NCBI GenBank assembly: GCA_964401705.1 | Contig: CAYNZJ010000001.1 | Coordinates: 69,648-117,327, forward strand | Origin: an uncultured Candidatus Saccharibacteria bacterium | GTDB lineage: Bacteria > Patescibacteriota > Minisyncoccia > Phycocordibacterales > UBA9973 | Reading direction: 5' to 3' | DNA length: 47,680 nt | In this document: positions 1 to 47,680 of the stretch, piece after piece | Layout of the letters: every line of letters starts with the position of its first letter | Position numbering within the stretch: position 1 is the first letter of the stretch | Notes under the pieces: model-generated | Databases searched by the model: none | The model's input: only the letters and a program-made list of their open reading frames with translations | What the model was told of the DNA's origin: nothing | Made by a program: the position numbers and the translations under genes

Positions 1-454
1 ATTCGCCGTGGTTTTGCGAGACGGGTTGAATTGATAGTCGCGAGCCGGTTTGGGCAACCATAATGCCGGCAAGGTTTGGGTCAAACTTTATTTCGGCTAG
101 TGTAAGTGGCTTTTTAAGCTTTTTAACAAATTTAATATCAACGCAATACCAAATCGGCTTTTCAAGCGTTGCTTTTGGATCGTAATGTTCGTCGTTTTTA
201 TTAAACTGAGTTTCATCGGCATGGGCACCACTGCACACGCTGGCAATGCCGTATATACCAGTTGGATTTATTTTTGTACCATTTGAATGATAGAAAAACA
301 CAATATCGCCCACCGACATGTCGCGCATCATAAAATTGCGGGCTTGGTAATTGCGCACACCAGCCCAAGCGGTTTGTTTGTCATTTTGCAAATCATCAAT
401 ACCGTAACAATCGCCTTCGCTTTTCATTAACCAGTATTTTTTAGGATTTTTCAT
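1..454 (-). CDS. EVE (PUA-like) domain protein, C-terminal end cut by window edge
   Basis: Not in the ORF track because it runs off the edge. Reverse-strand ATG at 452-454. My translation: MKNPKKYWLMKSEGDCYGIDDLQNDKQTAWAGVRNYQARNFMMRDMSVGDIVFFYHSNGTK...GIYGIASV...WYCVDIKF. It fits the EVE-domain pattern (W.GVRNYQARNF, GD.V.FYHS). Visibly higher GC than the rest of the window. Confidence 0.6.
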   Translation of the reverse strand, partial: MKNPKKYWLMKSEGDCYGIDDLQNDKQTAWAGVRNYQARNFMMRDMSVGDIVFFYHSNGTKINPTGIYGIASVCSGAHADETQFNKNDEHYDPKATLEKPIWYCVDIKFVKKLKKPLTLAEIKFDPNLAGIMVAQTGSRLSIQPVSQNHGE

Positions 455-456
455 TA

Positions 457-1737
457 TTAGTTTTTTAAATATTTACAAAAATTTGTTTCGTTGAAGCTAT
501 AGCCTTGTTCAATTTGTTTACGGTCGATATTAAAATATTCAGGGTAAATATATGCGCCAAAATCTCCATAATATGCAATATTTGATCCATCACTTACCCG
601 TATATATGAAATACGCGGTGGCAAAGATGGTGAATCTTGAACCCTAACAATTTTAACCTTATCACCACACATGTATGTGGTTGTGGTATTTGTTTTTGGA
701 GGTGTTGGAACCTCAGGATTTTTAACTTCAGTTTTAAGTTTATCTTTTGTTAAAATAAAATATACATAATCCCATCTAATTTTCATTTCACCATTTTGGT
801 CTATTGTAAAATCTCTGAATGGATTCTCCTCAGAACAATTTGTTTTATAAGCTTTAATAACAAGATCATGCAAACCATCAATATATTTTTCAGGATTATC
901 TGCATTTAAAATAGTACAATGTTCATCTTTGTTAAAATTAAAATAATTTTCATCACCAGTTATACTCGCAAAATCAAAATATAATACATTATTTTTTATT
1001 TCTAAAACTTTACCCATCCATGCTTCTTCATCAACAGTTCCTAAATCTCTCATGACCCAGTCAAAATCTTTGACAAGCCATTTCCCATCAAGGTGTATTT
1101 TAGAAATATTAATACTTTCCTTAACATTTGAAAAAGCTTCTAAGAATGTCTTATAATCCTCATCATAAAAACTAACTAATTTTTCTTGATCTTGTAAATA
1201 TGTTGAATTTTTAACCTGTTCAGTAATCTTTGATTCCAACAAGGAACCGTTATAAAAGTAATGCTTAACCTTATTTAAATTTTCTGACATGAAGGAATAA
1301 TCTCCTGTATTTATTACACATACTAGTTGATCATTGTAAATATAATAATCAACATTAGATTCCAAATGATTACCCTCATAATCACCAAAGGTTTCCAAGG
1401 AAATTTTATATATCTTTTCGTTTTTTATGTAACCAACCAACTGAAAATCAATATCTCCTAATGGTTGATGTATTTGTAGTATATCAGGACGATTTTTATT
1501 GAAATGGCCTCGAAATAAGATCTTTACAGAATACTCATCAATTTGATCTGAAGTTTTTACAATTTCATCAATTTCTTGGATTTTTAATATTTTATCCTGA
1601 TTTCCCATCACAGCTAAATCTTCAACAACCTCCACCTTCTTCAAAAAATTTAAATTTAATGAATCGTTTAAATACAAATAATACCCCACACCCCCAAGCG
1701 TTATTATAATTATTGAAATTATTGTTAATTTTTTCAT
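457..1737 (-). CDS. hypothetical N-terminally membrane-anchored exported protein (array member 1)
   Basis: 426-aa ORF. N-terminal TM helix MKKLTIISIIIITLGGVGYYLYLNDSLNLNFLKK is related to the leaders of the next three ORFs. Only 1 nt separates it from the upstream ORF. Confidence 0.6.
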   Translation of the reverse strand: MKKLTIISIIIITLGGVGYYLYLNDSLNLNFLKKVEVVEDLAVMGNQDKILKIQEIDEIVKTSDQIDEYSVKILFRGHFNKNRPDILQIHQPLGDIDFQLVGYIKNEKIYKISLETFGDYEGNHLESNVDYYIYNDQLVCVINTGDYSFMSENLNKVKHYFYNGSLLESKITEQVKNSTYLQDQEKLVSFYDEDYKTFLEAFSNVKESINISKIHLDGKWLVKDFDWVMRDLGTVDEEAWMGKVLEIKNNVLYFDFASITGDENYFNFNKDEHCTILNADNPEKYIDGLHDLVIKAYKTNCSEENPFRDFTIDQNGEMKIRWDYVYFILTKDKLKTEVKNPEVPTPPKTNTTTTYMCGDKVKIVRVQDSPSLPPRISYIRVSDGSNIAYYGDFGAYIYPEYFNIDRKQIEQGYSFNETNFCKYLKN

Positions 1738-1738
1738 A

Positions 1739-2629
1739 TTATTTTTTGCAAGCTATTTTTAGTTCATCAACTCGATCTTTATCAAAATCAAGGAGTGTTC
1801 CATTTTCGCCCTCGTTCGTAATGGTTATGTCTGCAAGGGTTTCTTTGTCTATGTCTAATTCAAGCCATGCGACAGTTCCACCGTTTGAAATAATGTCACC
1901 TTTTTCATCAACTGTAGGACCAATACGTAAATTGATACGCATAATACCATTTTCTATACTATCAATTAATGTAAAAATCTTGTTTGGATTTTCTTCATAG
2001 ACATTTTTACCTGAAGTGTCTTTTCTAACCCTGAAGTTGTAGATATACTTCCCTTCTTGCTCTTTAGAAAGTTTATATAAAGAATTCTTATTGGCAAGAT
2101 TACTAGAATCTATTATATCCTCAGTCAAATAAGTACAGTCAGCTTGTTGGTGCACCATGTAGTAGCCAGCCCAACCCTTAGGGGCATCTCCTTGACCTTT
2201 TATATACCAGTTATGTGGATCATCATTTGTATGTATGAGATCTAAAATCATATCTGGGTACTTGTCATCATAGACAAATTTTATTTTTGTTCCATCTAAA
2301 AAGAATTTTCCTCTTGCCTTAACTGAAACTAAATTAGAAACATCATATTTTGTAGTTTTCTCACTTTCAAAAAAAGTTCCATCACTTTTTAGAATTATAT
2401 ATGCCGGTGCTGCGTGCGGTGTAAAATATTTACCTAAAATTTGAGGGTCAATTTTTACTATGCTCTCATCGGTCTTTTGCTCTTCTTTTACATCTTTAAT
2501 TTCCTCAACTATTGGTGCAGAATTGCTCCTCTGCAAAAACCCTAAATTTACCAAGTCTTTTGTGTATACAAAATACCCAGCACCAGCGAGGATTACGATT
2601 ATTAGGATTGTGATTAGTAATTTTTTCAT
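1739..2629 (-). CDS. hypothetical N-terminally anchored exported protein (array member 2)
   Basis: 296 aa. Leader MKKLLITILIIVILAGAGYFVYTKDLVNLGFLQ. Shares an internal PQILGKY...DGTF...GKFF.DG.KIKFVYDDK.P module with member 3. Confidence 0.65.
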   Translation of the reverse strand: MKKLLITILIIVILAGAGYFVYTKDLVNLGFLQRSNSAPIVEEIKDVKEEQKTDESIVKIDPQILGKYFTPHAAPAYIILKSDGTFFESEKTTKYDVSNLVSVKARGKFFLDGTKIKFVYDDKYPDMILDLIHTNDDPHNWYIKGQGDAPKGWAGYYMVHQQADCTYLTEDIIDSSNLANKNSLYKLSKEQEGKYIYNFRVRKDTSGKNVYEENPNKIFTLIDSIENGIMRINLRIGPTVDEKGDIISNGGTVAWLELDIDKETLADITITNEGENGTLLDFDKDRVDELKIACKK

Positions 2630-2632
2630 AGA

Positions 2633-3577
2633 CTATTCAAATTTTTTATAATTTTCATTAAAATATTTTTCTTCTTCGAATTCCAGCCCTTTCACTGCGA
2701 ATTGTTCAATTAATTTTCCATCCTGCCATTTTGTTGCACCAATCCCTCCTTTGTATATTTCGACTTTTTGACCTGACAAACCACTTCCGTCACTAAATTC
2801 CATGGTCCCATCAAATCGCATAGTGCCCTTGTAGATATTTTGACCATTTTCAATTTTAAAAAGATTATACTCCACATTATCAGTATAAGGAATGGAAACT
2901 CTTCTATAAAAATAGCTTGGATTCGATTTCAAAATTATATCTTGCTTTGTATAAGTATAATCTATGCCTCGTGAATCTGTCCCATAAATATTTCTATCCT
3001 TGATTTCTAAATTAACCTCCGGAGATTTATCATCGTAGACAAATTTAATTTTTAAACCATCTATAAAAAACTTACCTGAAGCTTGGGTAGGACGATTAGA
3101 AATAAAAGTTCCATCATTATTTAGTATAATATAATCTTCATCGCTATAAAGTGCAATGTATTTACCTAAAATTTGTGGTTCAACACCAGCAAATTTTTCA
3201 TCATGGCAAGATCCTCCATAAATTTCATTTGGTACATTATTATCTTTTAATATTTTACAGCCCGGGTCATCTTGAAAACTCGCCAAAATACTCCACTTAC
3301 CATCTTTTTTAATTGCTATATAATGTGAATCATAATAGATACCAGTAGCAAAATTATCCTTTATAAGATCAATTGTGTAATTACCAGATGTAAAACTTAA
3401 ATCTGATATTATTTTTGATTCTTCATTATTATTCTCAATTTTTAGATCTTCAACTACTGACGAAGGATTATCCCCCTTATTCAAAAACCCAAATTTTATA
3501 AAACTTTTCGAATATACAAAATACCCAGCGCCTGCGAGAATTAGAATTATTAAAATTGTGATTAAAGTTTTTTTCAT
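2633..3577 (-). CDS. hypothetical N-terminally anchored exported protein (array member 3)
   Basis: 314 aa. Leader MKKTLITILIILILAGAGYFVYSKSFIKFGFLNK. Carries the same GKFFIDGLKIKFVYDDKSPE module as member 2. Confidence 0.65.
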   Translation of the reverse strand: MKKTLITILIILILAGAGYFVYSKSFIKFGFLNKGDNPSSVVEDLKIENNNEESKIISDLSFTSGNYTIDLIKDNFATGIYYDSHYIAIKKDGKWSILASFQDDPGCKILKDNNVPNEIYGGSCHDEKFAGVEPQILGKYIALYSDEDYIILNNDGTFISNRPTQASGKFFIDGLKIKFVYDDKSPEVNLEIKDRNIYGTDSRGIDYTYTKQDIILKSNPSYFYRRVSIPYTDNVEYNLFKIENGQNIYKGTMRFDGTMEFSDGSGLSGQKVEIYKGGIGATKWQDGKLIEQFAVKGLEFEEEKYFNENYKKFE

Positions 3578-3578
3578 A

Positions 3579-4457
3579 TTATTCTATGCAAGTGTCCATT
3601 AATTTTTTATTTAATTCATCAACTTGTTTAGGGGTAATCTCGGTCTGTGTTTTGCCCTCTGGGATATAACTTTTATAAATAGAATTAATACAGCCCTCCT
3701 CCTCTTCAGGAGATTCATCCAAAAAATGACTATCAATAAGGACTGAAATTAATGTACTTTTTTGAGTTACTAAATTGTAATAATAATGAGCTACAGCAAA
3801 ATCACACATATTACAATCTGAACCTGCATTAAATTTTTCAGAGACACCAGGATAGGTGATTTCCATCAAGTCCATATTTGTAAGATGAGGCCAGTAATCT
3901 ACCCCATTATCTCTAAACTTCGTCCATGCCTTACCCAAGCCACCATGAGCCCTGTCACCAGAATGAATCTCTGTTTTTTTGTTCAAACTATTACCATCTT
4001 TCTTAAAAACAAATAAGGATGTAACAGTGCTTGATCCACCCATATTGTCTTCCGTTTGAACAATAATTTTATCTTTAAGGTCTTTTATTATTTTATAAGA
4101 AATTGACCCCCTGTAACTATCTTCTTGTTCAGGAAAAAGTATGTACCCTGAACCAATAAAACCATATTCATCTTTTTCTGTTTCAATTTTTTCAAATTCT
4201 TTATTACATTTTTCGATGTTTATGTTTTCATTAATTTCGAAACCTTCCCCAAAACATAAAGGGTGAATAAACCCTATTTCGGACTGCTCTACATTTTCAT
4301 TCTTAACCCCACTTTCAGTATTTACTGACGGTTGCTCAACTTCCCTCGCCTGCAAAAACCCTAAATTTATCAAACCTTTTGTATGAGCAAAATACCCAAG
4401 CCCAGCGAGGATTAGGATTATTAGGATTACTACTAGAGATTTTTTTGTGGAAGTCAT
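3579..4457 (-). CDS. hypothetical N-terminally anchored exported protein (array member 4)
   Basis: 292 aa. Leader MTSTKKSLVVILIILILAGLGYFAHTKGLINLGFLQ. Cys-rich ectodomain with no motif I recognise. Confidence 0.65.
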   Translation of the reverse strand: MTSTKKSLVVILIILILAGLGYFAHTKGLINLGFLQAREVEQPSVNTESGVKNENVEQSEIGFIHPLCFGEGFEINENINIEKCNKEFEKIETEKDEYGFIGSGYILFPEQEDSYRGSISYKIIKDLKDKIIVQTEDNMGGSSTVTSLFVFKKDGNSLNKKTEIHSGDRAHGGLGKAWTKFRDNGVDYWPHLTNMDLMEITYPGVSEKFNAGSDCNMCDFAVAHYYYNLVTQKSTLISVLIDSHFLDESPEEEEGCINSIYKSYIPEGKTQTEITPKQVDELNKKLMDTCIE

Positions 4458-4474
4458 TTTAATATTATACTACC

Positions 4475-4708
4475 TTAAATTACATCCGTATAGCTACCGC
4501 CATCAGCGACATTGGTAAACCCAGCATTTTGCATCATGCCTTGCGCCATCATCGAGCGGTTGCCAGATTCGCAATACAAAGTAATCTCGGCATCTTTTGG
4601 AAGATCAGGGAAAATCCCACTCATCATATCCATAATATCGTGGTGTATTGCCCCGTCTTTGTGTCCACTATCATATTCAGATTTTGTGCGGACATCAATA
4701 TAAATCAT
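4475..4708 (-). CDS. single-domain rhodanese-like sulfurtransferase (short)
   Basis: 77 aa. IDVRTKSEYDSGHKDGAIH followed by the active-site loop CESGNRS, which is typical of the rhodanese fold. Confidence 0.7.
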   Translation of the reverse strand: MIYIDVRTKSEYDSGHKDGAIHHDIMDMMSGIFPDLPKDAEITLYCESGNRSMMAQGMMQNAGFTNVADGGSYTDVI

Positions 4709-4711
4709 AAA

Positions 4712-5356
4712 TTATTTAAGTGTAATACTTGTAATTACAACTGGAGTTAATGGTTTATCACTTGGGTCAGTTGGAGTATTGTTGATTGCGGTAACTACAT
4801 CCATGCCAGATGTAACTTTACCAAATACAGTGTGTTTAGTATCAAGGAAATTATTTGGTGCAACATTGATAAAAAATTGACTACCATTAGTATTTGGCCC
4901 AGCGTTAGCCATAGCAATTGTACCAATATCATTATGGTTTGTGGCAGTTATTTCATCGTTAAATTTATAACCTGGGCCACCTGTACCCCACATTGATTTT
5001 TTAGTATCATCTTTTGAAAGTGGGTCCCCACCTTGATTCATAAATCCTTTGATAACGCGGTGGAATTTTGTATTGTTATAAAATCCTTCACCGGCTAATT
5101 TGGTAAAATTCGCGACTGTATTTGGAGCTGTATCACTAAGCTGTATAGTAATGTCTCCCATATTTGTGTGCATTGTTGCGTACATAATCTTTTTATTATC
5201 TTCTTTATTATTTGTAATAGGATCTTTTTTTACTTCAGGAATCGTTTCTGTTGGTACTGGGTCTGTTATTGGAGCATTTATTTTATTTCTATTCACAAAG
5301 TAAATCCCCGCCACAATACATACCAATATTAAAATTATAATTAAAACTTTTTTCAT
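4712..5356 (-). CDS. cyclophilin-type peptidyl-prolyl cis-trans isomerase, membrane-anchored
   Basis: 214 aa. N-terminal TM helix, then FHRVIKGFMNQGGDP, GGPGYKFNDE, GTIAMANAGPNTNGSQFFI and HTVFGKV cyclophilin motifs. Confidence 0.85.
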   Translation of the reverse strand: MKKVLIIILILVCIVAGIYFVNRNKINAPITDPVPTETIPEVKKDPITNNKEDNKKIMYATMHTNMGDITIQLSDTAPNTVANFTKLAGEGFYNNTKFHRVIKGFMNQGGDPLSKDDTKKSMWGTGGPGYKFNDEITATNHNDIGTIAMANAGPNTNGSQFFINVAPNNFLDTKHTVFGKVTSGMDVVTAINNTPTDPSDKPLTPVVITSITLK

Positions 5357-5362
5357 AATATT

Positions 5363-6637
5363 TTACAAATTATTTATTTTATTTTGATTTATCTTAGCAG
5401 TGTAGAACATCATTATCATCAACAGTACATATAGCAGTATTGTACCAGCTAATAAATTAACAGATTCTACTTGGATTAACCAATAGATAACCCCATATAT
5501 TCCTAATAAACCAGTTGCAGTAGCAACACCATATTTTGTAGAGTTAAGCGCAGTACCAATATATGCACCATTTATAATCATTGTTACAATAGTAGCTATA
5601 ACATATGCCCCCATGAATCCGATTTCTTCACCTAAAGAAAGGTTTAATAGATAAAACAAACAAAGAGATACTCCAACCAAAACATACTGGATTTTATTAG
5701 CGATAAATTTTCGGCGCATATCAAGTAAAAAGATTATAAAGAAAGTGAAAACAATAACTAATGATGCATATTTGGTTATTCGGTCTACCATTGTGATATC
5801 ATCTGCACCACTTATAAAATCAACTCCAATAAATTTATTTTCAAGCTTACGGAAACTACTAGAATCATCGGTTTGATAAGAATAATCAACATTGAACACG
5901 GCTTTGGTGTTTTTAGAATTTTCTTCTAAACTACCATAGTCACTACCTTTGATACGAATATTATCAAAATCGGAATTAATAGTTAAAGTATATACCCCTT
6001 CATCCAAATTAATAGACCGTGAAGCCTTGGAATCCCAAGAATAATGCAGTGTTGCATCTTTACCCTTGAATTCATTTGGAATTTTGATTAAATAATAAGA
6101 ATTTTTATTATCACTATAAATATTATCATCTCCTTTATTAAAATCAGAAATAGGGATCATGGTTTTACCATCAATAGTTATTTCTGCTTTAAAATTTTTA
6201 ACATTCGCAATTGAAAAAACTGGGATTTTGATATACCCCGAATCAAAATTAGTTGGGATTTTAAAACTTTCGTTAGAATCAACACTGTAATCAAAAGACA
6301 CAAATTTTTGTTTACCTAATTTTTTTGAATTAGTATCAATGATATTAATATCAATAACTGGGTTATTAATTGAGGTTTTTGTAATAATGCGAGAACTTTC
6401 TAACCCATTAACATTATTAGTATTTAAAAGGCTTGATGGCGAAACTGTCAAAACTGGTAATTCAGTATCAATGCCTTTAAATGCAGTCCTGGCGTCATCT
6501 ATTCTATTTAGTACAAAAAGTCTTACAATAAGACTTGCCATAAAACAAATTAGCGCGATGATAAATACTGCTAATATTCTATCCCCTAGCTTTTTGCTAG
6601 TTTCATGGTCTAGTTTTGGAAGTTTAAATATATTCAT
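5363..6637 (-). CDS. creD: CreD-like cell-envelope integrity inner-membrane protein
   Basis: 424 aa. N-terminal TM helix, large extracytoplasmic domain, C-terminal multi-TM block. IQYVLVGVSLCLFYLLNLSLGEEIGFMGAYVIA resembles the conserved CreD core (QY.LVG..L.LFYLLLLSLSEHIGF..AY). Confidence 0.65.
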   Translation of the reverse strand: MNIFKLPKLDHETSKKLGDRILAVFIIALICFMASLIVRLFVLNRIDDARTAFKGIDTELPVLTVSPSSLLNTNNVNGLESSRIITKTSINNPVIDINIIDTNSKKLGKQKFVSFDYSVDSNESFKIPTNFDSGYIKIPVFSIANVKNFKAEITIDGKTMIPISDFNKGDDNIYSDNKNSYYLIKIPNEFKGKDATLHYSWDSKASRSINLDEGVYTLTINSDFDNIRIKGSDYGSLEENSKNTKAVFNVDYSYQTDDSSSFRKLENKFIGVDFISGADDITMVDRITKYASLVIVFTFFIIFLLDMRRKFIANKIQYVLVGVSLCLFYLLNLSLGEEIGFMGAYVIATIVTMIINGAYIGTALNSTKYGVATATGLLGIYGVIYWLIQVESVNLLAGTILLYVLLMIMMFYTAKINQNKINNL

Positions 6638-6697
6638 ATAACTGAATTATAACACTATATTATATAAAATAAAGCATCTTTAATTACAGTCTATTAT

Positions 6698-6726
6698 TTG
6701 ACTAAACCCTCTAAAAAATATATAAA
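6698..6726 (+). promoter_or_regulatory. sigma70-like promoter (TTGACT-N17-TATAAA)
   Basis: TTGACT at 6698-6703, 17-nt spacer, TATAAA at 6721-6726, upstream of the 6751 ORF. Confidence 0.4.
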
Positions 6727-6750
6727 GAATACAAATAAAAACAAGAAAAT

Positions 6751-6957
6751 ATGGATCAAGGAAAATACTACCAGAAGAAGAAAAAAGAAGAACTTCAAGA
6801 AAATATCGTCTGGGGAAAAGTCTTTTTAGTGATATTATCTTTAGTTGTTATAGGCTATTTTGTCTACAATATAATAAATGGATTTAATACGAAAAATAAA
6901 GAGTCATCCCCTATTAAAAAAATAGAAAAAAACAGAGAAGACGAATACATGCTATAG
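6751..6957 (+). CDS. small single-TM hypothetical protein
   Basis: 68 aa. TM segment VFLVILSLVVIGYFVYNII. Has its own promoter-like and terminator-like signals. Confidence 0.4.
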   Translation: MDQGKYYQKKKKEELQENIVWGKVFLVILSLVVIGYFVYNIINGFNTKNKESSPIKKIEKNREDEYML

Positions 6958-6982
6958 TATATATAGTCTTCTAAAATCCCTT

Positions 6983-7012
6983 AACCTTGGCTTATCCGCC
7001 AAGGTTTTATTA
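6983..7012 (+). terminator. rho-independent terminator
   Basis: AACCTTGG (6983-6990) pairs with CCAAGGTT (6999-7006), followed by TTTATT. Confidence 0.55.
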
Positions 7013-7014
7013 TA

Positions 7015-7043
7015 TTGACAGATAATATAATATAGGTTATAGT
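7015..7043 (+). promoter_or_regulatory. sigma70-like promoter (TTGACA-N17-TATAGT)
   Basis: TTGACA at 7015-7020, 17-nt spacer, TATAGT at 7038-7043, upstream of the 7060 ORF. Confidence 0.45.
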
Positions 7044-7059
7044 ATATAAAAGTAAAAAT

Positions 7060-7452
7060 ATGAATGTAAGTATAGTAAAAATCAACAAAAAAAAGATCTT
7101 TTTTTTAGTTCAAGAAATTGAACCAAAAATGATCGGCCACTTAAAATGTCTGATTGAAAAGAACCTCAAAACACTATTTTTAAAAAATAATATGGAATTT
7201 TTGTTGTTAGATTTTTTTAAAACAGATGATGATAAAAATATATCAATAAAAATTACCCATATAAATGAGATTTTCCCTTTAACAAGGAAATACATTAGAT
7301 TTTTTAATAAAGAAACATATCTTATTAAAAAAATAAAAAATATAATTTATCTAGCAGAAGATAAAGCAAAAGAATATTATGAAATGTCTAACAAACCACA
7401 AAATGATGTTTCGAAAATATTAATACACTCAAACTTTCAAAACCAAAATTAA
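7060..7452 (+). CDS. hypothetical protein (K/I/N-rich)
   Basis: 130-aa ORF in very AT-rich DNA with no recognisable motif. Supported only by ORF length and the promoter-like element upstream. Confidence 0.3.
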   Translation: MNVSIVKINKKKIFFLVQEIEPKMIGHLKCLIEKNLKTLFLKNNMEFLLLDFFKTDDDKNISIKITHINEIFPLTRKYIRFFNKETYLIKKIKNIIYLAEDKAKEYYEMSNKPQNDVSKILIHSNFQNQN

Positions 7453-7663
7453 AGACAAATTAAAAACAGATGAAAAATAGAAAAAAAAATATCATCATAA
7501 CGATGATTACGATTATCTTAGCCCTATTTATAGGGAGTGAGTTTAAAAAAGTTTATATGGAGCAAAGAGAATCTTTGCACCCCCAAAACCGGTCAGACTA
7601 ACATCCCCCGGTTTTTTTATATTCCCCTAACCACAAGTCCGAATTGTAGCTAGGATATATTAT

Positions 7664-7692
7664 TTGACTAGATGTTGGATTATATGTATTAT
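7664..7692 (+). promoter_or_regulatory. sigma70-like promoter (TTGACT-N17-TATTAT)
   Basis: TTGACT at 7664-7669, 17-nt spacer, TATTAT at 7687-7692, 17 nt before the ATG at 7710. Confidence 0.45.
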
Positions 7693-7709
7693 AAATAAAA
7701 GATAAAACT

Positions 7710-8348
7710 ATGAGCAACATAAACAAAAAACCAGTACTTTTCTTTGATTTTGATGGGCTTAAATTTGATACACTTGAAATTCATATCCAATATATAAATC
7801 AAAAATATGGGATAAGAACTGTTGAATCTGATTATTTAGATAATCCAGATTTGAGTTTGGTTATCAATAAATATTTACCTGATAAAAATACACATTTTAC
7901 TAAAGATTATGTGTATCAAGATATTAGTAAAAATTTAATGGAATCAATCGATTGGCATAAAAAGGTGGAACCTTTTCAGGATATGCCCGAAATTGTAAAA
8001 GATTTGTATAAAAAATATGAAATGATAACAGTAACCGCAAGACCAACAAATAGTATTACTGTTATTAAACAATTAATAAAACAGCATATTCCAGGATGTA
8101 TTGAAAATGTTCATTGTGTTCACGAACTTTTAGAGGACGGAACATTTAAAGTATTACCTAAAAAAGATTTCATTTTAAATCACCCTGGTGAAAAAATTGG
8201 ATTTTTTGATGATAGTCCAAAAGAAATTTTGCGAGTTCATGACGTTATACCATCCTATCTGTTTGATCCTACAGGATTACATGATTCCAACTCAGATATC
8301 GAAAACCGAATTCGTAGTTGGAAACAAATTGGAGATTTATTTTTATAA
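7710..8348 (+). CDS. HAD-superfamily hydrolase (nucleotidase-like)
   Basis: 212 aa. N-terminal FFDFDGLKFDT (HAD motif I, DxDG), VTARP (motif II-like), FFDDSP (motif IV-like). Confidence 0.55.
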   Translation: MSNINKKPVLFFDFDGLKFDTLEIHIQYINQKYGIRTVESDYLDNPDLSLVINKYLPDKNTHFTKDYVYQDISKNLMESIDWHKKVEPFQDMPEIVKDLYKKYEMITVTARPTNSITVIKQLIKQHIPGCIENVHCVHELLEDGTFKVLPKKDFILNHPGEKIGFFDDSPKEILRVHDVIPSYLFDPTGLHDSNSDIENRIRSWKQIGDLFL

Positions 8349-8351
8349 AAA

Positions 8352-8380
8352 CCCCGTAAATCAATACGGGGTTATTTTTA
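8352..8380 (+). terminator. rho-independent terminator
   Basis: CCCCGTA / TACGGGG stem (8352-8371) followed by a TTATTTTTA run. Confidence 0.65.
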
Positions 8381-8463
8381 TATTTTAAAATTAACTATTC
8401 TTTGTAACCATCCTTCCATTTTTTAAGCTCTGAAGAGTAAGTGGTTATATCATCAAAATGATA

Positions 8464-8889
8464 TCAGTCTAAAAATAGTATAAAAAATACTACGTTTATA
8501 AAAATAACTGGAATTATTAGTAATAAATTTTTATAAATATTATTTTTTAATATATATTTTTTAATAAAATATAAATATTTTCTAGTAAATAAAATTTCAA
8601 TAACAAAAATAAGAGTATAAAAAGATAATGGAATAAAATAATCAAAAAAATCAATACATTTACCACAAGAATTTATTATATTACTTAAAACAATTGATAA
8701 ACAAATAACTATAATTAATAAATAAAACCTATAGTTAATCTTTGAATTCTTTTCATTTAAAATTATAATAAAAATGTAAATTAAACTTATAGAAAGTGGA
8801 ATCAAAAAATCAAATAAACTAATACTTGCGAAATACCAAAAAATAAAACCTAATATAAGAACCAAGAACGAATAAATAATATAGTACAT
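8464..8889 (-). CDS. small polytopic membrane protein, candidate cognate immunity protein of the RHS toxin
   Basis: 141 aa with 4-5 predicted TM helices. Its start codon lies 5 nt after the RHS stop codon on the same strand. The immunity role is inferred from position alone. Confidence 0.5.
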   Translation of the reverse strand: MYYIIYSFLVLILGFIFWYFASISLFDFLIPLSISLIYIFIIILNEKNSKINYRFYLLIIVICLSIVLSNIINSCGKCIDFFDYFIPLSFYTLIFVIEILFTRKYLYFIKKYILKNNIYKNLLLIIPVIFINVVFFILFLD

Positions 8890-8893
8890 TCTA

Positions 8894-11800
8894 TTAATTA
8901 TAATTAACTATTAAATTTAGTGTTTTGTTATTAGGAACAAACCATCTATGAAATTCGGCTGAATTACTAATTAAATCGATACAACCCTTCGACCCAGGAC
9001 TTAATCCTCCATGAACATAAAAACCTGTTTCTTTAATATTATTCTCATTTCTAATCTCAGTTCTTACTGACCCCCACGACTTAACAGAGCCTGGCCAAAG
9101 TCCTTTTGCTAATAATGATCCCCCTATCTGTCTTGTTGGTAAATCAAAAAAATATTCTGTATCTTTTGGGTTCAACTTCCAATTACCTTCTGGGATAGGA
9201 TCATAAATCTCTGGTTTCCCTGATGTTGCTTTCCATTTTAATGAGCCTATCTCTGAATCATATATTCTACTATAAACGCTAAGATACTCATTATTAAAAT
9301 GTAACTCAGCATCATTAGTTGGTAATGATATAAACATACCTTCTTTTATTTTATTACTATCTTTTATTCCACTTGCATTTGCTATTTGAGACATATTTAA
9401 ATTCATTTCAAAATGTTTATTGATTCTATTTGTTATCCCACCTAACGTATCCCCTTTTTCAACTTCTCCGGTTTTTATATTAAATTTTCCATCCGGATCA
9501 ATATATTTTAATGGATTATTTGATGCATATGAATAACTATTCCATCTTTGAGGGTCAAGTATTAGCAATTCAAGCTTGGAATTATCAATCTCACGAACAA
9601 TTGGATCTTGTTGCCAGAAACGACCTTCACCCCCATGTTGATAACGAGCCTGCATAAAATTAAGACCAGTATCAATATCGTATTCATGACCAGTGTATTT
9701 ATGTGATTCATCAAAAGCCCCTGACTTTATATTTGAAAGAATCTGACCAAAAGGATAATATTCAATATCTTGAACTTTTAACGAACCAGCACTATCTGTA
9801 ACGATTTGTGTCCCTCCTAAGTAATCTGGATGAATATAATAAATATTTGAAGTTGCTGGTGTTGAACCTTCAAGAGTTGCAATTAGTTGATTTTCTAAAT
9901 AAATATATCTTTTATTTATTGTAGCATTTTCTTCAAAATATTTGCTAGGGTTATAAATTACCCCTGAAGAATTTGTAGTCTTAATTCTTGCCCCTGAATA
10001 ATCATAAAGATAAGTATTCAATATTGGATTTGGTGGAGTAATTTTTTGGTATTTAATCAATTCGTTTCTATAACTATAAGTTAAAACTGTATTATCTGGT
10101 GGATTTCCAAATTCAATAACATTACCATTTTTATCATAAATATAATCAATCCCGCCAACAGATGTAGCTGCATGTGGGTTAGCATAAACACCTGGTGCAG
10201 TACCATCATATAAATAAGAACCAACCCCGGTTTTGTTTAATATATTACCAACGGCATTATAAGAATAATTTTCAGAATAACCAGACAAAGGTGAACTTAC
10301 TGTTTTCGTTGCACTTGTTAAACGGGATAATCCATCATAATTATAATTAAATATTTGTGGATTAAGTGGGTTAAAATTCTCAATTTTTTGAGTTAGATTT
10401 CCTATTGTATCCCATTGATAATTTGTATCAATTAAATTAGGGTATGCATACGTTACCGGGGCATTTAATAAATTTCTTATTAATTGATATTGTTTGGAAT
10501 CATCATAAAAATAATTTTGAGTTCTACCATTTGCATATTTAATAGATTCTTTTTGTCCTAATACGTTATAGGAGATGTTATCTATAACACTGACCCATGG
10601 GCTAGTTGGAGTATTTTTTCGATCAATGTTAATAATTTGACTCAAATCATTATAGGTATACCTTACTAATAATTGGTCTGGGTATTTTATACTTAAAATA
10701 TTTCCTTGATTATCATATTCATAAAACAAACTCCATTTTTTTGTACCTAAAGATGTTGATTCTTCAGAAATTAACCCTCTGTTTGTATATATAAAATTTT
10801 TAATACTGGATCCAATTCGACTAACACTACACAGTCTTCCTATACCATTAGAACATGCGTCATAACTATAAGTTATTTGAGGCATACCATTATTTATCTC
10901 TCCAGTTACTCTATTAAGAGAATCGTAATTGTATCTTACATTATTACCATTTGGTGTTATTTTTTGGATCAAATTATTATTATCATCATACGAATATGAA
11001 TAAATACCGTAATTAGTGTCTGACACCTCATGTAAATCAGTTAATGTTAAAATATTTCCTAATGGATCATATTTTATTGATCTAACATTCCCCAAAGCAT
11101 CATTTATCTCTACTAAATTACCTAAAGTATCCCAAACATATTTTGTAGTATGGCTATTTAACCCATCATATTCAATAACGCTAGTAATCTTCCCGAAAGC
11201 ATTATAGATAATGTCTTTTTTATTATTCTTAGAATCAACTACAGTTGTTTTATTTAAATTATAGATATTAGTTGTAGTTCCTAAAGTATTAGTGATATAC
11301 AATGGTCGATTTAAATAATCATAACTCATTGTAGTTGTTATATTGTTATTTAAATTCGGACCATTATAACTAGAGAAATTGCTATTTAAAGTATAAGGTA
11401 ATGTTCTTTTATATTCTCTCCCCATATTATCATAAACAATATCACTAGCTATAAAAACAGACCCGTTTTTTTCTATTTTTCTAATCTCTCTACCTAACCC
11501 GTCTAAAATAATATAAGATTCACCTGTAAATATTGAATTATAATAATTGATTTTTTTAATATAAGAAGGAAGACCAGGTGAAAAAGTATCGTTATAATAA
11601 TAAATTGTGCTTATAACAAGAGGTGTATAAGAAAGATCACTAGAATTTTTTTCAATCAAAGGCCTTCCAAAACCATCAAACTCTGTTTCTTTTTCAAAAC
11701 CATTAGGGTCAATAGATTTTAAAACACCTCCATGATTATAATCATAAGTATAACTTGTGGTTTGAGACAAAGCATTAGTTACACTGCTTGGGTATAAATA

Positions 11801-14800
11801 ATAATAATCATAATTTATACTGTTTGTATTATTACGAGCATCTTTGACACTAGTAATCAACCCAAAAATATTATATGTATTTTTTATAGTTTGATAATTA
11901 ACACCCCCAGACCATATAGATTCACTAGTTTTATTACCAACAGAGGCATAACCAAATTGCAAATTATCATAATAAAAGATTTTTTCAGAAATACGATTAC
12001 CATTGTAATCTTTAAGTATAATTTTTGAAGGAAGAATTAATCCACTACAAACTACAAAGTTACAATTTGTGTAACTATATTCTGTTTTACGAATATCATT
12101 ATCAACATCAATAAAACTTTGATAATTATTAACACTAACCAGACCAAATTCTATTTTGTTTAATAAATTACCATTTTGAGTATCGTATAAATATGTTTCT
12201 GCTGTATCATATGAATTTCCTCCGTTAAAAGTGCGTGAGATTAATTGTTCTGTATAAATAAAGTTCGAATTTGTATTTTGAATTTTATTATTAAACCATT
12301 TTATAGTATTTTGTTTTAATAAATTATTATTGGGATCAAGTAAATCTATTCTGTAAACTTTACCAATTTTAGAATAATTATCATTAGTCTCACCATTTGA
12401 TATATCAGTATCATTAGCTTGATGATAATATGTTATTTCTTTTGTGTTATCAGGATTAATTTGTACAACCTTACTAAAGCCTGCAAATTTGCGATCAAAA
12501 GCATTATTGTAATAATATGACCCACCAGAATATTCATAACTGGTTTTTGTTGTGTTACCCAAACCATCATTTGTAATGATACTTTCAACAGTATTTAAAT
12601 TTATTGGTAAATTTGGATTTAATAAATTCCCCGAGGTATCTTTATACTGAGAAGATTTTTTATAAGATATTTCTGATACTGCCCCTGTCCCATATTCAAT
12701 CTTTGAAAGCAAATCAGGTATTTTATTACCTTTGTTTATATAAGCAATTGTTACAGTTGGGGTACTATTTTGTGTTCTTAAAAAATCAACAAAACCATCA
12801 GAATTAATATCTGCGATTACAACAGGATTTGACATTAAAGAATTATTTGGAACTGTTAAATCCCAAATAGGTTTATAAACCCAACCATTACCAGTATTTA
12901 AATATGTACCTCGATTACCTCCTGTTTGATTAACTGGATCAATAACAATATCAATTAAATTATCACTATTTACATCTAAAAATCTAACCCCTTGATCATA
13001 GTAATTATTTGCTAGAATTATTGGTAATAACCAATTTGTATTATTAACCCACCCTGTATCACCCTTGTTTAAATACGCAAATGAAGGTTCTGTAAGATTA
13101 TACCAATGCTTAGATACTGCATCAGCTAAACCATCAGCATTAATATCAACCATTCTATTTGTGGTAAAAGTTAATTCATCAATAGGGGGATTCCAATTTG
13201 TAGTAATATTTGTAAAACCATAACCAGTATTTAATTGTTCACCAGTGATACTACCTTGACTCCTAATAATATCTGGTAAAGTGTCTCCATTTAAATCAAC
13301 TAAATGCGTACCATAATCATGAATATCAAATCTCCCGGTAAAAGGAATTTTAGGCTCCCAATTAAGGTCTTTAACCCAACCATTTATTTTGTCGTAAATA
13401 TATGTATGATAAATATCACCACGAACAAGACTATTATAACTACCACCATTGGCAGACTGAACAATATCTGGTAATTGATCGCCATTTATATCAGCAACAC
13501 GAACACCTTGGTCCCAAACATTACCATAAGCTCCGCCCCTAACCTCAAAATTCAAAAACGTTATTGGAATTTTAAAATCACTATCACCTTTCCAGTCTTT
13601 ATTTGTTGTATGGTTATAAAGTACTTTATCATAGTGAAAAGGTCCGGTACTAAGATTTTGTCCATATCTATCAACAGACTGTATTATATCAACCCAAGAA
13701 TCCCCTTTAATATCTATAGCCATTTCATGATTATCCCCCAAAAGTACTGGTGATGACCAATTTACACTATCTTCATCCCACCCAGGAGTTGTTTTTTGAT
13801 AAGTAAATTTTGAAGGTGGTAGTGTTTTTATAACACCGTTTTTATCTTTAGAAGATAAAGTTATTGAATTAATTAAAGATCTAAAACCATTGTCACCTGT
13901 TGTATATGTTATTACATATTTTTTAACCCAATTACCATTTACTTTTGCCTGTATTTCATTAATCCGGTAACTTGTTGTAACTTTAAAAGCTGTTTTATAT
14001 GATGTATATGAATCGCTTCTTATTTCTCTAAAAAACTCAACCTCAAAAATCCCAGGGGAATTTGAATGCTCTGTGTAATTTATTTTTTGTGGGTAAATTT
14101 CTCCAGCATCTTTATAATATTTATAAGTTATATAGTTCCCATTTAAATCACGTTTTTCATCAAGCATCCATTTATAAACTTGATTTGTATTTGATATATT
14201 ATCTTGTCTTGAATCTGCATTTGTTCCAAATTTATAAGTTACACCAGATTTATCTTTAAAAACCCAAGAATTATTTGTTAAAAAATATTCATGGAAACCT
14301 CCATTATCCACTCTTGGTCTATATACACCTGGACTTATTTCGATTAGTTCTCCATCTATTGAAGATGTAAAATATTTTTCTGAATAAATTTTTTCAGAAC
14401 CATTTTTATTTACTCTTTCAATATAAGGTATATCTAACCCCCAAGAATACCCAAAAACACCGCCATTTTCGTTCTCTTGTGAATTATAATTAATATTAAT
14501 TTCTGGAGTCATACCTAGTCTTCCTTGAGGTATAGTTATAGGATAACTATAATTCATAGCTCCTGTTATTAAATCTGTTTTTGGTTTTGATCCATAAAGA
14601 CCATCAAGTTTACCTGTTGGATATTCCGTTTTACCACCAACACCATTAGAAGATAGAGATTGTTCAGCTTCTGGGGTTATCTCTTTATTTTCATCATTAT
14701 TAAGATTAATATCAGGGTCTTCTTCTAATGGAACAACTTGATCAAGATTTTCTGGAACTACAGGATCTGTGGACAATTTATCTTGAGAGACATCTTTTAC

Positions 14801-14998
14801 TTCTAAAGTAGTTTCATCTATAATATCTGAATTTAAATTATCTAAAACTACATTTTCCTGAATTGTTTGGGAAGTTTGTTCTTCTGCAAAAACTACTGAT
14901 AATGGGCTTATAAAAAAACAAAAAACCACTAAATAAATTAGTGGCTTTTTATATAAAGTTAAATAATTATTAGTTTGCCATAAGAATGGTCTATTCAT
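8894..14998 (-). CDS. secreted SpvB/TcB-like + FG-GAP + RHS/YD-repeat polymorphic toxin (TcB-TcC-like cocoon) with a LysM/Tlde1-like C-terminal tip
   Basis: 2034 aa. Signal peptide (LVVFCFFISPLSVVFA|EE). SpvB-like motif TGAMNYSYPITIPQGRLGMTPEININYNS at about aa 145-175. Five D.N.D...D FG-GAP/VCBS-type repeats at aa 425-745 (DINGDQLPDIV, DLNGDTLPDII, DINADGLADAV, DVNSDNLIDIV, DINSDGFVDFL). TcdB-mid-like YEYSGGSYYYNNAFDRKFAGFSKV. Many YD repeats (Y.YD..GN). RHS end motif NPLKYIDPDGK at about aa 1828-1838, then a 196-aa tip. Confidence 0.9.
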   Translation of the reverse strand: MNRPFLWQTNNYLTLYKKPLIYLVVFCFFISPLSVVFAEEQTSQTIQENVVLDNLNSDIIDETTLEVKDVSQDKLSTDPVVPENLDQVVPLEEDPDINLNNDENKEITPEAEQSLSSNGVGGKTEYPTGKLDGLYGSKPKTDLITGAMNYSYPITIPQGRLGMTPEININYNSQENENGGVFGYSWGLDIPYIERVNKNGSEKIYSEKYFTSSIDGELIEISPGVYRPRVDNGGFHEYFLTNNSWVFKDKSGVTYKFGTNADSRQDNISNTNQVYKWMLDEKRDLNGNYITYKYYKDAGEIYPQKINYTEHSNSPGIFEVEFFREIRSDSYTSYKTAFKVTTSYRINEIQAKVNGNWVKKYVITYTTGDNGFRSLINSITLSSKDKNGVIKTLPPSKFTYQKTTPGWDEDSVNWSSPVLLGDNHEMAIDIKGDSWVDIIQSVDRYGQNLSTGPFHYDKVLYNHTTNKDWKGDSDFKIPITFLNFEVRGGAYGNVWDQGVRVADINGDQLPDIVQSANGGSYNSLVRGDIYHTYIYDKINGWVKDLNWEPKIPFTGRFDIHDYGTHLVDLNGDTLPDIIRSQGSITGEQLNTGYGFTNITTNWNPPIDELTFTTNRMVDINADGLADAVSKHWYNLTEPSFAYLNKGDTGWVNNTNWLLPIILANNYYDQGVRFLDVNSDNLIDIVIDPVNQTGGNRGTYLNTGNGWVYKPIWDLTVPNNSLMSNPVVIADINSDGFVDFLRTQNSTPTVTIAYINKGNKIPDLLSKIEYGTGAVSEISYKKSSQYKDTSGNLLNPNLPINLNTVESIITNDGLGNTTKTSYEYSGGSYYYNNAFDRKFAGFSKVVQINPDNTKEITYYHQANDTDISNGETNDNYSKIGKVYRIDLLDPNNNLLKQNTIKWFNNKIQNTNSNFIYTEQLISRTFNGGNSYDTAETYLYDTQNGNLLNKIEFGLVSVNNYQSFIDVDNDIRKTEYSYTNCNFVVCSGLILPSKIILKDYNGNRISEKIFYYDNLQFGYASVGNKTSESIWSGGVNYQTIKNTYNIFGLITSVKDARNNTNSINYDYYYLYPSSVTNALSQTTSYTYDYNHGGVLKSIDPNGFEKETEFDGFGRPLIEKNSSDLSYTPLVISTIYYYNDTFSPGLPSYIKKINYYNSIFTGESYIILDGLGREIRKIEKNGSVFIASDIVYDNMGREYKRTLPYTLNSNFSSYNGPNLNNNITTTMSYDYLNRPLYITNTLGTTTNIYNLNKTTVVDSKNNKKDIIYNAFGKITSVIEYDGLNSHTTKYVWDTLGNLVEINDALGNVRSIKYDPLGNILTLTDLHEVSDTNYGIYSYSYDDNNNLIQKITPNGNNVRYNYDSLNRVTGEINNGMPQITYSYDACSNGIGRLCSVSRIGSSIKNFIYTNRGLISEESTSLGTKKWSLFYEYDNQGNILSIKYPDQLLVRYTYNDLSQIINIDRKNTPTSPWVSVIDNISYNVLGQKESIKYANGRTQNYFYDDSKQYQLIRNLLNAPVTYAYPNLIDTNYQWDTIGNLTQKIENFNPLNPQIFNYNYDGLSRLTSATKTVSSPLSGYSENYSYNAVGNILNKTGVGSYLYDGTAPGVYANPHAATSVGGIDYIYDKNGNVIEFGNPPDNTVLTYSYRNELIKYQKITPPNPILNTYLYDYSGARIKTTNSSGVIYNPSKYFEENATINKRYIYLENQLIATLEGSTPATSNIYYIHPDYLGGTQIVTDSAGSLKVQDIEYYPFGQILSNIKSGAFDESHKYTGHEYDIDTGLNFMQARYQHGGEGRFWQQDPIVREIDNSKLELLILDPQRWNSYSYASNNPLKYIDPDGKFNIKTGEVEKGDTLGGITNRINKHFEMNLNMSQIANASGIKDSNKIKEGMFISLPTNDAELHFNNEYLSVYSRIYDSEIGSLKWKATSGKPEIYDPIPEGNWKLNPKDTEYFFDLPTRQIGGSLLAKGLWPGSVKSWGSVRTEIRNENNIKETGFYVHGGLSPGSKGCIDLISNSAEFHRWFVPNNKTLNLIVNYN
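8897..9253 (-). other. Tlde1/DUF2778-like (L,D-transpeptidase-fold) module at the extreme C-terminus of the RHS protein
   Basis: WKATSGKPEIYDPIPEGNWKLNP ... GFYVHGGLSPGSKGCIDL. The SG....PIP.G.W and H-x9-C (S.GCI) arrangement resembles DUF2778/Tlde1 and the YkuD catalytic His/Cys. Recalled from memory of the family, not searched. Confidence 0.5.
9323..9469 (-). other. LysM-like peptidoglycan-binding module within the RHS C-terminal tip
   Basis: Tip residues about 6-54: VEKGDTLGGITNRINKHFEMNLNMSQIANASGIKDSNKIKEGMFISLP. This fits the LysM pattern (V..GDTL..IA......... L...N.l....i..Gq.l.iP). Confidence 0.55.
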
Positions 14999-15006
14999 AT
15001 GAGTGG

Positions 15007-15036
15007 ATTATACCTCGACTATATTTAGTTTGGCAA
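15007..15036 (-). promoter_or_regulatory. promoter of the RHS gene (TTGCCA-N18-TATAAT), ATG 8 nt after the -10 box
   Basis: On the minus strand: TTGCCA (15031-15036), 18-nt spacer, TATAAT (15007-15012), CCACTCAT, then the ATG at 14998. No SD sequence, so leaderless or nearly so. Confidence 0.45.
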
Positions 15037-15069
15037 ATTTAATTGTGGAAAACTCCCCTAATTATATCA

Positions 15070-15092
15070 ACTTGGAGGTCCGACCTCCAAGT
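15070..15092. repeat. REP-like 23-bp perfect palindrome, copy 1 (central C)
   Basis: ACTTGGAGGTC-C-GACCTCCAAGT. Lies 4 nt downstream of the RAYT stop codon and directly upstream of a TGATATAAT box facing the RHS gene. Confidence 0.9.
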
Positions 15093-15095
15093 AAG

Positions 15096-15719
15096 TTACT
15101 TTGGATCTAAATCTTCTTTCCTTTTACAAATATCTTTCCAAGTAATGTCAGCATATTTCTTATATTCTCCAACATTCGTATATTGCCCTAAAACTATACT
15201 GGTATCACAAATAGATTCATTGGTTTTGTTTAAATACTCATCAAGACTTGATTTACTCAACTTGGAGGTCGGACCTCCAAGTGAATCTAAGTTATTATAG
15301 TTAACATAAACAGATAAATGTAATAAATATCTATCGTCTGGTATATATTTAGATTTAAATTTACCTTGAAATAAGACACCATTCCTATTATATTTTTCAT
15401 TAAAATACATTGTGTACCCACCAAATCTTTGCATAAATTTTTCAATACCCTTGTCTATTAAGGGAGTTAAGATTAAATGAAAATGATTCGGATTAATACA
15501 ATACGCAACGATATCTACCAACTTGGAGGTCGGACCTCCAAGTGAATCTTTTCTAAAAGAATTTTCATAAATACTACCAATTGGTTTTTCTGTGTTAAAT
15601 TCTATAAGACTTTGCACAAAACGATTTAGATCTTCTTTATCTAAAATTATATCGCGTTTATCTGACCCACGATTATAGATATGATAGTATTGCCCTATTT
15701 CAAAACTATGCTTTCTCAT
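15096..15719 (-). CDS. IS200-like Y1 (HUH) transposase / REP-associated tyrosine transposase (RAYT)-like
   Basis: 207 aa. YHIYNRGSDKRDIILDKEDLNRF, HUH motif NPNHFHLIL, GVLFQGKFKSK, and a Tyr-containing YVNYN motif. Flanked and interrupted by the 23-bp palindrome. Confidence 0.8.
   Translation of the reverse strand: MRKHSFEIGQYYHIYNRGSDKRDIILDKEDLNRFVQSLIEFNTEKPIGSIYENSFRKDSLGGPTSKLVDIVAYCINPNHFHLILTPLIDKGIEKFMQRFGGYTMYFNEKYNRNGVLFQGKFKSKYIPDDRYLLHLSVYVNYNNLDSLGGPTSKLSKSSLDEYLNKTNESICDTSIVLGQYTNVGEYKKYADITWKDICKRKEDLDPK
15260..15282. repeat. REP-like palindrome, copy 2 (central G), inside the RAYT CDS
   Basis: ACTTGGAGGTC-G-GACCTCCAAGT within the shared 31-mer CAACTTGGAGGTCGGACCTCCAAGTGAATCT. 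Encodes DSLGGPTSKL in frame. Confidence 0.9.
15521..15543. repeat. REP-like palindrome, copy 3 (central G), inside the RAYT CDS
   Basis: Same 31-mer as copy 2. It also encodes DSLGGPTSKL in frame, just upstream of the HUH motif. Confidence 0.9.
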
Positions 15720-15733
15720 ATAATTATTATACT

Positions 15734-15756
15734 ACTTGGAGGTCCGACCTCCAAGT
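15734..15756. repeat. REP-like palindrome, copy 4 (central C), overlapping the RAYT promoter
   Basis: On the minus strand: ACTTGGAGGTCGGACCTCCAAGT-AG-TATAAT-AATTAT-ATG. The palindrome supplies a TTGGAG -35-like hexamer (15749-15754) and the 17-nt spacer. Confidence 0.9.
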
Positions 15757-15853
15757 AAAGTACAAGTTGGATTTGTGGTGGGGGGGGTACAGATGGGGGT
15801 CCTTGTTTTATCTGTTTTGGTAGGAATTTTTTTATTATTATTTATTTTTATTT

Positions 15854-17584
15854 TTAAATTTTATGGGAATTAGAATGAGATTCTTTGATAATATGGTTTT
15901 TAAGATATTCCATAGTTCCCCCGACTTTTTTACCTGGGTTTAGTATATTGTTTTTATCAAAAGTATCTTTTGTTTGTTTAAATAAATCATAAACATACGG
16001 GCCAAATTGTTGTAATAAAAATGGGGTTCGGATGATACCATCATTATGTTCGGCGGTTATTGAACCATTATATTTTAATACAAGGTCATAAACTTTTTCT
16101 GAAACTTCAATAATTATTTGTGCGGTTTTGGGGTCACTAAAATCCATAAGTGGGATAATATGGAAATTACCATTACCAGCATGGCCCGCTATGGTATAAG
16201 TTATTTTATAATTATTTAATAAACTAGTAAGCTCGGGTAAAAATTCGGGTAATGAATTTGGCGGAACAATAACATCATCAATAAATGGTGCTGTATGTTT
16301 GTTCTTAATATGTTTACGAAGAAGAGCAAAGCTCTCGCGACGAATATCCCAATATTTTGAAGCTTCTCTTTCGGTTTTTATGATCCGAGATTTATAATTA
16401 AATAATTTTATTTTTTCCAAAAGACCAACAGCATTGTTGTTCACCACTAATTCATTATCGCCAGAGAATTCAATAAGTAAAACTAGTTTTGGAATTCCGC
16501 CCAGTAACATCATCAAGGCTTCTGGCAGAAAGCTTGCCATGAATTTAATCATCCCCAAAAGGCCTTTATTTTTAAGAAAATCTGGGAAAAACTTTATTGC
16601 TAATTTCATAGTATCTTGGTCATAGGATTCTATGCTTTCAGGTTTAAAAGGTAAAATAAAATCAACCAAAGAACCCAGATTCTTTAGATCTTTCATAAAG
16701 ACAACAACGAGTTTGGTATGTTTTTTGACTTCAACTAAATGAAGAGTTATTTTAGTGACGATACCCAAAGTACCCTGGGACCCAACGATTAATTTAGTTA
16801 AATCAAAGATTTCTTTTTCTTCATCCCAAACATTCCAAAGATAATACCCTGCAGAATTTTTACTAACATTTGGTTTTGCTTTTGTTATTTCTCTTTTGTT
16901 GTTTTGAATTATTTGGAAAATATTTTTATAAATATCACCTTCAAAATCATTTTGTCCAATTTTGACGTATAATTCATTTTTAGTTAGTGGTTTTACCGTA
17001 TATTCATAACCATCAGCAAATACAACATTAAGCTCTTTGATGTAATCTTCGGTTTTACCATAAGATAAACTTTTTTCACCGGCGGAATTATTACCAACCA
17101 TTCCACCCATAGCATTAATGCTTTTAGATGCTGTATAGCAAGGTAAAATTAAACCAAGTTTTAGTGTTTCTTGTTCGAAATCACGATAAAAACACCCTGG
17201 TAGTACGGTGGCTTTACCTGAAATTGTTACAGGATATGATTGGTTAAACATTGGCTTGATTGAAAAATGATCAACCTTTACTACTGACTCAACCATATTC
17301 ATGTATCGAGTAAAATCCATAACAATGGATTCGCCAATTGCTCCTCCGGACATACAAGTACCAGCTGAACGTGGAGTAATAGATAAATTAGGATATGTAT
17401 CTTTGTTTTTATTTATAAAACGAACCAAATTTTGAATATCTAGAGAGTCTTTAGGATAAACAACTATTTGTGGACGAATGACAAAAATACTGGCATCATG
17501 TGAATATTTTTCCAAAGTTTCATCTGTTATATCAACATCACCCTTAAAGAAAATTTTAATTTCGTTCACTAATTTTTCTATCAT
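15854..17584 (-). CDS. FAD-binding oxidoreductase (GlcD / D-lactate dehydrogenase-like)
   Basis: FAD-binding PCMH-type region (PRSAGTCMSGGAIGESIVMDF, GSQGTLGIVTKITL) and a C-terminal GSITAEHNDG region. I moved the start to the ATG at 17582-17584 (MIEKLVNE) because the track's longer ORF overlaps the upstream terminator hairpin. Confidence 0.8.
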   Translation of the reverse strand: MIEKLVNEIKIFFKGDVDITDETLEKYSHDASIFVIRPQIVVYPKDSLDIQNLVRFINKNKDTYPNLSITPRSAGTCMSGGAIGESIVMDFTRYMNMVESVVKVDHFSIKPMFNQSYPVTISGKATVLPGCFYRDFEQETLKLGLILPCYTASKSINAMGGMVGNNSAGEKSLSYGKTEDYIKELNVVFADGYEYTVKPLTKNELYVKIGQNDFEGDIYKNIFQIIQNNKREITKAKPNVSKNSAGYYLWNVWDEEKEIFDLTKLIVGSQGTLGIVTKITLHLVEVKKHTKLVVVFMKDLKNLGSLVDFILPFKPESIESYDQDTMKLAIKFFPDFLKNKGLLGMIKFMASFLPEALMMLLGGIPKLVLLIEFSGDNELVVNNNAVGLLEKIKLFNYKSRIIKTEREASKYWDIRRESFALLRKHIKNKHTAPFIDDVIVPPNSLPEFLPELTSLLNNYKITYTIAGHAGNGNFHIIPLMDFSDPKTAQIIIEVSEKVYDLVLKYNGSITAEHNDGIIRTPFLLQQFGPYVYDLFKQTKDTFDKNNILNPGKKVGGTMEYLKNHIIKESHSNSHKI

Positions 17585-17617
17585 ATGTTTATTATAGCAA
17601 TTAATCTTATAAATACA

Positions 17618-17643
17618 AAAACCGCACATTTGTGCGGTTTTTG
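17618..17643 (-). terminator. rho-independent (bidirectional-looking) terminator
   Basis: AAAAACCGCAC-ATTT-GTGCGGTTTTT directly after the stop of the 17646-19586 gene. Confidence 0.7.
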
Positions 17644-17645
17644 TA

Positions 17646-19586
17646 TTATGGTTTAATTAATGTTTTACCTGGAATTTTGTTTTGACCTGATTCTTTATGG
17701 ACGGAATAAACAATACAAGCTTTTGAATCCTCATTTGCAAAATCAAAATCAGGAACTAAAAATGTTGTTATGTTTTTAAATGACGGACTTAAACCAAAAT
17801 CAGCATTTACACTTATTCGCATTGATTGACCAGGAGAAAGAGTTATTGGTTTGGAAAGTTTAATTGTTTGGGGAATTGGGTTTTTATCAACATCATAAAA
17901 TGGTCCTTTGAATGATTTAGTTGAACCGAGTACGTTATTTTTTTCATCATAGACTTTGTAATTAATCATATATCTTAAAGAAGAATTACCATTAGCTAAT
18001 TCAGTCCCAACTAATTTAATACCAGTAATAACAATATTACCATCAAAAACAACATTTCCTGGATCATCATACTTTAGAACCCAAGTTCCAATATTTTCAT
18101 CTACAAGAACATCTGATGAAAATGAAACTTTTATTGGATTATATGCAGTCACATTTAAATCACCACCTTTTTTAGAATATTTATAAGTTAAGACAACACC
18201 GCCGGCTAATTGCCTTTCCGCAGGACCAGGGTATTTTACACCATATTGTTTCATCTTATCCCAACTTACTCCATTAATAGATGACCAGACATCATAACTA
18301 AGGATACGCCCATTATCAAACCCCCCAAGTGTCCAAAGTTTATTATTAAAAGCAACCATTGTGGAATAGTATCTTGGAGACAATAGTTTAGTAGTATTGT
18401 TTGAAACCAACTTCCAATCTTTACCATTTGTGGTTTTTATAACCATCGGAGCTCCTGTTTTGCGATTTGATGATATAACCCAAGCTTCTCCACGGAAGAT
18501 TACAGGTATTGGATTTGTATTCCAAGCAATATCTAAAACTTGATCATTTTTACCATCGATTTTAAATTCACCTTCATCGCGCCAATTTACACCATCAATT
18601 GATGAATAGATCTTTTTTTGACTACCGTATTCGTCTTTATTATTTGTAACGACATACCAAATTCGCCCATTTAATACATATGCACCTAAAGAATTACTAA
18701 TGTATCCGCTTTTAGCATTACTTACTACATCTGAACCCCCTAAATTACCATAAGCGTTACCGTCCCATGGGTTTGTTTTTATTTCTTGGTTCCAAGTTAT
18801 TCCATCAACAGAGCTCCAAATACCCACAGATTTTTGACTTGAAATAAACCAAAATTTGTTTTTGAAATAAACCATTGAGCGATCATATTCGCGCAAAGTT
18901 GGAGGTAATTCACTAAGATATGTCCAATTGACCATATCTGTTGAATTGTAGACACTATTATCATGAGTTCCACTTGGAGTATATTTACCACCAAAAACAT
19001 AAGCTGTATTGTTAACTACGAGTGGCATTATTTCCCATTTTTCACCCATTGCTGTTGATTTGGCAACCTCTATCCAATTTTCACCATCAATTGTAGACCA
19101 AATATTAGAACTTCTACCTAGATTGTTTTTACTAAGGTCAAAAGTCTCTCCTAATAAAATATATAATTTTTCACGATCATAAATACCACAAGAATTTGGT
19201 AAATTAGCTTGGCCAAATTCAGGTCTTAAATTTGCAGGAACTTCTGCTGGTTTTTCATTACCACCCCGAAAGATAGATTTAATATTTTGAATTATTCCCA
19301 TTTTATTTTCTGGCTCTGGCTCTAATTCTGATTCTTCGTTTTCATTAAAATTAAATTCATCTAGGATGATTTCACCATTTTCATCAAACAAAACTGGTTC
19401 TGGATTTTTGCCTAAATCCAAATCACCTTCTTCAGATAAAGATTGAAAAACATTTGCACCTAATAAATTTGATTTTATATTCCTAAATGCTGGAATATCT
19501 ACACTTAAAATAGAAACAAAACAGATTATAACAAACACAACTACGAGCACGATTAGTCTTTGATTTTTTTGAGAATTACTATTCAT
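17646..19586 (-). CDS. membrane-anchored BNR/Asp-box repeat beta-propeller protein with a C-terminal beta-rich domain
   Basis: 646 aa with an N-terminal TM helix. Six S.DG..W-type Asp-boxes: STIDGENW, STDMVNW, SSVDGITW, SSIDGVNW, TTNGKDW, SSINGVSW. Confidence 0.6.
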   Translation of the reverse strand: MNSNSQKNQRLIVLVVVFVIICFVSILSVDIPAFRNIKSNLLGANVFQSLSEEGDLDLGKNPEPVLFDENGEIILDEFNFNENEESELEPEPENKMGIIQNIKSIFRGGNEKPAEVPANLRPEFGQANLPNSCGIYDREKLYILLGETFDLSKNNLGRSSNIWSTIDGENWIEVAKSTAMGEKWEIMPLVVNNTAYVFGGKYTPSGTHDNSVYNSTDMVNWTYLSELPPTLREYDRSMVYFKNKFWFISSQKSVGIWSSVDGITWNQEIKTNPWDGNAYGNLGGSDVVSNAKSGYISNSLGAYVLNGRIWYVVTNNKDEYGSQKKIYSSIDGVNWRDEGEFKIDGKNDQVLDIAWNTNPIPVIFRGEAWVISSNRKTGAPMVIKTTNGKDWKLVSNNTTKLLSPRYYSTMVAFNNKLWTLGGFDNGRILSYDVWSSINGVSWDKMKQYGVKYPGPAERQLAGGVVLTYKYSKKGGDLNVTAYNPIKVSFSSDVLVDENIGTWVLKYDDPGNVVFDGNIVITGIKLVGTELANGNSSLRYMINYKVYDEKNNVLGSTKSFKGPFYDVDKNPIPQTIKLSKPITLSPGQSMRISVNADFGLSPSFKNITTFLVPDFDFANEDSKACIVYSVHKESGQNKIPGKTLIKP

Positions 19587-19644
19587 TGGGGATTACATAA
19601 TATGATTAATATATACATTTTAACACTTTTCACAAAATAAATAC

Positions 19645-19672
19645 AAAAAACTGGGGATAAATCCCCGGTTTT
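19645..19672 (-). terminator. terminator-like hairpin after fba
   Basis: On the minus strand: CCGGGGA-TTTA-TCCCCAG followed by TTTTTTG. Confidence 0.5.
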
Positions 19673-19690
19673 CATCATAATTTATAAGTC

Positions 19691-20578
19691 TTAATTTATA
19701 TGATTAAATAATTTTAATCTAGATTCTACTATTTTTTCTATTGCTTCAACTGCCGGAGTTAATAGTTTGGCAGGGGTGATTTCATTAGGGTTTGCATCAA
19801 TTGCTTTATCAACCGCATCACGATAAGCCAACCTTAGCTCAGAATTTATGTGGACAATACAAATTCCAGATTTGATAGCATTGGTAAAGTCTTCATCGCG
19901 CAAACCTGACCCACCGTGCAGTACTAATGGGACTTGTGTAATTTCGGCAATCTTTTTAACCAAATCAGCATCAATGTGCGGTTTACCAGATTTTATAAGC
20001 CCATGAATAGAACCAACTGATGGAGCAAATAAATCAATACCAGTTGCATCAACAAAATCTTTTGCATCACTAGGTGTAGTTAAAATACCAGCACCTTCGG
20101 GGATTGATTCTTTGATATCAGACCCAGAACCAATAAACCCAAGCTCAGCTTCGACTAAAATATCTCGGCCAGTATTTTTAATAACTTCATGCGCATAATC
20201 AACACATTGTTTAGTTAAAGCAATATTTTCAGCATGGGGTAATTTTGCAGCATCAATTATAACCATATCAAAACCAATATCAATGCAAGCTTTGACAGAT
20301 TCAAAACTACTATGGTGGTCCGCATTTAAAAATATTGGGTAATTATCGCGTTCGCGAATGGTTTTAACAAGTGCGGTAACTTCAGCAAGTCCAGCGAATT
20401 TTTCCTCACCTTCACTAACGCCAATAATTACTGGCACTAATTCCCCTACTTCATCTGATAATTTTTTAGCCCCATTGTAAATACCGTGCAGGCCTTCTAA
20501 ATTTGAAATATTAAAATGCCCAATAGCTACAGATTTATCTTGAGCATCTTTTATATATTCACGTAATTTCTTAATCAT
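19691..20578 (-). CDS. fba: class II fructose-bisphosphate aldolase
   Basis: 295 aa. AIGHFNISN, LNADHH, ELGFIGSGSD, VLHGGSG and HINSELR motifs of class II ketose-bisphosphate aldolases. Confidence 0.85.
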   Translation of the reverse strand: MIKKLREYIKDAQDKSVAIGHFNISNLEGLHGIYNGAKKLSDEVGELVPVIIGVSEGEEKFAGLAEVTALVKTIRERDNYPIFLNADHHSSFESVKACIDIGFDMVIIDAAKLPHAENIALTKQCVDYAHEVIKNTGRDILVEAELGFIGSGSDIKESIPEGAGILTTPSDAKDFVDATGIDLFAPSVGSIHGLIKSGKPHIDADLVKKIAEITQVPLVLHGGSGLRDEDFTNAIKSGICIVHINSELRLAYRDAVDKAIDANPNEITPAKLLTPAVEAIEKIVESRLKLFNHIN

Positions 20579-20584
20579 AAGGGT

Positions 20585-20615
20585 ATTATAACATATAAAA
20601 AGCTCGTGCTATAAT
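20585..20615. promoter_or_regulatory. back-to-back extended -10 promoters for fba (-) and the PfkB kinase (+), both 6 nt from their ATGs
   Basis: 43-bp divergent intergenic region. Minus strand: TGTTATAAT (20585-20593), ACCCTT, ATG at 20578. Plus strand: TGCTATAAT (20607-20615), AGCCAT, ATG at 20622. Confidence 0.55.
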
Positions 20616-20621
20616 AGCCAT

Positions 20622-21620
20622 ATGAGTAATATACAATTTTTAGGTATTGGAGACATGGTAACCGATGCTTTTATTGACCTTAAAGATGCAGCAGTGCATT
20701 GTAATATTAATAATACGAGTTGCGAACTATGTGTTAAATTTGGACAAAAAGTCCCATATGAAAGTGTTACAGAGATTCGAGCTGTTGGGAACAGTATTAA
20801 TGCTACAGTATCGGCTAGCCGATTAGGTTTAACTACTGGAGTTGTAACTGCTACTGGAGATGATAGATTTGGAGAAGAAGCAAGAGAAACTTTGCAACAA
20901 GAAAAGGTTATAACTGATTTTGTTTACAAAGATAATCGTTACCCTACAAATTATCATTATGTATTAAAATACGGACCAGAAAGAACAATCTTAATCAAAC
21001 ATGCGCCGTTTAATTATGAATTACCCAAAGAAGATACAACTATTGGTTGGGTTTATTTTTCATCTATTGGCGAACATGCATTACCTTTTCATCATGAAAT
21101 AGTTAAATGGTTAAATGATCGACCAAATACAAAATTAGCTTTTCAACCGGGAACATTTCAAATGAAAGTTGGAACAGAAGAATTAAAAGATATTTATCAT
21201 AGAACCGAATTATTTTTTTGTAATAAAGAAGAAGCTCAAACTATTTTAAAAAATAAAACTGATGATATTAAAGAATTATTAACTGGTATTCGTGATTTAG
21301 GTCCCAAATACATCGTAGTTACTGATGGTCCCAAAGGATTATACGCATACAATAGCAGTATAAATAAATTCTATAGTTTACCAATGTATCCGGATATTGC
21401 CCCACCAGTAGAGCGAACTGGAGCTGGGGATGCAACATCATCTACAGTAACTGCTATGATAGCACTGGGTAAAAGCTTTGAAGAAGCGTTACCGTATGGC
21501 CCAATAAATAGTATGAATGTTGTACAATATATCGGTGCTCGTGAAGGTTTACTATCAAAAGAAAAAATTGAAGAATACCTGACCAAAGCCCCAGAGAATT
21601 ACAAACTTACAGAAATATAA
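20622..21620 (+). CDS. PfkB-family carbohydrate kinase
   Basis: 332 aa. N-terminal GIGDMVTDAF, and the C-terminal TGAGDA anion-hole motif (ERTGAGDATSS) typical of the ribokinase/PfkB fold. Confidence 0.8.
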   Translation: MSNIQFLGIGDMVTDAFIDLKDAAVHCNINNTSCELCVKFGQKVPYESVTEIRAVGNSINATVSASRLGLTTGVVTATGDDRFGEEARETLQQEKVITDFVYKDNRYPTNYHYVLKYGPERTILIKHAPFNYELPKEDTTIGWVYFSSIGEHALPFHHEIVKWLNDRPNTKLAFQPGTFQMKVGTEELKDIYHRTELFFCNKEEAQTILKNKTDDIKELLTGIRDLGPKYIVVTDGPKGLYAYNSSINKFYSLPMYPDIAPPVERTGAGDATSSTVTAMIALGKSFEEALPYGPINSMNVVQYIGAREGLLSKEKIEEYLTKAPENYKLTEI

Positions 21621-21623
21621 AAT

Positions 21624-21648
21624 AAAAATCCCCAAACGGGGATTTTTA
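21624..21648. terminator. bidirectional rho-independent terminator
   Basis: AAAAATCCCC-AAAC-GGGGATTTTT lying between the convergent pfkB-family and tkt genes. Confidence 0.7.
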
Positions 21649-21668
21649 TCAAAAAATTTTTATGTATT

Positions 21669-22664
21669 TTAAAGTAAACTTTTTACAGCACTAATTATAT
21701 CTTTGGTGCCCATGCCATAATGTTCGATTAATTCATCGGGTGTACCAGATTGACCAAATTTATCCTTCACTCCGATAAATTTAATTTTTATTGGATGATT
21801 TTGTGCTAAAAATTCAGCAATTGCACTACCCATACCGCCGGCGATTTGATGTTCTTCGACAGTTACAATGCCGGATAATTTTTTACCACCATTTTGTACA
21901 AATTCTAAAACTCCAATTTCATCTAGTGGTTTAATTGTAGGCAATGCTAACACTGATACAAATATTTTTTCTTTTTCTAATTCTTGGGCTACGGACAAGG
22001 TTTTGTGTACCAATGCCCCTGTTGCAATTATACCGACTTTGGCTGGTTTACTAGGTGTCCAATAAACATATGATTTCCCTATTTCAAAAGGGGTTTTGTT
22101 AGTTGTGATTATTGGTGTTTTTTCTCGAGCAAGCCTTAAGTAAGTTGGATTTTTTGTTTTAGAACAAGCAATAGTTGCTAAACTAGCTTGAATACTATCT
22201 ACAGGAGAAATTACACACATATTTGGGATAATACGCATTAAAGCAATATCTTCAATGGCTTGGTGCGTACCACCGTCAGGTCCAACAGATATTCCAGCAT
22301 GAGAGCCGACAATTACAACTTTACGATCATTATATGAAATAGTTGTGCGGATTTGCTCCCAATTACGACCTGGGCTAAACATTGCATAAGAAGACACAAA
22401 AGGAATCTTACCCATAGCCGACATCCCACTGGCAACAGTAACTAAATTTTGTTCAGCAACACCGACTTCGATAAAACGATTTGGAAATTTGTCGCGAAAC
22501 AAATGCATTTGAGTGGATTCGGTCAAATCAGCACAAATTCCAACGATGTTTTTATTTTTCTCTCCAGCTAAAAGCAAACCCTCACCAAATCCTTTACGAA
22601 TTGGTAGTTGTTCCACATCATTGTCGAACATTTTATCATTTAAATTTAAATTTGGATTTAGCAT
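21669..22664 (-). CDS. tkt: transketolase, C-terminal (pyrimidine-binding) subunit
   Basis: 331 aa. RKGFGEGL, EVGVAEQNLV, SHAGISVGPDGGTHQAIEDIA and EEHQIAGGMGS motifs. Confidence 0.9.
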   Translation of the reverse strand: MLNPNLNLNDKMFDNDVEQLPIRKGFGEGLLLAGEKNKNIVGICADLTESTQMHLFRDKFPNRFIEVGVAEQNLVTVASGMSAMGKIPFVSSYAMFSPGRNWEQIRTTISYNDRKVVIVGSHAGISVGPDGGTHQAIEDIALMRIIPNMCVISPVDSIQASLATIACSKTKNPTYLRLAREKTPIITTNKTPFEIGKSYVYWTPSKPAKVGIIATGALVHKTLSVAQELEKEKIFVSVLALPTIKPLDEIGVLEFVQNGGKKLSGIVTVEEHQIAGGMGSAIAEFLAQNHPIKIKFIGVKDKFGQSGTPDELIEHYGMGTKDIISAVKSLL

Positions 22665-22676
22665 GTTATTTAAAAA

Positions 22677-23543
22677 TTATTGATGTTCACTAATTATTTT
22701 ACCACCTAATGTGCGGAGTTCACGTAAGGCCATTTCAGCTTCTTCTTTATTTGGTGGTTTACCATGCCATTTGTAATCACGTTCAAATTCAGCAACCCCA
22801 CGCCCTGGGATTGTACGTGCAATAATAACTGATGGCTTTTCAGGGACAGCTTTGGCTTTATTAATAGCATTAAATACTGATTCAAAATTATGACCATCGA
22901 CTTCTTCTATATGCCAATTAAATGATTTCCATTTTTCAGCAAGATCATCCAGTGGCATTATGTCTTCGGTATTACCATCGATTTGAATATTGTTACGATC
23001 AACAATAGCAATTAAATTATTAAGTTTATATTTTGCTCCAAGCATTATAGCTTCCCAAGTGTTGCCTTCATTATGTTCCCCATCACTCATTAAACAATAT
23101 ATAAACCGGTTAGTATGAACTGAGTCAGACATTTTATCAGCCAATGCCATACCAACGGCCTGGGAAAGTCCAGATCCAAGTGGACCAGAACTATTTTCCA
23201 GCATTGGTAAATATTCGCGATGTGGATGACCTTGAAGACGGCTCCCAAATTTACGCAGTGTCATTAATTCTTCGACTGGGAAATACCCACTATGTGCCAT
23301 ACTAGCGTAAAGTACTGGACAAATATGACCATTAGATAAGACAAGACGGTCTCTTTGTTCCCAATCTGGTTTTTTAGGATTATGATTTAAAACTTTAAAA
23401 TAAAGTAGCGCAAAAATATCTGCCATACCCAGTGGTCCTGCAGTGTGGCCAGACTTAGCCTCGAGTAACATTGTAATAATGCTTTGCCGAATATCATTGG
23501 CTTTTTGTTCTAGGTTTTTTAATTCAGCATTTTCTAAAAACAT
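22677..23543 (-). CDS. tkt: transketolase, N-terminal (TPP-binding) subunit
   Basis: 288 aa. SGHTAGPLG, LSNGH, GPLGSGLSQAVGMA, MSDGEHNEGNTWEA and DRNNIQIDG motifs. Split-gene arrangement with the preceding ORF. Confidence 0.9.
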   Translation of the reverse strand: MFLENAELKNLEQKANDIRQSIITMLLEAKSGHTAGPLGMADIFALLYFKVLNHNPKKPDWEQRDRLVLSNGHICPVLYASMAHSGYFPVEELMTLRKFGSRLQGHPHREYLPMLENSSGPLGSGLSQAVGMALADKMSDSVHTNRFIYCLMSDGEHNEGNTWEAIMLGAKYKLNNLIAIVDRNNIQIDGNTEDIMPLDDLAEKWKSFNWHIEEVDGHNFESVFNAINKAKAVPEKPSVIIARTIPGRGVAEFERDYKWHGKPPNKEEAEMALRELRTLGGKIISEHQ

Positions 23544-23572
23544 ATAATTTATTATAACATAAATTATAAATA

Positions 23573-24286
23573 CTAATCATTATTTATTTCAAAAAATAAA
23601 TCATTAATTGCAAACGATGGGGTTTTGGATTTAAAGATAGCACTACCACAAACAAAACGAGTTACCCCAGCATCACGCAATGATTTGATTGTATCAATAT
23701 TAACTCCACCGTCAACGCTAATTATATGGTTTGGTAAATTTTCTTTTACAAAATTAATTCTATCAAATATGGTTTGGTCAAACTGGGCACCTTGAACACC
23801 AACATGCTCGATACCCATACACTGCACAAATTTAACCTCATCTTTTAAATCCATTATATCTTGTGGGTTTGTATCATGCTCGTATGCAACACCTAGTTCG
23901 ATTTCGTATTTAAAATAAGGATCTAGATTTTTTATAAAATCTTTAAGCTCATCTATTTTATTTTGTCCTGTAGGAAAATGAAAAATTATTCTTTTAGGCC
24001 CAATTTTAACAAGGTCATTAAAATGAATAGGAATATCATTAATCATTAAATCAATTTCATAATCAATATTTTCCCAATTTGGCATGCCAGTATTTTCTTG
24101 CAAAATATCTAACCAACTGTCTTGGTACAAATTATCAAACGGCCAAGTTTTACCAGTTGTAAATTTACCATCCATTAAATCAAGTTGAACAATAGGCACA
24201 CTAGTAACCACCTGATTTATTTTATCTTCTAAATCAAAATATGATCGTGGCATTATTGCGGGAATTATTTCCATATTGGTTAGCAT
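23573..24286 (-). CDS. rpe: ribulose-phosphate 3-epimerase-like TIM-barrel protein (divergent)
   Basis: 237 aa. IIPAIMP, VQLDLMDGKF, IIFHF, VDGGVN and VCGSAIF align by eye to the Rpe pattern, but two canonical His positions appear substituted. Confidence 0.6.
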   Translation of the reverse strand: MLTNMEIIPAIMPRSYFDLEDKINQVVTSVPIVQLDLMDGKFTTGKTWPFDNLYQDSWLDILQENTGMPNWENIDYEIDLMINDIPIHFNDLVKIGPKRIIFHFPTGQNKIDELKDFIKNLDPYFKYEIELGVAYEHDTNPQDIMDLKDEVKFVQCMGIEHVGVQGAQFDQTIFDRINFVKENLPNHIISVDGGVNIDTIKSLRDAGVTRFVCGSAIFKSKTPSFAINDLFFEINND

Positions 24287-24293
24287 CTAGCCA

Positions 24294-24740
24294 CTAGCAA
24301 CTAGCGTCTAGCTTGGTAATTCTTCTAATATGACGTTCGTCTTTTGAAAATTGAGTTTCAATAAAAAGTTTTACACAATCTAATGCTTGCTGGTTTGTAA
24401 TAAACCTTGCCCCAAGTGATAAAACATTTGCATTATTATGCTGACGAAGAAGCTTAATGATTTCAGTATCACCACTATAATAAACCCCAGCACGAATACC
24501 CACTGTGCGGTTAGCACACATGGCTTCACCTTGGCCTGATCCTCCAAAGATTATTCCAAAACTATCAACATCCCTAGACACAGATTCGGAACATAATTTA
24601 ATAAAGTCTGGATAATCATCAGTATCATCTAAATAATTTGCACCATGGTCAACTATTTCATAATCAAGATTAATGAGCTCATTTTTAATAAACTCTTTCA
24701 TAACGTACCCTGCATGGTCTGTAGCTAAATTTATTTTCAT
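24294..24740 (-). CDS. rpiB: ribose-5-phosphate isomerase B
   Basis: 148 aa. MKINLATDHAGYVMKE and GSGQGEAMCANR match the RpiB/LacAB pattern. Confidence 0.85.
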   Translation of the reverse strand: MKINLATDHAGYVMKEFIKNELINLDYEIVDHGANYLDDTDDYPDFIKLCSESVSRDVDSFGIIFGGSGQGEAMCANRTVGIRAGVYYSGDTEIIKLLRQHNNANVLSLGARFITNQQALDCVKLFIETQFSKDERHIRRITKLDASC

Positions 24741-24759
24741 AATTAGATTATATCACAAA

Positions 24760-24787
24760 AAGAAAAACCCATGTAATATGGGTTTTT
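24760..24787 (-). terminator. rho-independent terminator
   Basis: AAAAACCCAT-loop-ATGGGTTTTT after the stop of the 24801-25475 gene. Confidence 0.6.
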
Positions 24788-24800
24788 CTTAAAAAATAGA

Positions 24801-25475
24801 TTATTTTTTCTTTTTAGCAACAACCTTTTTAACAGGTTTAGCTGGAGTTTTAACTGGAGCTTTTTTAACTATTGTTTTAGCTACTGGTTTTACTGTTGGT
24901 TTAGCAGATTTTTTAGCTAAAGGTTTTTCTACCGTCTTAGCTTTTGGTTTTGTAGTAGCTGGAGCTTGAGTTTTCTCTACCATTGATTTTAAAGATTCTG
25001 ATTTAACTGGAACCGCTGTTGGAAATGGAACATTTGTTACCATTTTAATTAATGAATCAAGTTTAGTATTTATCATATCAACTTGTCTTTTTAATTCATC
25101 GATTCTTTTGTCGTCACCTGCTGGTTTAGAAAATGCTGGCTTTTGGTCAAACCCACGAGATCGGTCACCACGATCCTCGTGACGAGGTTTATCAAAAGAT
25201 CTTGTATCACCGTCTCTTTTAGTTGCAAAACAGTTATTACAAAATACTGGTTTGTCTCCTGTTGGACGAAACGGAACTTCACATTTACTACTACATTCAC
25301 TACAAATTGCACTGTGCATTTGAGAGTTTGGTCGATCGAAATCTCTTCCACCACCGCGGTTACCTCCACGATCTCCACCAAAACTTCTTCCTCCTCGATC
25401 CCCACCTCCAAAACTATTTCTTGGTCGGTCATTTCCACCACCAAAACTTCTTCCTCCTTTATTAAAATCTTTCAT
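24801..25475 (-). CDS. CxxC-x17-CxxC zinc-ribbon protein with an RGG-rich N-terminus and a Lys/Pro/Ala-rich tail
   Basis: 224 aa. GGRSFGGG/DRGG repeats, CSECSSKCEVPFRPTGDKPVFCNNC (CxxC-x17-CxxC), then a KP.AK-type basic tail. The alternative-frame ORFs in the track over this region are repeat artefacts. Confidence 0.7.
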   Translation of the reverse strand: MKDFNKGGRSFGGGNDRPRNSFGGGDRGGRSFGGDRGGNRGGGRDFDRPNSQMHSAICSECSSKCEVPFRPTGDKPVFCNNCFATKRDGDTRSFDKPRHEDRGDRSRGFDQKPAFSKPAGDDKRIDELKRQVDMINTKLDSLIKMVTNVPFPTAVPVKSESLKSMVEKTQAPATTKPKAKTVEKPLAKKSAKPTVKPVAKTIVKKAPVKTPAKPVKKVVAKKKK

Positions 25476-25483
25476 ATAGAAAA

Positions 25484-25512
25484 ATTATAGCATTTAAAAT
25501 TAAAAAAGTCAA
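25484..25512 (-). promoter_or_regulatory. consensus promoter TTGACT-N17-(TGC)TATAAT, 8 nt from the ATG
   Basis: On the minus strand: TTGACT (25507-25512), 17-nt spacer, TATAAT (25484-25489), TTTTCTAT, then the ATG at 25475. Confidence 0.6.
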
Positions 25513-25562
25513 CTAAATAATACATTATTTACTTAAAACAAAATATGTGATATTATTATTTC

Positions 25563-25740
25563 TAATGAAGATATTGTTCTTTCTTAAGAACAAAAAATAC
25601 CGGAACGCTCTAGGTGTCGCCTGCTACTTTAGAGATATGCTCTTGTTTCCTAACTTGGATCGATTCAATGAAGCTTCTAGGGAAACTTGGTGACGTAGGT
25701 TCATGGGCAAATTGCTAGTCGAAAAGACTAGCTTTTTTAT
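25563..25740 (+). ncRNA. orphan plus-strand transcription unit: candidate small RNA or leaderless 42-aa ORF
   Basis: TTTACT (25528-25533), 17-nt spacer, TATTAT (25551-25556). Then a stretch of about 150 nt that is noticeably GC-richer. Strong terminator GCTAGTC-GAAAA-GACTAGC plus TTTTTT at 25714-25740. An ATG at 25565 opens a 42-codon ORF (MKILFFLKNKKYRNALGVACYFRDMLLFPNLDRFNEASRETW). Identity unknown. Confidence 0.3.
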
Positions 25741-25827
25741 TTTATTGTCTGCCCTGTTTTTATTACATGATCAACTAATGTATTTGTATATCCAAATTTA
25801 TTATATCCCCATGTCACATTCATACCA
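25737..25827 (-). pseudogene. relic duplicate of the gap 3' end
   Basis: The reverse strand reads ..WYE..MG..YTNTLVDHVIKTGQTIK*, against the intact gap C-terminus ..WYDNEMGYTNTLVDHVIKTGQSIK*. About 50 nt are near-identical (TCTGCCCTGTTTT.AT.ACATGATCAACTAATGTATTTGTATA), with decayed similarity beyond that. Confidence 0.7.
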
Positions 25828-25829
25828 AA

Positions 25830-26651
25830 TTATTTAGTAAAATCTTCCCAATTTTTAATTACAGCACCTTTACTAATATAATATTCTTCATGCTTTTTTT
25901 GCCTTTCGGAAGATTCACCAAAACCTTTAAATAAAATTATGACTTTTGAATCATTATAAATGTTCCATTGCTGAGGATCTCCAAAGAATAAACTAAAATT
26001 TTTACGCTGTTCTTTAGTAAGAGTGTCTAAAAAAAATAACACTTTTTTAACAATAGGATGATTTACAGCATTATCACCCAATAATTCTTCGCCGGGTTCA
26101 ACAATTGCGTTAATAATAAGTTTTTTATCATTATCTGACGAATTAAACACTTCCAATAAAGATTCTTTTAGTGCAATAGGAATTTCAATTTCAGAATTAT
26201 CATAAATAACTTCTGTCTTATCTTTACCAATTTCTTTTTTGTTATATTCTTTAAAAGGTTTGAGTGCTGAAAATATTTTACCAGCATTGCCTATATTTGG
26301 ATCATTGTAATCAATAATAGAATAAGCTGTCTGTCTATAGTTTCTATATTCTTGAGGAAATTTTGTAAATTGTGGATAATTCTCACCAAAATATAATTTA
26401 TTTGACTTTTGTTTAATAAAACCAGTCGATACGTTGCCTTCATTTCCAACAATTTTGTCCCACGTTCCTATATCGTCTAATATAACCTGGAGTTCTTCTT
26501 TATTATTTTCCAATAATTCTTTTTCCCCATAGGTAGCTATATAGTTACCAAATCCTTGAAATTCTGAAAGAGCTCCTTTAATAAAAAGATTTACTTCTGC
26601 TTTTTTAAATTTTTCAATATTATTTTCGAGATTTGGTTTAAATTCTTCCAT
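25830..26651 (-). CDS. hypothetical protein (273 aa), apparently inserted into the gap 3' region
   Basis: Starts 2 nt after the gap stop and ends 2 nt before the relic gap fragment. No motif that I recognise. Confidence 0.6.
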   Translation of the reverse strand: MEEFKPNLENNIEKFKKAEVNLFIKGALSEFQGFGNYIATYGEKELLENNKEELQVILDDIGTWDKIVGNEGNVSTGFIKQKSNKLYFGENYPQFTKFPQEYRNYRQTAYSIIDYNDPNIGNAGKIFSALKPFKEYNKKEIGKDKTEVIYDNSEIEIPIALKESLLEVFNSSDNDKKLIINAIVEPGEELLGDNAVNHPIVKKVLFFLDTLTKEQRKNFSLFFGDPQQWNIYNDSKVIILFKGFGESSERQKKHEEYYISKGAVIKNWEDFTK

Positions 26652-26653
26652 AG

Positions 26654-27709
26654 CTATTTAATACTCTGCCCTGTTTTAATCACATGATCAACTAATGTAT
26701 TTGTATACCCCATTTCGTTGTCATACCATGCAAGGACTTTTACCAAATTACCACCAACAACGCGAGTCATTTCAAGGTCAGCAATTGATGCATGAGAGTT
26801 ACCCAAGATATCGCTAGATACTAACGGCTGTGTTGTAACTGCAAAAACATTTGACCATACTGGTGAAGATGCAGCATCGGTAAGGATTTTATTTACCTCT
26901 TCTACTGTTGTTGGACGCTTGGCAATAAAAGTAATGTCCGCAATTGACCCCGCTGGTACTGGCACACGCAGTGATATACCATCAAATAAATCAGTTAATT
27001 CCGGATAAGCTTTAGTAACAGCAATTGCTGCCCCGGTTGAAGATGGCACAATATTTTGCGCAGCAGCGCGACCCTCACGGAAATCTTTTTTATTTGGACC
27101 ATCAACTATGCCTTGGGATGCAGTGTATCCATGAGTAGTAGATAAAATTGCCTTTTCAATACCAATAGTAGAATTTAAAATTCCAATTACAGGACTTGCG
27201 GCATTTGTAGTACAAGATGCATTACTAGTAACATCACATGTGCCAAATTTATTTTCATTAACGCTCATTAAAATAGTTTCGCCTAGTATTGTAGTATCTT
27301 CCCCAGCTTTAGCAGGAGCAGAAATTACAACTTTTTTAGCACCGGCTTTGATATGAATATTGGCTTTATCATATGCAGTAAAAAGACCAGTTGATTCTAC
27401 CACAACATCAATTCCTAATTGCCCCCATGGTAATTCCATTGGATCTTTTTTAGCATAGACTGCAATTTTTTTACCATCAATAATAATTTCCCCCGGAATA
27501 ATTCCGTCAGTAGATGCTGTCCCAGATACATCATGATTCCAAGTACGGTAAACAGTATCGTATTTTAATAAATACGCCATATTAGCAACATCACCCAAAT
27601 CATTAACCGCAACTATTTCAATCTCTGGCCGGTCCCATGCTATTTTTGCAAATGCACGCCCAATCCGCCCAAAACCATTTATCGCAACCCTTATTTTCTT
27701 ATTTTCCAT
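26654..27709 (-). CDS. gap: glyceraldehyde-3-phosphate dehydrogenase (type I)
   Basis: 351 aa. INGFGRIGR, SNASCTTN (catalytic Cys), WYDNEMGY. Confidence 0.95.
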   Translation of the reverse strand: MENKKIRVAINGFGRIGRAFAKIAWDRPEIEIVAVNDLGDVANMAYLLKYDTVYRTWNHDVSGTASTDGIIPGEIIIDGKKIAVYAKKDPMELPWGQLGIDVVVESTGLFTAYDKANIHIKAGAKKVVISAPAKAGEDTTILGETILMSVNENKFGTCDVTSNASCTTNAASPVIGILNSTIGIEKAILSTTHGYTASQGIVDGPNKKDFREGRAAAQNIVPSSTGAAIAVTKAYPELTDLFDGISLRVPVPAGSIADITFIAKRPTTVEEVNKILTDAASSPVWSNVFAVTTQPLVSSDILGNSHASIADLEMTRVVGGNLVKVLAWYDNEMGYTNTLVDHVIKTGQSIK

Positions 27710-27727
27710 ATGGGACTATTATATCAT

Positions 27728-27955
27728 TTATTCCCCTAGATATTCAAACCGAGGACCAGAATAACTATCTATTTCTATATGGTCAAAAAACATAGCTTCT
27801 GGACGTGCATAAATCCGCCAACCAGTGTGGGCAATATCGGTTTGTCTTTCATAAACAATTAAAGGTTCCCCATTCTCGCTATGTCTAGCAAGGGTAATAA
27901 TTTTATAAGTATCACCTTTATAATGTTTATATAATTGCCCAGGTTTTATTTCCAT
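27728..27955 (-). CDS. DUF1653-like small protein
   Basis: 75 aa. YKHYKGDTYKIITLARHSE...LIVYE...W.RP..MF fits the DUF1653 pattern as I remember it. Confidence 0.6.
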   Translation of the reverse strand: MEIKPGQLYKHYKGDTYKIITLARHSENGEPLIVYERQTDIAHTGWRIYARPEAMFFDHIEIDSYSGPRFEYLGE

Positions 27956-28056
27956 AGTTATTTTTTAACTACCTTTTTTGGTTTTTTTACTTCTTTTCTT
28001 TGTCTATTATCACCTTTTCCCATAAATAAATTTAGATTAAATTAATAATTTAACGA

Positions 28057-29505
28057 CTATTTGAGTAACTCTACTAATACTTCTTTTGCTATCTGAGGAT
28101 TTGCGCTACCGTTAGACTCTTTCATTATTTTACCAACTAGTGACATTATAGCGTTTTCTTTACCGGATTTATAAGACGCGACAACTTCTGGATTTTCATT
28201 AATCAATTTTTGAGCTAGATTTTTTAAAAAGTCTGGATCATTCTTTTGAATCAAATCATGTTCTATTGCATAATCCCGAGGATTAGTTGGAGTCTTTACC
28301 ATTACAGCTAAAATATCTTTAACCCCGCGACTAGATAATTCGCCATCTTTAGCCATCTTCATTAATTCTCCAAAATCATTAGGAGTTGGGAGTAATGCAT
28401 CCTTGTCGGCCTTCATAATACCCGCCAAGTCGGACGTAATATAGTTAGCAATTGTTTGTGCAAGACTATTGTCATCAACTTGTTTAGTTATGGCTTCAAA
28501 ATAATCTGCCATTACTATATCGTTTACAAAAACTTCAACATCACTATCTTTAATCCCAAAATCTTTAATAAATCTTTCTCTTTTATTCCATGGTAATTCT
28601 GGTAAATTATTTTTTACATCATCCAAATCATACATTGAATGTAAATAAAGTTTAGGTAAATCTGGTTCAGGGAAATATCGATAGTCTTCAGCGTTTTCTT
28701 TGCTACGTTGAGATACTGTCATTTGTTTGTTTTCATCCCAACCACGAGTTTCTTTAATGATTTCATCTTGCCTACCATTTTCCCACAAATCGGTCATTCT
28801 TTTTATTTCATATTCGGCAGCCTTTTTAGCTGATTGAAAAGAATTAATGTTTTTAACTTCTACATATTTTTTATTTGGCTTACCAGGATCCGGCGAAACC
28901 GATACATTAACCTCGACTCGCATTTGCCCCATTTCCATATTAGCATCACTGGCTCCTAAATAACGAAGCAGAAGCTGTAATTCTTTTGCAAAAATTACAA
29001 TTTGTTCAGTATCTTTAATCACAGGTTCGGTTACTAATTCCATTAGTGGTACCCCAGCCCGATTGTAGTTAATTAAAGAATGATTACCTTTGTCATGCAT
29101 TGACGTTGCGGTATCTTCTTCTAAATGAATCCGTGTAATGTCAACTCCAGCTAATTTACCACCAGAAACTATTGGGAATTTGTATTGTGATATTTGATAA
29201 GCTTTTGGAATATCAGGATAAAAATAATTTTTGCGATCAAATTCTGTAAAGTCAGCAATATCAGCCCCAATAGCAAGACCAATACGCACCATATGGTCAA
29301 CGGCAGATTTATTAAGACTAGGCAAAGCCCCAGGCTGAGCACTACAAATAGCACAAATATTTGTATTGGGTTTTTCCTCTAAAGAGGATTCATTTAAATT
29401 GCTTGAAATATTTTTACACCCGCAAAAAGCTTTTGTGTTTGTTTTTAGCTCGGCATGGATTTCCAGACCCATTGTAACGTAGTATGGTCGTTTTGTGTCA
29501 TTCAT
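28057..29505 (-). CDS. gatB: Asp-tRNA(Asn)/Glu-tRNA(Gln) amidotransferase subunit B
   Basis: 482 aa. GLEIHAEL, NRAGVPLMELVTEP, VEVNVS, the YF.EPDLP motif and a GatB/YqeY C-terminal domain. TGCTATACT lies 6 nt upstream of the ATG. Confidence 0.95.
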   Translation of the reverse strand: MNDTKRPYYVTMGLEIHAELKTNTKAFCGCKNISSNLNESSLEEKPNTNICAICSAQPGALPSLNKSAVDHMVRIGLAIGADIADFTEFDRKNYFYPDIPKAYQISQYKFPIVSGGKLAGVDITRIHLEEDTATSMHDKGNHSLINYNRAGVPLMELVTEPVIKDTEQIVIFAKELQLLLRYLGASDANMEMGQMRVEVNVSVSPDPGKPNKKYVEVKNINSFQSAKKAAEYEIKRMTDLWENGRQDEIIKETRGWDENKQMTVSQRSKENAEDYRYFPEPDLPKLYLHSMYDLDDVKNNLPELPWNKRERFIKDFGIKDSDVEVFVNDIVMADYFEAITKQVDDNSLAQTIANYITSDLAGIMKADKDALLPTPNDFGELMKMAKDGELSSRGVKDILAVMVKTPTNPRDYAIEHDLIQKNDPDFLKNLAQKLINENPEVVASYKSGKENAIMSLVGKIMKESNGSANPQIAKEVLVELLK

Positions 29506-29525
29506 AAAATGAGTATAGCAGAAAT

Positions 29526-30503
29526 TTAATTATTTTTTAATTCTTTAATCAAAGCATCACTAAACTTTTTTACAGAATCATCGTTATATAAAGACATTGT
29601 GTATATATTTTTTTTAGTGAATTTTTCAAGATCTTTTATTTTTTTAGATAAATCTTTTTCATCTATCATGTCTGATTTAGATAAAACAATTATTTCATTT
29701 TTATTTTCCAAGCCTTCACCATAGCTGAATAATTCATTTCGAATAGTTTTATAACTTTCTACAACATCAGAATTCTCAACAGAGATTAAATGTACAATGG
29801 CTTTGGTTCTAGAGATATGTTTTAAAAATTTAAAACCAAGACCACGTCCAGTATTTGCTCCTTCGATAATTCCCGGAATATCCGCCAAAATAAAACCATG
29901 GTATACACCCAAATGTGGATCAAGTGTTGTAAAATCATAATTACCTACTTTTGACTTAGCATTAGTTAAAATATTTAAAAGACTTGATTTACCAGCATTA
30001 GGGTAACCAACCAGCCCAATATCGGCTATCATTTTAAGCTCAACATAAAAATCAGATTCTTCACCATCCTTACCGGCAGTAGCTTCAAGAGGAGCAACAT
30101 TTAAAGAGCTTTTAAAGTGTTCATTACCATAGCCACCCTTACCCCCAGCTAATATCATAAACTGGTCTTCATCTTTTAAGATTTCAAAAACTTCCCCAGT
30201 TTTTAAATTTGTAACAACAGACCCAATAGGAAGAGCAATTTCTACATCTTTACCATTTGCTCCGTGTTTACTTTGGCCTTGGCCATTAGCCCCATTACCA
30301 GCTATAAATTTTTTCTGAGATTTTTTATATGTTCCAAGTAAATTAGTGTCCCGAGATGCAACAATATAAACATTACCGCCCCAACCACCATCACCACCAT
30401 TAGGACCACCATGACTGATAAATTTTTCATGGCGCCATCTAACAACCCCGTCCCCACCATTACCGGCTTTTGCACTAAATTTTAATTCATCAGTTAAGGC
30501 CAT
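29526..30503 (-). CDS. obg: GTPase Obg/CgtA
   Basis: 325 aa. Gly-rich Obg fold (KAGNGGDG, GGDGG), then G1 GYPNAGKSSLL, DIPG and SKSD. Confidence 0.9.
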   Translation of the reverse strand: MALTDELKFSAKAGNGGDGVVRWRHEKFISHGGPNGGDGGWGGNVYIVASRDTNLLGTYKKSQKKFIAGNGANGQGQSKHGANGKDVEIALPIGSVVTNLKTGEVFEILKDEDQFMILAGGKGGYGNEHFKSSLNVAPLEATAGKDGEESDFYVELKMIADIGLVGYPNAGKSSLLNILTNAKSKVGNYDFTTLDPHLGVYHGFILADIPGIIEGANTGRGLGFKFLKHISRTKAIVHLISVENSDVVESYKTIRNELFSYGEGLENKNEIIVLSKSDMIDEKDLSKKIKDLEKFTKKNIYTMSLYNDDSVKKFSDALIKELKNN

Positions 30504-30511
30504 ATTGTTTA

Positions 30512-31372
30512 TTAGTTAATTCCATTAATTTTTGTAACAAAAGGTAAAGGATGATCGTTTGATGCTACCGCAAAACCACTTGCATTGTGATGCCCTCCGC
30601 CACCATATTTTTGAGCAATCAAAGAAACATCAACCTTACCAGCTGAACGCAAAGAACATTTCCATAATCCTTCAGAATAATAATAAATCAAACTAAAGGA
30701 ATCTGTTTTTTCGGCAAGAATATGACCTAAATCACTAGCAACTCTCTCACTAGCATTTGATATATAAATTTCATAACCTTCAAATATTACTTTTTCAGCT
30801 CTTTCTGCATAATATTTTACAGTATCTGTATGGACTTTTAATAACAAATTACCATAATCAATTATTTTTTCTATTCCAGAAACTTTGTTTAAATCTGCCT
30901 CTAAATTAACAAACTCTTCAAAAAGAAAATCAACAGAACTTATATATCGTAAAATTATCTTTGAATTAGAAAGTAAAAATTTATACAAATCACTATCTTC
31001 GACATAATCAACTAATTTGTTTTCCATTTCTGGGAAAAAATATTTCATAGCTAAATAAGCCCCGCTATGATTATTATCAAAAACATAATTATCTAATGAT
31101 TTTACATCATTTTCAGCAGAAACATGATGATCAATAACCACTAATTTTTTTGCTTTTTCTTGTAAAGACAGCATTACATCTAATGGGTAGGAATAATCAA
31201 TAATATAGACTTCTTTACCTTCTAAATCTGGTGGTGGATTTTGTCTATCAGTAGCTCCAAAATAAGTTGCATTATCCCCAAACTTTTTCCAAGCAATATA
31301 AGATGAAGTAAAACCATCAAGACAATTCCCGTGGTAAATCACAACTATTTCTTTTTTGTTTATATCATCCAT
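30512..31372 (-). CDS. DHH/DHHA1-family phosphoesterase (NrnA-like)
   Basis: 286 aa. HGNCLDG, VVIDHH, and the C-terminal GGGGHHNASGF DHHA1 motif. Confidence 0.75.
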   Translation of the reverse strand: MDDINKKEIVVIYHGNCLDGFTSSYIAWKKFGDNATYFGATDRQNPPPDLEGKEVYIIDYSYPLDVMLSLQEKAKKLVVIDHHVSAENDVKSLDNYVFDNNHSGAYLAMKYFFPEMENKLVDYVEDSDLYKFLLSNSKIILRYISSVDFLFEEFVNLEADLNKVSGIEKIIDYGNLLLKVHTDTVKYYAERAEKVIFEGYEIYISNASERVASDLGHILAEKTDSFSLIYYYSEGLWKCSLRSAGKVDVSLIAQKYGGGGHHNASGFAVASNDHPLPFVTKINGIN

Positions 31373-31373
31373 T

Positions 31374-31715
31374 TTAACTAACCATTCTATTGTTAAACCA
31401 AGCCAATACAGATAAAATAACTGATCCCAAAATAGCAGCAGTAATATTAGATATTACAAACCCATCAATTAAACTCCCTAAGAACCACAAACTAAAAATA
31501 TTCAAAATCAAAGCAATAATAGTTAATGAAATTAGATTAACAGGTATATGAAAAGCTACACAAATTGGTTTTATTAAAACATGAATTATTGTTAAAAATA
31601 TAGCAACTAACCCAGCTGTAATAGCAGTATCAATACTTGCACCACTAACAAAATGCGCTAATGCTCCAACAGCTAAAAGTATAGTAAACCAATGATAAAT
31701 TAATTTTAATACCAT
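31374..31715 (-). CDS. small 4-TM membrane protein (YvlD/phage-holin-4-like family)
   Basis: 113 aa. The hydrophobic pattern and the ...LIDGF.I....AILGS.ILS...W segment resemble the YvlD/DUF360 family. Confidence 0.45.
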   Translation of the reverse strand: MVLKLIYHWFTILLAVGALAHFVSGASIDTAITAGLVAIFLTIIHVLIKPICVAFHIPVNLISLTIIALILNIFSLWFLGSLIDGFVISNITAAILGSVILSVLAWFNNRMVS

Positions 31716-31720
31716 AATAA

Positions 31721-32179
31721 TTAATTAAATAAATCTTCAACGACATTTTTAATAACAGTACCATCGCCTTTGTCTCCTAATTCTTTTTTAACAGCACCAA
31801 TAAGCATTCCCATTTTTGATTTGTCTGTGATACCCATTTGTTCTTTAAGTAAAATAGAAACTTTTTTAACTTCTTCAATACTTGCCATAGCTGGTGCAAA
31901 TTCACGTAAAACTGCTAATTGTAGAGTGTCCTCGTCTGCTAAATCTTGTCTACCTGCAGATTGGAATTGTGAAATAGCATCTTCACGTTGTTTAATAGTC
32001 CGAAGAACCACCTTGCCACAATTAACATCATCCAAAACATCCTGAGGAGTCTTACCAGTAGCTACAAGCTCGTTAGTAAAGGCTGTAATAAGCCCCCGAA
32101 TAACATTAAGACGCACAGTGTCTTTGGCCCGCATTGCATCTTTTAGTTGTTCTTTAATAGATATATGTAGATTTGTCAT
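31721..32179 (-). CDS. yqeY: GatB/YqeY-domain protein
   Basis: 152 aa. LKDAMRAKD..RLNVIRGL, RQREDAI..F..AGR.DLA..E typical of YqeY. TGCTATACT lies 7 nt upstream of the ATG. Confidence 0.8.
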   Translation of the reverse strand: MTNLHISIKEQLKDAMRAKDTVRLNVIRGLITAFTNELVATGKTPQDVLDDVNCGKVVLRTIKQREDAISQFQSAGRQDLADEDTLQLAVLREFAPAMASIEEVKKVSILLKEQMGITDKSKMGMLIGAVKKELGDKGDGTVIKNVVEDLFN

Positions 32180-32290
32180 ATATTGTAGTATAGCAAATAG
32201 TCCATTTATAAGCTAGAAATCCCCCAACCGGAAGCTAGGCTTGTGGCGGTTAGTAGAGAGTATGATATCCGTGCTATACTATAAAATAGT

Positions 32291-33022
32291 ATGAATTATG
32301 TAAAGATTTTTTTTGATACCGAGACAACTGGCAATACAGATAAAGACTATTTATGTCAAATTGCGTGGAAAAAAGCAGGCGATAATGAAATAATCGAGGG
32401 GCTTTTTAAACCCCCAGTGCCTATGTCTATCGAATCTATGGCGGTATGTCATATCACAAACAAAATGCTCGAAAACAAAGAGCCTTTTTCTGGTAGTAAT
32501 TTATGGAATGAATTTAATACCCTAAACGAAGACAAAAAGAATGTCTTCATTGCTCATAATGCAAAATTTGATATTGGAATGATGCGTAGAGAAAATATTG
32601 AAATAACTCAATATATCGATACCTTAAAAATTGCAAGATTTGTTGATAGAGATGGGTTAATACCTAAATACAATTTACAGTATTTAAGATACTACTATGA
32701 AATCGAAGTTGATGCTGTGGCTCATGATGCCCGTGGAGATATTATTATTCTAGAAGCCGTCTTTGAATTTCTTTCACGAAAATTAAGTGAAATGACTGGT
32801 TATACGGGAGACGAATTAATCCAAAGAATGATAAATATTTCATATGAACCATTTTTAATGACAAATTTTAGTTTTGGTAAATACAATGGCAAAACAATTG
32901 AAGAAGTTAGTAAAATTGATCCTGGGTATTTACGCTGGTTACTGGAACAAAAAGAATCAGCAAATACCGATACCGAGGAAGACTGGATTTATACTTTAAA
33001 ATTTTATCTAGGCAAACTATAA
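32291..33022 (+). CDS. DEDDh 3'-5' exonuclease (ExoX/DnaQ-like) with a DUF3820-like C-terminal domain
   Basis: 243 aa. FFDTETTG (Exo I), AHNAKFD (Exo II), HDARGD (Exo III). C-terminal FGKYNGKTIEEV...DPGYLRWLL. Confidence 0.75.
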   Translation: MNYVKIFFDTETTGNTDKDYLCQIAWKKAGDNEIIEGLFKPPVPMSIESMAVCHITNKMLENKEPFSGSNLWNEFNTLNEDKKNVFIAHNAKFDIGMMRRENIEITQYIDTLKIARFVDRDGLIPKYNLQYLRYYYEIEVDAVAHDARGDIIILEAVFEFLSRKLSEMTGYTGDELIQRMINISYEPFLMTNFSFGKYNGKTIEEVSKIDPGYLRWLLEQKESANTDTEEDWIYTLKFYLGKL

Positions 33023-33056
33023 AAACAAAATCCAGATAAATCTGGATTTTGTTTTT
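33023..33056. terminator. bidirectional rho-independent terminator
   Basis: AAAATCCAGA-TAAA-TCTGGATTTT flanked by A and T runs, between convergent genes. Confidence 0.7.
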
Positions 33057-33069
33057 ATAGTTTTTTATT

Positions 33070-33522
33070 TTAACAATTAGTTACCCAATATGAACACATA
33101 TTATTGTTTATAGGCACTCCGATTGTACGTACAGGATTATATTCATTATAATATCCACCACCATTATAAGTATTGGACATTAAATTGTTTGAATAATAAC
33201 CAGTATACGGGTTATATGAATTATAATAATTCATACCATTATTAGGATAATAATATGTTCCACCACATGGATACCCAGAAGTAAAACAATTTATTGGAGT
33301 ATTATAATAATTATTATATCTATTATTATACCCAGTATTACCATAATAAGAATTACTGTAATTATTATACGGGTTATACGAATTATAACCATATGAACTA
33401 TAATTACTTGACCCAAAACCAAAGCTTAAATTAATAGCAGCATCCGCTTTAGGTATTGCCCCGAAAAACATTACGAAGACAAAAATAGTTAAAATCGAAA
33501 ATTTAATCATATAATTTTTCAT
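33070..33522 (-). CDS. secreted Tyr/Asn/Gly-rich low-complexity protein
   Basis: 150 aa. Signal peptide ...GAIPKADAA, then NYSSYGYNSYNPYNNYSNSYYGNTGYNN... with four Cys. Confidence 0.55.
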   Translation of the reverse strand: MKNYMIKFSILTIFVFVMFFGAIPKADAAINLSFGFGSSNYSSYGYNSYNPYNNYSNSYYGNTGYNNRYNNYYNTPINCFTSGYPCGGTYYYPNNGMNYYNSYNPYTGYYSNNLMSNTYNGGGYYNEYNPVRTIGVPINNNMCSYWVTNC

Positions 33523-33564
33523 AGCTACATTATATCATAATATACAATGGATTGTCAATAGGAA

Positions 33565-34791
33565 TTAAAGCTCAATATAACGATTTCTTCTATATTTGAA
33601 AGCTTTAAAATATAGGCTTAAAAACTTAATAAAAGTAAGCCTTTTTAGAAAATATTCCATATCAATAAAATACCTAAGTACCCCAGCTAAAAATCCTGAA
33701 TAAATAAAGTTCCCCCAGACCATCAAAGCCCAATTAGAACCAATTGGTATAACATACCCTGTATTAGCTTCTTTATATTTAGGTAATTTAGATTTTTTTG
33801 ACATTGCTACAAATAATTTGGATAGATATTGCCCATCATGGATGGCGGTTTGAGCTAAGCCAGAATTTTGAGTATTTGCCCCATCCCCTATGACATAAAT
33901 ATCTTGTAGGTTGTTTGCTTGCATGTATTCATTTACAACAACTCGCCCTTTGTTTAATTCAACACTAGGGATTGTTTGATATAATGGATTTGGAGTGACT
34001 CCCCCAGCCCAAATTATTGTCTTGGCTTGTAATGTAACATCTTCTAAAAAAACAGTTTCATTTTCAATTTTTTGAATAGGTCTGTTGGAAAATAAATTTA
34101 CACCATTTTCTCTTAAATATTTTGTAACTATCTCTGAAGCTTTTTCTGGAACTCGAGGTAGAATCCTTGGACCGCTATCAACAAGATCAATTGTGACTTT
34201 ACTTGGATGAACTTTATTTTTGTTAGCCATTTTCCTCATATAAGAAGAAAGAGCTCCAGATAATTCAACTCCAATTGGACCAGCCCCGCCAATGATTATG
34301 TGTAAGTTATGCATTAAAACTTTTTCATCTTTAATGCCATTATTTTTAGCTTCTAAAAGTAAAGTATGTAAATGATTACGAAGCACAACTGCATCTCCGG
34401 TTGTTCTAAAATCAAAAACTCCGGATTCTAAGCCTTGGATATTAAAATAATTTGGGACTGACCCCAATGCTAAAACAAGCATATCATAGTTATACTGATC
34501 TCCATCTTTACCAATAATTTTTTTATTAACTGGATCAACATTAACTATTTTATCTTCTACTATTTTTATACATTCAGGTAAAATGTCTGTTAAATGGATT
34601 TTGGTTTGAATTGGGGATTCTCCAATCATTATTCTGTACACCCCTGGGTAATATTCAAAATAACCATGGCTTGTTATAAGAGTCACATGGTAAGATCCAT
34701 TTTTAACTTGATTTTTTAAATTACGAGCTAGCTCGATTCCACTAAACCCACCACCAACAATAATTATATGCTTTGTTTCGTTTATTTCCAT
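33565..34791 (-). CDS. ndh: type II NADH dehydrogenase (NDH-2)-like FAD-dependent oxidoreductase
   Basis: 408 aa. Two Rossmann GxGxxG motifs (IIIVGGGFSGIE, IIGGAGPIGVE), VIGDGA, and a C-terminal amphipathic/hydrophobic tail. Confidence 0.8.
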   Translation of the reverse strand: MEINETKHIIIVGGGFSGIELARNLKNQVKNGSYHVTLITSHGYFEYYPGVYRIMIGESPIQTKIHLTDILPECIKIVEDKIVNVDPVNKKIIGKDGDQYNYDMLVLALGSVPNYFNIQGLESGVFDFRTTGDAVVLRNHLHTLLLEAKNNGIKDEKVLMHNLHIIIGGAGPIGVELSGALSSYMRKMANKNKVHPSKVTIDLVDSGPRILPRVPEKASEIVTKYLRENGVNLFSNRPIQKIENETVFLEDVTLQAKTIIWAGGVTPNPLYQTIPSVELNKGRVVVNEYMQANNLQDIYVIGDGANTQNSGLAQTAIHDGQYLSKLFVAMSKKSKLPKYKEANTGYVIPIGSNWALMVWGNFIYSGFLAGVLRYFIDMEYFLKRLTFIKFLSLYFKAFKYRRNRYIEL

Positions 34792-34815
34792 AAGATGTTT
34801 TATTATAACATATTT

Positions 34816-36228
34816 TTATTCATCTTGTAGAAGATATTCATCAGACTCTATTTCAAGGTTTTTATTATTTAATCTTATAAATAACACTGAAAAAACAGAG
34901 ATTAGGATAACAATAGAAAACCCAATATATTTGTAAATATTTTGATTTTTATTAGTGCTAGGTTTTTCATCTAAATTTAAAATGGTTTCATTATTTGGGA
35001 TAAATGAATCAAGTTGGTTATTTAAATCAGAGGAAATACTAGGACTAGATTTATAAACTGAGGATATTGATTTTGAGTTAGAATTAATATTTGTTTTATT
35101 TACAAAACTAGCAGTAGTATATCCTGATGGAGATAGTATTTTTATATTATCTTTAGAATAAGAACCCATAGGAAGTTTAATAAAAATTTCATCTTTGGCT
35201 CCAATATAAGTGCCTTCAGGTATTTTTATATTTTGAGAATCTGTTTGAATTATATAATTACTAATATCATATTCTGAATCTTTAGTATTTGAAATGCTAA
35301 TAGCAGGGAAAGGATTTAAAGATAGATCCTTTAAAATTAATGGTGAGTTAATTATATTAATGGTGGTTTTACCAATAGCAATTGGCTTTGGATACCAAGA
35401 GGCGTATTTATAGCTTAAACTAACAGTATAATCCCCAGGGAAAGCATAAATATGATCAACTTCTTGGTTTGTATTAACAACCAAAGTTTCTCCATCACCA
35501 AAATTCCAAGTAAAAACTCCTTGAGTTATATTTTCCCCAGAAAACCCAAAAATTTGAACCCGAAAAACTGCAGGTTGCCCAACGATATTTGTTTGATTAT
35601 ACATAAAATCAAAACGCATCGAGGGTTCCTTTTTATAAGGAATGAATCCTAAACCAGAAGGACTTACCTCTTGAGGTAGATTATTGTTTAGCGTACTATC
35701 TGTATTGTTATTTATATTGTTTTGTGTTGAGTTTGTGGTTAAATTTAAATCACCCGCAAACCAAGACCCGCTAGAATTTTGTTGCAAGGTTTTACCATCT
35801 CCATTTGCTCCTAATGAAGGGGTATAAGTAATTTCATATACAATATTTCCATCAGGGTCTTTAATCGCTAGTGATTCCCCTTTATCATTAGATAAAGAAA
35901 AAGACGAATCATAAAGATTCGACTTTGGGAAATTAGGATTATCATTTAAAAAATTTGTGGCATTATCAGCGATGATTGCATATTCATTATTTGCTAGTTC
36001 GGAATTACCATCAAAATGAACAATACTATGTGCTACCCCAGATTCTACTAATTTATATTTGGTTAAATCAATATTTAAACCTGTTTTGTTGTGAACTTCA
36101 ACCCATTCTCGAGATGAATCCGACCCAGGCAAATCATACATTATCTCAGTAATATTTATACTACCAGCATATGCTGTATTAAAAAAAAGGAAAAAAGAAA
36201 AAATAAAGATTAAATGACAAGATTTCAT
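34816..36228 (-). CDS. secreted lamin-tail-domain (LTD) + PKD-domain protein with a C-terminal TM anchor
   Basis: 470 aa with a signal peptide. LTD-like INITEIMYDLPGSDSSREWVEVHN. PKD-like FTWNFGDGE...HIYAFPGDYTVSL. C-terminal TM helix. Confidence 0.65.
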   Translation of the reverse strand: MKSCHLIFIFSFFLFFNTAYAGSINITEIMYDLPGSDSSREWVEVHNKTGLNIDLTKYKLVESGVAHSIVHFDGNSELANNEYAIIADNATNFLNDNPNFPKSNLYDSSFSLSNDKGESLAIKDPDGNIVYEITYTPSLGANGDGKTLQQNSSGSWFAGDLNLTTNSTQNNINNNTDSTLNNNLPQEVSPSGLGFIPYKKEPSMRFDFMYNQTNIVGQPAVFRVQIFGFSGENITQGVFTWNFGDGETLVVNTNQEVDHIYAFPGDYTVSLSYKYASWYPKPIAIGKTTINIINSPLILKDLSLNPFPAISISNTKDSEYDISNYIIQTDSQNIKIPEGTYIGAKDEIFIKLPMGSYSKDNIKILSPSGYTTASFVNKTNINSNSKSISSVYKSSPSISSDLNNQLDSFIPNNETILNLDEKPSTNKNQNIYKYIGFSIVILISVFSVLFIRLNNKNLEIESDEYLLQDE

Positions 36229-36230
36229 TA

Positions 36231-37370
36231 TTATTTATTTAGCTGATTTTGCTCATAGAGGACTCTAATAATTATACCAAACAAAGCACAATTAACAAGC
36301 AAAGATGTTCCACCATGGCTCATTAATGGTAAAGGTACACCAGTTAATGGGATAAGCCCAATAATAGAACCAATATTTAAAAATGCTTGGAAGGCAAATA
36401 AAGCAAAAAAACCAACAAAAAATAATCTCCCAAAAGGAGAAACCAAAGTATGGGATAGTTTGAGCCCTCGTAAAATAAAGACCAAATAAAGACCAATTAC
36501 AAATACTGAGCCAACGAAACCAACTTCTTCTCCAACAACAGCAAAAACAGAATCACCTTGGGGTTCTGGTAGAAAATTAAACTTTTGAACACTTTGCCCA
36601 AACCCTTGGCCAATAATCCCGCCACTACCTAGACCAATTAAAGATTGTTTTAATTGATACGATGCACCTTGGGGATCATTCTCAGGATTTAGAAATGTCT
36701 TAAATCTAGTTGCGATATATGGTTTTGTTAAAATTAAAAAAACTCCAAGAATCAATAACACTCCTATTATTGAAAGTATAATCCGATAAGGTAACCCAAC
36801 AATAAACAAAACACTAACGCAAGTTAAAAATATTAAAACGACGCTTTTAGTATCGGGTTGAGGTAATAAAACACCCGCAGAAAGAACAAGAATAACTAAA
36901 ACCGGAATAATCAATGCAAATAAACTTATTGTTCTATTTTTTATTTTTTCTTTTGGATTATCTCTTTTTAAAAATTTAGAATAAAGAGCTGCTAAATATA
37001 AAATAATTGATGCCTTTAAAAAATCTGCAGGTTGAAAAGATATTGGTCCAATATCTACCCAGCGTCTTGCCCCACCATGAGAGACCCCAATTCCTGGTAA
37101 ATAAACCAAAGCAGTTAGTCCTAATGCTAGAAAAAAGAAAATTGGTGCATATTTTTGCCAAAAAGTACTAGGGATTCGTATTATAAAAACAAAAGCAATT
37201 AACCCACCCAGAAAACCAAGCAATATCTGGGTTCGTACAATTGATGTAAATTTTAAAGCATTAGAATCAAGAACCCCCAGTGAGGCCGATAAAAAGAAAA
37301 GTAAACCAACAATTAACAATATTGCAAAAGTTGTTACTAAAACTTTGTCTGCGGCAAAAATCTTTTTCAT
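36231..37370 (-). CDS. ftsW: SEDS-family peptidoglycan glycosyltransferase FtsW/RodA
   Basis: Multi-TM protein. QPADFLK and the PLPLMSHGGTSLL C-terminal motif. I chose the start at 37370 (MKKIFAADK), 2 nt after the mraY stop, rather than the track's longer ORF that overlaps mraY by 88 nt. Confidence 0.85.
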   Translation of the reverse strand: MKKIFAADKVLVTTFAILLIVGLLFFLSASLGVLDSNALKFTSIVRTQILLGFLGGLIAFVFIIRIPSTFWQKYAPIFFFLALGLTALVYLPGIGVSHGGARRWVDIGPISFQPADFLKASIILYLAALYSKFLKRDNPKEKIKNRTISLFALIIPVLVILVLSAGVLLPQPDTKSVVLIFLTCVSVLFIVGLPYRIILSIIGVLLILGVFLILTKPYIATRFKTFLNPENDPQGASYQLKQSLIGLGSGGIIGQGFGQSVQKFNFLPEPQGDSVFAVVGEEVGFVGSVFVIGLYLVFILRGLKLSHTLVSPFGRLFFVGFFALFAFQAFLNIGSIIGLIPLTGVPLPLMSHGGTSLLVNCALFGIIIRVLYEQNQLNK

Positions 37371-37372
37371 AA

Positions 37373-38431
37373 TTAGCTTACAAAAACTAAAATGGTTCCA
37401 ATAATCGATGTGATAAATCCAACTATCCAAAAACGCATTACGACTTTGGGGCGCCCCCAACCAAGAGCTTCAAAATGGTGATGCAGTGGTGCCACAATAA
37501 AAAGTTTTTTTCCTTTCCGAAATTTTTTAGATACTAATTGAAGAACAACAGAAAGTGAAGTAATAAAAAGTGGGAAAACTAATATTGGTAAAAGAAGCAC
37601 AGTATCAGTGAAAAAAGCATAAATTGTAATAAGAGTGGTTAAGGCAAGCATCCCTGTTTCACCCATATAAAATTTAGCAGGCATGATGTTATACCAAAGA
37701 AAAACTAAGATGCTAGAAAGTATAATTACAGCTAAAGCAGCTAAATCATATTGGTTTCTAAAATATGTAATTACCGCATATGCTCCAAAAGATGACATTA
37801 ACACCCCGCCTGAGAGCCCATCAATACCGTCAATAACGCTCCCAGAAAAGACACTATAAAGAACAAGTATAAAAAACGGAACAAACATAAACCCAAGTGA
37901 TACATCACCATAAGTTGGGATATGCAAAGTATGAATATCAAGCTTTAAATAAAACCAAAGACCCAGCAATAAACCTAAAAATATAATTGAAATTGATTTA
38001 ATTATTCGAAGCTTGATAGGGTCAGTTGACCAATAACCTTTACCCCAGATTTGAATAGCATCATCTAAAAACCCAATTGCCCCTGCAAAAATAAAAGCTC
38101 CCAATGGTAACAATGTTTGCGAACGTGATAAAAAGTCTAAAGTTTTAAATGCTGAAATATTTGTGAACTTTGCTAAAACAAATAAAATTAAAATTGAAAC
38201 AACGGTAATAAAAATTACTAATCCCCCACCAATTCTAGGAATTTTTGTTTCTTCGTCTGTATGAATATTATGGAAATGTTCATTTGTAGTATTAAGAGCA
38301 CGGTTATTTTGACGCCATAATTTATTTTTATAAATAAATCTTATAAAAATAGGAGCAAAAATAAAACCCAGAAAAACTGCAATAACTCCCGAAGCTAATA
38401 AACTTGTTATTTGTGGTGCCGGCATAAACAT
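37373..38431 (-). CDS. mraY: phospho-N-acetylmuramoyl-pentapeptide transferase
   Basis: 352 aa. GFLDD, DGIDGL, GETG and APLHHHFE motifs. Confidence 0.95.
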   Translation of the reverse strand: MFMPAPQITSLLASGVIAVFLGFIFAPIFIRFIYKNKLWRQNNRALNTTNEHFHNIHTDEETKIPRIGGGLVIFITVVSILILFVLAKFTNISAFKTLDFLSRSQTLLPLGAFIFAGAIGFLDDAIQIWGKGYWSTDPIKLRIIKSISIIFLGLLLGLWFYLKLDIHTLHIPTYGDVSLGFMFVPFFILVLYSVFSGSVIDGIDGLSGGVLMSSFGAYAVITYFRNQYDLAALAVIILSSILVFLWYNIMPAKFYMGETGMLALTTLITIYAFFTDTVLLLPILVFPLFITSLSVVLQLVSKKFRKGKKLFIVAPLHHHFEALGWGRPKVVMRFWIVGFITSIIGTILVFVS

Positions 38432-38435
38432 TATA

Positions 38436-38984
38436 TTAATTTTCTAATTGTAAACTATTTTTCAAAGAGTTTTTTAAATCATCATGAACTTTTTTATAAT
38501 CTGGCATTTGGTCAATACTACTAATCCCCAAAAACCGAAGTGTCTCAACTGTAGGGATATAGATATTGTCTCGCCCAATTTTACCAGATCTTGCAATAAG
38601 ACCTCGACTAACCAAAACCCGAAGCATATAAGAGCTTTGAACCCCACGAATATAGTCAATTTGGCTTTTGGTTGCACCACCAAGATAAATAATACTACAA
38701 AGGGTTTCTAATGCTGGACGAGAAAGCTCGCCTTCACGCTCTTTATTGTCTCTAGTTAAAATTAAATCCCGTGCTGTCCCCGAAACAATAATTTGATAAT
38801 GGTTATTATGATTAAGTAAATTTAAAGATGAATTATCTTTGTTAAAAAAATCCTCTATTTCTTTAAGTGCTGATATTACGCTATCTTCATTTTCGTTATT
38901 TAATAAAGATAAAATATCTGAAAGACTTAAAGCCTCAGATTCATAAAATAAAATTCCTAAAATTGTGTTTGCTAAATCAGACAT
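38436..38984 (-). CDS. scpB: segregation and condensation protein B
   Basis: 182 aa. ILGILFYESEALSL and ALETLCSIIYLGGATKSQIDYIRGV winged-helix pattern. Confidence 0.85.
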   Translation of the reverse strand: MSDLANTILGILFYESEALSLSDILSLLNNENEDSVISALKEIEDFFNKDNSSLNLLNHNNHYQIIVSGTARDLILTRDNKEREGELSRPALETLCSIIYLGGATKSQIDYIRGVQSSYMLRVLVSRGLIARSGKIGRDNIYIPTVETLRFLGISSIDQMPDYKKVHDDLKNSLKNSLQLEN

Positions 38985-38989
38985 ATTAA

Positions 38990-39745
38990 TTATATATTTA
39001 TTTTATTTACTGGTTCACATATTATATCACTGTAATTTGTATTTTGCTCAAGATTCATTAACCCACTACGAGAAAGTTCAAGTATCGCCAAAAAGCTAAC
39101 AATGACTGAGACTTTTCTTTCACGATATTCCATGTGCTCAAATTCAGATAACTCGGCAATTTTTGAAAAAGATACTTTTTGATTAATCTTTTGTAAATTA
39201 GTTGTAATTTTAAATATCATCTCTTCCAAAGAAACTATTTTATTAACTGAAATTTTAGGTAGATTTTCCTTTTCTTCGGGTAATCCTGCAATTAAAAAGT
39301 TAGCTAATTCCAAAAGATTATCTAGATTAATGCTTTCGTGTGGAATAAATGAAACAGAATTAATACTTTTCTTTTTAGATAATTGAATATATGGTGATGG
39401 AATATTAGTTGTGTAGCTTTTAACAACATTTCGCAGGGATTCTAATATTCGAAGTCTTTCTTCTAGATTATGGCTGGCATTATCCATTTCTTCATCTTGG
39501 GTTTTACCATCATCTATTAAAATTTTGGATTTTAAATAAACCAAAGTTGCGGCAATAGATAAAAATAAAGTTACATTGGGTAAATCTTGGCTAATGTTAC
39601 CTTGGATATATTTTATATAATCATCTGTTACTTCTGATAAAGAAACATCACTAATGTGCATCTTCTTTTTTTCAATCAAAGATAGTAAGACATCCAGCGG
39701 TCCTTCAAATTTATCAGTTTTAACAAGATAAATATTTTCGTCCAT
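38990..39745 (-). CDS. scpA: segregation and condensation protein A
   Basis: 251 aa. FEGPLDVLLSLIEKKKMHISDVSLSEVTDDY, a kleisin N-terminal motif. Confidence 0.85.
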   Translation of the reverse strand: MDENIYLVKTDKFEGPLDVLLSLIEKKKMHISDVSLSEVTDDYIKYIQGNISQDLPNVTLFLSIAATLVYLKSKILIDDGKTQDEEMDNASHNLEERLRILESLRNVVKSYTTNIPSPYIQLSKKKSINSVSFIPHESINLDNLLELANFLIAGLPEEKENLPKISVNKIVSLEEMIFKITTNLQKINQKVSFSKIAELSEFEHMEYRERKVSVIVSFLAILELSRSGLMNLEQNTNYSDIICEPVNKINI

Positions 39746-39867
39746 CCCGTTAGAAATAGATCGCGATACACATACCGCATTCTAGTTTATTTAATCTAAT
39801 AATTTTAATGAATTCCATAATTTATATATTTCTATTTTATTTTTGTCGATCGCGATTTCTAACGGGA
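39746..39867. repeat. about 120-bp inverted-repeat intergenic element, copy A (CCCGTTAGAA ... TTCTAACGGG)
   Basis: Left arm CCCGTTAGAAAT(AGAT)CGCGAT at 39746-39767. Right arm ATCGCGATTTCTAACGGG at 39849-39866. AT-rich core. The left arm abuts the scpA ATG. On the minus strand an ATG at 39870-39872 opens MSPVRNRDRQK* (39837-39872). Confidence 0.8.
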
Positions 39868-39876
39868 GACATATTA

Positions 39877-41286
39877 TTAAATTAACTTAATTCCTAGTTC
39901 TGTAATTTGCTTGTTAGGCATTTCACTTGGTGCCCCCATCATTAAATCTTTACCTTCACCGGTTTTTGGGAAAGCGATAACTTCGCGAATATTAGGTTCG
40001 TTCTGCAGTATCATTACAATACGATCAATCCCTGGAGCAAATCCTCCGTGTGGTGGTGCTCCGTATTTAAAGGCTTCAAGCATGTGAGCAAATTTTAATT
40101 GCTGAGTCTCTTCAGGAATACCTAGTAAATTAAATACTTGTTTTTGTTCATCAGAATTATGAATACGAATAGAACCCGATGAAAGTTCGTAACCATTTAA
40201 AACCAAATCATACGCATTTGCTCTTATAGATAATAAATCAGAACCAGTCATAAATTTATCTCTATCTTCTGGATGGACTGAACAAAATGGATGATGTTGA
40301 GCTTGAAGAGATCCATCATCTAGTTTTTCAAACATTGGAAAATCTAATACCCAGCAAAATGCGAGCTCATTAGGGTCTTCTTTGTTAATTCTTAAGTCAG
40401 GTTTGTCAGATCCATATTTTTCCATACATTCTTTATAAGTTAATCTTGGAAATGGAATTTGTGATATTTTTTTATCAGGATAAAGTTTGTTTACTAATTC
40501 AATAAACATTGGCTCGGTAAAAGATAGAATTTCTTCTTGATTAACAAAAGACATTTCGTAATCGAGTTGTGTGAATTCTGGTTGTCTGTCTCCACGAGTA
40601 TCTTCATCACGCATACAACGAGCTATTTGGAAATATTTTTCAAACCCTGCAACCATACAAAGTTGTTTAAATTGTTGAGGTGATTGTGGAAGAGCATAGA
40701 ATTTACCATTCTCAAGCCTTGATGGTACTAAATATTCACGAGAACCTTCTGGGGTTCCTTTCATAAGCATTGGAGTTTCGATTTCAATAAAATCATTAGC
40801 ATGCATATATTCACGGAAAAAAGTTATGATTTTATCGCGCATGCGAATATTGTTTTGCATTCTTTGTGTTCGCAAATCAAGGTAACGATATTTTAATCGA
40901 ACATCTTCCCCAACTTCAAAAGAATCTTTGTCTAATTCAAATACAGGCGTTTCGGCTTGATTTAAAACTTCGATTTCAGTAACTTCAAGTTCTACATCAC
41001 CACCGACAATATTAGGGTTGATGTTTTTTTCAGGGCGTTTGTTAACGATACCGGTTACCTTTAGGACCCATTCTGGGCGGATATCTTTAGCAACATCTAG
41101 AGCTTCGGTATGGTTAGGCAATACTACACATTGGAGTATTCCGGACATATCCCGTAAGTCAAAAAAGACCATTTTACCTTGGTCCCGACGGATATTTACC
41201 CAGCCAGCCATAACTACAGTATTGCCGACATTTTCGCTTATATTCTTTACTAAAATTCTTCCTTGCATATAAGGATATAGTAGCAT
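39877..41286 (-). CDS. aspS: aspartyl-tRNA synthetase (bacterial-type core, compact, no GAD insertion)
   Basis: 469 aa. OB-fold N-terminus (GWVNIRRDQGKMVFFDLRD), motif 2 region CMRDEDTRGDRQPEFTQLDYEMSF, GSDKPDLR joined directly to FCWVLDFPMFE, and motif 3 GFAPGIDR. The true start may be the internal MQGRILVK. Confidence 0.9.
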   Translation of the reverse strand: MLLYPYMQGRILVKNISENVGNTVVMAGWVNIRRDQGKMVFFDLRDMSGILQCVVLPNHTEALDVAKDIRPEWVLKVTGIVNKRPEKNINPNIVGGDVELEVTEIEVLNQAETPVFELDKDSFEVGEDVRLKYRYLDLRTQRMQNNIRMRDKIITFFREYMHANDFIEIETPMLMKGTPEGSREYLVPSRLENGKFYALPQSPQQFKQLCMVAGFEKYFQIARCMRDEDTRGDRQPEFTQLDYEMSFVNQEEILSFTEPMFIELVNKLYPDKKISQIPFPRLTYKECMEKYGSDKPDLRINKEDPNELAFCWVLDFPMFEKLDDGSLQAQHHPFCSVHPEDRDKFMTGSDLLSIRANAYDLVLNGYELSSGSIRIHNSDEQKQVFNLLGIPEETQQLKFAHMLEAFKYGAPPHGGFAPGIDRIVMILQNEPNIREVIAFPKTGEGKDLMMGAPSEMPNKQITELGIKLI

Positions 41287-41370
41287 AAAAATGGGTATTT
41301 TAAAATGGATTATATAACCCCACCCTCTACGCTATGCTGTCTCCCTCACCTTATCAAGTGAGGGAGATGA

Positions 41371-41400
41371 CGAAAAACCTCTTGAATTAATCAAGAGGTT
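41371..41400 (-). terminator. rho-independent terminator
   Basis: On the minus strand: AACCTCTTGA-TTAAT-TCAAGAGGTT followed by TTTTCG, just after the 86-aa ORF stop. Confidence 0.65.
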
Positions 41401-41406
41401 TAGAAT

Positions 41407-41667
41407 CTAATGCATCGAACTTTGGAATTTTTCGTAAGCTTTAGATATTGGAATTATGATAGCATACAGCGGGTATATAACAATGCAAGATAGATAAAAT
41501 AATAGTGGGTCACGGTCTTTAAGGGAAAGATTTATTTTTTGTAGCCACATAAATAGTAACTGCAATGGCATATAAATAACAGCAAAAAATATTAAAAATA
41601 CTCTGCGTCCTTGTGGAAAAAGTAAAAGGAAAAAACAAACTATTGCAATAATCACCCAAGTTGACAT
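41407..41667 (-). CDS. small hypothetical membrane protein
   Basis: 86 aa with 2-3 hydrophobic helices. Last gene before a terminator. Confidence 0.4.
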   Translation of the reverse strand: MSTWVIIAIVCFFLLLFPQGRRVFLIFFAVIYMPLQLLFMWLQKINLSLKDRDPLLFYLSCIVIYPLYAIIIPISKAYEKFQSSMH

Positions 41668-41690
41668 ATGTGTATTATACCATAGATTAA

Positions 41691-42257
41691 TTATTTAATT
41701 AAAAGCTCTTTTGCTTTTTTATAAAGAGCTAGAGTCTCTTCATTTAACATAGATTTAACAAATTTCTTTTTTTGTTCTTCTGTAAGATTAAATAAATCAT
41801 CAATTTTCCAAATTTCAAAACCTTCAGCTTTACCCTCTTCCACATGAAGATCCTCAATAGAACCTTTATACAAATAAGCATATCTGCTACGTATAGCATT
41901 ATTAACTAAATTAGTATCTTTATCAGCCCCAAAATTATTATTCCTTGTTTTTTCAATAAAAACTAAATCTTTTACATCAATGTCTATCCCTGTTTCTTCT
42001 TTGCATTCTTTTACTGCAGTTTCTTCATAAGACATTCCTGGTTCTACATGACCACCAACTGTCGGTGAAAGTTTATCCGGATTTGTATCTTTATTTTTGG
42101 CTCTATGTTGGAAAATAATTTCACCATTTGGAGTTATAAACCAAATATGTATTTCACGATGAAGAAGACCTTTTTGATGAATTTTTAAACGAGTTTCAAG
42201 ATCAATGACATTATCATTTTCATCTACAACTTCTAACATTTCTAAAGGGTCACTCAT
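41691..42257 (-). CDS. Nudix hydrolase
   Basis: 188 aa. Nudix box GGHVEPGMSYEETAVKECKEETGI (G-x5-E-x7-REUXEEXGU pattern). Confidence 0.8.
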   Translation of the reverse strand: MSDPLEMLEVVDENDNVIDLETRLKIHQKGLLHREIHIWFITPNGEIIFQHRAKNKDTNPDKLSPTVGGHVEPGMSYEETAVKECKEETGIDIDVKDLVFIEKTRNNNFGADKDTNLVNNAIRSRYAYLYKGSIEDLHVEEGKAEGFEIWKIDDLFNLTEEQKKKFVKSMLNEETLALYKKAKELLIK

Positions 42258-42258
42258 A

Positions 42259-42825
42259 TTATTTAAAACATTCTTCTAATAATTCTGGGAATTCTTGAGT
42301 CCCCATATCGCTATAGCAAAAGTGGCCATAGTCTTTAAATTCTACAATTTTTATATCTTTAACTTTTTCTTTAAGAATAGAAATACTGTCTTGGACTTCG
42401 CTCATATCATTGGTTGAACTAAAAATTGTAATACCTTTTGTTTTACTAACAATATTTGGGTCAATAGTAAAATCAAACATACCAGTATTTAAAAATTTAT
42501 CTGGATCAATCCATGGTGCAACTAATACAACTTTGCCAACATGTACATCATTTTCACTTAAATATTTAACAATAAATCCACCGCCACAAGAATGGCCTAT
42601 TAGAATAGTTTCTTCATTTAGTGGTAACCGTTCAAACATTTCTTTCCATGCATTATATTCAGGATTATAAGGTACGGGCATTTCCGGAGTTTGAGTAATA
42701 ATGTCTCTTAGTAATAATTGTTTTTGTATCCAAGGCAACCAATGACAATTAGAAGACGCTGGACGATTTACATCGTAATACTCTTCACTACTTGGCATAC
42801 CATGAATTATTATTGCTGTTTTCAT
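42259..42825 (-). CDS. alpha/beta serine hydrolase (YdeN/RBBP9-like)
   Basis: 188 aa. IIIHGMPSS, W.PW, nucleophile elbow LIGHSCGG, and a C-terminal GHF. Confidence 0.65.
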   Translation of the reverse strand: MKTAIIIHGMPSSEEYYDVNRPASSNCHWLPWIQKQLLLRDIITQTPEMPVPYNPEYNAWKEMFERLPLNEETILIGHSCGGGFIVKYLSENDVHVGKVVLVAPWIDPDKFLNTGMFDFTIDPNIVSKTKGITIFSSTNDMSEVQDSISILKEKVKDIKIVEFKDYGHFCYSDMGTQEFPELLEECFK

Positions 42826-42838
42826 ATAATATTTATTA

Positions 42839-43450
42839 TTATTTATTAATTGTCTGTAATAATTCTATAAATGCAGGTTGGTTAAAATGTCCACGGTCGG
42901 TGAATTTATGGAAATTTGCATTAGGTAAATATTTATAGACCGTCTCAGAATTTGAAAATGGAACAACATTGTCATCTACTGAATGCCAAATATGGATTTC
43001 ATTAGCAGTATCACGAATAGATTCTATTTTACTAACATCAAATTCAAATGAAGAAAGTTTTTCTAAAAACATTTCTGGCTCATTTTCAATATATGGTGAT
43101 ACAAAATGCAGTTGTGAAATTTTCTTTGGAAAAGTATTTTCGGACATATATTTTAATAAAAATGTTGCACCTAATGAGTGCCCAATAAGAATTATTGGTT
43201 CATCTTTTATAAATTCAAAATGTCTTTCAAACCAAATTTTCCATGCGACATAATCCGAATTTTGTTTTGCTGGCATAAGTGGAACAAGTACATCGTGGGT
43301 CTCGGTTAATGCCCAACTAATCCAATCACGCCAGTTTTTTGAGGTGTGATAAGGATCAAGTTTTACAGTTCTTATATACTCGTAAAAATCATCTTTATTT
43401 GCAAAAGTCTCTCCCCCACGAATAATTAAAACTTGTTTTTTGTTATCCAT
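42839..43450 (-). CDS. alpha/beta hydrolase (paralog-like of the neighbouring ORF)
   Basis: 203 aa. Nucleophile elbow LIGHSLGA, D..VP, C-terminal RGHF. Confidence 0.55.
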   Translation of the reverse strand: MDNKKQVLIIRGGETFANKDDFYEYIRTVKLDPYHTSKNWRDWISWALTETHDVLVPLMPAKQNSDYVAWKIWFERHFEFIKDEPIILIGHSLGATFLLKYMSENTFPKKISQLHFVSPYIENEPEMFLEKLSSFEFDVSKIESIRDTANEIHIWHSVDDNVVPFSNSETVYKYLPNANFHKFTDRGHFNQPAFIELLQTINK

Positions 43451-43465
43451 AATATGATTATACCA

Positions 43466-43975
43466 TTAAATTTTTGATAAAATATCATCAGCAACATCCT
43501 CTATTGGTCTTTCGGTATTTATAGAAATAGCTCCAGAATTTATTAAATCTTGTTCAAAATCTTGATATAAACCAAGCATGAATTCCCTTTCAGCTTCTTC
43601 TTTGCCGAAATCATTATCGGTTCTTGTGTTTATACGGTGTAAGAAAGTTTCCGGAGTACATTGCAATACAAAAATCTTATCAAAAAAATCTAAGAAATCA
43701 TCTTGATTATTCGGCATTCCACAAACTACTACAATTTCTTGATTTGAATTATTTACCAAATCTTTCAACTTATTTTCATCACAAAACCATTCATGTGAAT
43801 CAAGCCATTCCCTGCCAACCCCAAGACCAGTTTTTTCTTTTGTTATTTTATTTCTCCAATTACAAAGTCCATCTGTTGAATCAATATCTATAGCAAAAAT
43901 TCCTCGCTTATTAAACTCGGTAACTAATGTAGTTTTACCTGTTCCTGATACTCCTGTAATATAAATCTTTTTCAT
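43466..43975 (-). CDS. P-loop NTPase / small kinase-like ATPase
   Basis: 169 aa. Walker A ITGVSGTGKTT at the N-terminus. Size and layout resemble nucleoside/nucleotide-kinase-like AAA proteins. Confidence 0.6.
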   Translation of the reverse strand: MKKIYITGVSGTGKTTLVTEFNKRGIFAIDIDSTDGLCNWRNKITKEKTGLGVGREWLDSHEWFCDENKLKDLVNNSNQEIVVVCGMPNNQDDFLDFFDKIFVLQCTPETFLHRINTRTDNDFGKEEAEREFMLGLYQDFEQDLINSGAISINTERPIEDVADDILSKI

Positions 43976-43978
43976 AAA

Positions 43979-45745
43979 TTATTCTTCTATAAATCCGCCG
44001 GTTTGGTGACTCCAAAGTTCGGCATATATTCCGCCTTTATTTAATAATTCAGTATGTGTTCCATCTTCGGCAATTCCCCCATCTTCGAGTACTATTATCC
44101 GATCCATCTTTTGAATAGTTGACAATCTATGCGCTATTACAATTGTGGTTCTACCTTTCATAAGCTCAACAAAAGCTTTTTGAATATAATCTTCACTAAC
44201 GCTATCGAGCGAGCTTGTGGCTTCATCCAATATTAATACCGGTGAATCCTTAAGCATAGCCCGAGCTATAGCTACACGCTGACGTTCCCCGCCGGAAAGT
44301 TTAACCCCACGTTCCCCAACCAAAGTATCATAACCATTAGGAAGTTTTATAATAAAATCATGCGCATAGGCGGATTTAGCAACAGCGATAATTTCATCAT
44401 CCGATGCACCAACTTTACTATATGCAATGTTTTCTTTAATTGTCCTATGGAAAAGCATTGGCTCTTGAGGCACATATGAAATTACTTGACGTAAATCATC
44501 TTGTAAAACATTTTTAATATTTTGCCCATCAATTGTAATTTCGCCATTTGTTGTGTCAGTAAATCTTAATAACAATTTTGTAATTGTTGATTTACCCGCA
44601 CCCGAATGCCCCACAAGCCCAACATGGCTCCCTGAATTTATTTTTAAATTTAAGTTTTCAATTACTGGGTTACCATTTTGATAAGCAAAACTAACATCTT
44701 TAAATTGTATATCCCCGTCTTTCATTTTCAATTCTTCTGGATTCTTTGGGTCTTTTATTTCAATATCTAAATCAAAAATATCCACAACTTCTTTCATTTC
44801 AATTAATGACCTGACTATTCGTGTTATTGATTTACCTAAATTCCAAAGTATATCAAAAAGGTTAACCATATAACTTTGTAAAAGTATAATCATACCAACT
44901 GAGATTTTATCTGCATACCACATTTTTATTGCCATAAACATAATAACTATTTGCAAAACTCCCATCATTAAAGACTGGAATACTAACCTTGTATTAGCAT
45001 AATTCCATGCTTTCATTCTTTTAGTTTCTTCATCTTGAGTAACCTTTTTAAAACCTAATTTTTCAAAAAAACTATTACTAAATATTTTTATATTAAGAAT
45101 ATTTATTATTGAGTCTGAAAGTCTACCTGTAACAACAGAATCTGCTTCGGATTCTAATAAATCATATTTAATTTTTTGTTTTACAAAAACTATTGTTATT
45201 AATATATAAATAATAGACCATACAACAAAAACCCAGGCCATTATTGGGATTTTAATAAATAAAACAACTAAAATACCCCCCAAGGTAACTATTCCGAAAT
45301 ATATTTGAAAACTTACTGATTCAAAAAAGACATCAAATGATCTATTAAATCTTTTTGTTTTTGCAATGATACTACCTGTAAAATTATTAGAAAAGAAATT
45401 ATATGAATGGTTTAAAATTTTATTAAACGAAAAATCATAAAGTCTTTTCATGACTTTACTAGTAAAATAAGATTCCGTAAAACTAGCTGCCCGATAAACG
45501 ATTATATAAACCAAAATTATAGTACAAAGTAACAAAAGCAAATGTAAGGATTGATTAAATATAATACCTTTAGGTAAACCAGAAGATAAAGTATCAACCA
45601 AGTCTTTATATATAAATGGTTTTAAAATTAATTCAGCAATTATACCAATTCCATAAAATAAAAAAGTTAACACTAAAGACACCCAATGTTTTTTCATTTG
45701 GGGCCATAGGTAAAACAGTATTCGTTTAAAATTTATATCTTTCAT
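43979..45745 (-). CDS. ABC exporter, fused permease/ATPase (MsbA-like)
   Basis: 588 aa. Six-TM N-terminal half. Walker A GHSGAGKST, signature LSGGERQR, Walker B LILDEATS. Confidence 0.9.
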   Translation of the reverse strand: MKDINFKRILFYLWPQMKKHWVSLVLTFLFYGIGIIAELILKPFIYKDLVDTLSSGLPKGIIFNQSLHLLLLLCTIILVYIIVYRAASFTESYFTSKVMKRLYDFSFNKILNHSYNFFSNNFTGSIIAKTKRFNRSFDVFFESVSFQIYFGIVTLGGILVVLFIKIPIMAWVFVVWSIIYILITIVFVKQKIKYDLLESEADSVVTGRLSDSIINILNIKIFSNSFFEKLGFKKVTQDEETKRMKAWNYANTRLVFQSLMMGVLQIVIMFMAIKMWYADKISVGMIILLQSYMVNLFDILWNLGKSITRIVRSLIEMKEVVDIFDLDIEIKDPKNPEELKMKDGDIQFKDVSFAYQNGNPVIENLNLKINSGSHVGLVGHSGAGKSTITKLLLRFTDTTNGEITIDGQNIKNVLQDDLRQVISYVPQEPMLFHRTIKENIAYSKVGASDDEIIAVAKSAYAHDFIIKLPNGYDTLVGERGVKLSGGERQRVAIARAMLKDSPVLILDEATSSLDSVSEDYIQKAFVELMKGRTTIVIAHRLSTIQKMDRIIVLEDGGIAEDGTHTELLNKGGIYAELWSHQTGGFIEE

Positions 45746-45863
45746 CCCGTTAGAAGCAGGTCGCGATCTTTTTTAAAAATCAAAACTCTACTTTTTAAAT
45801 AATTATCAATAATTAAATAAGCACTGTTCCCGTTATTTATGCGTGACAGCGGCTTCTAACGGG
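45746..45863. repeat. about 120-bp inverted-repeat intergenic element, copy B (CCCGTTAGAAGC ... GCTTCTAACGGG)
   Basis: Left arm at 45746-45757 abuts the ABC-exporter ATG. Right arm at 45852-45863. The left arm shares about 19/23 nt with copy A, including TCGCGAT. On the minus strand an ATG at 45867-45869 opens MNPVRSRCHA* (45837-45869). Confidence 0.8.
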
Positions 45864-45876
45864 ATTCATTTACTAT

Positions 45877-46164
45877 TTATTTTGCGCCGAATTTAGTGAT
45901 GGCTTTACGAAATCCGCCTTTTTTGTCAGACAATTCTTTTGCCCCGCGAGTAACGGTAGCTACACCAACGCCAAGCTTTTCAGCAATTTCGCGTTGAGCA
46001 ATTCCAGATTCAAGCATTTTAACTATTTGCCAGCGACGAGCAATTTCTTCATACTCACCAGCAGTCAAAAGGTCATCTAAAAATTCATTTAACAAATTAC
46101 CCCCTGCCCCAGCAACTTTTTTAATAAGAGTGTTTATTTCTTTTTTGTATTCTTCCATGCTCAT
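45877..46164 (-). CDS. TrpR-related YerC/YecD-family DNA-binding protein
   Basis: 95 aa. LLT..E...IA.RW.IV..L..G..QREIA..LGV..ATVTRG helix-turn-helix pattern. Confidence 0.75.
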   Translation of the reverse strand: MSMEEYKKEINTLIKKVAGAGGNLLNEFLDDLLTAGEYEEIARRWQIVKMLESGIAQREIAEKLGVGVATVTRGAKELSDKKGGFRKAITKFGAK

Positions 46165-46175
46165 AATATTTTTTG

Positions 46176-47270
46176 TTATTTATTAAAATAATTAATCTTC
46201 ATTGCAGTTTTAACTTCACCCATGACTAGACTTGCATCAGCTCGTGCAGAATTTGTTCCATCTTCTAGAATTTTTTCAACCATTATCATATCTTTAGTTA
46301 ATTCTTCTCTTCTTTCTCGAATTGGTTTAATTATACTTTCCAAAACTTCAATTAATCTTTTTTTAATAACAACATCACCTAATCCACCAGCGCGATACTG
46401 GTTTTTTAATTCTTCAACTTCATTTTTATTTGGATCAAAAATATCAAGATAAGTAAAAACAACATTGCCCTCTACTTGCCCTGGGCCTTCCACACGAAGA
46501 TGGTTTGGGTCAGTATACATACTCATGACTTGTTTTGAAATTTGCTCATATGAATCAGACAAATAAATACAATTACCAAGAGATTTGGACATTTTTGCAT
46601 TACCATCAGTACCAACTAATCGTGAGACATCGCTAGTGATATGATTTATTTTTTCAAAAACTTCACCATAAAAAGCATTAAATTTATTAGCAATTTTATT
46701 AGCTTGTTCCAATACTGGTAATTGATCAATCCCAACAGGTACAGTATTAGCCTTGAAAGCTAAAATATCTGCAGCCTGAGAAACAGGATAAGCTAAAAAC
46801 CCTAGTGGTATACCTTGTTCAAATATATCTTCAGGTTTTGAAATAATTGAAGCTAATAATGGGTCTGCTGAAAAAACACGATTAGAACTTAAATTAAAAC
46901 CTTTTTCTTTAGCTTCACTTTTAATTGTTGGGTTGTGAGATAGTTGTTGTACGGTTACAAGATTCATAAAAAATACAGTTAGCTCGGCAATTTCTGGAAT
47001 TTGAGACTGCAGGAAAAATGTAGTTTTTGCTGGGTCAACACCACAAGCTAGATTATCTAATACTATTTCTAAAACATTTGACCGGACTTTTTCTGGATTG
47101 TCCGCATTATCAGTCAGTGCTTGAACATCAGCAACCATGTAATAGGCTTTATCGGATTCATTTTGTAATTTAACCCGATTTTGGATAGAACCCACATAAT
47201 GCCCAAGATGGAGCCGTCCCGTTGGCCGGTCACCTGTAAGAACTATTGTTTTGTTCGTTTTATCTGTCAT
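46176..47270 (-). CDS. trpS: tryptophanyl-tRNA synthetase
   Basis: 364 aa. HIGH-type motif TGRLHLGHYVG and KMSKS. VPVGIDQ. Confidence 0.95.
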   Translation of the reverse strand: MTDKTNKTIVLTGDRPTGRLHLGHYVGSIQNRVKLQNESDKAYYMVADVQALTDNADNPEKVRSNVLEIVLDNLACGVDPAKTTFFLQSQIPEIAELTVFFMNLVTVQQLSHNPTIKSEAKEKGFNLSSNRVFSADPLLASIISKPEDIFEQGIPLGFLAYPVSQAADILAFKANTVPVGIDQLPVLEQANKIANKFNAFYGEVFEKINHITSDVSRLVGTDGNAKMSKSLGNCIYLSDSYEQISKQVMSMYTDPNHLRVEGPGQVEGNVVFTYLDIFDPNKNEVEELKNQYRAGGLGDVVIKKRLIEVLESIIKPIRERREELTKDMIMVEKILEDGTNSARADASLVMGEVKTAMKINYFNK

Positions 47271-47276
47271 AGTCTA

Positions 47277-47305
47277 ATAGTACAGGAAAAACCATAATTG
47301 GTCAA
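47277..47305 (-). promoter_or_regulatory. trpS promoter TTGACC-N17-TACTAT, 6 nt from the ATG
   Basis: On the minus strand: TTGACC (47300-47305), 17-nt spacer, TACTAT (47277-47282), TAGACT, then the ATG at 47270. Confidence 0.5.
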
Positions 47306-47466
47306 TTATACCTCATCCCCGACCCTTCTCCAGTAAACTAGAGAAGGGAGTGTTGTTATATAGAAACAATAAAGTAATAGATATAATTTAAATATAAACT
47401 TTTAATATAAAACTACAACATTTCCCTCTCCTTATTGAGGAGAGGGATCAAGGGAGAGGTCTGGGC

Positions 47467-47585
47467 AAATAAAAAGGCCTAACCGAAGTCAGACCCCTTG
47501 AGTTTTTTGGTAAGGGGATGTTTCTTTTGCAGGGAGGCATCACGATTACCATTTACGCGAAGGTAGTTAAATATTAACTACTTTC
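47467..47585 (-). ncRNA. candidate small RNA or leader of about 120 nt with its own promoter and UUCG-loop terminator
   Basis: On the minus strand: TTGACT (47614-47619), 16-nt spacer, TATGAT (47592-47597). Then hairpin GAAAGTAGTTAA-TAT-TTAACTACCTTC and a CCCCTT/AAGGGG stem. Then GGTCTGAC-TTCG-GTTAGGCC plus TTTTTATTT (47467-47495). No ORF over 60 aa here. Class not recognised. Confidence 0.3.
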
Positions 47586-47680
47586 AAGGAAATCATATCA
47601 TTTATATGCTAAAAGTCAACCTTTATTATTTTCCCGTAATATCCCCTTTTATTCCCCAAAAGTAAGAATTGGGAATAGTA

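Follow-up and report, generated by a model that had tools for sequence, protein, structure and literature searches.

The locus at positions 8464-14998 of the window (the whole stretch of DNA analysed, 47,680 nucleotides) is in our judgement rather likely to be an operon of toxin and immunity gene that belongs to the polymorphic RHS class and takes its TcB-TcC ('BC cocoon') form. Its main product is probably a polymorphic antibacterial RHS toxin, Sec-exported and TcA-independent, whose 230-kDa shell most likely packages a peptidoglycan-modifying enzyme against neighbouring bacteria. The source is a tiny-genome bacterium and the host lineage of the protein is Patescibacteria-like. The gene is surrounded by DNA of 26-35% G+C, the same protein is also present on further public contigs, and syntenic loci hold relatives at 87%, 59% and 51% identity. 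The shell family comprises at least 159 detectable members, some annotated at NCBI as SpvB/TcaC or RHS proteins, and Patescibacteria predominate among those with a source name; a Saccharibacteria RHS toxin with an immunity gene was recorded in 2018 (PMC6031116). The earlier note on this DNA regarded the gene as a very large investment for such a genome; its size stands, but with a family of this breadth it is no oddity of one genome. The RHS protein up to its payload is organised as follows.

8894..14998, minus strand: RHS protein ORF, an intact single ATG-to-stop frame, 2034 aa, predicted precursor mass 230 kDa
14885..14998, minus strand: predicted signal peptide, aa 1-38; n-region KK, h-region LIYLVVFCFFISPLSVV, V-F-A site followed by E
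14567..14884, minus strand: acidic low-complexity linker, aa 39-144; 25 D/E against 7 K/R
14057..14566, minus strand: SpvB/TcaC N-terminal domain, aa 145-314 (Pfam SpvB, E 5.8e-15)
12764..13726, minus strand: FG-GAP/VCBS-type beta-propeller, about aa 425-745, six DxNxDxxxD motifs
12431..12823, minus strand: TcdB_toxin_midN segment, aa 726-856 (Pfam E 7.1e-18, 65 bits, cutoff 24.8)
9761..12421, minus strand: YD/RHS repeat shell, about aa 860-1746 (RHS_repeat E 1.2e-20, YD_repeat_2x E 2e-17)
9485..9760, minus strand: Rhs-associated core, aa 1747-1838 (TIGR03696, Rhs_assc_core, aa 1747-1837, E 2.5e-15)

Profile searches recovered the SpvB/TcB N-terminal region and the YD/RHS core ending in NPLKYIDPDGK, both named in the earlier note, and placed a DUF6443 inside the YD/RHS shell (aa 1165-1225). 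The fused TcB/TcC architecture proposed there was equally confirmed: searched against the PDB, the family profile matched TcdB2-TccC3 (E 9e-68), YenB (4e-29), the SpvB N-domain 6p0x (Foldseek 6p0x_A, TMt 0.62) and teneurin-like YD shells, while the YD/RHS shell matched RhsA (7q97) and Tse5. Strong Foldseek matches to the AF2 model of aa 135-1000 were TcB subunits only (E 1e-37 to 1e-29, TM about 0.56), including all of the best 13. Within the propeller, DxNxDxxxD motifs start at aa 429, 503, 568, 618, 675 and 730, hence six and not the five repeats counted before; the Asp/Asn positions of these motifs do not vary among 29 homologues, an FG-GAP_3 match at aa 618-686 (25.5 bits) falls slightly below the cutoff of 26.9, and the family profile aligns with YenB/TcdB1 residues of about 340-800 and with integrin alpha propellers. 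As for the TcdB-mid-like segment, midN was found, whereas a Pfam profile search detected no TcdB_toxin_midC in the 2034-aa protein. Profiles and modelling together show a shell built, as predicted, of SpvB domain, six-motif propeller, TcdB-mid and YD/RHS repeats. The Rhs core carries an aspartyl autoprotease motif (...RYQHGGEGRFWQQDP...NPLKYIDPDG-K1838), in which D1798, D1834 and G1837 are invariant in the 29 homologues, and its DPDG-K1838 conforms to the experimentally derived TcC cleavage rule, PxxxxDxxG where P-3 is Asp and P-1 is basic (PMC7861908).

The order of SpvB, beta-propeller, TcdB-mid, RHS shell and Rhs core, the PxxxxDxxG autoprotease with its fitting cleavage rule and a payload some 200 aa long are shared with the TcB-TcC cocoons TcdB2-TccC3 and YenB-YenC2. 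Unlike these, which belong to Proteobacteria or Firmicutes and are directed at eukaryotes, the present protein is Patescibacteria-like, is one polypeptide with a signal-peptide-like N-terminus, lacks a detectable TcdB_toxin_midC and a TcA nearby, has a payload predicted to be peptidoglycan-directed and is followed by a tip-specific gene. T6SS Rhs effectors (RhsA, Tse5, Tse15, RhsP) have the YD shell, Rhs core, autoproteolysis motif and polymorphic tips in common with it, but a PAAR, VgrG or prePAAR N-terminus is missing here, and the modelled N-terminal 866 aa match T6SS Rhs shells weakly (E about 1e-12, TM <0.2) in comparison to TcB (E 1e-37). As the earlier note had stated for TcA, T6SS PAAR/VgrG, T7SS and CDI partners, neither these nor CdiB were found among the 44 ORFs of the window, nor in the 4-10 kb around ten related loci. 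One could still read the protein as a conventional ABC (Tc) BC subunit with its TcA partner elsewhere in the genome and a eukaryotic target, given the strong TcB-like profile and fold, the retained propeller gate and the existence in Proteobacteria of TcC orphans and naturally fused BC genes (PMC7861908). We consider this extremely unlikely: the signal-peptide-like N-terminus is conserved in 84% of the family, whereas canonical Tc toxins are released by T10SS-dependent lysis (PMC10847048); the payload's likely target, peptidoglycan, is absent from eukaryotes; two of the ten related loci without TcA lie on contigs of about 1 Mb; and a 1-Mb genome would be heavily burdened by a TcA gene, at about 7.5 kb.

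Export by Sec is suggested by the N-terminus, which reads MNRPFLWQTNNYLTLYKK-PLIYLVVFCFFISPLSVVFA followed by EEQ, with a basic n-region, a hydrophobic core (12-mer score 2.82) and a V-F-A site. P32 and A38 of this site are nearly invariant in 29 homologues, and a like segment followed by VFAQE-like sites is present in 96 of 114 Met-starting family members, which upholds the cleavable-looking signal peptide predicted earlier. In the linker, profile searches found no Pfam or NCBIfam domain and no PAAR, LXG or cell-wall-binding domain. Since Sec-exported RHS toxins of monoderms (WapA) are on record (PMC12704120), export by 'Sec alone' is less surprising than the earlier note implied. WapA-type toxins of Bacillus subtilis and Streptococcus suis resemble the present protein in their N-terminal Sec signal without T6SS or T7SS, RHS shell, variable C-terminal toxin and neighbouring immunity gene (a candidate here), and some S. 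suis tips of this type work outside the cytoplasm (PMC12704120). They differ from it by an N-terminal cell-wall-binding domain, by SrtB or SecF-like neighbours, which the window lacks, and by the absence of the TcB-like front half (SpvB, propeller, TcdB-mid). Where family members carry nuclease or ART tips, these must reach the target cytoplasm, a step that export through Sec alone leaves unexplained.

The C-terminal tip contains the following elements.

8897..9484, minus strand: predicted autocleaved payload, aa 1839-2034; 196 aa, 22.0 kDa, pI 7.1
9320..9463, minus strand: LysM domain, aa 1846-1893 (Pfam E 7e-6, 26.3 bits, cutoff 20.9)
8897..9322, minus strand: Tlde1/YkuD-type L,D-transpeptidase-fold domain, aa 1893-2034, assigned from relatives, profile and AF2 model
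9011-9013 and 8981-8983, minus strand: predicted catalytic His1996 and Cys2006, both within FYVHGGLSPGSKGCIDL

The payload is likely a LysM plus Tlde1/YkuD-type L,D-transpeptidase-fold module with peptidoglycan as its target, an identification new in the present analysis. The earlier note had listed a 196-aa variable tip; its variability holds, as does its length (exactly 196 aa, provided that the cut follows PLKYIDPDG-K1838), but a tip with a recognisable module is not anonymous. By its own sequence the L,D-transpeptidase-fold part stays under every Pfam threshold, and the putative Tlde1-like assignment is based on transitive homology and a model. An exhaustive search returned 514 relatives (E<=1e-3), mostly C-terminal tips of varied proteins including MuF, eCIS and RHS carriers; the domain is C-terminal in 142 of the best 149, and 80 relatives gave matches to Tlde1_dom (62), YkuD (33), LysM (10) and PG_binding_1 (4). 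The tip profile matches Tlde1a (7uma/7uo8) only, at E about 1e-6 and with His and Cys aligned, and the top 15 Foldseek matches of the AF2 tip model (pLDDT 92) all have the L,D-transpeptidase fold (Bd1075, Tlde1a, Mtb Ldts, Pgp2 and DpaA among them). Tlde1a, a Salmonella T6SS effector (PDB 7UMA) of the Tlde1_dom/DUF2778 family, is likewise a C-terminal toxin module of this fold, and the W-G-x-x-R, F-Y-x-H and S-x-G-C elements align with identical His-x9-Cys spacing. It differs in being delivered via T6SS instead of within an RHS cocoon with LysM, in its neighbour (periplasmic Tldi1 there, a 4-TM membrane protein here) and in His129 of the Tlde1a/LDT motif (S/T)HGC, replaced by Lys2004 here and by Ala in most relatives, so that the chemistry or substrate of the tip may differ.

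Housekeeping is the usual role of YkuD-type enzymes, LysM often anchors proteins on the producer's wall, and the PDB matches include teneurin-like YD shells; the protein might therefore be a non-toxic surface structure, a teneurin-like adhesin or wall-associated scaffold whose LysM and L,D-transpeptidase serve the wall of the producer itself by anchoring or 3-3 cross-linking. This seems very unlikely to us, as the tip follows an Rhs-core autoprotease motif that is intact and would be encapsulated by the shell, its relatives are overwhelmingly C-terminal tips on varied carriers, it clusters with the Tlde1 effector family and not with housekeeping Ldts, and unrelated toxin domains replace it on orthologous shells. 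Across the family, such shells carry VanY/M15, Tox-GHH, ART-HYD1 and DUF6973 tips; homologues of the LysM and Tlde1-like tip are found in P0002, P0003, P0007, P0121 and P0122, whereas P0004-P0006 combine orthologous shells with unrelated tips. P0001 and P0002 share 91.6% identity in the shell and 44.3% in the tip, P0001 and P0007 50.5% and 71.1%, respectively, and this disagreement indicates tip exchange. The earlier reading as a polymorphic RHS toxin with C-terminal tip swapping is borne out by these comparisons.

Downstream of the RHS gene, two features were observed.

8464..8889, minus strand: four-TM membrane protein, 141 aa ('family A'), 4 nt past the RHS stop codon
8350..8373, no strand: terminator-like hairpin, 9-bp stem with 5 G-C pairs, G+C-rich

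The 141-aa ORF has four hydropathy peaks and matches no Pfam family; its only database homologues are ORFs directly after Tlde1-type tips in L003 (E 2e-12) and L011. A 4-TM ORF of family A and/or B, two unrelated families both found after Tlde1-type tips, lies directly downstream at all six loci with such tips and at none of five with other tips, one of which has a Barstar 3 nt downstream. This co-occurrence makes the 141-aa ORF a candidate immunity gene, its product being, as judged from sequence, a candidate immunity or accessory protein. Which 4-TM family is present does not follow tip similarity, since P0007, with a tip 71% identical, has family B only. Genes for FtsW and a MraY-like transferase are also present in the window; the producer thus makes peptidoglycan and needs self-protection. 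The hairpin separates the candidate immunity ORF from a convergent HAD-like gene.

Taken as an antibacterial toxin, the 230-kDa precursor would leave unfolded via Sec, with the signal peptide cut after Ala38, and a closed shell of SpvB domain, six-motif FG-GAP propeller, TcdB-mid and YD/RHS repeats would form outside the membrane. The Rhs-core aspartyl protease, whose motif is present, would then cut after Lys1838 and leave the 196-aa payload free within the shell, a LysM plus Tlde1-like enzyme by its modelled fold and the aligned His1996/Cys2006. Without a TcA injector, the payload would be freed at a neighbouring bacterium, bind peptidoglycan and, by homology to Tlde1a, trim or exchange the terminal D-Ala of stem tetrapeptides, weakening wall homeostasis; given its strict co-occurrence with Tlde1-type tips, the 141-aa four-TM protein may shield the producing cell or its kin. 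Both a competitor and the bacterial host of the symbiont itself come into question as the target, and the host- or competitor-directed weapon suggested earlier is thus narrowed by its payload to a bacterial cell-wall target. Alternatively, the cocoon might bring its enzyme to the wall of the bacterial host that carries the Patescibacteria-like cell, as a tool and not a killing weapon, remodelling peptidoglycan locally (stem trimming or re-linking) for attachment, pilus passage or nutrient uptake. The nearest relatives come from Patescibacteria, on contigs about 1 Mb long, the top structural match, Bd1075, has the L,D-transpeptidase fold and stems from Bdellovibrio, a predatory bacterium, LysM directs the payload to a wall, and in L013 the related gene directly follows type IV pilus genes. 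We nevertheless hold this to be unlikely: pilus genes adjoin only one of 11 examined loci, the present data point to no host, and rapid tip exchange, nuclease/ART tips, Barstar and tip-specific downstream genes form a pattern typical of antagonism with self-protection.

On the upstream side, a promoter-like site and mobile-element signatures are located.

15007..15036, minus strand: promoter-like site a short way 5' of the RHS start codon; TTGCCA-18-TATAAT, matching at 11/12 positions
15096..15719, minus strand: RAYT-like Y1 transposase ORF, 207 aa (Pfam Y1_Tnp E 7.3e-6)
15070-92, 15260-82, 15521-43 and 15734-56, no strand: 23-nt palindrome ACTTGGAGGTCSGACCTCCAAGT, four copies (chance expectation 0)

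The promoter-like site has the top sigma-70-like score in 8200-15900; it is no more than a consensus match, and sites of this kind are not more frequent there than expected by chance. The RAYT-like ORF immediately upstream belongs to the context, outside the toxin proper. The earlier note had the RHS gene flanked by RAYT and REP signatures, which holds for the upstream side and not for the other. Of the REP-like palindromes, one stands on either side of the RAYT ORF and the other two are inside it; the copy at 15070-92 comes after the RAYT stop codon and before the promoter-like site of the RHS gene. A RAYT gene, in opposite orientation, is also found upstream of the orthologue in L004.

The RHS gene (8894..14998, minus strand) is one unbroken open reading frame of 2034 codons, running from ATG to stop in DNA with a surrounding G+C content of 26-35%. 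The identical protein is also recorded on other public contigs, and syntenic loci of independent assemblies encode proteins 87%, 59% and 51% identical to it, so that we are dealing with a real, conserved gene. The SpvB, TcdB-mid (N part), RHS and Rhs-core modules, which the earlier note had named without database searches, were recovered by profile search:

SpvB, aa 145-314, Pfam E 5.8e-15
FG-GAP_3, aa 618-686, marginal in the profile search
TcdB_toxin_midN, aa 726-856, E 7e-18
DUF6443, found in the RHS protein by profile search
RHS_repeat, found in the RHS protein, E 1e-20
YD_repeat_2x, found in the RHS protein by profile search
Rhs_assc_core, aa 1747-1837, E 2.5e-15

For the SpvB domain, the structure 6p0x was matched by the family profile as well as by Foldseek (TMt 0.62). 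Of the TcdB-mid region, the midN part was recovered, and TcdB_toxin_midC was not reported for the protein at E<=0.01. The five propeller repeats of the earlier note have to give way to six conserved DxNxDxxxD motifs, a number counted from the sequence which refers to motifs and not to blades. These motifs are invariant in the family alignment, and the propeller region aligns to residues ~340-800 of YenB/TcdB1 in the family profile. By heuristics (n/h/c regions and conservation) the N-terminus is signal-peptide-like: a basic n-region is followed by a core of strong hydrophobicity and the site V-F-A↓E. At the other end, the Rhs core closing the RHS shell ends in PLKYIDPDG-K1838, after which exactly 196 residues remain, the length given for the tip before. 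This core carries the PxxxxDxxG aspartyl autoprotease motif; with Asp in position P-3 and Lys in P-1, the predicted cleavage site agrees with the experimentally derived rule of TcC autoproteolysis (PMC7861908).

A family profile built from 29 members identified the TcdB2-TccC3 fusion as the best solved relative in the PDB (E 9e-68), followed in the ranking by an Rhs family protein, other T6SS Rhs effectors and teneurin-like proteins and, lower down, by TccC2, TcdB1, YenB, YenC2 and the SpvB N-domain; the YenB match (E 4e-29) spans the propeller and the mid region. For the AF2 model of aa 135-1000 (pLDDT 74.9, pTM 0.72), all 13 of the 13 best PDB matches are TcB subunits (E 1.8e-37 to 1.4e-29, TM ~0.56), with which it aligns over more than 1000 alignment columns, whereas T6SS Rhs shells reach E ~1e-12 at a TM below 0.2. 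The front half of the protein thus resembles TcB in particular. In the aa 135-1000 model (window 11999-14596), the propeller part also shows a likeness of fold to the seven-bladed, GlcNAc-binding lectins PVL, PAL and AAL2 of fungi (E ~5e-7, TMt ~0.5), a hint of possible sugar binding by the propeller.

In Pfam scans covering 44 ORFs of the window, enzymes of the pentose-phosphate pathway and of glycolysis, GatB, Obg, FtsW, MraY, ScpAB, tRNA synthetases and an ABC exporter came up as housekeeping genes, beside a few unknown exported proteins. No TcA, VgrG, PAAR, T7SS or CdiB gene was among these 44, which sustains the earlier note's view of a window lacking a TcA-like injector and T6SS PAAR/VgrG, T7SS or CDI partners, nor was any of them found on either side of the RHS gene in ten related loci. 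A conventional Tc locus, a T6SS Rhs effector and a CDI system were rejected as readings, since the window lacks the partners that define them and the N-terminal fold resembles TcB and not T6SS Rhs. In one related locus (L013), a LysM-Tlde1 RHS gene directly follows type IV pilus genes (1-3926), namely PilM, a pilin-like T2SSG protein and a prepilin peptidase; as this was seen in a single locus and is not a family feature, type IV pilus linkage was discarded as a general partnership.

The tip had been left anonymous; its catalytic part matches no Pfam family at E<=1 in a single-sequence search. A LysM domain (aa 1846-1893), the only thing that Pfam gives in the tip, scores 22.8 to 26.3 bits against a gathering cutoff of 20.9. 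Searches with the single tip sequence against the PDB and with a word-indexed homologue search returned no match, and exhaustive HMMER was used instead of the latter. The last 142 residues contain FYVHGGLSPGSKGCIDL, whose HGG..GS.GC motif suggested a His/Cys site of the L,D-transpeptidase type that was then tested by relatives, profile and model. Among 1.84 billion representatives, 514 relatives of the domain were found at E<=1e-3; it is C-terminal in 142 of the best 149, in proteins which otherwise are varied and some of which also bear LysM, PG_binding_1, Phage_Mu_F, eCIS_core or RHS. Pfam Tlde1_dom is matched by 62 of 80 relatives at E<=1e-3 and YkuD by 33 of 80, and orthologous tips reach E 0.0076 for Tlde1_dom and E 0.039 for YkuD. 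A profile of 25 tip sequences has Tlde1a (7uma, 7uo3, 7uo8) as its sole PDB match, at E ~1e-6 and across almost all of the domain; the catalytic residues of Tlde1a, H121 and C131, have their counterparts in His1996 and Cys2006, which are invariant in the 25 relatives. The AF2 model of the domain (pLDDT 92, pTM 0.87) likewise has L,D-transpeptidase-fold enzymes as all 15 of its 15 best PDB matches in Foldseek, including Bdellovibrio Bd1075, Tlde1a (E 1.3e-5, TMq 0.63), mycobacterial Ldts, Pgp2 and DpaA. The second motif His, (S/T)-H-G-C (H129 in Tlde1a), is absent, the tip reading S2003-K2004-G-C2006, and most relatives have Ala at the position of Lys2004 (S-A-G-C). According to PMC9638812, Tlde1a acts on the tetrapeptides of peptidoglycan both as L,D-carboxypeptidase and as exchanger of D-amino acids. 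Based on this chemistry, the LysM domain and the L,D-transpeptidase fold, the payload most likely is an enzyme which binds and modifies the cell wall.

The whole RHS protein has 159 relatives at E<=1e-10. Members with a named source mostly are 'Patescibacteria group', Paceibacterota or Ryanbacteria, the exceptions by source name including one Methanoperedens, one Deltaproteobacteria and one Bradyrhizobium record; among the GTDB species genomes a single match was found, a Candidatus Nomurabacteria MAG with 60% identity and a different tip. Two relatives lie on contigs of ~1 Mb; contigs of this size with family members are JAWVHC010000005.1 and Ga0642625_00002. Of the 114 members starting with Met, 96 have a similar hydrophobic stretch at the N-terminus, with VFAQE-like sites after it. 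NCBI already annotates some family members, and RHS toxins of Patescibacteria have been mentioned in passing (PMC6031116). The tips of 104 family proteins fall into ~50 clusters, an approximate number since tips were cut out automatically at the DPxG motif and some long proteins, such as the member P0051, were mis-parsed; named tips comprise DUF6973, VanY/Peptidase_M15_4, Tox-GHH with PT-TG, and Tox-ART-HYD1. Shell and tip identities between the RHS protein of the window (P0001) and two family members are discordant:

P0001 and P0002: shell identity 91.6%, tip identity 44.3%
P0001 and P0007: shell identity 50.5%, tip identity 71.1%

This discordance in the aligned sequences indicates that tips are exchanged by recombination between shells and, together with the ~50 clusters, lends substance to the C-terminal tip swapping between orthologous loci for which the earlier note had proposed to look. 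No orphan tips or extra rhs fragments were found in the window. L013 carries, two genes downstream of its RHS gene (12416-13378), an 'orphan' module of signal peptide, Rhs core (..YIDPTG) and a different tip. At L003, a stand-alone Peptidase_M15/VanY gene (9199-9918) is located directly upstream of the RHS gene, and the RHS tips of L005-L007 are of this same enzyme type. At L009, two phage-type integrase genes (5899-6795 and 21466-22413) enclose the family member P0029 with the small ORFs downstream of it, which suggests that this toxin module resides on a mobile island within the ~1-Mb contig.

The 141-aa ORF at 8464-8889, with four hydropathy peaks, starts 4 nt past the RHS stop codon. With a near-consensus promoter-like site ahead of the RHS start codon and a hairpin beyond the 141-aa ORF, the layout is consistent with a two-gene operon. 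The ORF has no Pfam match and an indexed homologue search returned only itself, so pairwise and tblastn comparisons were used instead; these revealed homologous ORFs in L003 (E 2e-12) and L011, in both cases directly behind a Tlde1-type tip, and together they form family A. In L002, L003, L004, L011 and L013, the tips are followed by members of a second 4-TM family, B. Neither family has a Pfam match; Acyl_transf_3 in one member of family B (22.6 bits, cutoff 31) is below threshold and was taken as compositional. That A and B might be distant homologues was rejected on an hhalign probability of 0.4%. Family A and/or B lies directly downstream in six of six loci with a Tlde1-type tip, compared to none of five loci with other tips, whose downstream genes are different:

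VanY tip, L005-L007 (three loci): a 177-aa N-terminally anchored protein
DUF6973 tip: another small exported protein
P0029: an unrelated 167-aa ORF
P0034 (a family member): a Barstar-family gene at L010 15970-16383, separated from the RHS gene by 3 nt

Barstar being a textbook immunity gene, a barnase-type RNase tip is implied in P0034. Because the downstream genes co-vary with the type of tip, which is the signature of toxin-immunity modules, the 141-aa ORF is a candidate immunity protein. A and B do not occur in line with tip similarity; either of these two unrelated families may protect, or both may. Protection would be needed by the producer, since the window encodes FtsW and an MraY-like transferase.

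Compared to known systems, the RHS protein shares with the Tc BC subunit the SpvB/TcaC domain, the propeller gate between SpvB and TcdB-mid, and the RHS shell with its PxxxxDxxG core. The Tc BC subunit, however, comes with a cognate TcA pentamer, of which there is none in the window or in the flanks of the ten related loci, and canonical Tc toxins, which have no Sec signal, are released by lysis (T10SS; PMC10847048), whereas the RHS protein has a conserved signal-peptide-like N-terminus. With polymorphic RHS toxin-immunity systems the family has in common a conserved shell and tips that vary between orthologues. The Sec signal, heuristic in our case, is shared with the WapA-type Sec-dependent RHS toxins of monoderms, but their N-terminal cell-wall-binding domain and SrtB/SecF-like helper genes (PMC12704120) are absent from the RHS protein and its neighbours. 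Tlde1 effectors (PF10908, PF03734) have the catalytic His/Cys and the fold of the tip, which lacks their T6SS and second motif His. The RHS protein works most like a WapA-type toxin, is built like a Tc BC cocoon and carries a Tlde1-type payload, and at the same time it lacks some defining features of each.

We infer that the protein would be exported by Sec with cleavage of its signal peptide, and that self-cleavage after K1838 would leave the payload encapsulated in the shell; released at a neighbouring bacterium, the payload would attack peptidoglycan stem peptides, and the 4-TM protein would protect the producer. In Tc toxins, opening of the propeller gate requires TcA. A more far-reaching proposal, which taken as a whole we regard as rather unlikely, is that Patescibacteria widely possess Sec-exported, TcA-independent BC cocoons with the propeller as receptor and gate, varied payloads and 4-TM immunity. 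The integrin-like, calcium-motif FG-GAP propeller would then double as target-surface receptor and gate: on its binding to a wall glycan or protein of the target cell, the shell would come open and free the payload at, or through, the target envelope. Payloads might span from wall enzymes, such as the LysM-Tlde1 tip, to nucleases and ADP-ribosyltransferases, and families A and B could represent new membrane-embedded immunity against an extracytoplasmic L,D-peptidase. Hints in this direction come from the invariant propeller motifs, the family-wide signal peptide, the lectin-like fold and the absence of TcA around 11 loci.

Up to now, BC cocoons have been understood only as cargo capsules docking on a TcA injector. 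The family as a whole retains the capsule with its propeller gate and adds a predicted Sec signal, with no sign of an injector, raising the question of what opens the shell; the way in which cargo leaves a BC cocoon without an injector is testable, and here lies the main interest. Patescibacteria-like organisms, for which to our knowledge very few interaction factors are known, gain a likely antibacterial or host-directed effector with peptidoglycan stem peptides as its predicted target. Tlde1, studied so far as a T6SS effector, is extended to a monoderm-type, Sec-dependent delivery context, and two uncharacterised membrane-protein families are nominated as immunity factors.

Several further features of the window deserve mention. 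The RHS gene had been called flanked by mobile-element signatures (RAYT and REPs); REP elements do not lie on both of its sides, all four copies of the 23-nt G+C-rich perfect palindrome ACTTGGAGGTCSGACCTCCAAGT being situated at 15070-15756 and nowhere else in the window. Two of them flank the RAYT-like ORF and two are in frame inside it, each encoding SLGGPTSKL, as though REP-type elements had entered the gene of their own transposase. The palindrome is present in L002, and L004 has no exact copy. The RAYT-like gene is on the RHS strand in the window (15096-15719) and on the opposite strand in L004 (9280-9903), and hence is inverted between relatives. The ORF at 17646-19586, two genes upstream of the RHS gene, encodes a beta-propeller protein of 646 aa with Kelch repeats, which is absent at the equivalent position of L004. 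Four tandem paralogous ORFs of 426, 296, 314 and 292 aa (457-4457), with a 101-nt repeat common to their 3' ends, each have an N-terminal membrane anchor MKK..ILIIxILAGAGYF and no Pfam match, and constitute an uncharacterised family of exported proteins. Next to FtsW and the MraY-like gene, 34816-36228 encodes a protein of 470 aa, probably located at the surface, in which a Lamin Tail Domain is combined with PKD domains. The FtsW-family ORF (36231-37460, TTG start) and the MraY-like ORF (37373-38431) overlap by 88 nt as listed, and the true FtsW start codon probably lies further downstream. Finally, a 76-nt stretch of the 3' end of the GAPDH gene (25738-25813) is repeated one gene on (26655-26730) with 80% identity and may be the remnant of a duplication.

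Follow-up and report, generated by a model that had tools for sequence, protein, structure and literature searches.

The analyzed window, a 47,680-nt stretch of DNA, contains a putative two-gene polymorphic toxin-immunity module in which an RHS cage would enclose a cargo directed against the bacterial cell wall, a reading to which we assign a probability of roughly 0.7. The toxin gene (8894..14998, minus strand; 2034 aa plus stop codon according to the ORF list and translation) encodes, as judged from its predicted domains, an RHS cocoon in which TcB- and TcC-like parts are fused and whose C-terminal tip is polymorphic. Three independent lines, i.e., family profiles, a structure model compared by Foldseek, and genomic logic, agree on the identity of this tip and support its prediction as a LysM module joined to an L,D-peptidase domain of the Tlde1/YkuD type. 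The gene content of the window, with a split transketolase, a minimal sugar metabolism, and a lamin-tail and PKD surface protein, looks CPR-like, and the module is probably located in the low-GC chromosome of a Patescibacteria/CPR bacterium. Neither tRNA genes nor Rfam matches were found in the window.

From the N to the C terminus, the protein is composed of a Sec signal, an SpvB domain, FG-GAP repeats, a TcdB_midN domain, RHS repeats, an Rhs core that ends in YIDPDGK/F, and the tip. Whole-protein scans returned the Pfam families SpvB, FG-GAP_3, TcdB_toxin_midN, DUF6443, RHS_repeat, and LysM as well as the NCBIfam families YD_repeat_2x and Rhs_assc_core, and among solved structures, 7Q97, 8CP6, and 8QJA, all of them T6SS Rhs proteins, are closest in sequence. 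The predicted Sec signal peptide (aa 1-38; 14885..14998, minus strand) was recognized by inspection of the translation; it consists of KK, the hydrophobic stretch LIYLVVFCFFISPLSVVFA, and a likely cleavage site VFA/EE, and the sister proteins P0003 and P0004 have equivalent N termini. It is followed on the same strand by the SpvB/TcB N-terminal domain (aa 145-314; 14057..14566; PF03534, E = 5.8e-15), the FG-GAP beta-propeller repeats (PF13517; best Pfam stretch aa 618-686), and, just downstream of the latter, the TcdB_toxin_midN domain (aa 726-856; 12431..12823; PF12256, E = 7.1e-18). These three families precede the RHS shell in the order that is characteristic of the front end of BC-type Tc toxins. 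The shell of RHS/YD repeats (approximately aa 1165-1746; 9761..11506, minus strand) is documented by matches to RHS_repeat (E = 1.2e-20), DUF6443, and the YD repeat TIGR01643 (E = 2e-17), together with a precomputed TEN_YD-shell match. The RHS gene is also found on a contig of assembly GCA_013565695.1.

The Rhs-associated core (aa 1747-1838; 9485..9760, minus strand) matches TIGR03696 with 56.7 bits, compared with a cutoff of 32.5, and the match spans aa 1747-1837 and profile positions 1-75 of 76. It closes in the autoproteolysis-type motif ..NNPLKYIDPDGK, and the cargo begins directly behind it at F1839, exactly where the earlier note had placed the start of the tip. The tip comprises the last 196 residues of the ORF and reads FNIKTGEVEKGDTLGG... 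at its beginning. The peptides quoted in that note are all present, but they are encoded at 8897-9484 on the minus strand; a plus-strand reading of this segment was rejected because its translation is riddled with stop codons. A junction of the type DPxG[LMKR]/F, mostly with L or M at the variable position, precedes the LysM module in about 20 of 27 related LysM-bearing tips, and the RHS protein is predicted to be cleaved at the corresponding DPDGK/F position.

The LysM domain occupies the first 55 residues of the cargo (aa 1839-1893; 9320..9484, minus strand). The suspected LysM-like segment is thus borne out by PF01476 (cutoff of 20.9 bits), which reaches 26.4 bits (E = 6.6e-6) when the tip is scanned by itself and 22.8 bits for the full-length protein, and by the AF2 model of the full tip, whose alignment left out the rows from loci. 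The model shows the beta-alpha-alpha-beta fold of LysM with helices 14-25 and 31-37 between the strands (pLDDT of about 95 to 98). Foldseek searches with this part retrieved the LysM structures 4UZ2, 5YLG, and 4PXV (rmsd of 1.7 to 3.4 Å over about 50 residues) with weak E values that reflect the small size of the domain. LysM domains attach to glycan strands in assembled peptidoglycan. Its position inside the cargo recurs in at least 25 examples from several phyla, and no description of a LysM inside RHS L,D-peptidase cargo was present in the literature searched. A sister tip of the Ntox44 type likewise opens with a LysM-like segment, so that the presence of the module may be independent of whether the cargo acts on the wall. 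No characterization of the activity of Ntox44 was found in the literature search.

The remaining 141 residues (aa 1894-2034; 8897..9319, minus strand) form the Tlde1-like/Tox-LD-peptidase domain with a YkuD fold. Direct scans of this domain yielded no Pfam match at E ≤ 1 and no NCBIfam match, a single-sequence phmmer search of the toxin part against the PDB returned only noise (e.g., BubA and MsrB, E > 0.2), and the sole relative in a word-indexed homologue search, P0001, matched in its Rhs core and at the beginning of LysM but not in the toxin. Since the window copy lies below every Pfam threshold, its membership in the Tlde1 family is based on its homologues and on its fold. A search of 1.84 billion representative proteins yielded 514 homologues (E ≤ 1e-3); PF10908 (Tlde1_dom) was matched by 112 of 149 representative homologues (103 + 9) and YkuD by 61 (57 + 4), and in a 40-sequence alignment of the domain the respective numbers were 34/40 and 30/40. 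A profile of the toxin family searched against the PDB identified Tlde1a as the sole match (E = 6e-8). The AF2 model of the domain (pLDDT of 95.5) has Tlde1a (7UMA_A) as its best Foldseek match (E = 7.2e-6, TM of 0.61) with a probability of 1.00, a value that is also reached by YkuD-fold enzymes. The 15 matches with E < 0.05 consist entirely of enzymes with the YkuD fold or of related enzymes acting on peptidoglycan, with Bd1075, YkuD, Ldt(Mt), and DpaA following Tlde1a in the list. The assignment to a Tlde1/DUF2778-like domain of the YkuD fold, which the earlier note had made, is thereby corroborated by both profile and structure, and the proposed structural comparison recovered the LysM as well as the Tlde1/YkuD fold. 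In nearly all homologues the toxin domain is located at the extreme C terminus, and its carriers comprise RHS, RTX, Hcp, PAAR-like, eCIS, and DUF637 proteins.

Tlde1a is a toxin with L,D-carboxypeptidase and exchange activity that requires H121 and C131 (PMC9638812). The family profile alignment places H1996, S2003, and C2006 of the window protein on H121, S128, and C131 of Tlde1a with identical spacing, so that the His/Cys pair highlighted in the earlier note aligns with H121 and C131. The motif HGGLSPGSKGC (8981-9013, minus strand; codons checked) provides the H-x9-C spacing, with the predicted catalytic His H1996 (tip H158) at 9011..9013 and the predicted catalytic Cys C2006 (tip C168), which lies in S-K-G-C-I-D-L, at 8981..8983, both on the minus strand. 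H1996 is invariant in the alignments A1, A3, and A4, and C2006 is invariant in A1 and A3 and conserved to at least 90% in A4; the invariant positions of A1 comprise a Trp-Gly pair, the His, three further Gly residues, and the Cys. Conservation of His, Ser, and Cys extends to a set of 240 relatives, 236 of which retain the active-site Ser. The L,D-transpeptidase motif (S/T)HGC includes a second His (Tlde1a H129), which is replaced by Lys in the window and occurs in none of the 240 relatives; most of these have A (181) at this position, and R (16), N (13), and K (8) are found among the others. Furthermore, the equivalent of Tlde1a R115 is Glu in the window and is often missing in this clade. The reaction or the substrate may therefore differ from that of Tlde1a.

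The candidate immunity gene (8464..8889, minus strand) starts 5 nt past the stop codon of the toxin gene and encodes a 141-aa polytopic membrane protein with about five hydrophobic segments according to hydropathy analysis. It has no Pfam match at E ≤ 1, and an immunity protein of the DUF2195/Tldi1a type was rejected in view of this result and of the hydrophobic segments. The protein is homologous to the product of the ORF that immediately follows the gene for the sister toxin P0003 (BLASTP, E = 8e-10), and the two share the motif SC.KC..F.D[FY].IPLS.Y. A jackhmmer search against 78 downstream ORFs of related loci detected no homologue, and homology was found only with the sister locus L082; a comparison of L082 ORF2 with the downstream protein of L003 gave an E value of 0.039, which is suggestive at best. 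A small membrane protein with 2 to 5 TM segments is encoded directly downstream of the toxin in 76 of 80 related loci. The 141-aa protein is thus likely the immunity protein of the module, with its protective function being deduced from its position and conservation. By description, it is similar in kind to the Tai7 immunity proteins, which have TM domains (10.1101/2020.02.18.954545). A polytopic membrane protein would be an unusual antidote for an enzyme of the mature wall, and this counts against the toxin-immunity reading.

A promoter-like site (15007..15036, minus strand) with TTGCCA, an 18-nt spacer, and TATAAT (11/12 matches) is located just upstream of the toxin ATG; it was obtained from a consensus scan, in which the regional count of such sites was not above shuffle expectation. 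A GC-rich palindromic hairpin (8350..8373, no strand assigned) lies between the convergent immunity and HAD-like genes and is likely a bidirectional terminator that closes the toxin-immunity operon; the terminator scan found one such element, compared with 0.1 expected.

Comparison with a related RHS gene from another sample (L084) revealed an exchange of the tip. The two genes share 93% nucleotide identity from window position 12656 to 9418, where the similarity ends at a recombination breakpoint (minus strand; blastn) 22 codons into the tip. Past this point, L084 encodes a LysM-like plus Ntox44 tip and is followed by a different downstream ORF. This is a classic RHS cassette swap in which tip and candidate immunity gene have been exchanged together. 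In a scan of the GTDB species representatives with a 6-sequence alignment as the query, no 100% match was obtained, and the nearest relatives of the tip were found in Ca. Saccharibacteria, Kaiserbacteria, and Paceibacterota, all of them as RHS + LysM + Tlde1-like tips, and the LysM-Tlde1 cassette is also present in free-living Nostoc, Lentimicrobiaceae, and Bacteroidales.

With respect to delivery, no T6SS genes were found among about 30 ORFs of the window that were scanned, and the toxin protein has no T6SS domain. Delivery by a T6SS was rejected on the basis of this gene content and of the Sec-type N-terminal signal, and the status of a T6SS effector, which the earlier note had connected with the domain, does not hold for a protein with a TcB/TcC-like front end. 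The same scan of about 30 ORFs in the 47.7-kb window detected neither an ORF of TcA size nor TcA domains, and PAAR and VgrG are not encoded in the window; a TcA gene may lie elsewhere in the genome. No mechanism is known by which an RHS cocoon could be emptied if both TcA and a T6SS are missing. That both partners are missing from the window is a point against the reading as an encapsulated toxin.

According to the favored scenario, the 2034-aa protein would be exported via Sec and would then fold into a TcB/TcC-like RHS cocoon, whose aspartyl-protease core would cut after ..DPDGK while the 196-aa cargo (about 22 kDa) stays enclosed. The LysM module would attach the cargo to the glycan strands of peptidoglycan, and the Tlde1-type Cys/His peptidase of the YkuD fold (H1996, S2003, C2006) would attack the L,D bond of the stem peptides, presumably by L,D-carboxypeptidase trimming and/or D-amino-acid exchange. 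The target would lose usable tetrapeptide acceptors and donors, and its wall would be weakened. The small polytopic membrane protein, whose gene starts 5 nt past the toxin gene, would shield the producer. Tip and immunity gene behave as a swappable cassette.

The same cargo might serve an epibiotic CPR cell as a tool of host interaction rather than as a killing toxin. In that case, the secreted LysM-L,D-peptidase would edit or soften the exposed wall of the host for attachment or nutrient access, and the membrane protein would shield the wall synthesis of the producer. The taxonomy of the nearest tip relatives and the CPR-like gene content of the window speak for this explanation, and a Sec signal in combination with the missing injection apparatus would fit an action on an exposed wall. 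However, the cassette is also carried by the free-living bacteria named above, and the swapping of tip and immunity gene between near-identical shells is a hallmark of interbacterial competition, and we consider this explanation rather unlikely. A second possibility concerns the substrate. Instead of the mature cross-linked wall, the enzyme could use lipid-linked precursors at the membrane surface, or its target could be a different L,D or amide bond, for instance the one between lipoprotein and peptidoglycan (as DpaA/LdtF). A substrate at the membrane surface would account for the integral membrane partner, i.e., for the pairing of the toxin with a small 2-5-TM protein in 76/80 loci, and is in line with the pocket, which differs from that of Tlde1a in the second His and often in the R115 equivalent, as well as with the presence of the non-crosslinking YkuD-fold enzymes DpaA and Bd1075 among the structural matches. 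The affinity of LysM for assembled peptidoglycan glycan argues against it, and TM-anchored immunity is already known for the periplasmic wall-acting Tlde1c/Tae7 (10.1101/2020.02.18.954545), so that a membrane anchor need not mean a membrane substrate; in our view, such a substrate is improbable.

The tip could also be a housekeeping YkuD-like protein of LysM plus L,D-transpeptidase that was fused by chance to a surface protein, or a decayed and inactive remnant. The succession of LysM and YkuD-fold domain does correspond to the plan of Bacillus subtilis YkuD (1Y7M), and the canonical SHGC is changed to SKGC. Against both versions speak the location of the domain after the cleavage motif of the Rhs core, its C-terminal position on many unrelated toxin carriers, its exchange as a cassette with the neighboring gene, the retention of His, Ser, and Cys across 240 relatives, and the intact ORF with its confident AF2 model. 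A housekeeping role was rejected, and the chance of either version being correct is very small. The toxin-immunity module remains the preferred reading, and it can be extended speculatively. Membrane passage of the cargo would not be needed at any point: among monoderms or CPR bacteria, a shell of the TcB/TcC type, secreted via Sec, would discharge an L,D-peptidase with its own LysM anchor directly onto the exposed wall of a neighboring or host cell. The unit of DPxGL/F junction, LysM, Tlde1-like domain, and small membrane protein would be a mobile cassette across CPR, Bacteroidota, and Cyanobacteria, the histidine-less S-A/K-G-C site would mark a branch of the Tlde1 enzymes with a mechanism of its own, and the membrane-embedded immunity protein might work otherwise than by plugging the active site. 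Taken jointly, these propositions are tentative, and we would not expect all of them to be correct.

The module represents a well-supported case of an RHS cargo that is expected to act on the cell wall instead of the cytoplasm, in a probable CPR genome; the ways in which such organisms attack or manipulate other bacteria are poorly understood. It raises the questions of whether a LysM inside the cocoon guides the enzyme to the wall of the victim, what a Tlde1-type enzyme does when the second active-site histidine is missing, and how small polytopic membrane proteins neutralize a wall-acting enzyme. The novelty is modest: the cargo includes a LysM, the setting lacks a T6SS and is probably a CPR genome, and S-K-G-C takes the place of S-H-G-C. 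Toxins of this class have already been catalogued by comparative genomics, and current views are not overturned.

The catalogue in question (Zhang, de Souza, Anantharaman, Iyer & Aravind 2012, Biol Direct 7:18; PMC3482391) describes Tox-LD-peptidase toxins on RHS repeats with delivery by T2SS/Sec, T6SS, or TcdB/TcaC and predicts that such RHS-borne L,D-peptidases compromise the wall. The window protein resembles these toxins in having an L,D-peptidase with H, S, and C at the C terminus of an RHS protein, a linked candidate immunity gene, and a predicted action on stem peptides. LysM figures in the catalogue among the adhesion-type accessory domains of toxin polypeptides, but a cargo that opens with a LysM directly behind the site of Rhs cleavage, as in the window, is not described there. 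It pairs Tox-LD-peptidase with Imm16 and Imm57, whereas the partner in the window is an unclassified polytopic membrane protein, and the CPR lineages are outside its coverage (PMC3482391). Rhs-DUF2778 fusions were moreover reported in the Tlde1 discovery preprint, in 11% of the genomes in one subfamily, as were TM-containing immunity proteins (Tai7) (10.1101/2020.02.18.954545). The earlier view that the whole combination was undescribed therefore has to be narrowed, in the light of these publications from 2012 and 2020, to the LysM inside the cargo.

Among individual proteins, Tlde1a (Tae5) of Salmonella Typhimurium (PDB 7UMA/7UO3/7UO8; PF10908) is the best profile and structural match. Both domains share the spacing of H121/S128/C131 and the W93-G94 pair, and Tlde1a is an antibacterial wall-editing effector with an adjacent immunity gene, just as the window tip has its neighboring gene. 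However, Tlde1a is small and travels by itself as a T6SS cargo, and its immunity protein (DUF2195) is soluble and periplasmic, whereas the window protein bears a predicted Sec signal and its neighborhood is free of T6SS genes; its domain furthermore differs in the exchanges of H129 to Lys and R115 to Glu, in the N-terminal fusion to LysM, and in falling below the Pfam threshold. The YkuD beta-sandwich and the His/Cys dyad are also common to B. subtilis YkuD (1Y7M), LdtMt, Ldtfm, Bd1075, and Csd6/Pgp2, and the architecture of 1Y7M, a LysM plus a catalytic domain, matches the two-domain plan of the cargo. In contrast, YkuD-type housekeeping enzymes are neither encapsulated nor polymorphic, lack an immunity gene, have the canonical SHGC, and show 14 to 19% identity to the window domain in structural alignments.

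With regard to the shell, the protein is comparable to the TcB-TcC part of Tc toxins and to T6SS Rhs cocoons (Photorhabdus Rhs 7Q97, Tse5 8CP6), with SpvB, beta-propeller, TcdB_midN, RHS shell, and an Rhs core with cleavage motif around an enclosed variable tip. Unlike these systems, it has no TcA, PAAR, or VgrG in the window, and the predicted site of action of its cargo lies on the outer side of the target membrane and not in the cytosol. The Gram-positive WapA/Rhs toxins (B. subtilis, S. suis WapA-CT1) are Sec-exported RHS cocoons of monoderms, as is proposed here for the window protein, and S. suis WapA also bears LysM repeats (PMC12704120). The LysM of WapA is N-terminal and anchors the toxin to the wall of the producer, whereas that of the window protein is located past the cleavage site in the cargo, and the tips of WapA are nucleases, whereas the tip described here is a predicted wall enzyme.

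The cargo of the RHS toxin combines a LysM segment with a divergent Tlde1-like domain of predicted wall-editing activity. The toxin gene (window 8894-14998, minus strand) encodes 2034 amino acids, and the cargo tip comprises the final 196 residues, beginning directly after ..NNPLKYIDPDGK. The earlier note had placed this tip correctly at 8897-9484; the ORF and its translation assign it to the minus strand, and the plus-strand translation of the interval is all stop codons. All peptide strings quoted there are present in the minus-strand translation of the tip, including HGGLSPGSKGC, which is encoded at 8981-9013. The order of Pfam domains in the complete protein is SpvB (aa 145-314), FG-GAP repeats, TcdB_toxin_midN (aa 726-856), DUF6443 with RHS repeats, and LysM, and NCBIfam also found the YD repeats together with the Rhs-associated core (aa 1747-1837; 56.7 bits versus a cutoff of 32.5). 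On inspection of the translation, the N-terminus looks like a Sec signal, with a pair of lysines, a hydrophobic stretch of 19 residues and VFA/EE, and the N-termini of the related proteins P0003 and P0004 resemble it. From the domain order and this Sec-like N-terminus, the carrier is predicted to be a fused TcB/TcC-like RHS cocoon, and among solved sequences those of T6SS Rhs proteins are closest to it.

The presence of a LysM-like segment at the start of the tip, proposed in the earlier note, was borne out by Pfam (PF01476 on the tip alone, residues 8-55, 26.4 bits versus a cutoff of 20.9, E 6.6e-6) and by structure prediction. In an AlphaFold model built from a 15-sequence alignment of full tips (mean pLDDT 92.9, pTM 0.88), residues 1-55 adopt the beta-alpha-alpha-beta LysM fold, and Foldseek superposed them on the LysM structures 4UZ2, 5YLG and 4PXV at 1.7-3.4 A rmsd.

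The last 141 residues, i.e., the toxin domain, had no direct match in Pfam or NCBIfam, and a single-sequence PDB search returned noise only. When 1.84 billion representative proteins were searched exhaustively with phmmer, 514 homologues were recovered at E<=1e-3, 58 of them at E<=1e-10, and in almost all of these the domain is located at the extreme C-terminus. PF10908 (Tlde1_dom, DUF2778) is matched by 112 of 149 representative homologues, and in a 40-sequence alignment 34 members match this family and 30 match YkuD; the window copy is a divergent member that remains below the Pfam threshold on its own. Residues W82, G83, H103, G104, G105, G112 and C113 are invariant in this alignment, and S110 is nearly so. 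The sole PDB match of the family profile is Tlde1a, the wall-editing T6SS effector of Salmonella Typhimurium (7UMA, 7UO3, 7UO8; E 6e-8), with ..fiHGGaepGSaGCIDL.. placed on ..YIHDSTKGYSHGCIEV.. and the WG pair on W93-G94. The His, Ser and Cys correspond to H121, S128 and C131 of Tlde1a with identical spacing. The AlphaFold model of the toxin domain (pLDDT 95.5, pTM 0.89) also found Tlde1a as its top Foldseek match (E 7e-6, probability 1.00, TM 0.61), and each of the 15 matches with E < 0.05 is an enzyme of the YkuD fold or a related wall enzyme, e.g., Bd1075, YkuD, Ldt(Mt), Ldt(fm), DpaA and Pgp2. The DUF2778/Tlde1 motif and the His/Cys pair given in the earlier note are therefore correct on profile, homologue and structural evidence.

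The domain departs from Tlde1a at two positions. The residue preceding G-C, which in the canonical (S/T)HGC motif is a His (H129 in Tlde1a), is Lys in the window copy, and among 240 relatives this position is most often occupied by Ala (181), followed by Arg (16), Asn (13) and Lys (8), but never by His. The equivalent of R115 is Glu in the window copy, whereas Arg is retained in 211 of the 240 relatives. Since the H129A variant of Tlde1a kept D-amino-acid exchange and lost most of its cross-linking activity (PMC9638812), a bias of the window enzyme toward carboxypeptidase or exchange chemistry can reasonably be predicted.

The tip and its neighbouring gene behave as a polymorphic toxin cassette. 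Locus L084, which stems from a different sequencing run, is 93% identical at the DNA level to window 12656-9418, but the identity ends 22 codons into the tip. Beyond the breakpoint, the L084 gene continues with a LysM-like segment (19.8 bits, slightly below the cutoff) and Ntox44 (47.5 bits), and the gene downstream, which differs from that of the window, encodes a small signal-peptide protein. The role of LysM within the cargo is ambiguous, because the Ntox44 tip also begins with such a segment. The RHS gene of L084 (1-3738) is disrupted at ..YIHPDYLGGHKLLQIVLVR*, by either a frameshift or a premature stop codon, and its tip fragment P0001 was therefore split off as a 245-aa "orphan" starting inside the Rhs core. 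In locus L082, the sister toxin P0003 (2012 aa) combines SpvB, RHS, LysM and a Tlde1-like domain 50% identical to that of the window. With the LysM segment as its seed, jackhmmer retrieved 27 tips in which LysM lies beside the toxin domain; about 20 of them show a DPxG[LMKR]/F junction immediately N-terminal of LysM, and the linker between both domains measures 4-7 residues in nearly all. Among them are loci of Ca. Saccharibacteria, Kaiserbacteria, Paceibacterota, Nostoc, Lentimicrobiaceae and Bacteroidales. More distant homologues are carried by RTX, Hcp, DUF4280 (PAAR-like), eCIS-core, DUF637 and Phage_Mu_F proteins, or have PG_binding_1 in place of LysM.

The candidate immunity gene (8464-8889, minus strand) starts 5 nt past the toxin stop codon and encodes a 141-aa protein that contains roughly five hydrophobic segments and matches no Pfam family. 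The ORF directly 3' of P0003 is homologous (BLASTP E 8e-10, 29% identity over 126 aa) and shares the motif SC.KC..F.D[FY].IPLS.Y. A small protein (86-177 aa, 2-5 TM segments) is encoded 3' of the toxin in 76 of 80 related loci, which fits a candidate immunity function. One BLAST cluster of ca. 100-aa 3-TM proteins (e.g., L005 2667-2969 and L012 4420-4719) accounts for 61 of 78 first downstream ORFs (L004-L081), and most of its members adjoin short Tlde1-like toxins from Alphaproteobacteria of the gut and rumen, among them Ca. Enterousia; the downstream proteins of L002 and L003 are of a common 5-TM type. None of seven downstream proteins scanned matched a Pfam family above threshold, and the three 3-TM members scanned (L005, L012 and L006) gave no significant family. 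The 3-TM cluster is probably an unnamed immunity family of the Tai7/Tldi1c type. A second membrane-protein gene 3' of the sister toxin (L082 9512-9967), which may be a second or orphan immunity gene, resembles the 5-TM proteins at a BLASTP E of 0.039 only, and its product has a sub-threshold Acyl_transf_3 match (22.6 bits versus a cutoff of 31).

A promoter-like site lies just 5' of the toxin ATG and a GC-rich hairpin 3' of the candidate immunity gene. The region immediately upstream of the RHS gene (window 15062-15763) contains four copies (15070, 15260, 15521 and 15734) of a perfect 23-nt palindrome, ACTTGGAGGTC[C/G]GACCTCCAAGT, with zero copies expected by chance and zero in the rest of the window. 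An ORF (15096-15719, minus strand; 207 aa, weak IS200-like Y1_Tnp match) is flanked by two of the copies and contains the other two, each of which translates in frame as ..DSLGGPTSKL..; this arrangement looks RAYT/REP-like or RPE-like.

About 30 ORFs scanned in the window (GC ~30%) include a split transketolase, Rpe, RpiB, GAPDH, aldolase, GatB, Obg, FtsW/RodA, two aminoacyl-tRNA synthetases, a lamin-tail and PKD protein, CreD and cyclophilin; T6SS, TcA, PAAR and VgrG genes were absent among them. Gene content and the lineages of the tip's closest relatives suggest a Patescibacteria/CPR chromosome. The two transketolase genes (21669-23543, minus strand), one for the N-terminal TPP-binding half and the other for the Pyr/C-terminal half, belong to a series of genes that also encodes Rpe, RpiB, GAPDH, class-II aldolase and a PfkB kinase, a compact sugar-phosphate cluster consistent with a reduced, CPR-like metabolism. 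The 470-aa protein at 34816-36228 (minus strand), in which PKD domains follow a lamin-tail domain, is likely a surface or adhesion protein. Four uncharacterised consecutive ORFs (457-4457, minus strand; 426, 296, 314 and 292 aa) without a Pfam family at E<=1e-4 adjoin the cyclophilin and CreD-like genes.

Beyond the observed domain identities, fold, conserved His/Ser/Cys, cassette exchange and conserved membrane-protein neighbour, a mechanism can be proposed from established knowledge of Tc/Rhs cocoons and Tlde1a. The RHS protein would be exported via Sec and cleave itself after DPDGK, enclosing the 196-aa cargo (~22 kDa) until its release at a neighbouring cell. LysM would dock on glycan strands, and the Cys/His enzyme would trim or exchange the fourth stem-peptide residue and thereby starve cross-linking, while the membrane protein would shield the producer. 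With an exposed wall as the target, membrane crossing would not be needed.

Several components have precedents. Zhang et al. 2012 (PMC3482391) listed a "Tox-LD-peptidase" (H, S, C) borne by RHS-repeat proteins, delivered by T2SS, T6SS or TcdB/TcaC and predicted to compromise the wall, and listed LysM among the accessory adhesion domains of toxins. For one subfamily, Rhs-DUF2778 fusions were reported in 387 of its 3510 genomes in the Tlde1 discovery preprint (10.1101/2020.02.18.954545), which also describes transmembrane domains in the Tai7 (Tlde1c-type) immunity proteins. LysM-bearing T6SS wall hydrolases are likewise known, as are the N-terminal LysM repeats of WapA (PMC12704120). The claim that the whole combination was undescribed consequently stands, within the literature searched, for the LysM inside the cargo, but not for an RHS-borne L,D-peptidase or an Rhs-DUF2778 fusion. 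In contrast to Tlde1a with its periplasmic DUF2195 partner, the candidate immunity protein of the window and the Tai7 proteins are of a membrane type. Overall, the new points are therefore limited to the LysM inside the cargo, the setting, which is T6SS-free and probably that of a CPR bacterium, and the histidine-less active site.

Follow-up and report, generated by a model that had tools for sequence, protein, structure and literature searches.

A REPtron-like cassette in Patescibacteria with cognate hairpins around and inside its Y1 HUH gene

Co-evolution of a domesticated transposase with a population of short hairpins has its textbook example in RAYT proteins and their REPs. Because these hairpins are scattered, joint shifts in specificity have so far been hard to study. 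In the REPtron, exemplified by E. coli YafM (PDB 4ER8), cognate hairpins lie on both sides of the gene and are dispersed as well; a genome has one or a few divergent paralogs, each with its own hairpin type. IS200/IS608 elements, which encode class 1 TnpA, are instead compact units of about 0.7 kb in which hairpins enclose a Y1 gene, and a hairpin in the 5' region of IS200 limits expression. Short palindromes can also settle inside genes, as the Rickettsia palindromic elements (RPEs) of Ogata et al. 2000 reportedly do. Intragenic REPs are known as well (Di Nocera et al. 2013, PMC3733652), and the passages of Quentin et al. 2018 (PMC6006769) on subclass 2.4 describe in-frame REPs inside tnpAREP genes.

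We analyzed a 47.7-kb stretch of DNA (the window) from an ultra-small CPR/Patescibacteria bacterium and identified at 15070-15756 a 687-bp REPtron-like cassette, comprising a class-2 Y1 HUH gene and four cognate REP-like hairpins (Table 1). The hairpins are copies of the perfect 23-nt palindrome ACTTGGAGGTC-N-GACCTCCAAGT, present exactly four times in the window. Allowing up to three mismatches gave no fifth copy in the window, the generic pattern CTTRG-N11-CYAAG returned the same four sites only, and the palindrome arose in none of 100 shuffles. A sequence-only reading of this DNA had counted four perfect palindromes within about 690 bp and none elsewhere in the window, and the mismatch scan and shuffles confirm that count. 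Its description of the copies also holds: copies 1 and 4, with a central C on the plus strand, bracket the RAYT-like Y1 HUH gene, and copies 2 and 3, with a central G, share one 31-mer and one reading frame and both encode DSLGGPTSKL.

Table 1. Features of the cassette (positions in the window)
Feature	Position	Strand	Remarks
Copy 1, downstream flank	15070-15092	.	starts 3 nt past the stop codon
RAYT/TnpA_REP-like class-2 Y1 HUH protein, 207 aa	15096..15719	-	Pfam Y1_Tnp, AF2 model, Foldseek
Copy 2 (int2)	15260-15282	.	in frame; directly C-terminal to the catalytic Tyr helix
Copy 3 (int1)	15521-15543	.	in frame; just before the strand leading to HUH
Promoter-like layout	15726..15754	-	read from sequence; recurs in the family
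Copy 4, upstream flank	15734-15756	.	ends 14 nt ahead of the ATG

The shared 31-mer (15258-15288, identical to 15519-15549) places its peptide at aa 58-67 for int1 and aa 145-154 for int2, with the palindrome proper at about aa 60-67 and 147-154. The two flanking copies have about 30 nt in common at 93% identity. GC content is 57% in the palindrome versus 31% in the window, and the folding energy of each copy as ssDNA is about -10 kcal/mol (z about -5). Rfam gave no match to the region at E<=1 or to the whole window at gathering thresholds. On the gene strand, copy 1 is followed after 3 nt by a TATAAT facing the RHS gene.

The encoded protein passes the Pfam Y1_Tnp cutoff (26.6 bits, cutoff 23) and falls below that of NCBIfam REP_Tyr_transpos (23.5 bits, cutoff 80). 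Its AF2 model (pLDDT 82) has as top Foldseek match 4er8_A, E. coli TnpA_REP in complex with a hairpin (E 1e-4; TM 0.49/0.59), followed by the IS608 and ISDra2 TnpA proteins. A profile search of PDB sequences returned no match, and the link to 4er8 comes from fold comparison only. The HUH motif, N78-H79-F80-H81, sits on strand 80-86 of the model, and both histidines are invariant in 32 sequences. In the tyrosine motif, Y138-x3-N142-N143, the Tyr and first Asn are invariant across homologs, and the Pro of the class-2 motif Y-x3-N-P (PMC6006769) is replaced by N or D family-wide. An SS tail motif follows at S157-S158. Sequence comparison places the gene in a large, predominantly Patescibacteria clade; we found 2937 homologs, and a search of phages gave none. 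Metatranscriptome contigs match 15385-15652 at 100% identity, with DNA carry-over possible. Thousands of homologs keep the ORF intact, with invariant catalytic residues, and on this basis we reject the earlier suggestion that the gene is an inactivated relic.

The closest sequence outgroups that we found are subclass 2.1/TIRYT proteins, such as plasmid 'transposases' of Iodobacter and R. rubrum (26-30% identity). Shared with our protein are the order of the core and the motifs NH.H, FQ/WE and WSS. The outgroups read YIELNPVRAG...DY.WSS, lack a loop of about 27 aa and, unlike our protein, have an HTH-like domain at the C terminus. According to the part of PMC6006769 that treats subclass 2.1, these proteins have no REP association.

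This alignment and the model clarify how the internal copies are accommodated. Int1 forms the C-terminal, variable half of the family-specific loop of about 27 aa and is modeled with low confidence (pLDDT <50 at aa 57-63). Int2 takes the place of the ancestral ...AG(L/M)VxxPxDYxW... segment with no net change in length, and its region, right after the catalytic helix, is modeled with high confidence. The β3-αC loop is short (aa 87-90), and both internal peptides are absent from the outgroups. The two 10-aa insertions proposed from the letters alone must therefore be revised, as neither copy is a clean insertion. The placement of inserts in loops, which that reading had left to structural modeling, holds for int1; int2 instead follows the Tyr helix. 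Based on the model, the internal copies occupy two apparently permissive regions, a disordered pre-HUH loop and a post-Tyr-helix segment.

To place the window in context, we examined the best 80 of at least 591 matches in GTDB species genomes, giving 81 loci with the window itself. The same layout recurs among the 80 homologous Patescibacteria loci (45-58% identity), with hairpins about 40 nt ahead of the start codon, around +170-220 and +435-480, and directly past the stop, where the median stop-to-hairpin gap in the family is 3 nt. A hairpin was called in 77 of the 81 loci. All four are present in 25, the upstream, int1 and downstream hairpins in 20, and the upstream, int2 and downstream hairpins in 11; counted by site, int1 is occupied in 56 loci and int2 in 45. 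A single codon phase is common to 96 of 98 internal copies, and this frame yields small polar residues (L-G-x-x-x-S/T-K). Internal copies adopt the loop orientation that avoids TGA, TAA and Phe codons; flanking copies take either orientation. The opposition between flanking and internal orientations seen in the window is not fixed across the family, where same and opposite occur about 50:50. Int1 and int2 agree with each other by 18 to 5 because of coding constraints.

Among sites without a hairpin, 50 of 55 were at background level for hairpin vestiges. The presence or absence of internal copies carries weak phylogenetic signal, and the data are compatible with many gains as well as with fast decay. 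Recurrence of the layout across the family rules out a recent invasion, and the notion that the window's gene in particular had been invaded fails, since equivalent peptides stand at both positions in homologs of 45-85% identity. Judged from the family comparison, the four-hairpin layout is an old, continually rewritten arrangement and no fresh invasion.

The signature of this rewriting is that hairpins match within a locus and differ between loci. Copies of one locus are 0.915 identical over the 19-nt hairpin core, those of different loci 0.608, and for the inner 11 nt the values are 0.90 and 0.445. The inner stem turns over fast between lineages: we distinguished 26 inner-stem types, with 53 changes on the 81-tip tree; three close relatives, for instance, have types AGGTC, AAGTC and GTAGT, each uniform among the called copies of its locus. 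At stem positions 2-10, 87-100% of the pairs are Watson-Crick; variable positions show 2-4 pair types, and G-T pairs are nearly absent, although detection tolerated just one mismatch. The consensus, ACTTGG-N(4-5)-loop-N(4-5)-CCAAGT, is often lengthened to CACTTGG...CCAAGTG and contains neither GTAG nor GTGG, and hence no 5' GT[AG]G foot. In the internal palindromes, codon i is the reverse complement of codon 8-i. Within-locus matching together with compensatory pairs indicates that the copies are rewritten from a common pool. Mosaic loci (L019, L029, L030 and L070) hold a single copy of another type that is found elsewhere in the same genome, and paralog pairs with unlike hairpins coexist in one genome (L012/L018, L013/L024, L020/L052 and L029/L049). 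Because int1 and int2 share 31 nt, beyond the palindrome, ordinary gene conversion must also be at work.

The cassette also changes orientation and place. In a sister genome (L093 and L094) it is inverted exactly between the flanking palindromes, with copies 1 and 4 as the two breakpoints and the breaks inside the palindromes; each orientation is backed by at least two independent assemblies. In a further relative (L095 and L096) it lies between gatB and gap, a site without the cassette in the window. The intergenic DNA of the filled L095 site is too diverged from the window's gatB-gap gap, which holds two small ORFs, and no clean empty site or target sequence is definable from this comparison.

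Solo copies of the palindrome occur as well. The sister genome has at least five exact ones, some of them in frame in other genes. In its M24 peptidase, a solo copy amounts to a 9-aa in-frame insertion relative to PDB homologs, and in-frame copies are also present in PGM/PMM and TsaE-like genes. In 382 kb of locus flanks we counted 21 solo cognate copies, or about 1 per 18 kb, whereas the Y1 genes contain 98 internal copies in about 52 kb, a density about 30-fold higher. The window's own 47.7 kb has no solo copy. With solo copies in both the sister genome and the locus flanks, the proposal of a dispersed REP-like family stands. In the source samples, viewed as assembled Logan contigs that break at the 31-mer repeats, contigs of similar depth give a further hint of dispersal.

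How does this locus compare with the described systems? It shares with the REPtron the Y1 HUH fold, the bracketed gene with dispersed hairpins, and the divergent paralogs, each with its own hairpin type. E. coli TnpA_REP reads a GT[AG]G foot that the window hairpins lack, and the REPtron's Y-x3-NP is Y-x3-NN here. The present system further differs in its palindromes of 23 nt, which are nearly perfect and conserve ACTTGG/CCAAGT as the outer stem, in its few solo copies, in the two copies inside the ORF, and in being inverted and relocated among close relatives. Its compact hairpin/Y1 gene/hairpin unit and the signs that it may move as a block (different loci and in-situ inversion) recall IS200/IS608. 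However, the Y-x3-Q motif of IS200/IS605 is missing, we saw none of the high-identity multicopy elements of that family, with same-genome paralogs differing in hairpin type, and both ends carry the same palindrome rather than the distinct left and right structures of IS200/IS608. Like intragenic REPs and RPEs, the hairpins lie in frame in housekeeping genes (the three noted above) and add loop peptides; an in-frame repeat that adds or replaces a loop peptide in an intact ORF is also an apt description of int1 and int2. The units here are shorter (23-27 nt), and unlike those repeats they are strikingly enriched in the cognate enzyme's own gene.

Subclass 2.4 (Bertels group 4) is the nearest precedent for the internal copies. 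The passages of PMC6006769 devoted to it describe intragenic, frame-keeping REPs as well as flanking ones. In-frame REPs within tnpAREP genes are thus already described in principle, and the earlier impression that they were unreported in a RAYT needs correcting, although in subclass 2.4 they lie at other positions of the protein. As characterized in those passages, the subclass 2.4 motif NH[IFV]H fits the NHFH found here, and YIxNNP is partly resembled by Y[IV]N.NN. That account gives subclass 2.4 a WQ motif and no tail domain, whereas our protein has FQ, an SS tail and C-terminal helices; the FQ motif and SS tail resemble subclass 2.1 instead. The REPs portrayed there, either long or 'double-foot', have the GT[AG]G foot that is absent here, and are placed elsewhere than the two fixed pre-HUH and post-Tyr sites, in one frame, of the present family. 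Nor do the same passages report concerted internal and flanking change, which we see here.

The upstream copy has a setting of its own. The left arm of copy 4 supplies a -35-like TTGGAG (15754-15749), followed by a 17-nt spacer, a TATAAT (15731-15726), 6 nt and the ATG at 15719. Among 74 loci with an upstream hairpin, 23, the window included, place the hairpin center exactly 26 nt ahead of the ATG. A promoter scan did not return this site because the -35 fits at only 3 of 6 positions. The layout implies a leaderless mRNA from a putative promoter, and a role for the upstream copy as a predicted autoregulatory operator is plausible.

Given these results, we lean toward the view that all copies of the cassette are under one ongoing copy-or-replace process, probably carried out by its own Y1 enzyme. 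All four copies, the internal ones included, would be substrates of this process. The encoded enzyme, its most likely agent, would cleave ssDNA and join it again at the ACTTGG/CCAAGT feet, which are conserved, with a preference for acting in cis; binding, cleavage and strand transfer are activities that we infer from the family. The internal copies would stay matched to the current hairpin pool and persist by falling in loops, not through the protein's need for their residues, and the upstream copy would probably double as an operator for autoregulation. With two sites, one frame and a roughly 30-fold density, such a passive model needs strong cis bias or hot spots, and positive selection for function would explain the internal confinement and density equally well. 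We nonetheless consider it rather doubtful that the internal hairpins are selected cis sites through which the protein, by binding or cutting its own gene or mRNA, limits expression or copy number. The fixed positions, shared frame, high density and often perfect palindromes would suit such sites, and the promoter-like setting of the upstream copy already suggests feedback. Yet the internal copies are dispensable: of the 81 intact genes, int1 is missing from at least 25, int2 from at least 36 and both from at least 12. The foreign type at one internal site of the mosaic loci also fits promiscuous overwriting better than finely tuned self-recognition. For sites acting at the RNA level, and for RNA structure generally, the near absence of G-T pairs (G-U in RNA) is unfavorable, with a possible detection bias from the one-mismatch limit.

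Homogenization could also come from ordinary recombination in the host or from slippage of replication at short repeats, with the Y1 enzyme uninvolved. The 31 nt common to the internal copies and the roughly 30 nt of near-identity between the flanking ones speak for this, and homologous recombination can yield an inversion between palindromes. We find it unlikely, as about 12 conserved bases across types are very short for RecA-type conversion, replacement crosses types, the hairpins are strictly tied to a Y1 HUH gene in all 77 hairpin-called loci of the 81 examined, and the closest fold, a hairpin-bound RAYT, points to the enzyme. A switch that flips the HUH-Tyr core by int1/int2 or flank/internal recombination, turning the gene off and on, is very improbable: the palindromes are mutually inverted repeats and the flanking pair did invert in the sister lineage, but 0 of 81 loci has an inverted internal segment. 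It is barely credible that the peptides are an ancestral functional protein motif with the palindrome as a by-product, or that the gene is a dead relic still open, the latter contradicted by the intact ORF and the invariant HUH and Tyr in thousands of homologs. The question of ancestry had been raised in the sequence-only reading, and part of that alternative survives, in that most homologs have similar peptides at both positions. These peptides, however, change together with the non-coding flanking hairpins of their own locus, their codons are reverse complements of one another, int1 lies in a disordered loop, and the outgroups lack both. We also give little credence to the idea that the internal hairpins are no passengers at all, with the peptides forming part of the hairpin-reading surface or the gene being a self-rearranging unit. 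If the peptides belonged to that surface, one DNA change could alter site and reader together, explaining the fast, locked co-variation; in the other form, the enzyme could invert or excise its own coding segments as an on/off switch. Int2 does adjoin the catalytic helix, and the flanking-pair inversion did occur.

Whether or not the copy-or-replace process is driven by the Y1 enzyme, the inversion and relocation of the cassette, the dispersal of solo copies, including into housekeeping genes, and the promoter-like upstream copy are new here. Each gene carries its current hairpin in up to four copies, two of which are translated as part of the protein, and thousands of metagenomic genes therefore record enzyme and site together. 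This makes it possible to test directly how a Y1 enzyme and its hairpin co-evolve, by which mechanism hairpins are rewritten and how far the HUH fold tolerates palindrome-encoded loops. The cassette also shows that Patescibacteria, with their tiny and supposedly repeat-poor genomes, have a REP-like system. In these bacteria the hairpins enter housekeeping proteins in frame, and they are a possible cause of assembly breaks and inversions in CPR genomes.

The gene between the flanking palindromes encodes an intact class-2 Y1 HUH protein, an assignment based on its Pfam match, its fold and its invariant catalytic residues. It passes the Pfam Y1_Tnp model (26.6 bits against a cutoff of 23), which covers only residues 66-140, and scores far under the cutoff of NCBIfam REP_Tyr_transpos (23.5 against 80 bits). 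The closest PDB match of an AlphaFold model built from 32 homologs (pLDDT 82, pTM 0.83) is 4er8, E. coli TnpA_REP with a bound REP hairpin, followed by the TnpA proteins of IS608 and ISDra2. The homolog alignment shows no variation at H79 and H81 (the HUH motif), Y138, N142, N143 or S157-S158. The sequence-only reading had allowed for an inactivated relic; with the ORF intact and the HUH, tyrosine and double-serine residues invariant, we dropped that option.

The same reading described the palindromes and the ORF accurately in every detail. Four perfect copies of the 23-nt palindrome ACTTGGAGGTC-N-GACCTCCAAGT are present, and the internal two, int1 and int2, are embedded in one identical 31-mer that encodes DSLGGPTSKL both times (residues 58-67 and 145-154). 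No other copy occurs in the window with up to three mismatches, and none is expected by chance; a scan with a generic family pattern returned the same four sites only. As single-stranded DNA, every copy has a predicted folding energy of about -10 kcal/mol (z about -5). GC content is 57% in the palindrome and 31% in the window, where a G-rich tract also lies directly outside the upstream copy. This tract is missing from the same junction in L093, a homologous locus.

Coordinates of the cassette and of related features (window positions unless a locus is named)
Feature	Position	Strand	Remarks
Downstream palindrome	15070-15092		
Internal palindrome int2	15260-15282		
Internal palindrome int1	15521-15543		
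Upstream palindrome	15734-15756		
Y1 ORF	15096-15719	minus	207 aa
RHS/YD-repeat ORF	8894-14998	minus	2034 aa
Downstream copy with TATAAT	15040-15092	minus	TATAAT 3 nt after the copy; left arm TTGGAG 18 nt upstream
G-rich tract GTGGTGGGGGGGGTACAGATGGGGGTCC	~15776-15806		
gatB-gap interval	27701-28058		two small ORFs, one for a lysine-rich peptide of ~29 aa
Inverted repeat CCCGTTAGAAGC	45746-45863		12 nt, arms 94 nt apart; fills the gap between 43979..45745 (minus) and 45877..46164 (minus)
Orthologous gap, sister genome	L088 3673-3735		solo 23-nt palindrome instead
Solo copy in M24 Xaa-Pro peptidase	L091 4605-4627		in frame; adds 9 aa (SNLEVRPPS) compared with solved homologs
Solo copy in phosphosugar mutase	L084 426-448		in frame
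Solo copy in TsaE-like protein	L083 7093-7115		in frame; another genome; LGGPTSK

Database homologs (2937, mostly about 208 residues long and about 60% identical over full length) point, where names or titles are given, to Patescibacteria. Relatives are encoded in at least 591 stretches of GTDB species genomes. We kept the best 80, nearly all from Paceibacterota, Nomurabacteria, Giovannonibacteria, Moranbacteria and similar MAGs. The four-site layout is conserved: when the 80 loci were scanned for hairpins, copies lay about 40 nt before the ATG, at about +170-220, at about +435-480 and just past the stop codon. Counting the window, all four hairpins were called in 25 of 81 loci, the flanks plus int1 in 20, the flanks plus int2 in 11 and the flanks only in 5, in a scan whose GC filter missed three loci with AT-rich hairpins. 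Two homologous proteins, P0006 and P0007, are 223 residues long and end in LLGSPTSK; from the protein sequences, their ORF appears to run on into a third, hairpin-like C-terminal copy, presumably the downstream hairpin.

The idea of a fresh insertion did not survive alignment with these homologs, which carry equivalent peptides at both positions. The two peptides co-vary within each protein (LGSKASKL, LGSSTTKL or LGSRSTKL, each present twice). Nor is either internal copy a clean insertion of about ten residues, as had been proposed. Compared with outgroups (Iodobacter, R. rubrum and Sporomusa plasmids; 26-30% identity), int1 forms the variable half of a loop of about 27 residues (NTxxPIGSIYENSF and a variable part) that the family has and the outgroups lack, and int2 stands in place of an ancestral AG(L/M)VxxPxDYxW segment without altering the overall length in the window. 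Both internal copies lie in loops. In the model, int1 (pLDDT below 50) precedes the strand leading to the HUH motif, and int2 is ordered coil past the tyrosine helix.

A single codon phase, giving L-G-x-x-x-(S/T/A/P)-K, is used by 96 of 98 internal copies, and within it codons i and 8-i are reverse complements of each other. Their loops are oriented in the direction that avoids TGA, TAA and Phe codons; flanking copies occur either way round. The internal copies are non-essential, since intact genes lack int1 (25 of 81), int2 (36 of 81) or, in some cases, both. Their presence and absence often change along the tree (15 and 21 steps, compared with about 21 and 27 for shuffled tips), and no vestige of a hairpin was found at 50 of 55 empty internal sites.

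Hairpin copies turn over in concert and with compensatory changes. Nearly all hairpins have the outer stem ACTTGG/CCAAGT; their inner 4-5 bp and loop vary between loci and match within a locus. Copies of the same locus have an identity of 0.915 over the 19-nt core and 0.90 over the inner 11 nt, versus 0.608 and 0.445 for copies of different loci. Stem positions show 87-100% Watson-Crick pairing; the variable ones use several pair types, and G-T pairs are nearly absent. The 26 inner-stem types change 53 times on the 81-tip tree. Even close relatives differ: the window has AGGTC, L095 (76% amino acid identity) AAGTC and L093 (85%) GTAGT, each uniform across all called copies of its locus. Copying from a common source is far more economical than independent point mutation, which would need two compensating changes per copy in three or four copies. 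In mosaic loci (L019; also L029, L030 and L070), one copy carries another hairpin type found elsewhere in the same genome.

The cassette itself has inverted and relocated among relatives. In L093 and L094 (85% identity, same RHS neighbour), the counterpart of 15070-15757 is inverted between collinear outer flanks, with breakpoints within the two palindromes, and independent assemblies back each orientation. In L095 and L096 (76%), the cassette sits between gatB and gap; the window, with these genes at about 28058 and 27701, has none between them. P0007 indicates a third position. Sister genomes conserve only about 70% of the DNA of the RHS ORF directly downstream of the window's cassette, whose L093 ortholog has SpvB, FG-GAP, TEN_YD-shell and RHS_repeat domains. 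L093 also has about 2.5 kb extra (10650-13150, versus 15757-15875 in the window) separating the cassette from the FAD-linked oxidase gene; this segment, which encodes a small ORF, ribosomal protein L25 and an SLT_2 transglycosylase, is missing from the window.

Solo copies are dispersed, and some lie in frame within housekeeping genes of related genomes (see the table). Absent from the rest of the window, the exact 23-mer does occur in other GTDB genomes. The sister genome CALAYS01 shares the RHS-cassette neighbourhood, and the 144 aa of its Y1 protein present in L087 match the window's protein at 90% identity; its other contigs carry at least five solo copies, among them the one in the M24 peptidase. 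The flanks of the 81 genes, 382 kb in all, contain 21 solo cognate copies (4 within long ORFs), versus 98 copies in about 52 kb of Y1 genes. The inverted repeat CCCGTTAGAAGC near the window's end (predicted fold -38.8 kcal/mol, z -4.9) has no Rfam match.

On the gene strand, TTGGAG in the left arm of the upstream copy is followed by 17 nt, TATAAT, 6 nt and the ATG. This spacing would imply a leaderless mRNA and would place the palindrome within the core promoter. In 23 of 74 loci the centre of the hairpin is exactly 26 nt ahead of the ATG, and in 48 of 74 the hairpin is followed by a TATAAT-like hexamer, under a permissive pattern in AT-rich genomes. A consensus promoter scan did not list the site, because its -35 matches at only 3 of 6 positions. 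The downstream hairpin, with its own TATAAT towards the RHS gene, may supply that neighbour with a portable -35 element.

We propose that the Y1 enzyme cuts and rejoins single-stranded DNA at the conserved hairpin feet, with a preference for the vicinity of its own gene. Every copy, the two within the ORF included, would thereby be overwritten again and again from the current pool, and the internal ones would persist through their tolerant regions and single benign frame. The upstream copy probably serves as an operator too. The main rival model is selection on the internal copies themselves, for self-limitation. Such selection would suit the fixed sites and the enrichment inside Y1 genes; it agrees less well with the mosaic loci and the frequent lack of internal copies, and we consider it unlikely.

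In-frame colonisation of a RAYT by its own REP, of which the sequence-only reading knew no description, is already known. According to Quentin, Siguier, Chandler and Fichant (2018, PMC6006769), REPs within the gene that leave the frame undisrupted are a unique trait of tnpAREP subclass 2.4, and Di Nocera et al. (2013, PMC3733652) record REPs within many unrelated genes. Our literature search found no description of this Patescibacteria clade, of the two fixed internal sites outside the HUH-Tyr interval, of a single reading frame for internal copies, or of internal and flanking copies turning over in concert. The four-palindrome feature is real and is a variant of a known phenomenon, not a new kind. 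The value of the cassette family is as a natural record of the co-evolution of an enzyme and its hairpin.

Follow-up and report, generated by a model that had tools for sequence, protein, structure and literature searches.

The hairpins that precede scpA and an ABC exporter gene in the window, meaning the whole 47,680-nt stretch analysed here (Candidatus Saccharibacteria bacterium, CAYNZJ010000001.1 positions 69,648 to 117,327), are best explained as two copies of a small non-coding mobile foldback element. In this reading, whose probability is put at roughly 0.8, the element is MITE-like, generates a 4-bp target duplication and survives in CPR bacteria mostly as copies that sit on start codons. 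Insertion would duplicate 4 bp of the target, usually TGAA, including the TG of a start codon, and the final purine of the element would then rebuild an ATG or GTG ahead of a gene that is not altered otherwise. The original ATG, now displaced, would remain on the far side of the element and read into its left arm, resulting in a mini-ORF that begins M-x-P-V-R.

Both copies lie on the minus strand, as do the genes that flank them, and positions refer to the window. Copy B, with the core CCCGTTAGAA...TTCTAACGGG, occupies 118 nt at 45746..45863. Read on the gene strand, its 5′ arm CCCGTTAGAA runs from 45863 to 45854 and its 3′ arm TTCTAACGGG from 45755 to 45746, where it abuts the exporter ATG at 45745. 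The outermost base of the element, T at 45864 (x1), is partnered by the A at 45745 (y1), and across the family this first pair is UA in 41 and CG in 37 of 87. The target-site duplication TGAA is found on the left at 45865..45868, where its TG and the A at 45869 make up the relic start codon, and on the right at 45741..45744, where the last base of the element (A, 45745) completes the working ATG of the exporter. The relic ATG (45869-45867) and its read-in to the 5′ arm constitute the mini-ORF MNPVRSRCHA* (ATG AAT CCC GTT AGA AGC CGC TGT CAC GCA TAA, 45837..45869). Upstream, a TrpR-like ORF of 95 aa (45877..46164) ends with a stop at 45879-45877, 7 nt from the relic ATG. Downstream, the exporter of 588 aa (43979..45745) starts at the element boundary, a position backed by orthologs of 586-589 aa. 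The public gene call (P0121) has 572 aa and begins 16 codons downstream of the boundary ATG, and the start prediction seems to have been misled by the hairpin.

Copy A is the same element, 121 nt long (39746..39866), with arms at 39866-39857 and 39755-39746 and the outer bases T at 39867 (x1) and A at 39745 (y1). It lies between aspS (469 aa, 39877..41286), whose stop at 39879-39877 is 4 nt from the relic ATG (39872-39870), and scpA (251 aa, 38990..39745), whose boundary start ATGGAC agrees with that of its orthologs. The mini-ORF of this copy, MSPVRNRDRQK*, spans 39837..39872. The left repeat has decayed here, reading ATGTCT against ATGGAC at the gene, with two of the four positions matching. 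In both copies the mini-ORF stop (39837 and 45837) lies exactly 91 nt from the downstream ATG despite element lengths of 121 and 118 nt, an identity of spacing that is probably a coincidence. The exact arm 10-mer occurs four times in the window, all within the two inverted pairs, and no third copy was detected in the window when up to 3 mismatches per arm were allowed. A DNA-uptake sequence was rejected as an identity for the motif because in the window it occurs only as these two spaced inverted pairs. The RNA folds of both copies are stronger than those of dinucleotide shuffles (z of -3.5 and -5.4), and the presence of the same arms at no fewer than 120 further loci rules out chance for the element. 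The predicted folds place the A of the downstream ATG in a pair within an outer helix of 12-13 bp, and the helix resumes past a 4-nt bulge.

A second palindromic repeat of the window that is unrelated to the element, ACTTGGAGGTC(C/G)GACCTCCAAGT, occurs four times in 700 bp at 15062-15763, and also upstream of an orthologous ABC exporter in a relative (spacer, L126 about 1440-1465). At 1634-4445 four tandem paralogs of about 290-315 aa are spaced by ~0.9 kb and have a 101-nt repeat common to their 5′ ends; three of the four start ATGAAAAAA.

The first-pass annotation had described the geometry of these junctions accurately. The ATG lies 4-7 nt past the upstream stop in both copies, the two mini-ORFs read as it gave them, codons 3-6 of each are the 5′ arm and hence the peptides share M-x-P-V-R, and both the arms and the fold bear out its proposal that the arm pairs with the 10 nt just before the downstream ATG, placing that start at the base of the stem. 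The shared peptide start is nevertheless fixed by geometry, as it consists of the relic ATG, one hybrid codon and the CCC GTT AGA of the arm.

The sites without the element in relatives indicate how the mini-ORF came about. In two ScpA orthologs (81% and 71% identity) aspS ends 1-2 nt before the scpA start ATGGAC/ATGGAT, with no element in between, and the empty junctions read ...aataat|ATGGAC and ...ataaat|ATGGAT. Similarly, exporter orthologs of 74%, 71% and 66% identity start ATGAAAGAT, ATGAAAACA and ATGAACGTA, and have different spacers and no element. These ortholog starts identify, for both copies, the right-hand repeat and its start codon as host sequence and the left-hand ATG as the duplicate; the empty sites thus make the mini-ORF the old start codon, duplicated and reading into the left arm. 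As judged by sequence comparison, the mini-ORF is shown to be a by-product of insertion. The upstream spacer of copy B is not collinear with the spacer of its relatives, so for this copy the comparison is not a clean filled/empty pair. A further relative of 62% identity (L125 2990-3003) reads gaataatTAACGGG|ATGGAC / gaaTAAtTAACGGG|ATGGAC at the aspS-scpA junction, with the last 7 nt of the right arm standing alone before the start. From its sequence this remnant looks like the scar of a deleted copy, and the same site may therefore have been struck repeatedly, or the insertion may be old. Copy B is kept in related strains that are ~95% identical. In runs X1, X5, X7 and X9 contigs end at the arms (window 45741-45775 and 45843-45877), where depth is 2-6 fold up, and other contigs in those metagenomes join the same arms to different interiors.

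The family was defined by a scan for two arms 80-110 nt apart, taking one genome per species, which gave at least 120 loci; the 144 elements analysed are the loci among the matches listed plus secondary copies in those loci. Every analysed copy was selected for near-perfect arms, so that the invariance of the arms is partly a matter of ascertainment. Judged by their titles, the loci listed belong mostly to Patescibacteria (Saccharibacteria, many Parcubacteria lineages, Microgenomates, Doudnabacteria, Berkelbacteria, Kazan), while about 20 of them come from Omnitrophota, Planctomycetota, deltaproteobacterial or other MAGs; viral contigs contain only 2 matches, and carriage by phages was rejected on that count. 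The ends of the element form an 11-bp inverted repeat, Y-CCCGTTAGAA ... TTCTAACGGG-R, with a near-invariant core CCCGTTAGA. Immediately outside the arms, the two flanking bases are complementary in 134 of the 144 copies listed (T-A 76, C-G 58), and the terminal repeat extends to a 13-bp helix in which 98.1% of cells are paired (13 pairs, 87 distinct end-sets). Six of these pairs vary on both sides, and the covariation values observed were reached by none of 500 shuffles. Arm variants carrying two mismatches are mostly compensatory (CCCGTTAGAG...CTCTAACGGG five times, CCCGCTAGAA...TTCTAGCGGG once). The element is flanked by a 4-nt direct repeat whose two units agree fully in 90 of the 144 copies listed, against 12.9 expected when partners are shuffled. 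Among these 90, TGAA is the commonest repeat (48%, enriched 44-fold), followed by TAAA, TGAG, TGGA and TTGA, and the duplicated target is most often T-N-N-A.

Element length is typically ~100-130 bp, within a full range of 24 to ~140 nt, and interiors are unrelated between copies except inside subfamilies. The strong differences between interiors are unusual for a recent MITE burst and count against the mobile-foldback reading. Within single genomes closer pairs are found: two copies in L116, whose interiors are 96% alike, lie at different start codons, and two in L072 have identical interiors and share right-flank sequence, which may reflect segmental duplication. Short versions of 24, 27, 47 and 51 nt, consisting of the arms and a small loop (L086 726-846, L087 2990-3013, L057 6015-6041), occur in Omnitrophota or deltaproteobacterial MAGs, except for the 27-nt one, which is from a Falkowbacteria MAG (L057); some are in tandem. 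In a Bdellovibrionales MAG (L107 5058-5165) the arms flank a complete tRNA-Ala(CGC) gene at 5074-5147, as if they were able to enclose cargo. In the 886 kb of flanking DNA no arm pair with the flanking repeat and arms 0.15-4 kb apart encloses a gene, no autonomous parent was detected among arm pairs 150-5000 bp apart, and no transposase, integrase or RAYT is among the recurrent neighbours; the lack of a parent or transposase there counts against the mobile-foldback reading. The recurrent neighbours, named by eye from sequence, are a pilus ATPase, PilC, ABC exporters, a large NTPase, EF-G and LysRS. A full-text literature search of limited coverage returned no description of this element or of start-codon-rebuilding bacterial repeats.

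The position of the copies relative to genes is dominated by start codons. The right junction is an ATG (66) or GTG (19) that opens an ORF of at least 60 codons in 85 of the 144 copies listed, and counting also a second register, in which the whole ATG is contained in a TATG/CATG repeat, raises the start-associated copies listed to 91. Because the TG of the repeat and the terminal purine of the element together read ATG or GTG, the first base of the working start is supplied by the element. The outermost element pair, which includes this base, is kept in 84 of the 85 start-codon copies. Of the 85, 60 still have the original ATG on the left; the left repeat equals the right repeat at positions 1-4 in 70, 62, 71 and 64 of the 85, so that conservation is lowest at the G of the relic ATG, and where the left start codon has been lost ATG is commonly replaced by ATT or ATA. 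Start-codon positions are held by 72 of 103 CPR copies versus 5 of 24 non-CPR copies listed (p = 1.5e-5), the latter mostly duplicating TAAA in intergenic DNA. The genes downstream are unrelated, with 84 families for the 91 start-associated copies listed, and a regulon was rejected for this reason. About 21% of genes in these loci open with ATGAA. The concentration of surviving copies on start codons may accordingly be attributed to a preferred target that resembles ATGAA-type gene starts, and to the coding sequence being left intact in hosts that would need no Shine-Dalgarno (SD) sequence. Twelve relic ATGs sit 2 nt past the stop of an upstream long ORF and are read as ATGA-type overlaps. A leaderless-type -10 box is found at 22 of 60 relic ATGs compared with 21% of control genes, which represents some enrichment.

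No SD-like motif precedes any of the 41 window ORFs of 120 aa or more. A TATAAT-like box lies 4-9 nt before the ATG in 18 of the 41, and the others mostly start a few bases past the previous stop; initiation in this organism thus seems to do without SD pairing. That scpA and the exporter lack an SD sequence, as had been noted, is correct, yet it is uninformative about them, as the count over the window makes it the rule in this organism and not a trait of the two genes. Of the long ORFs in the CPR loci listed, 8% have an SD-like motif ahead of them and 22% a -10 box at a distance of 5-9 nt. The anti-SD motif itself is present in only 48% of the Parcubacteria surveyed (PMC9297842).

In such a host, ribosomes leaving the upstream gene could start on the relic ATG, open the stem through its 5′ arm and expose the rebuilt start. 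This unmasking by the mini-ORF is a putative expression route for copies A and B only, proposed tentatively and at somewhat less than even odds, and it cannot be obligatory for the family. Ribosomes might alternatively pass across the base of the closed stem, and either route would make the insertion tolerable. No RNA runs were found over the window locus or any other copy, and the groundwater metatranscriptomes from the L074 study contained no contig over L074. A broader and more doubtful model has the family either adapted to the opening codons of genes or actively seeking them out, in bacteria whose initiation dispenses with SD pairing; the closed stem would join the old and the rebuilt start so that ribosomes cross or open it. 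Ribosomes would then come from the upstream stop or from a leaderless 5′ end, the stem being crossed or opened through the relic ORF. The element would be either translation-transparent or a hairpin-gated switch, a use that the conservation of the outermost pair, and the one-sided orientation of one subfamily described below, might reflect.

The first-pass annotation went further than the geometry, proposing an evolved coupling device in which the mini-ORF acts as a sensor and its translation melts the stem, tying distal to proximal expression strictly. The relic ATG 4-7 nt past a stop, the 5′ arm forming codons 3-6 and the pairing of the downstream start codon in the predicted fold all fit such a device, as does a genome that lacks SD sequences and depends on coupling or leaderless starts. 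Retention of the outermost pair in all but one of the start-codon copies while neighbouring repeat positions decay argues in the same direction, and there is some excess of elements whose length brings the TAA of the arm into the reading frame of the mini-ORF (39/23/23). Insertion geometry alone, however, yields the mini-ORF, and in both window copies its stop lies those 91 nt short of the gene start, far for reinitiation. Copies without the ATG had been named beforehand as evidence that would speak against the device, and this is borne out in part, since about 15 of the 85 start-codon copies (~18%) have no left start codon. A comparison of the mini-ORFs, likewise suggested at the outset, finds M-x-P-V-R preserved as the arm dictates, but the 60 peptides otherwise share nothing and range from 6 to 40 codons, so that neither length nor sequence is constrained. 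The same element moreover stands before the 84 unrelated families and at non-start sites, and close relatives express the same genes without it. A purpose-built device is therefore unsupported by the comparison and is considered very unlikely.

Features that give the element a direction bear on a different alternative, namely that it is a structured regulatory RNA which spread by transposition and was then domesticated and retained by the host, for example as an RNase III site or 5′ stabiliser giving a near-leaderless mRNA, as a standby site or as a thermometer. One subfamily, with arms extended by CGCGRTC... (CGCGWYCTRY) and a 4-nt bulge, includes both window copies, and in all 31 of its cases the bulged arm lies on the side of the downstream gene, with no reverse case. 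This points to a directional constraint, which none of the promoter, terminator and mini-ORF features tested accounts for, and a function at the level of the host would be compatible with it. The interior is also purine-rich on the sense strand, where AGGAG and GGAGG exclusively occur (7:0 each), folding is marginally more favourable for the sense than for the antisense RNA (p = 0.03), and the arms stay intact while the flanking repeat decays. Other subfamilies, in contrast, are found facing either way with respect to the gene downstream, and across the family the two strands carry -10-like boxes equally often. When an internal promoter or terminator was sought, copy B did not exceed its shuffles and the matches in copy A were at chance level. 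The interior has no family-wide conservation, there is no tie to a gene class, and Rfam 15 has no match at gathering score anywhere in the window, with only chance-level matches over either copy (E at least 0.29, at a cut-off of E up to 10). A domesticated RNA is thus held to be very unlikely. The same low probability is assigned to a hairpin that moves or recombines in a folded single-stranded DNA form, as REP/REPIN with RAYT or integron attC sites do, instead of as a cut-and-paste MITE. The pairing itself is conserved through compensatory arm changes, interiors and lengths are variable (24 to ~140 nt), and a tRNA-Ala gene lies between the arms in L107, all of which would suit a folded intermediate. 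The core GTTAGAA/TTCTAAC also resembles the integron R-box consensus, GTTRRRY/RYYYAAC. A regular 4-nt flanking duplication is nonetheless foreign both to REP/RAYT and to attC recombination, in the flanking DNA no gene of integrase or RAYT type recurs, and the neighbours are housekeeping genes and not cassette arrays. The box order is likewise inverted relative to attC, with GTT 5′ and AAC 3′ on both strands. An attC site as such was rejected because of this reversal, R″ (RYYYAAC) being 5′ and R′ (GTTRRRY) 3′ in attC and GTTAGAA 5′ and TTCTAAC 3′ here.

If the mobile-foldback reading holds, the element is unusual in combining ends that are shared across phyla, arms that covary and a last base that repairs the disrupted start codon. 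CPR/Patescibacteria are a large and barely cultivated share of bacterial diversity, many of them apparently without SD-dependent initiation. Dozens of species tolerate a stable hairpin of 13 bp or more on the start codon of ordinary, probably essential genes, scpA in the present case, and these hairpins constitute a natural experiment on what CPR ribosomes cope with. Were the start-codon-targeting model true, the element would report on how CPR bacteria initiate translation. In practical terms, the element fragments metagenome assemblies at its arms and misleads gene callers, as in the exporter, which is 16 codons too short on record.

Known systems resemble the element in part. Leader-peptide attenuators (ermC, cat) and the masking of coat and replicase starts in MS2 have in common with it a short upstream ORF that overlaps the helix hiding a start, and whose translation can open that helix. 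Their leaders, however, are conserved and gene-specific and carry stalling or regulatory sequence, whereas the peptide here would be accidental, is frequently missing and stands before genes that are unrelated. Ribosome shunting in the CaMV 35S leader and bypass in phage T4 gene 60 and in the byp elements of Magnusiomyces mitochondria similarly involve a short ORF or stop before a stable stem, a landing site after it and matched flanks; these being eukaryotic, phage or mitochondrial systems, the likeness suggests a possible route for this element. As regards mobility, piggyBac duplicates TTAA and has the end CCCTAGAAAG, its ends beginning CCC...GGG. The piggyBac superfamily and the related bacterial IS1380 family share with the present element a 4-bp duplication with T first and A last, and CCCTAGAAAG may be compared with CCCGTTAGAA, a resemblance that serves as a lead. 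In contrast to piggyBac/IS1380, an extra Y/R pair lies between the duplication and the CCC here, and no such transposase was found near any copy listed. Rickettsia palindromic elements (RPE) are likewise small, mobile and palindromic repeats, and bacteria with reduced genomes tolerate them within genes, but RPEs are translated in frame within proteins whereas these elements stand at the gene boundary, outside the product. The closest likeness in build is to bacterial MITEs and foldbacks such as Neisseria Correia, pneumococcal RUP/BOX, enterobacterial ERIC and cyanobacterial Nezha, which are also non-coding, ~100-150 bp long and bounded by terminal inverted repeats, generate a target duplication of fixed length, occupy many unrelated loci and form a long hairpin when transcribed. 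Unlike those families, this element has the same ends in several phyla around interiors that bear no relation to one another, its two arms show helix-type covariation, most CPR copies rebuild a start codon with their last base, and the flanking DNA yielded no parent insertion sequence. Eukaryotic introner-type DNA transposons become introns, the target duplication completing a splice site. The analogy with introners is one of logic only, in that terminal base(s) and target duplication together recreate a needed signal and so neutralise the insertion; in the present case it is a start codon that is restored, and the mRNA retains the element.
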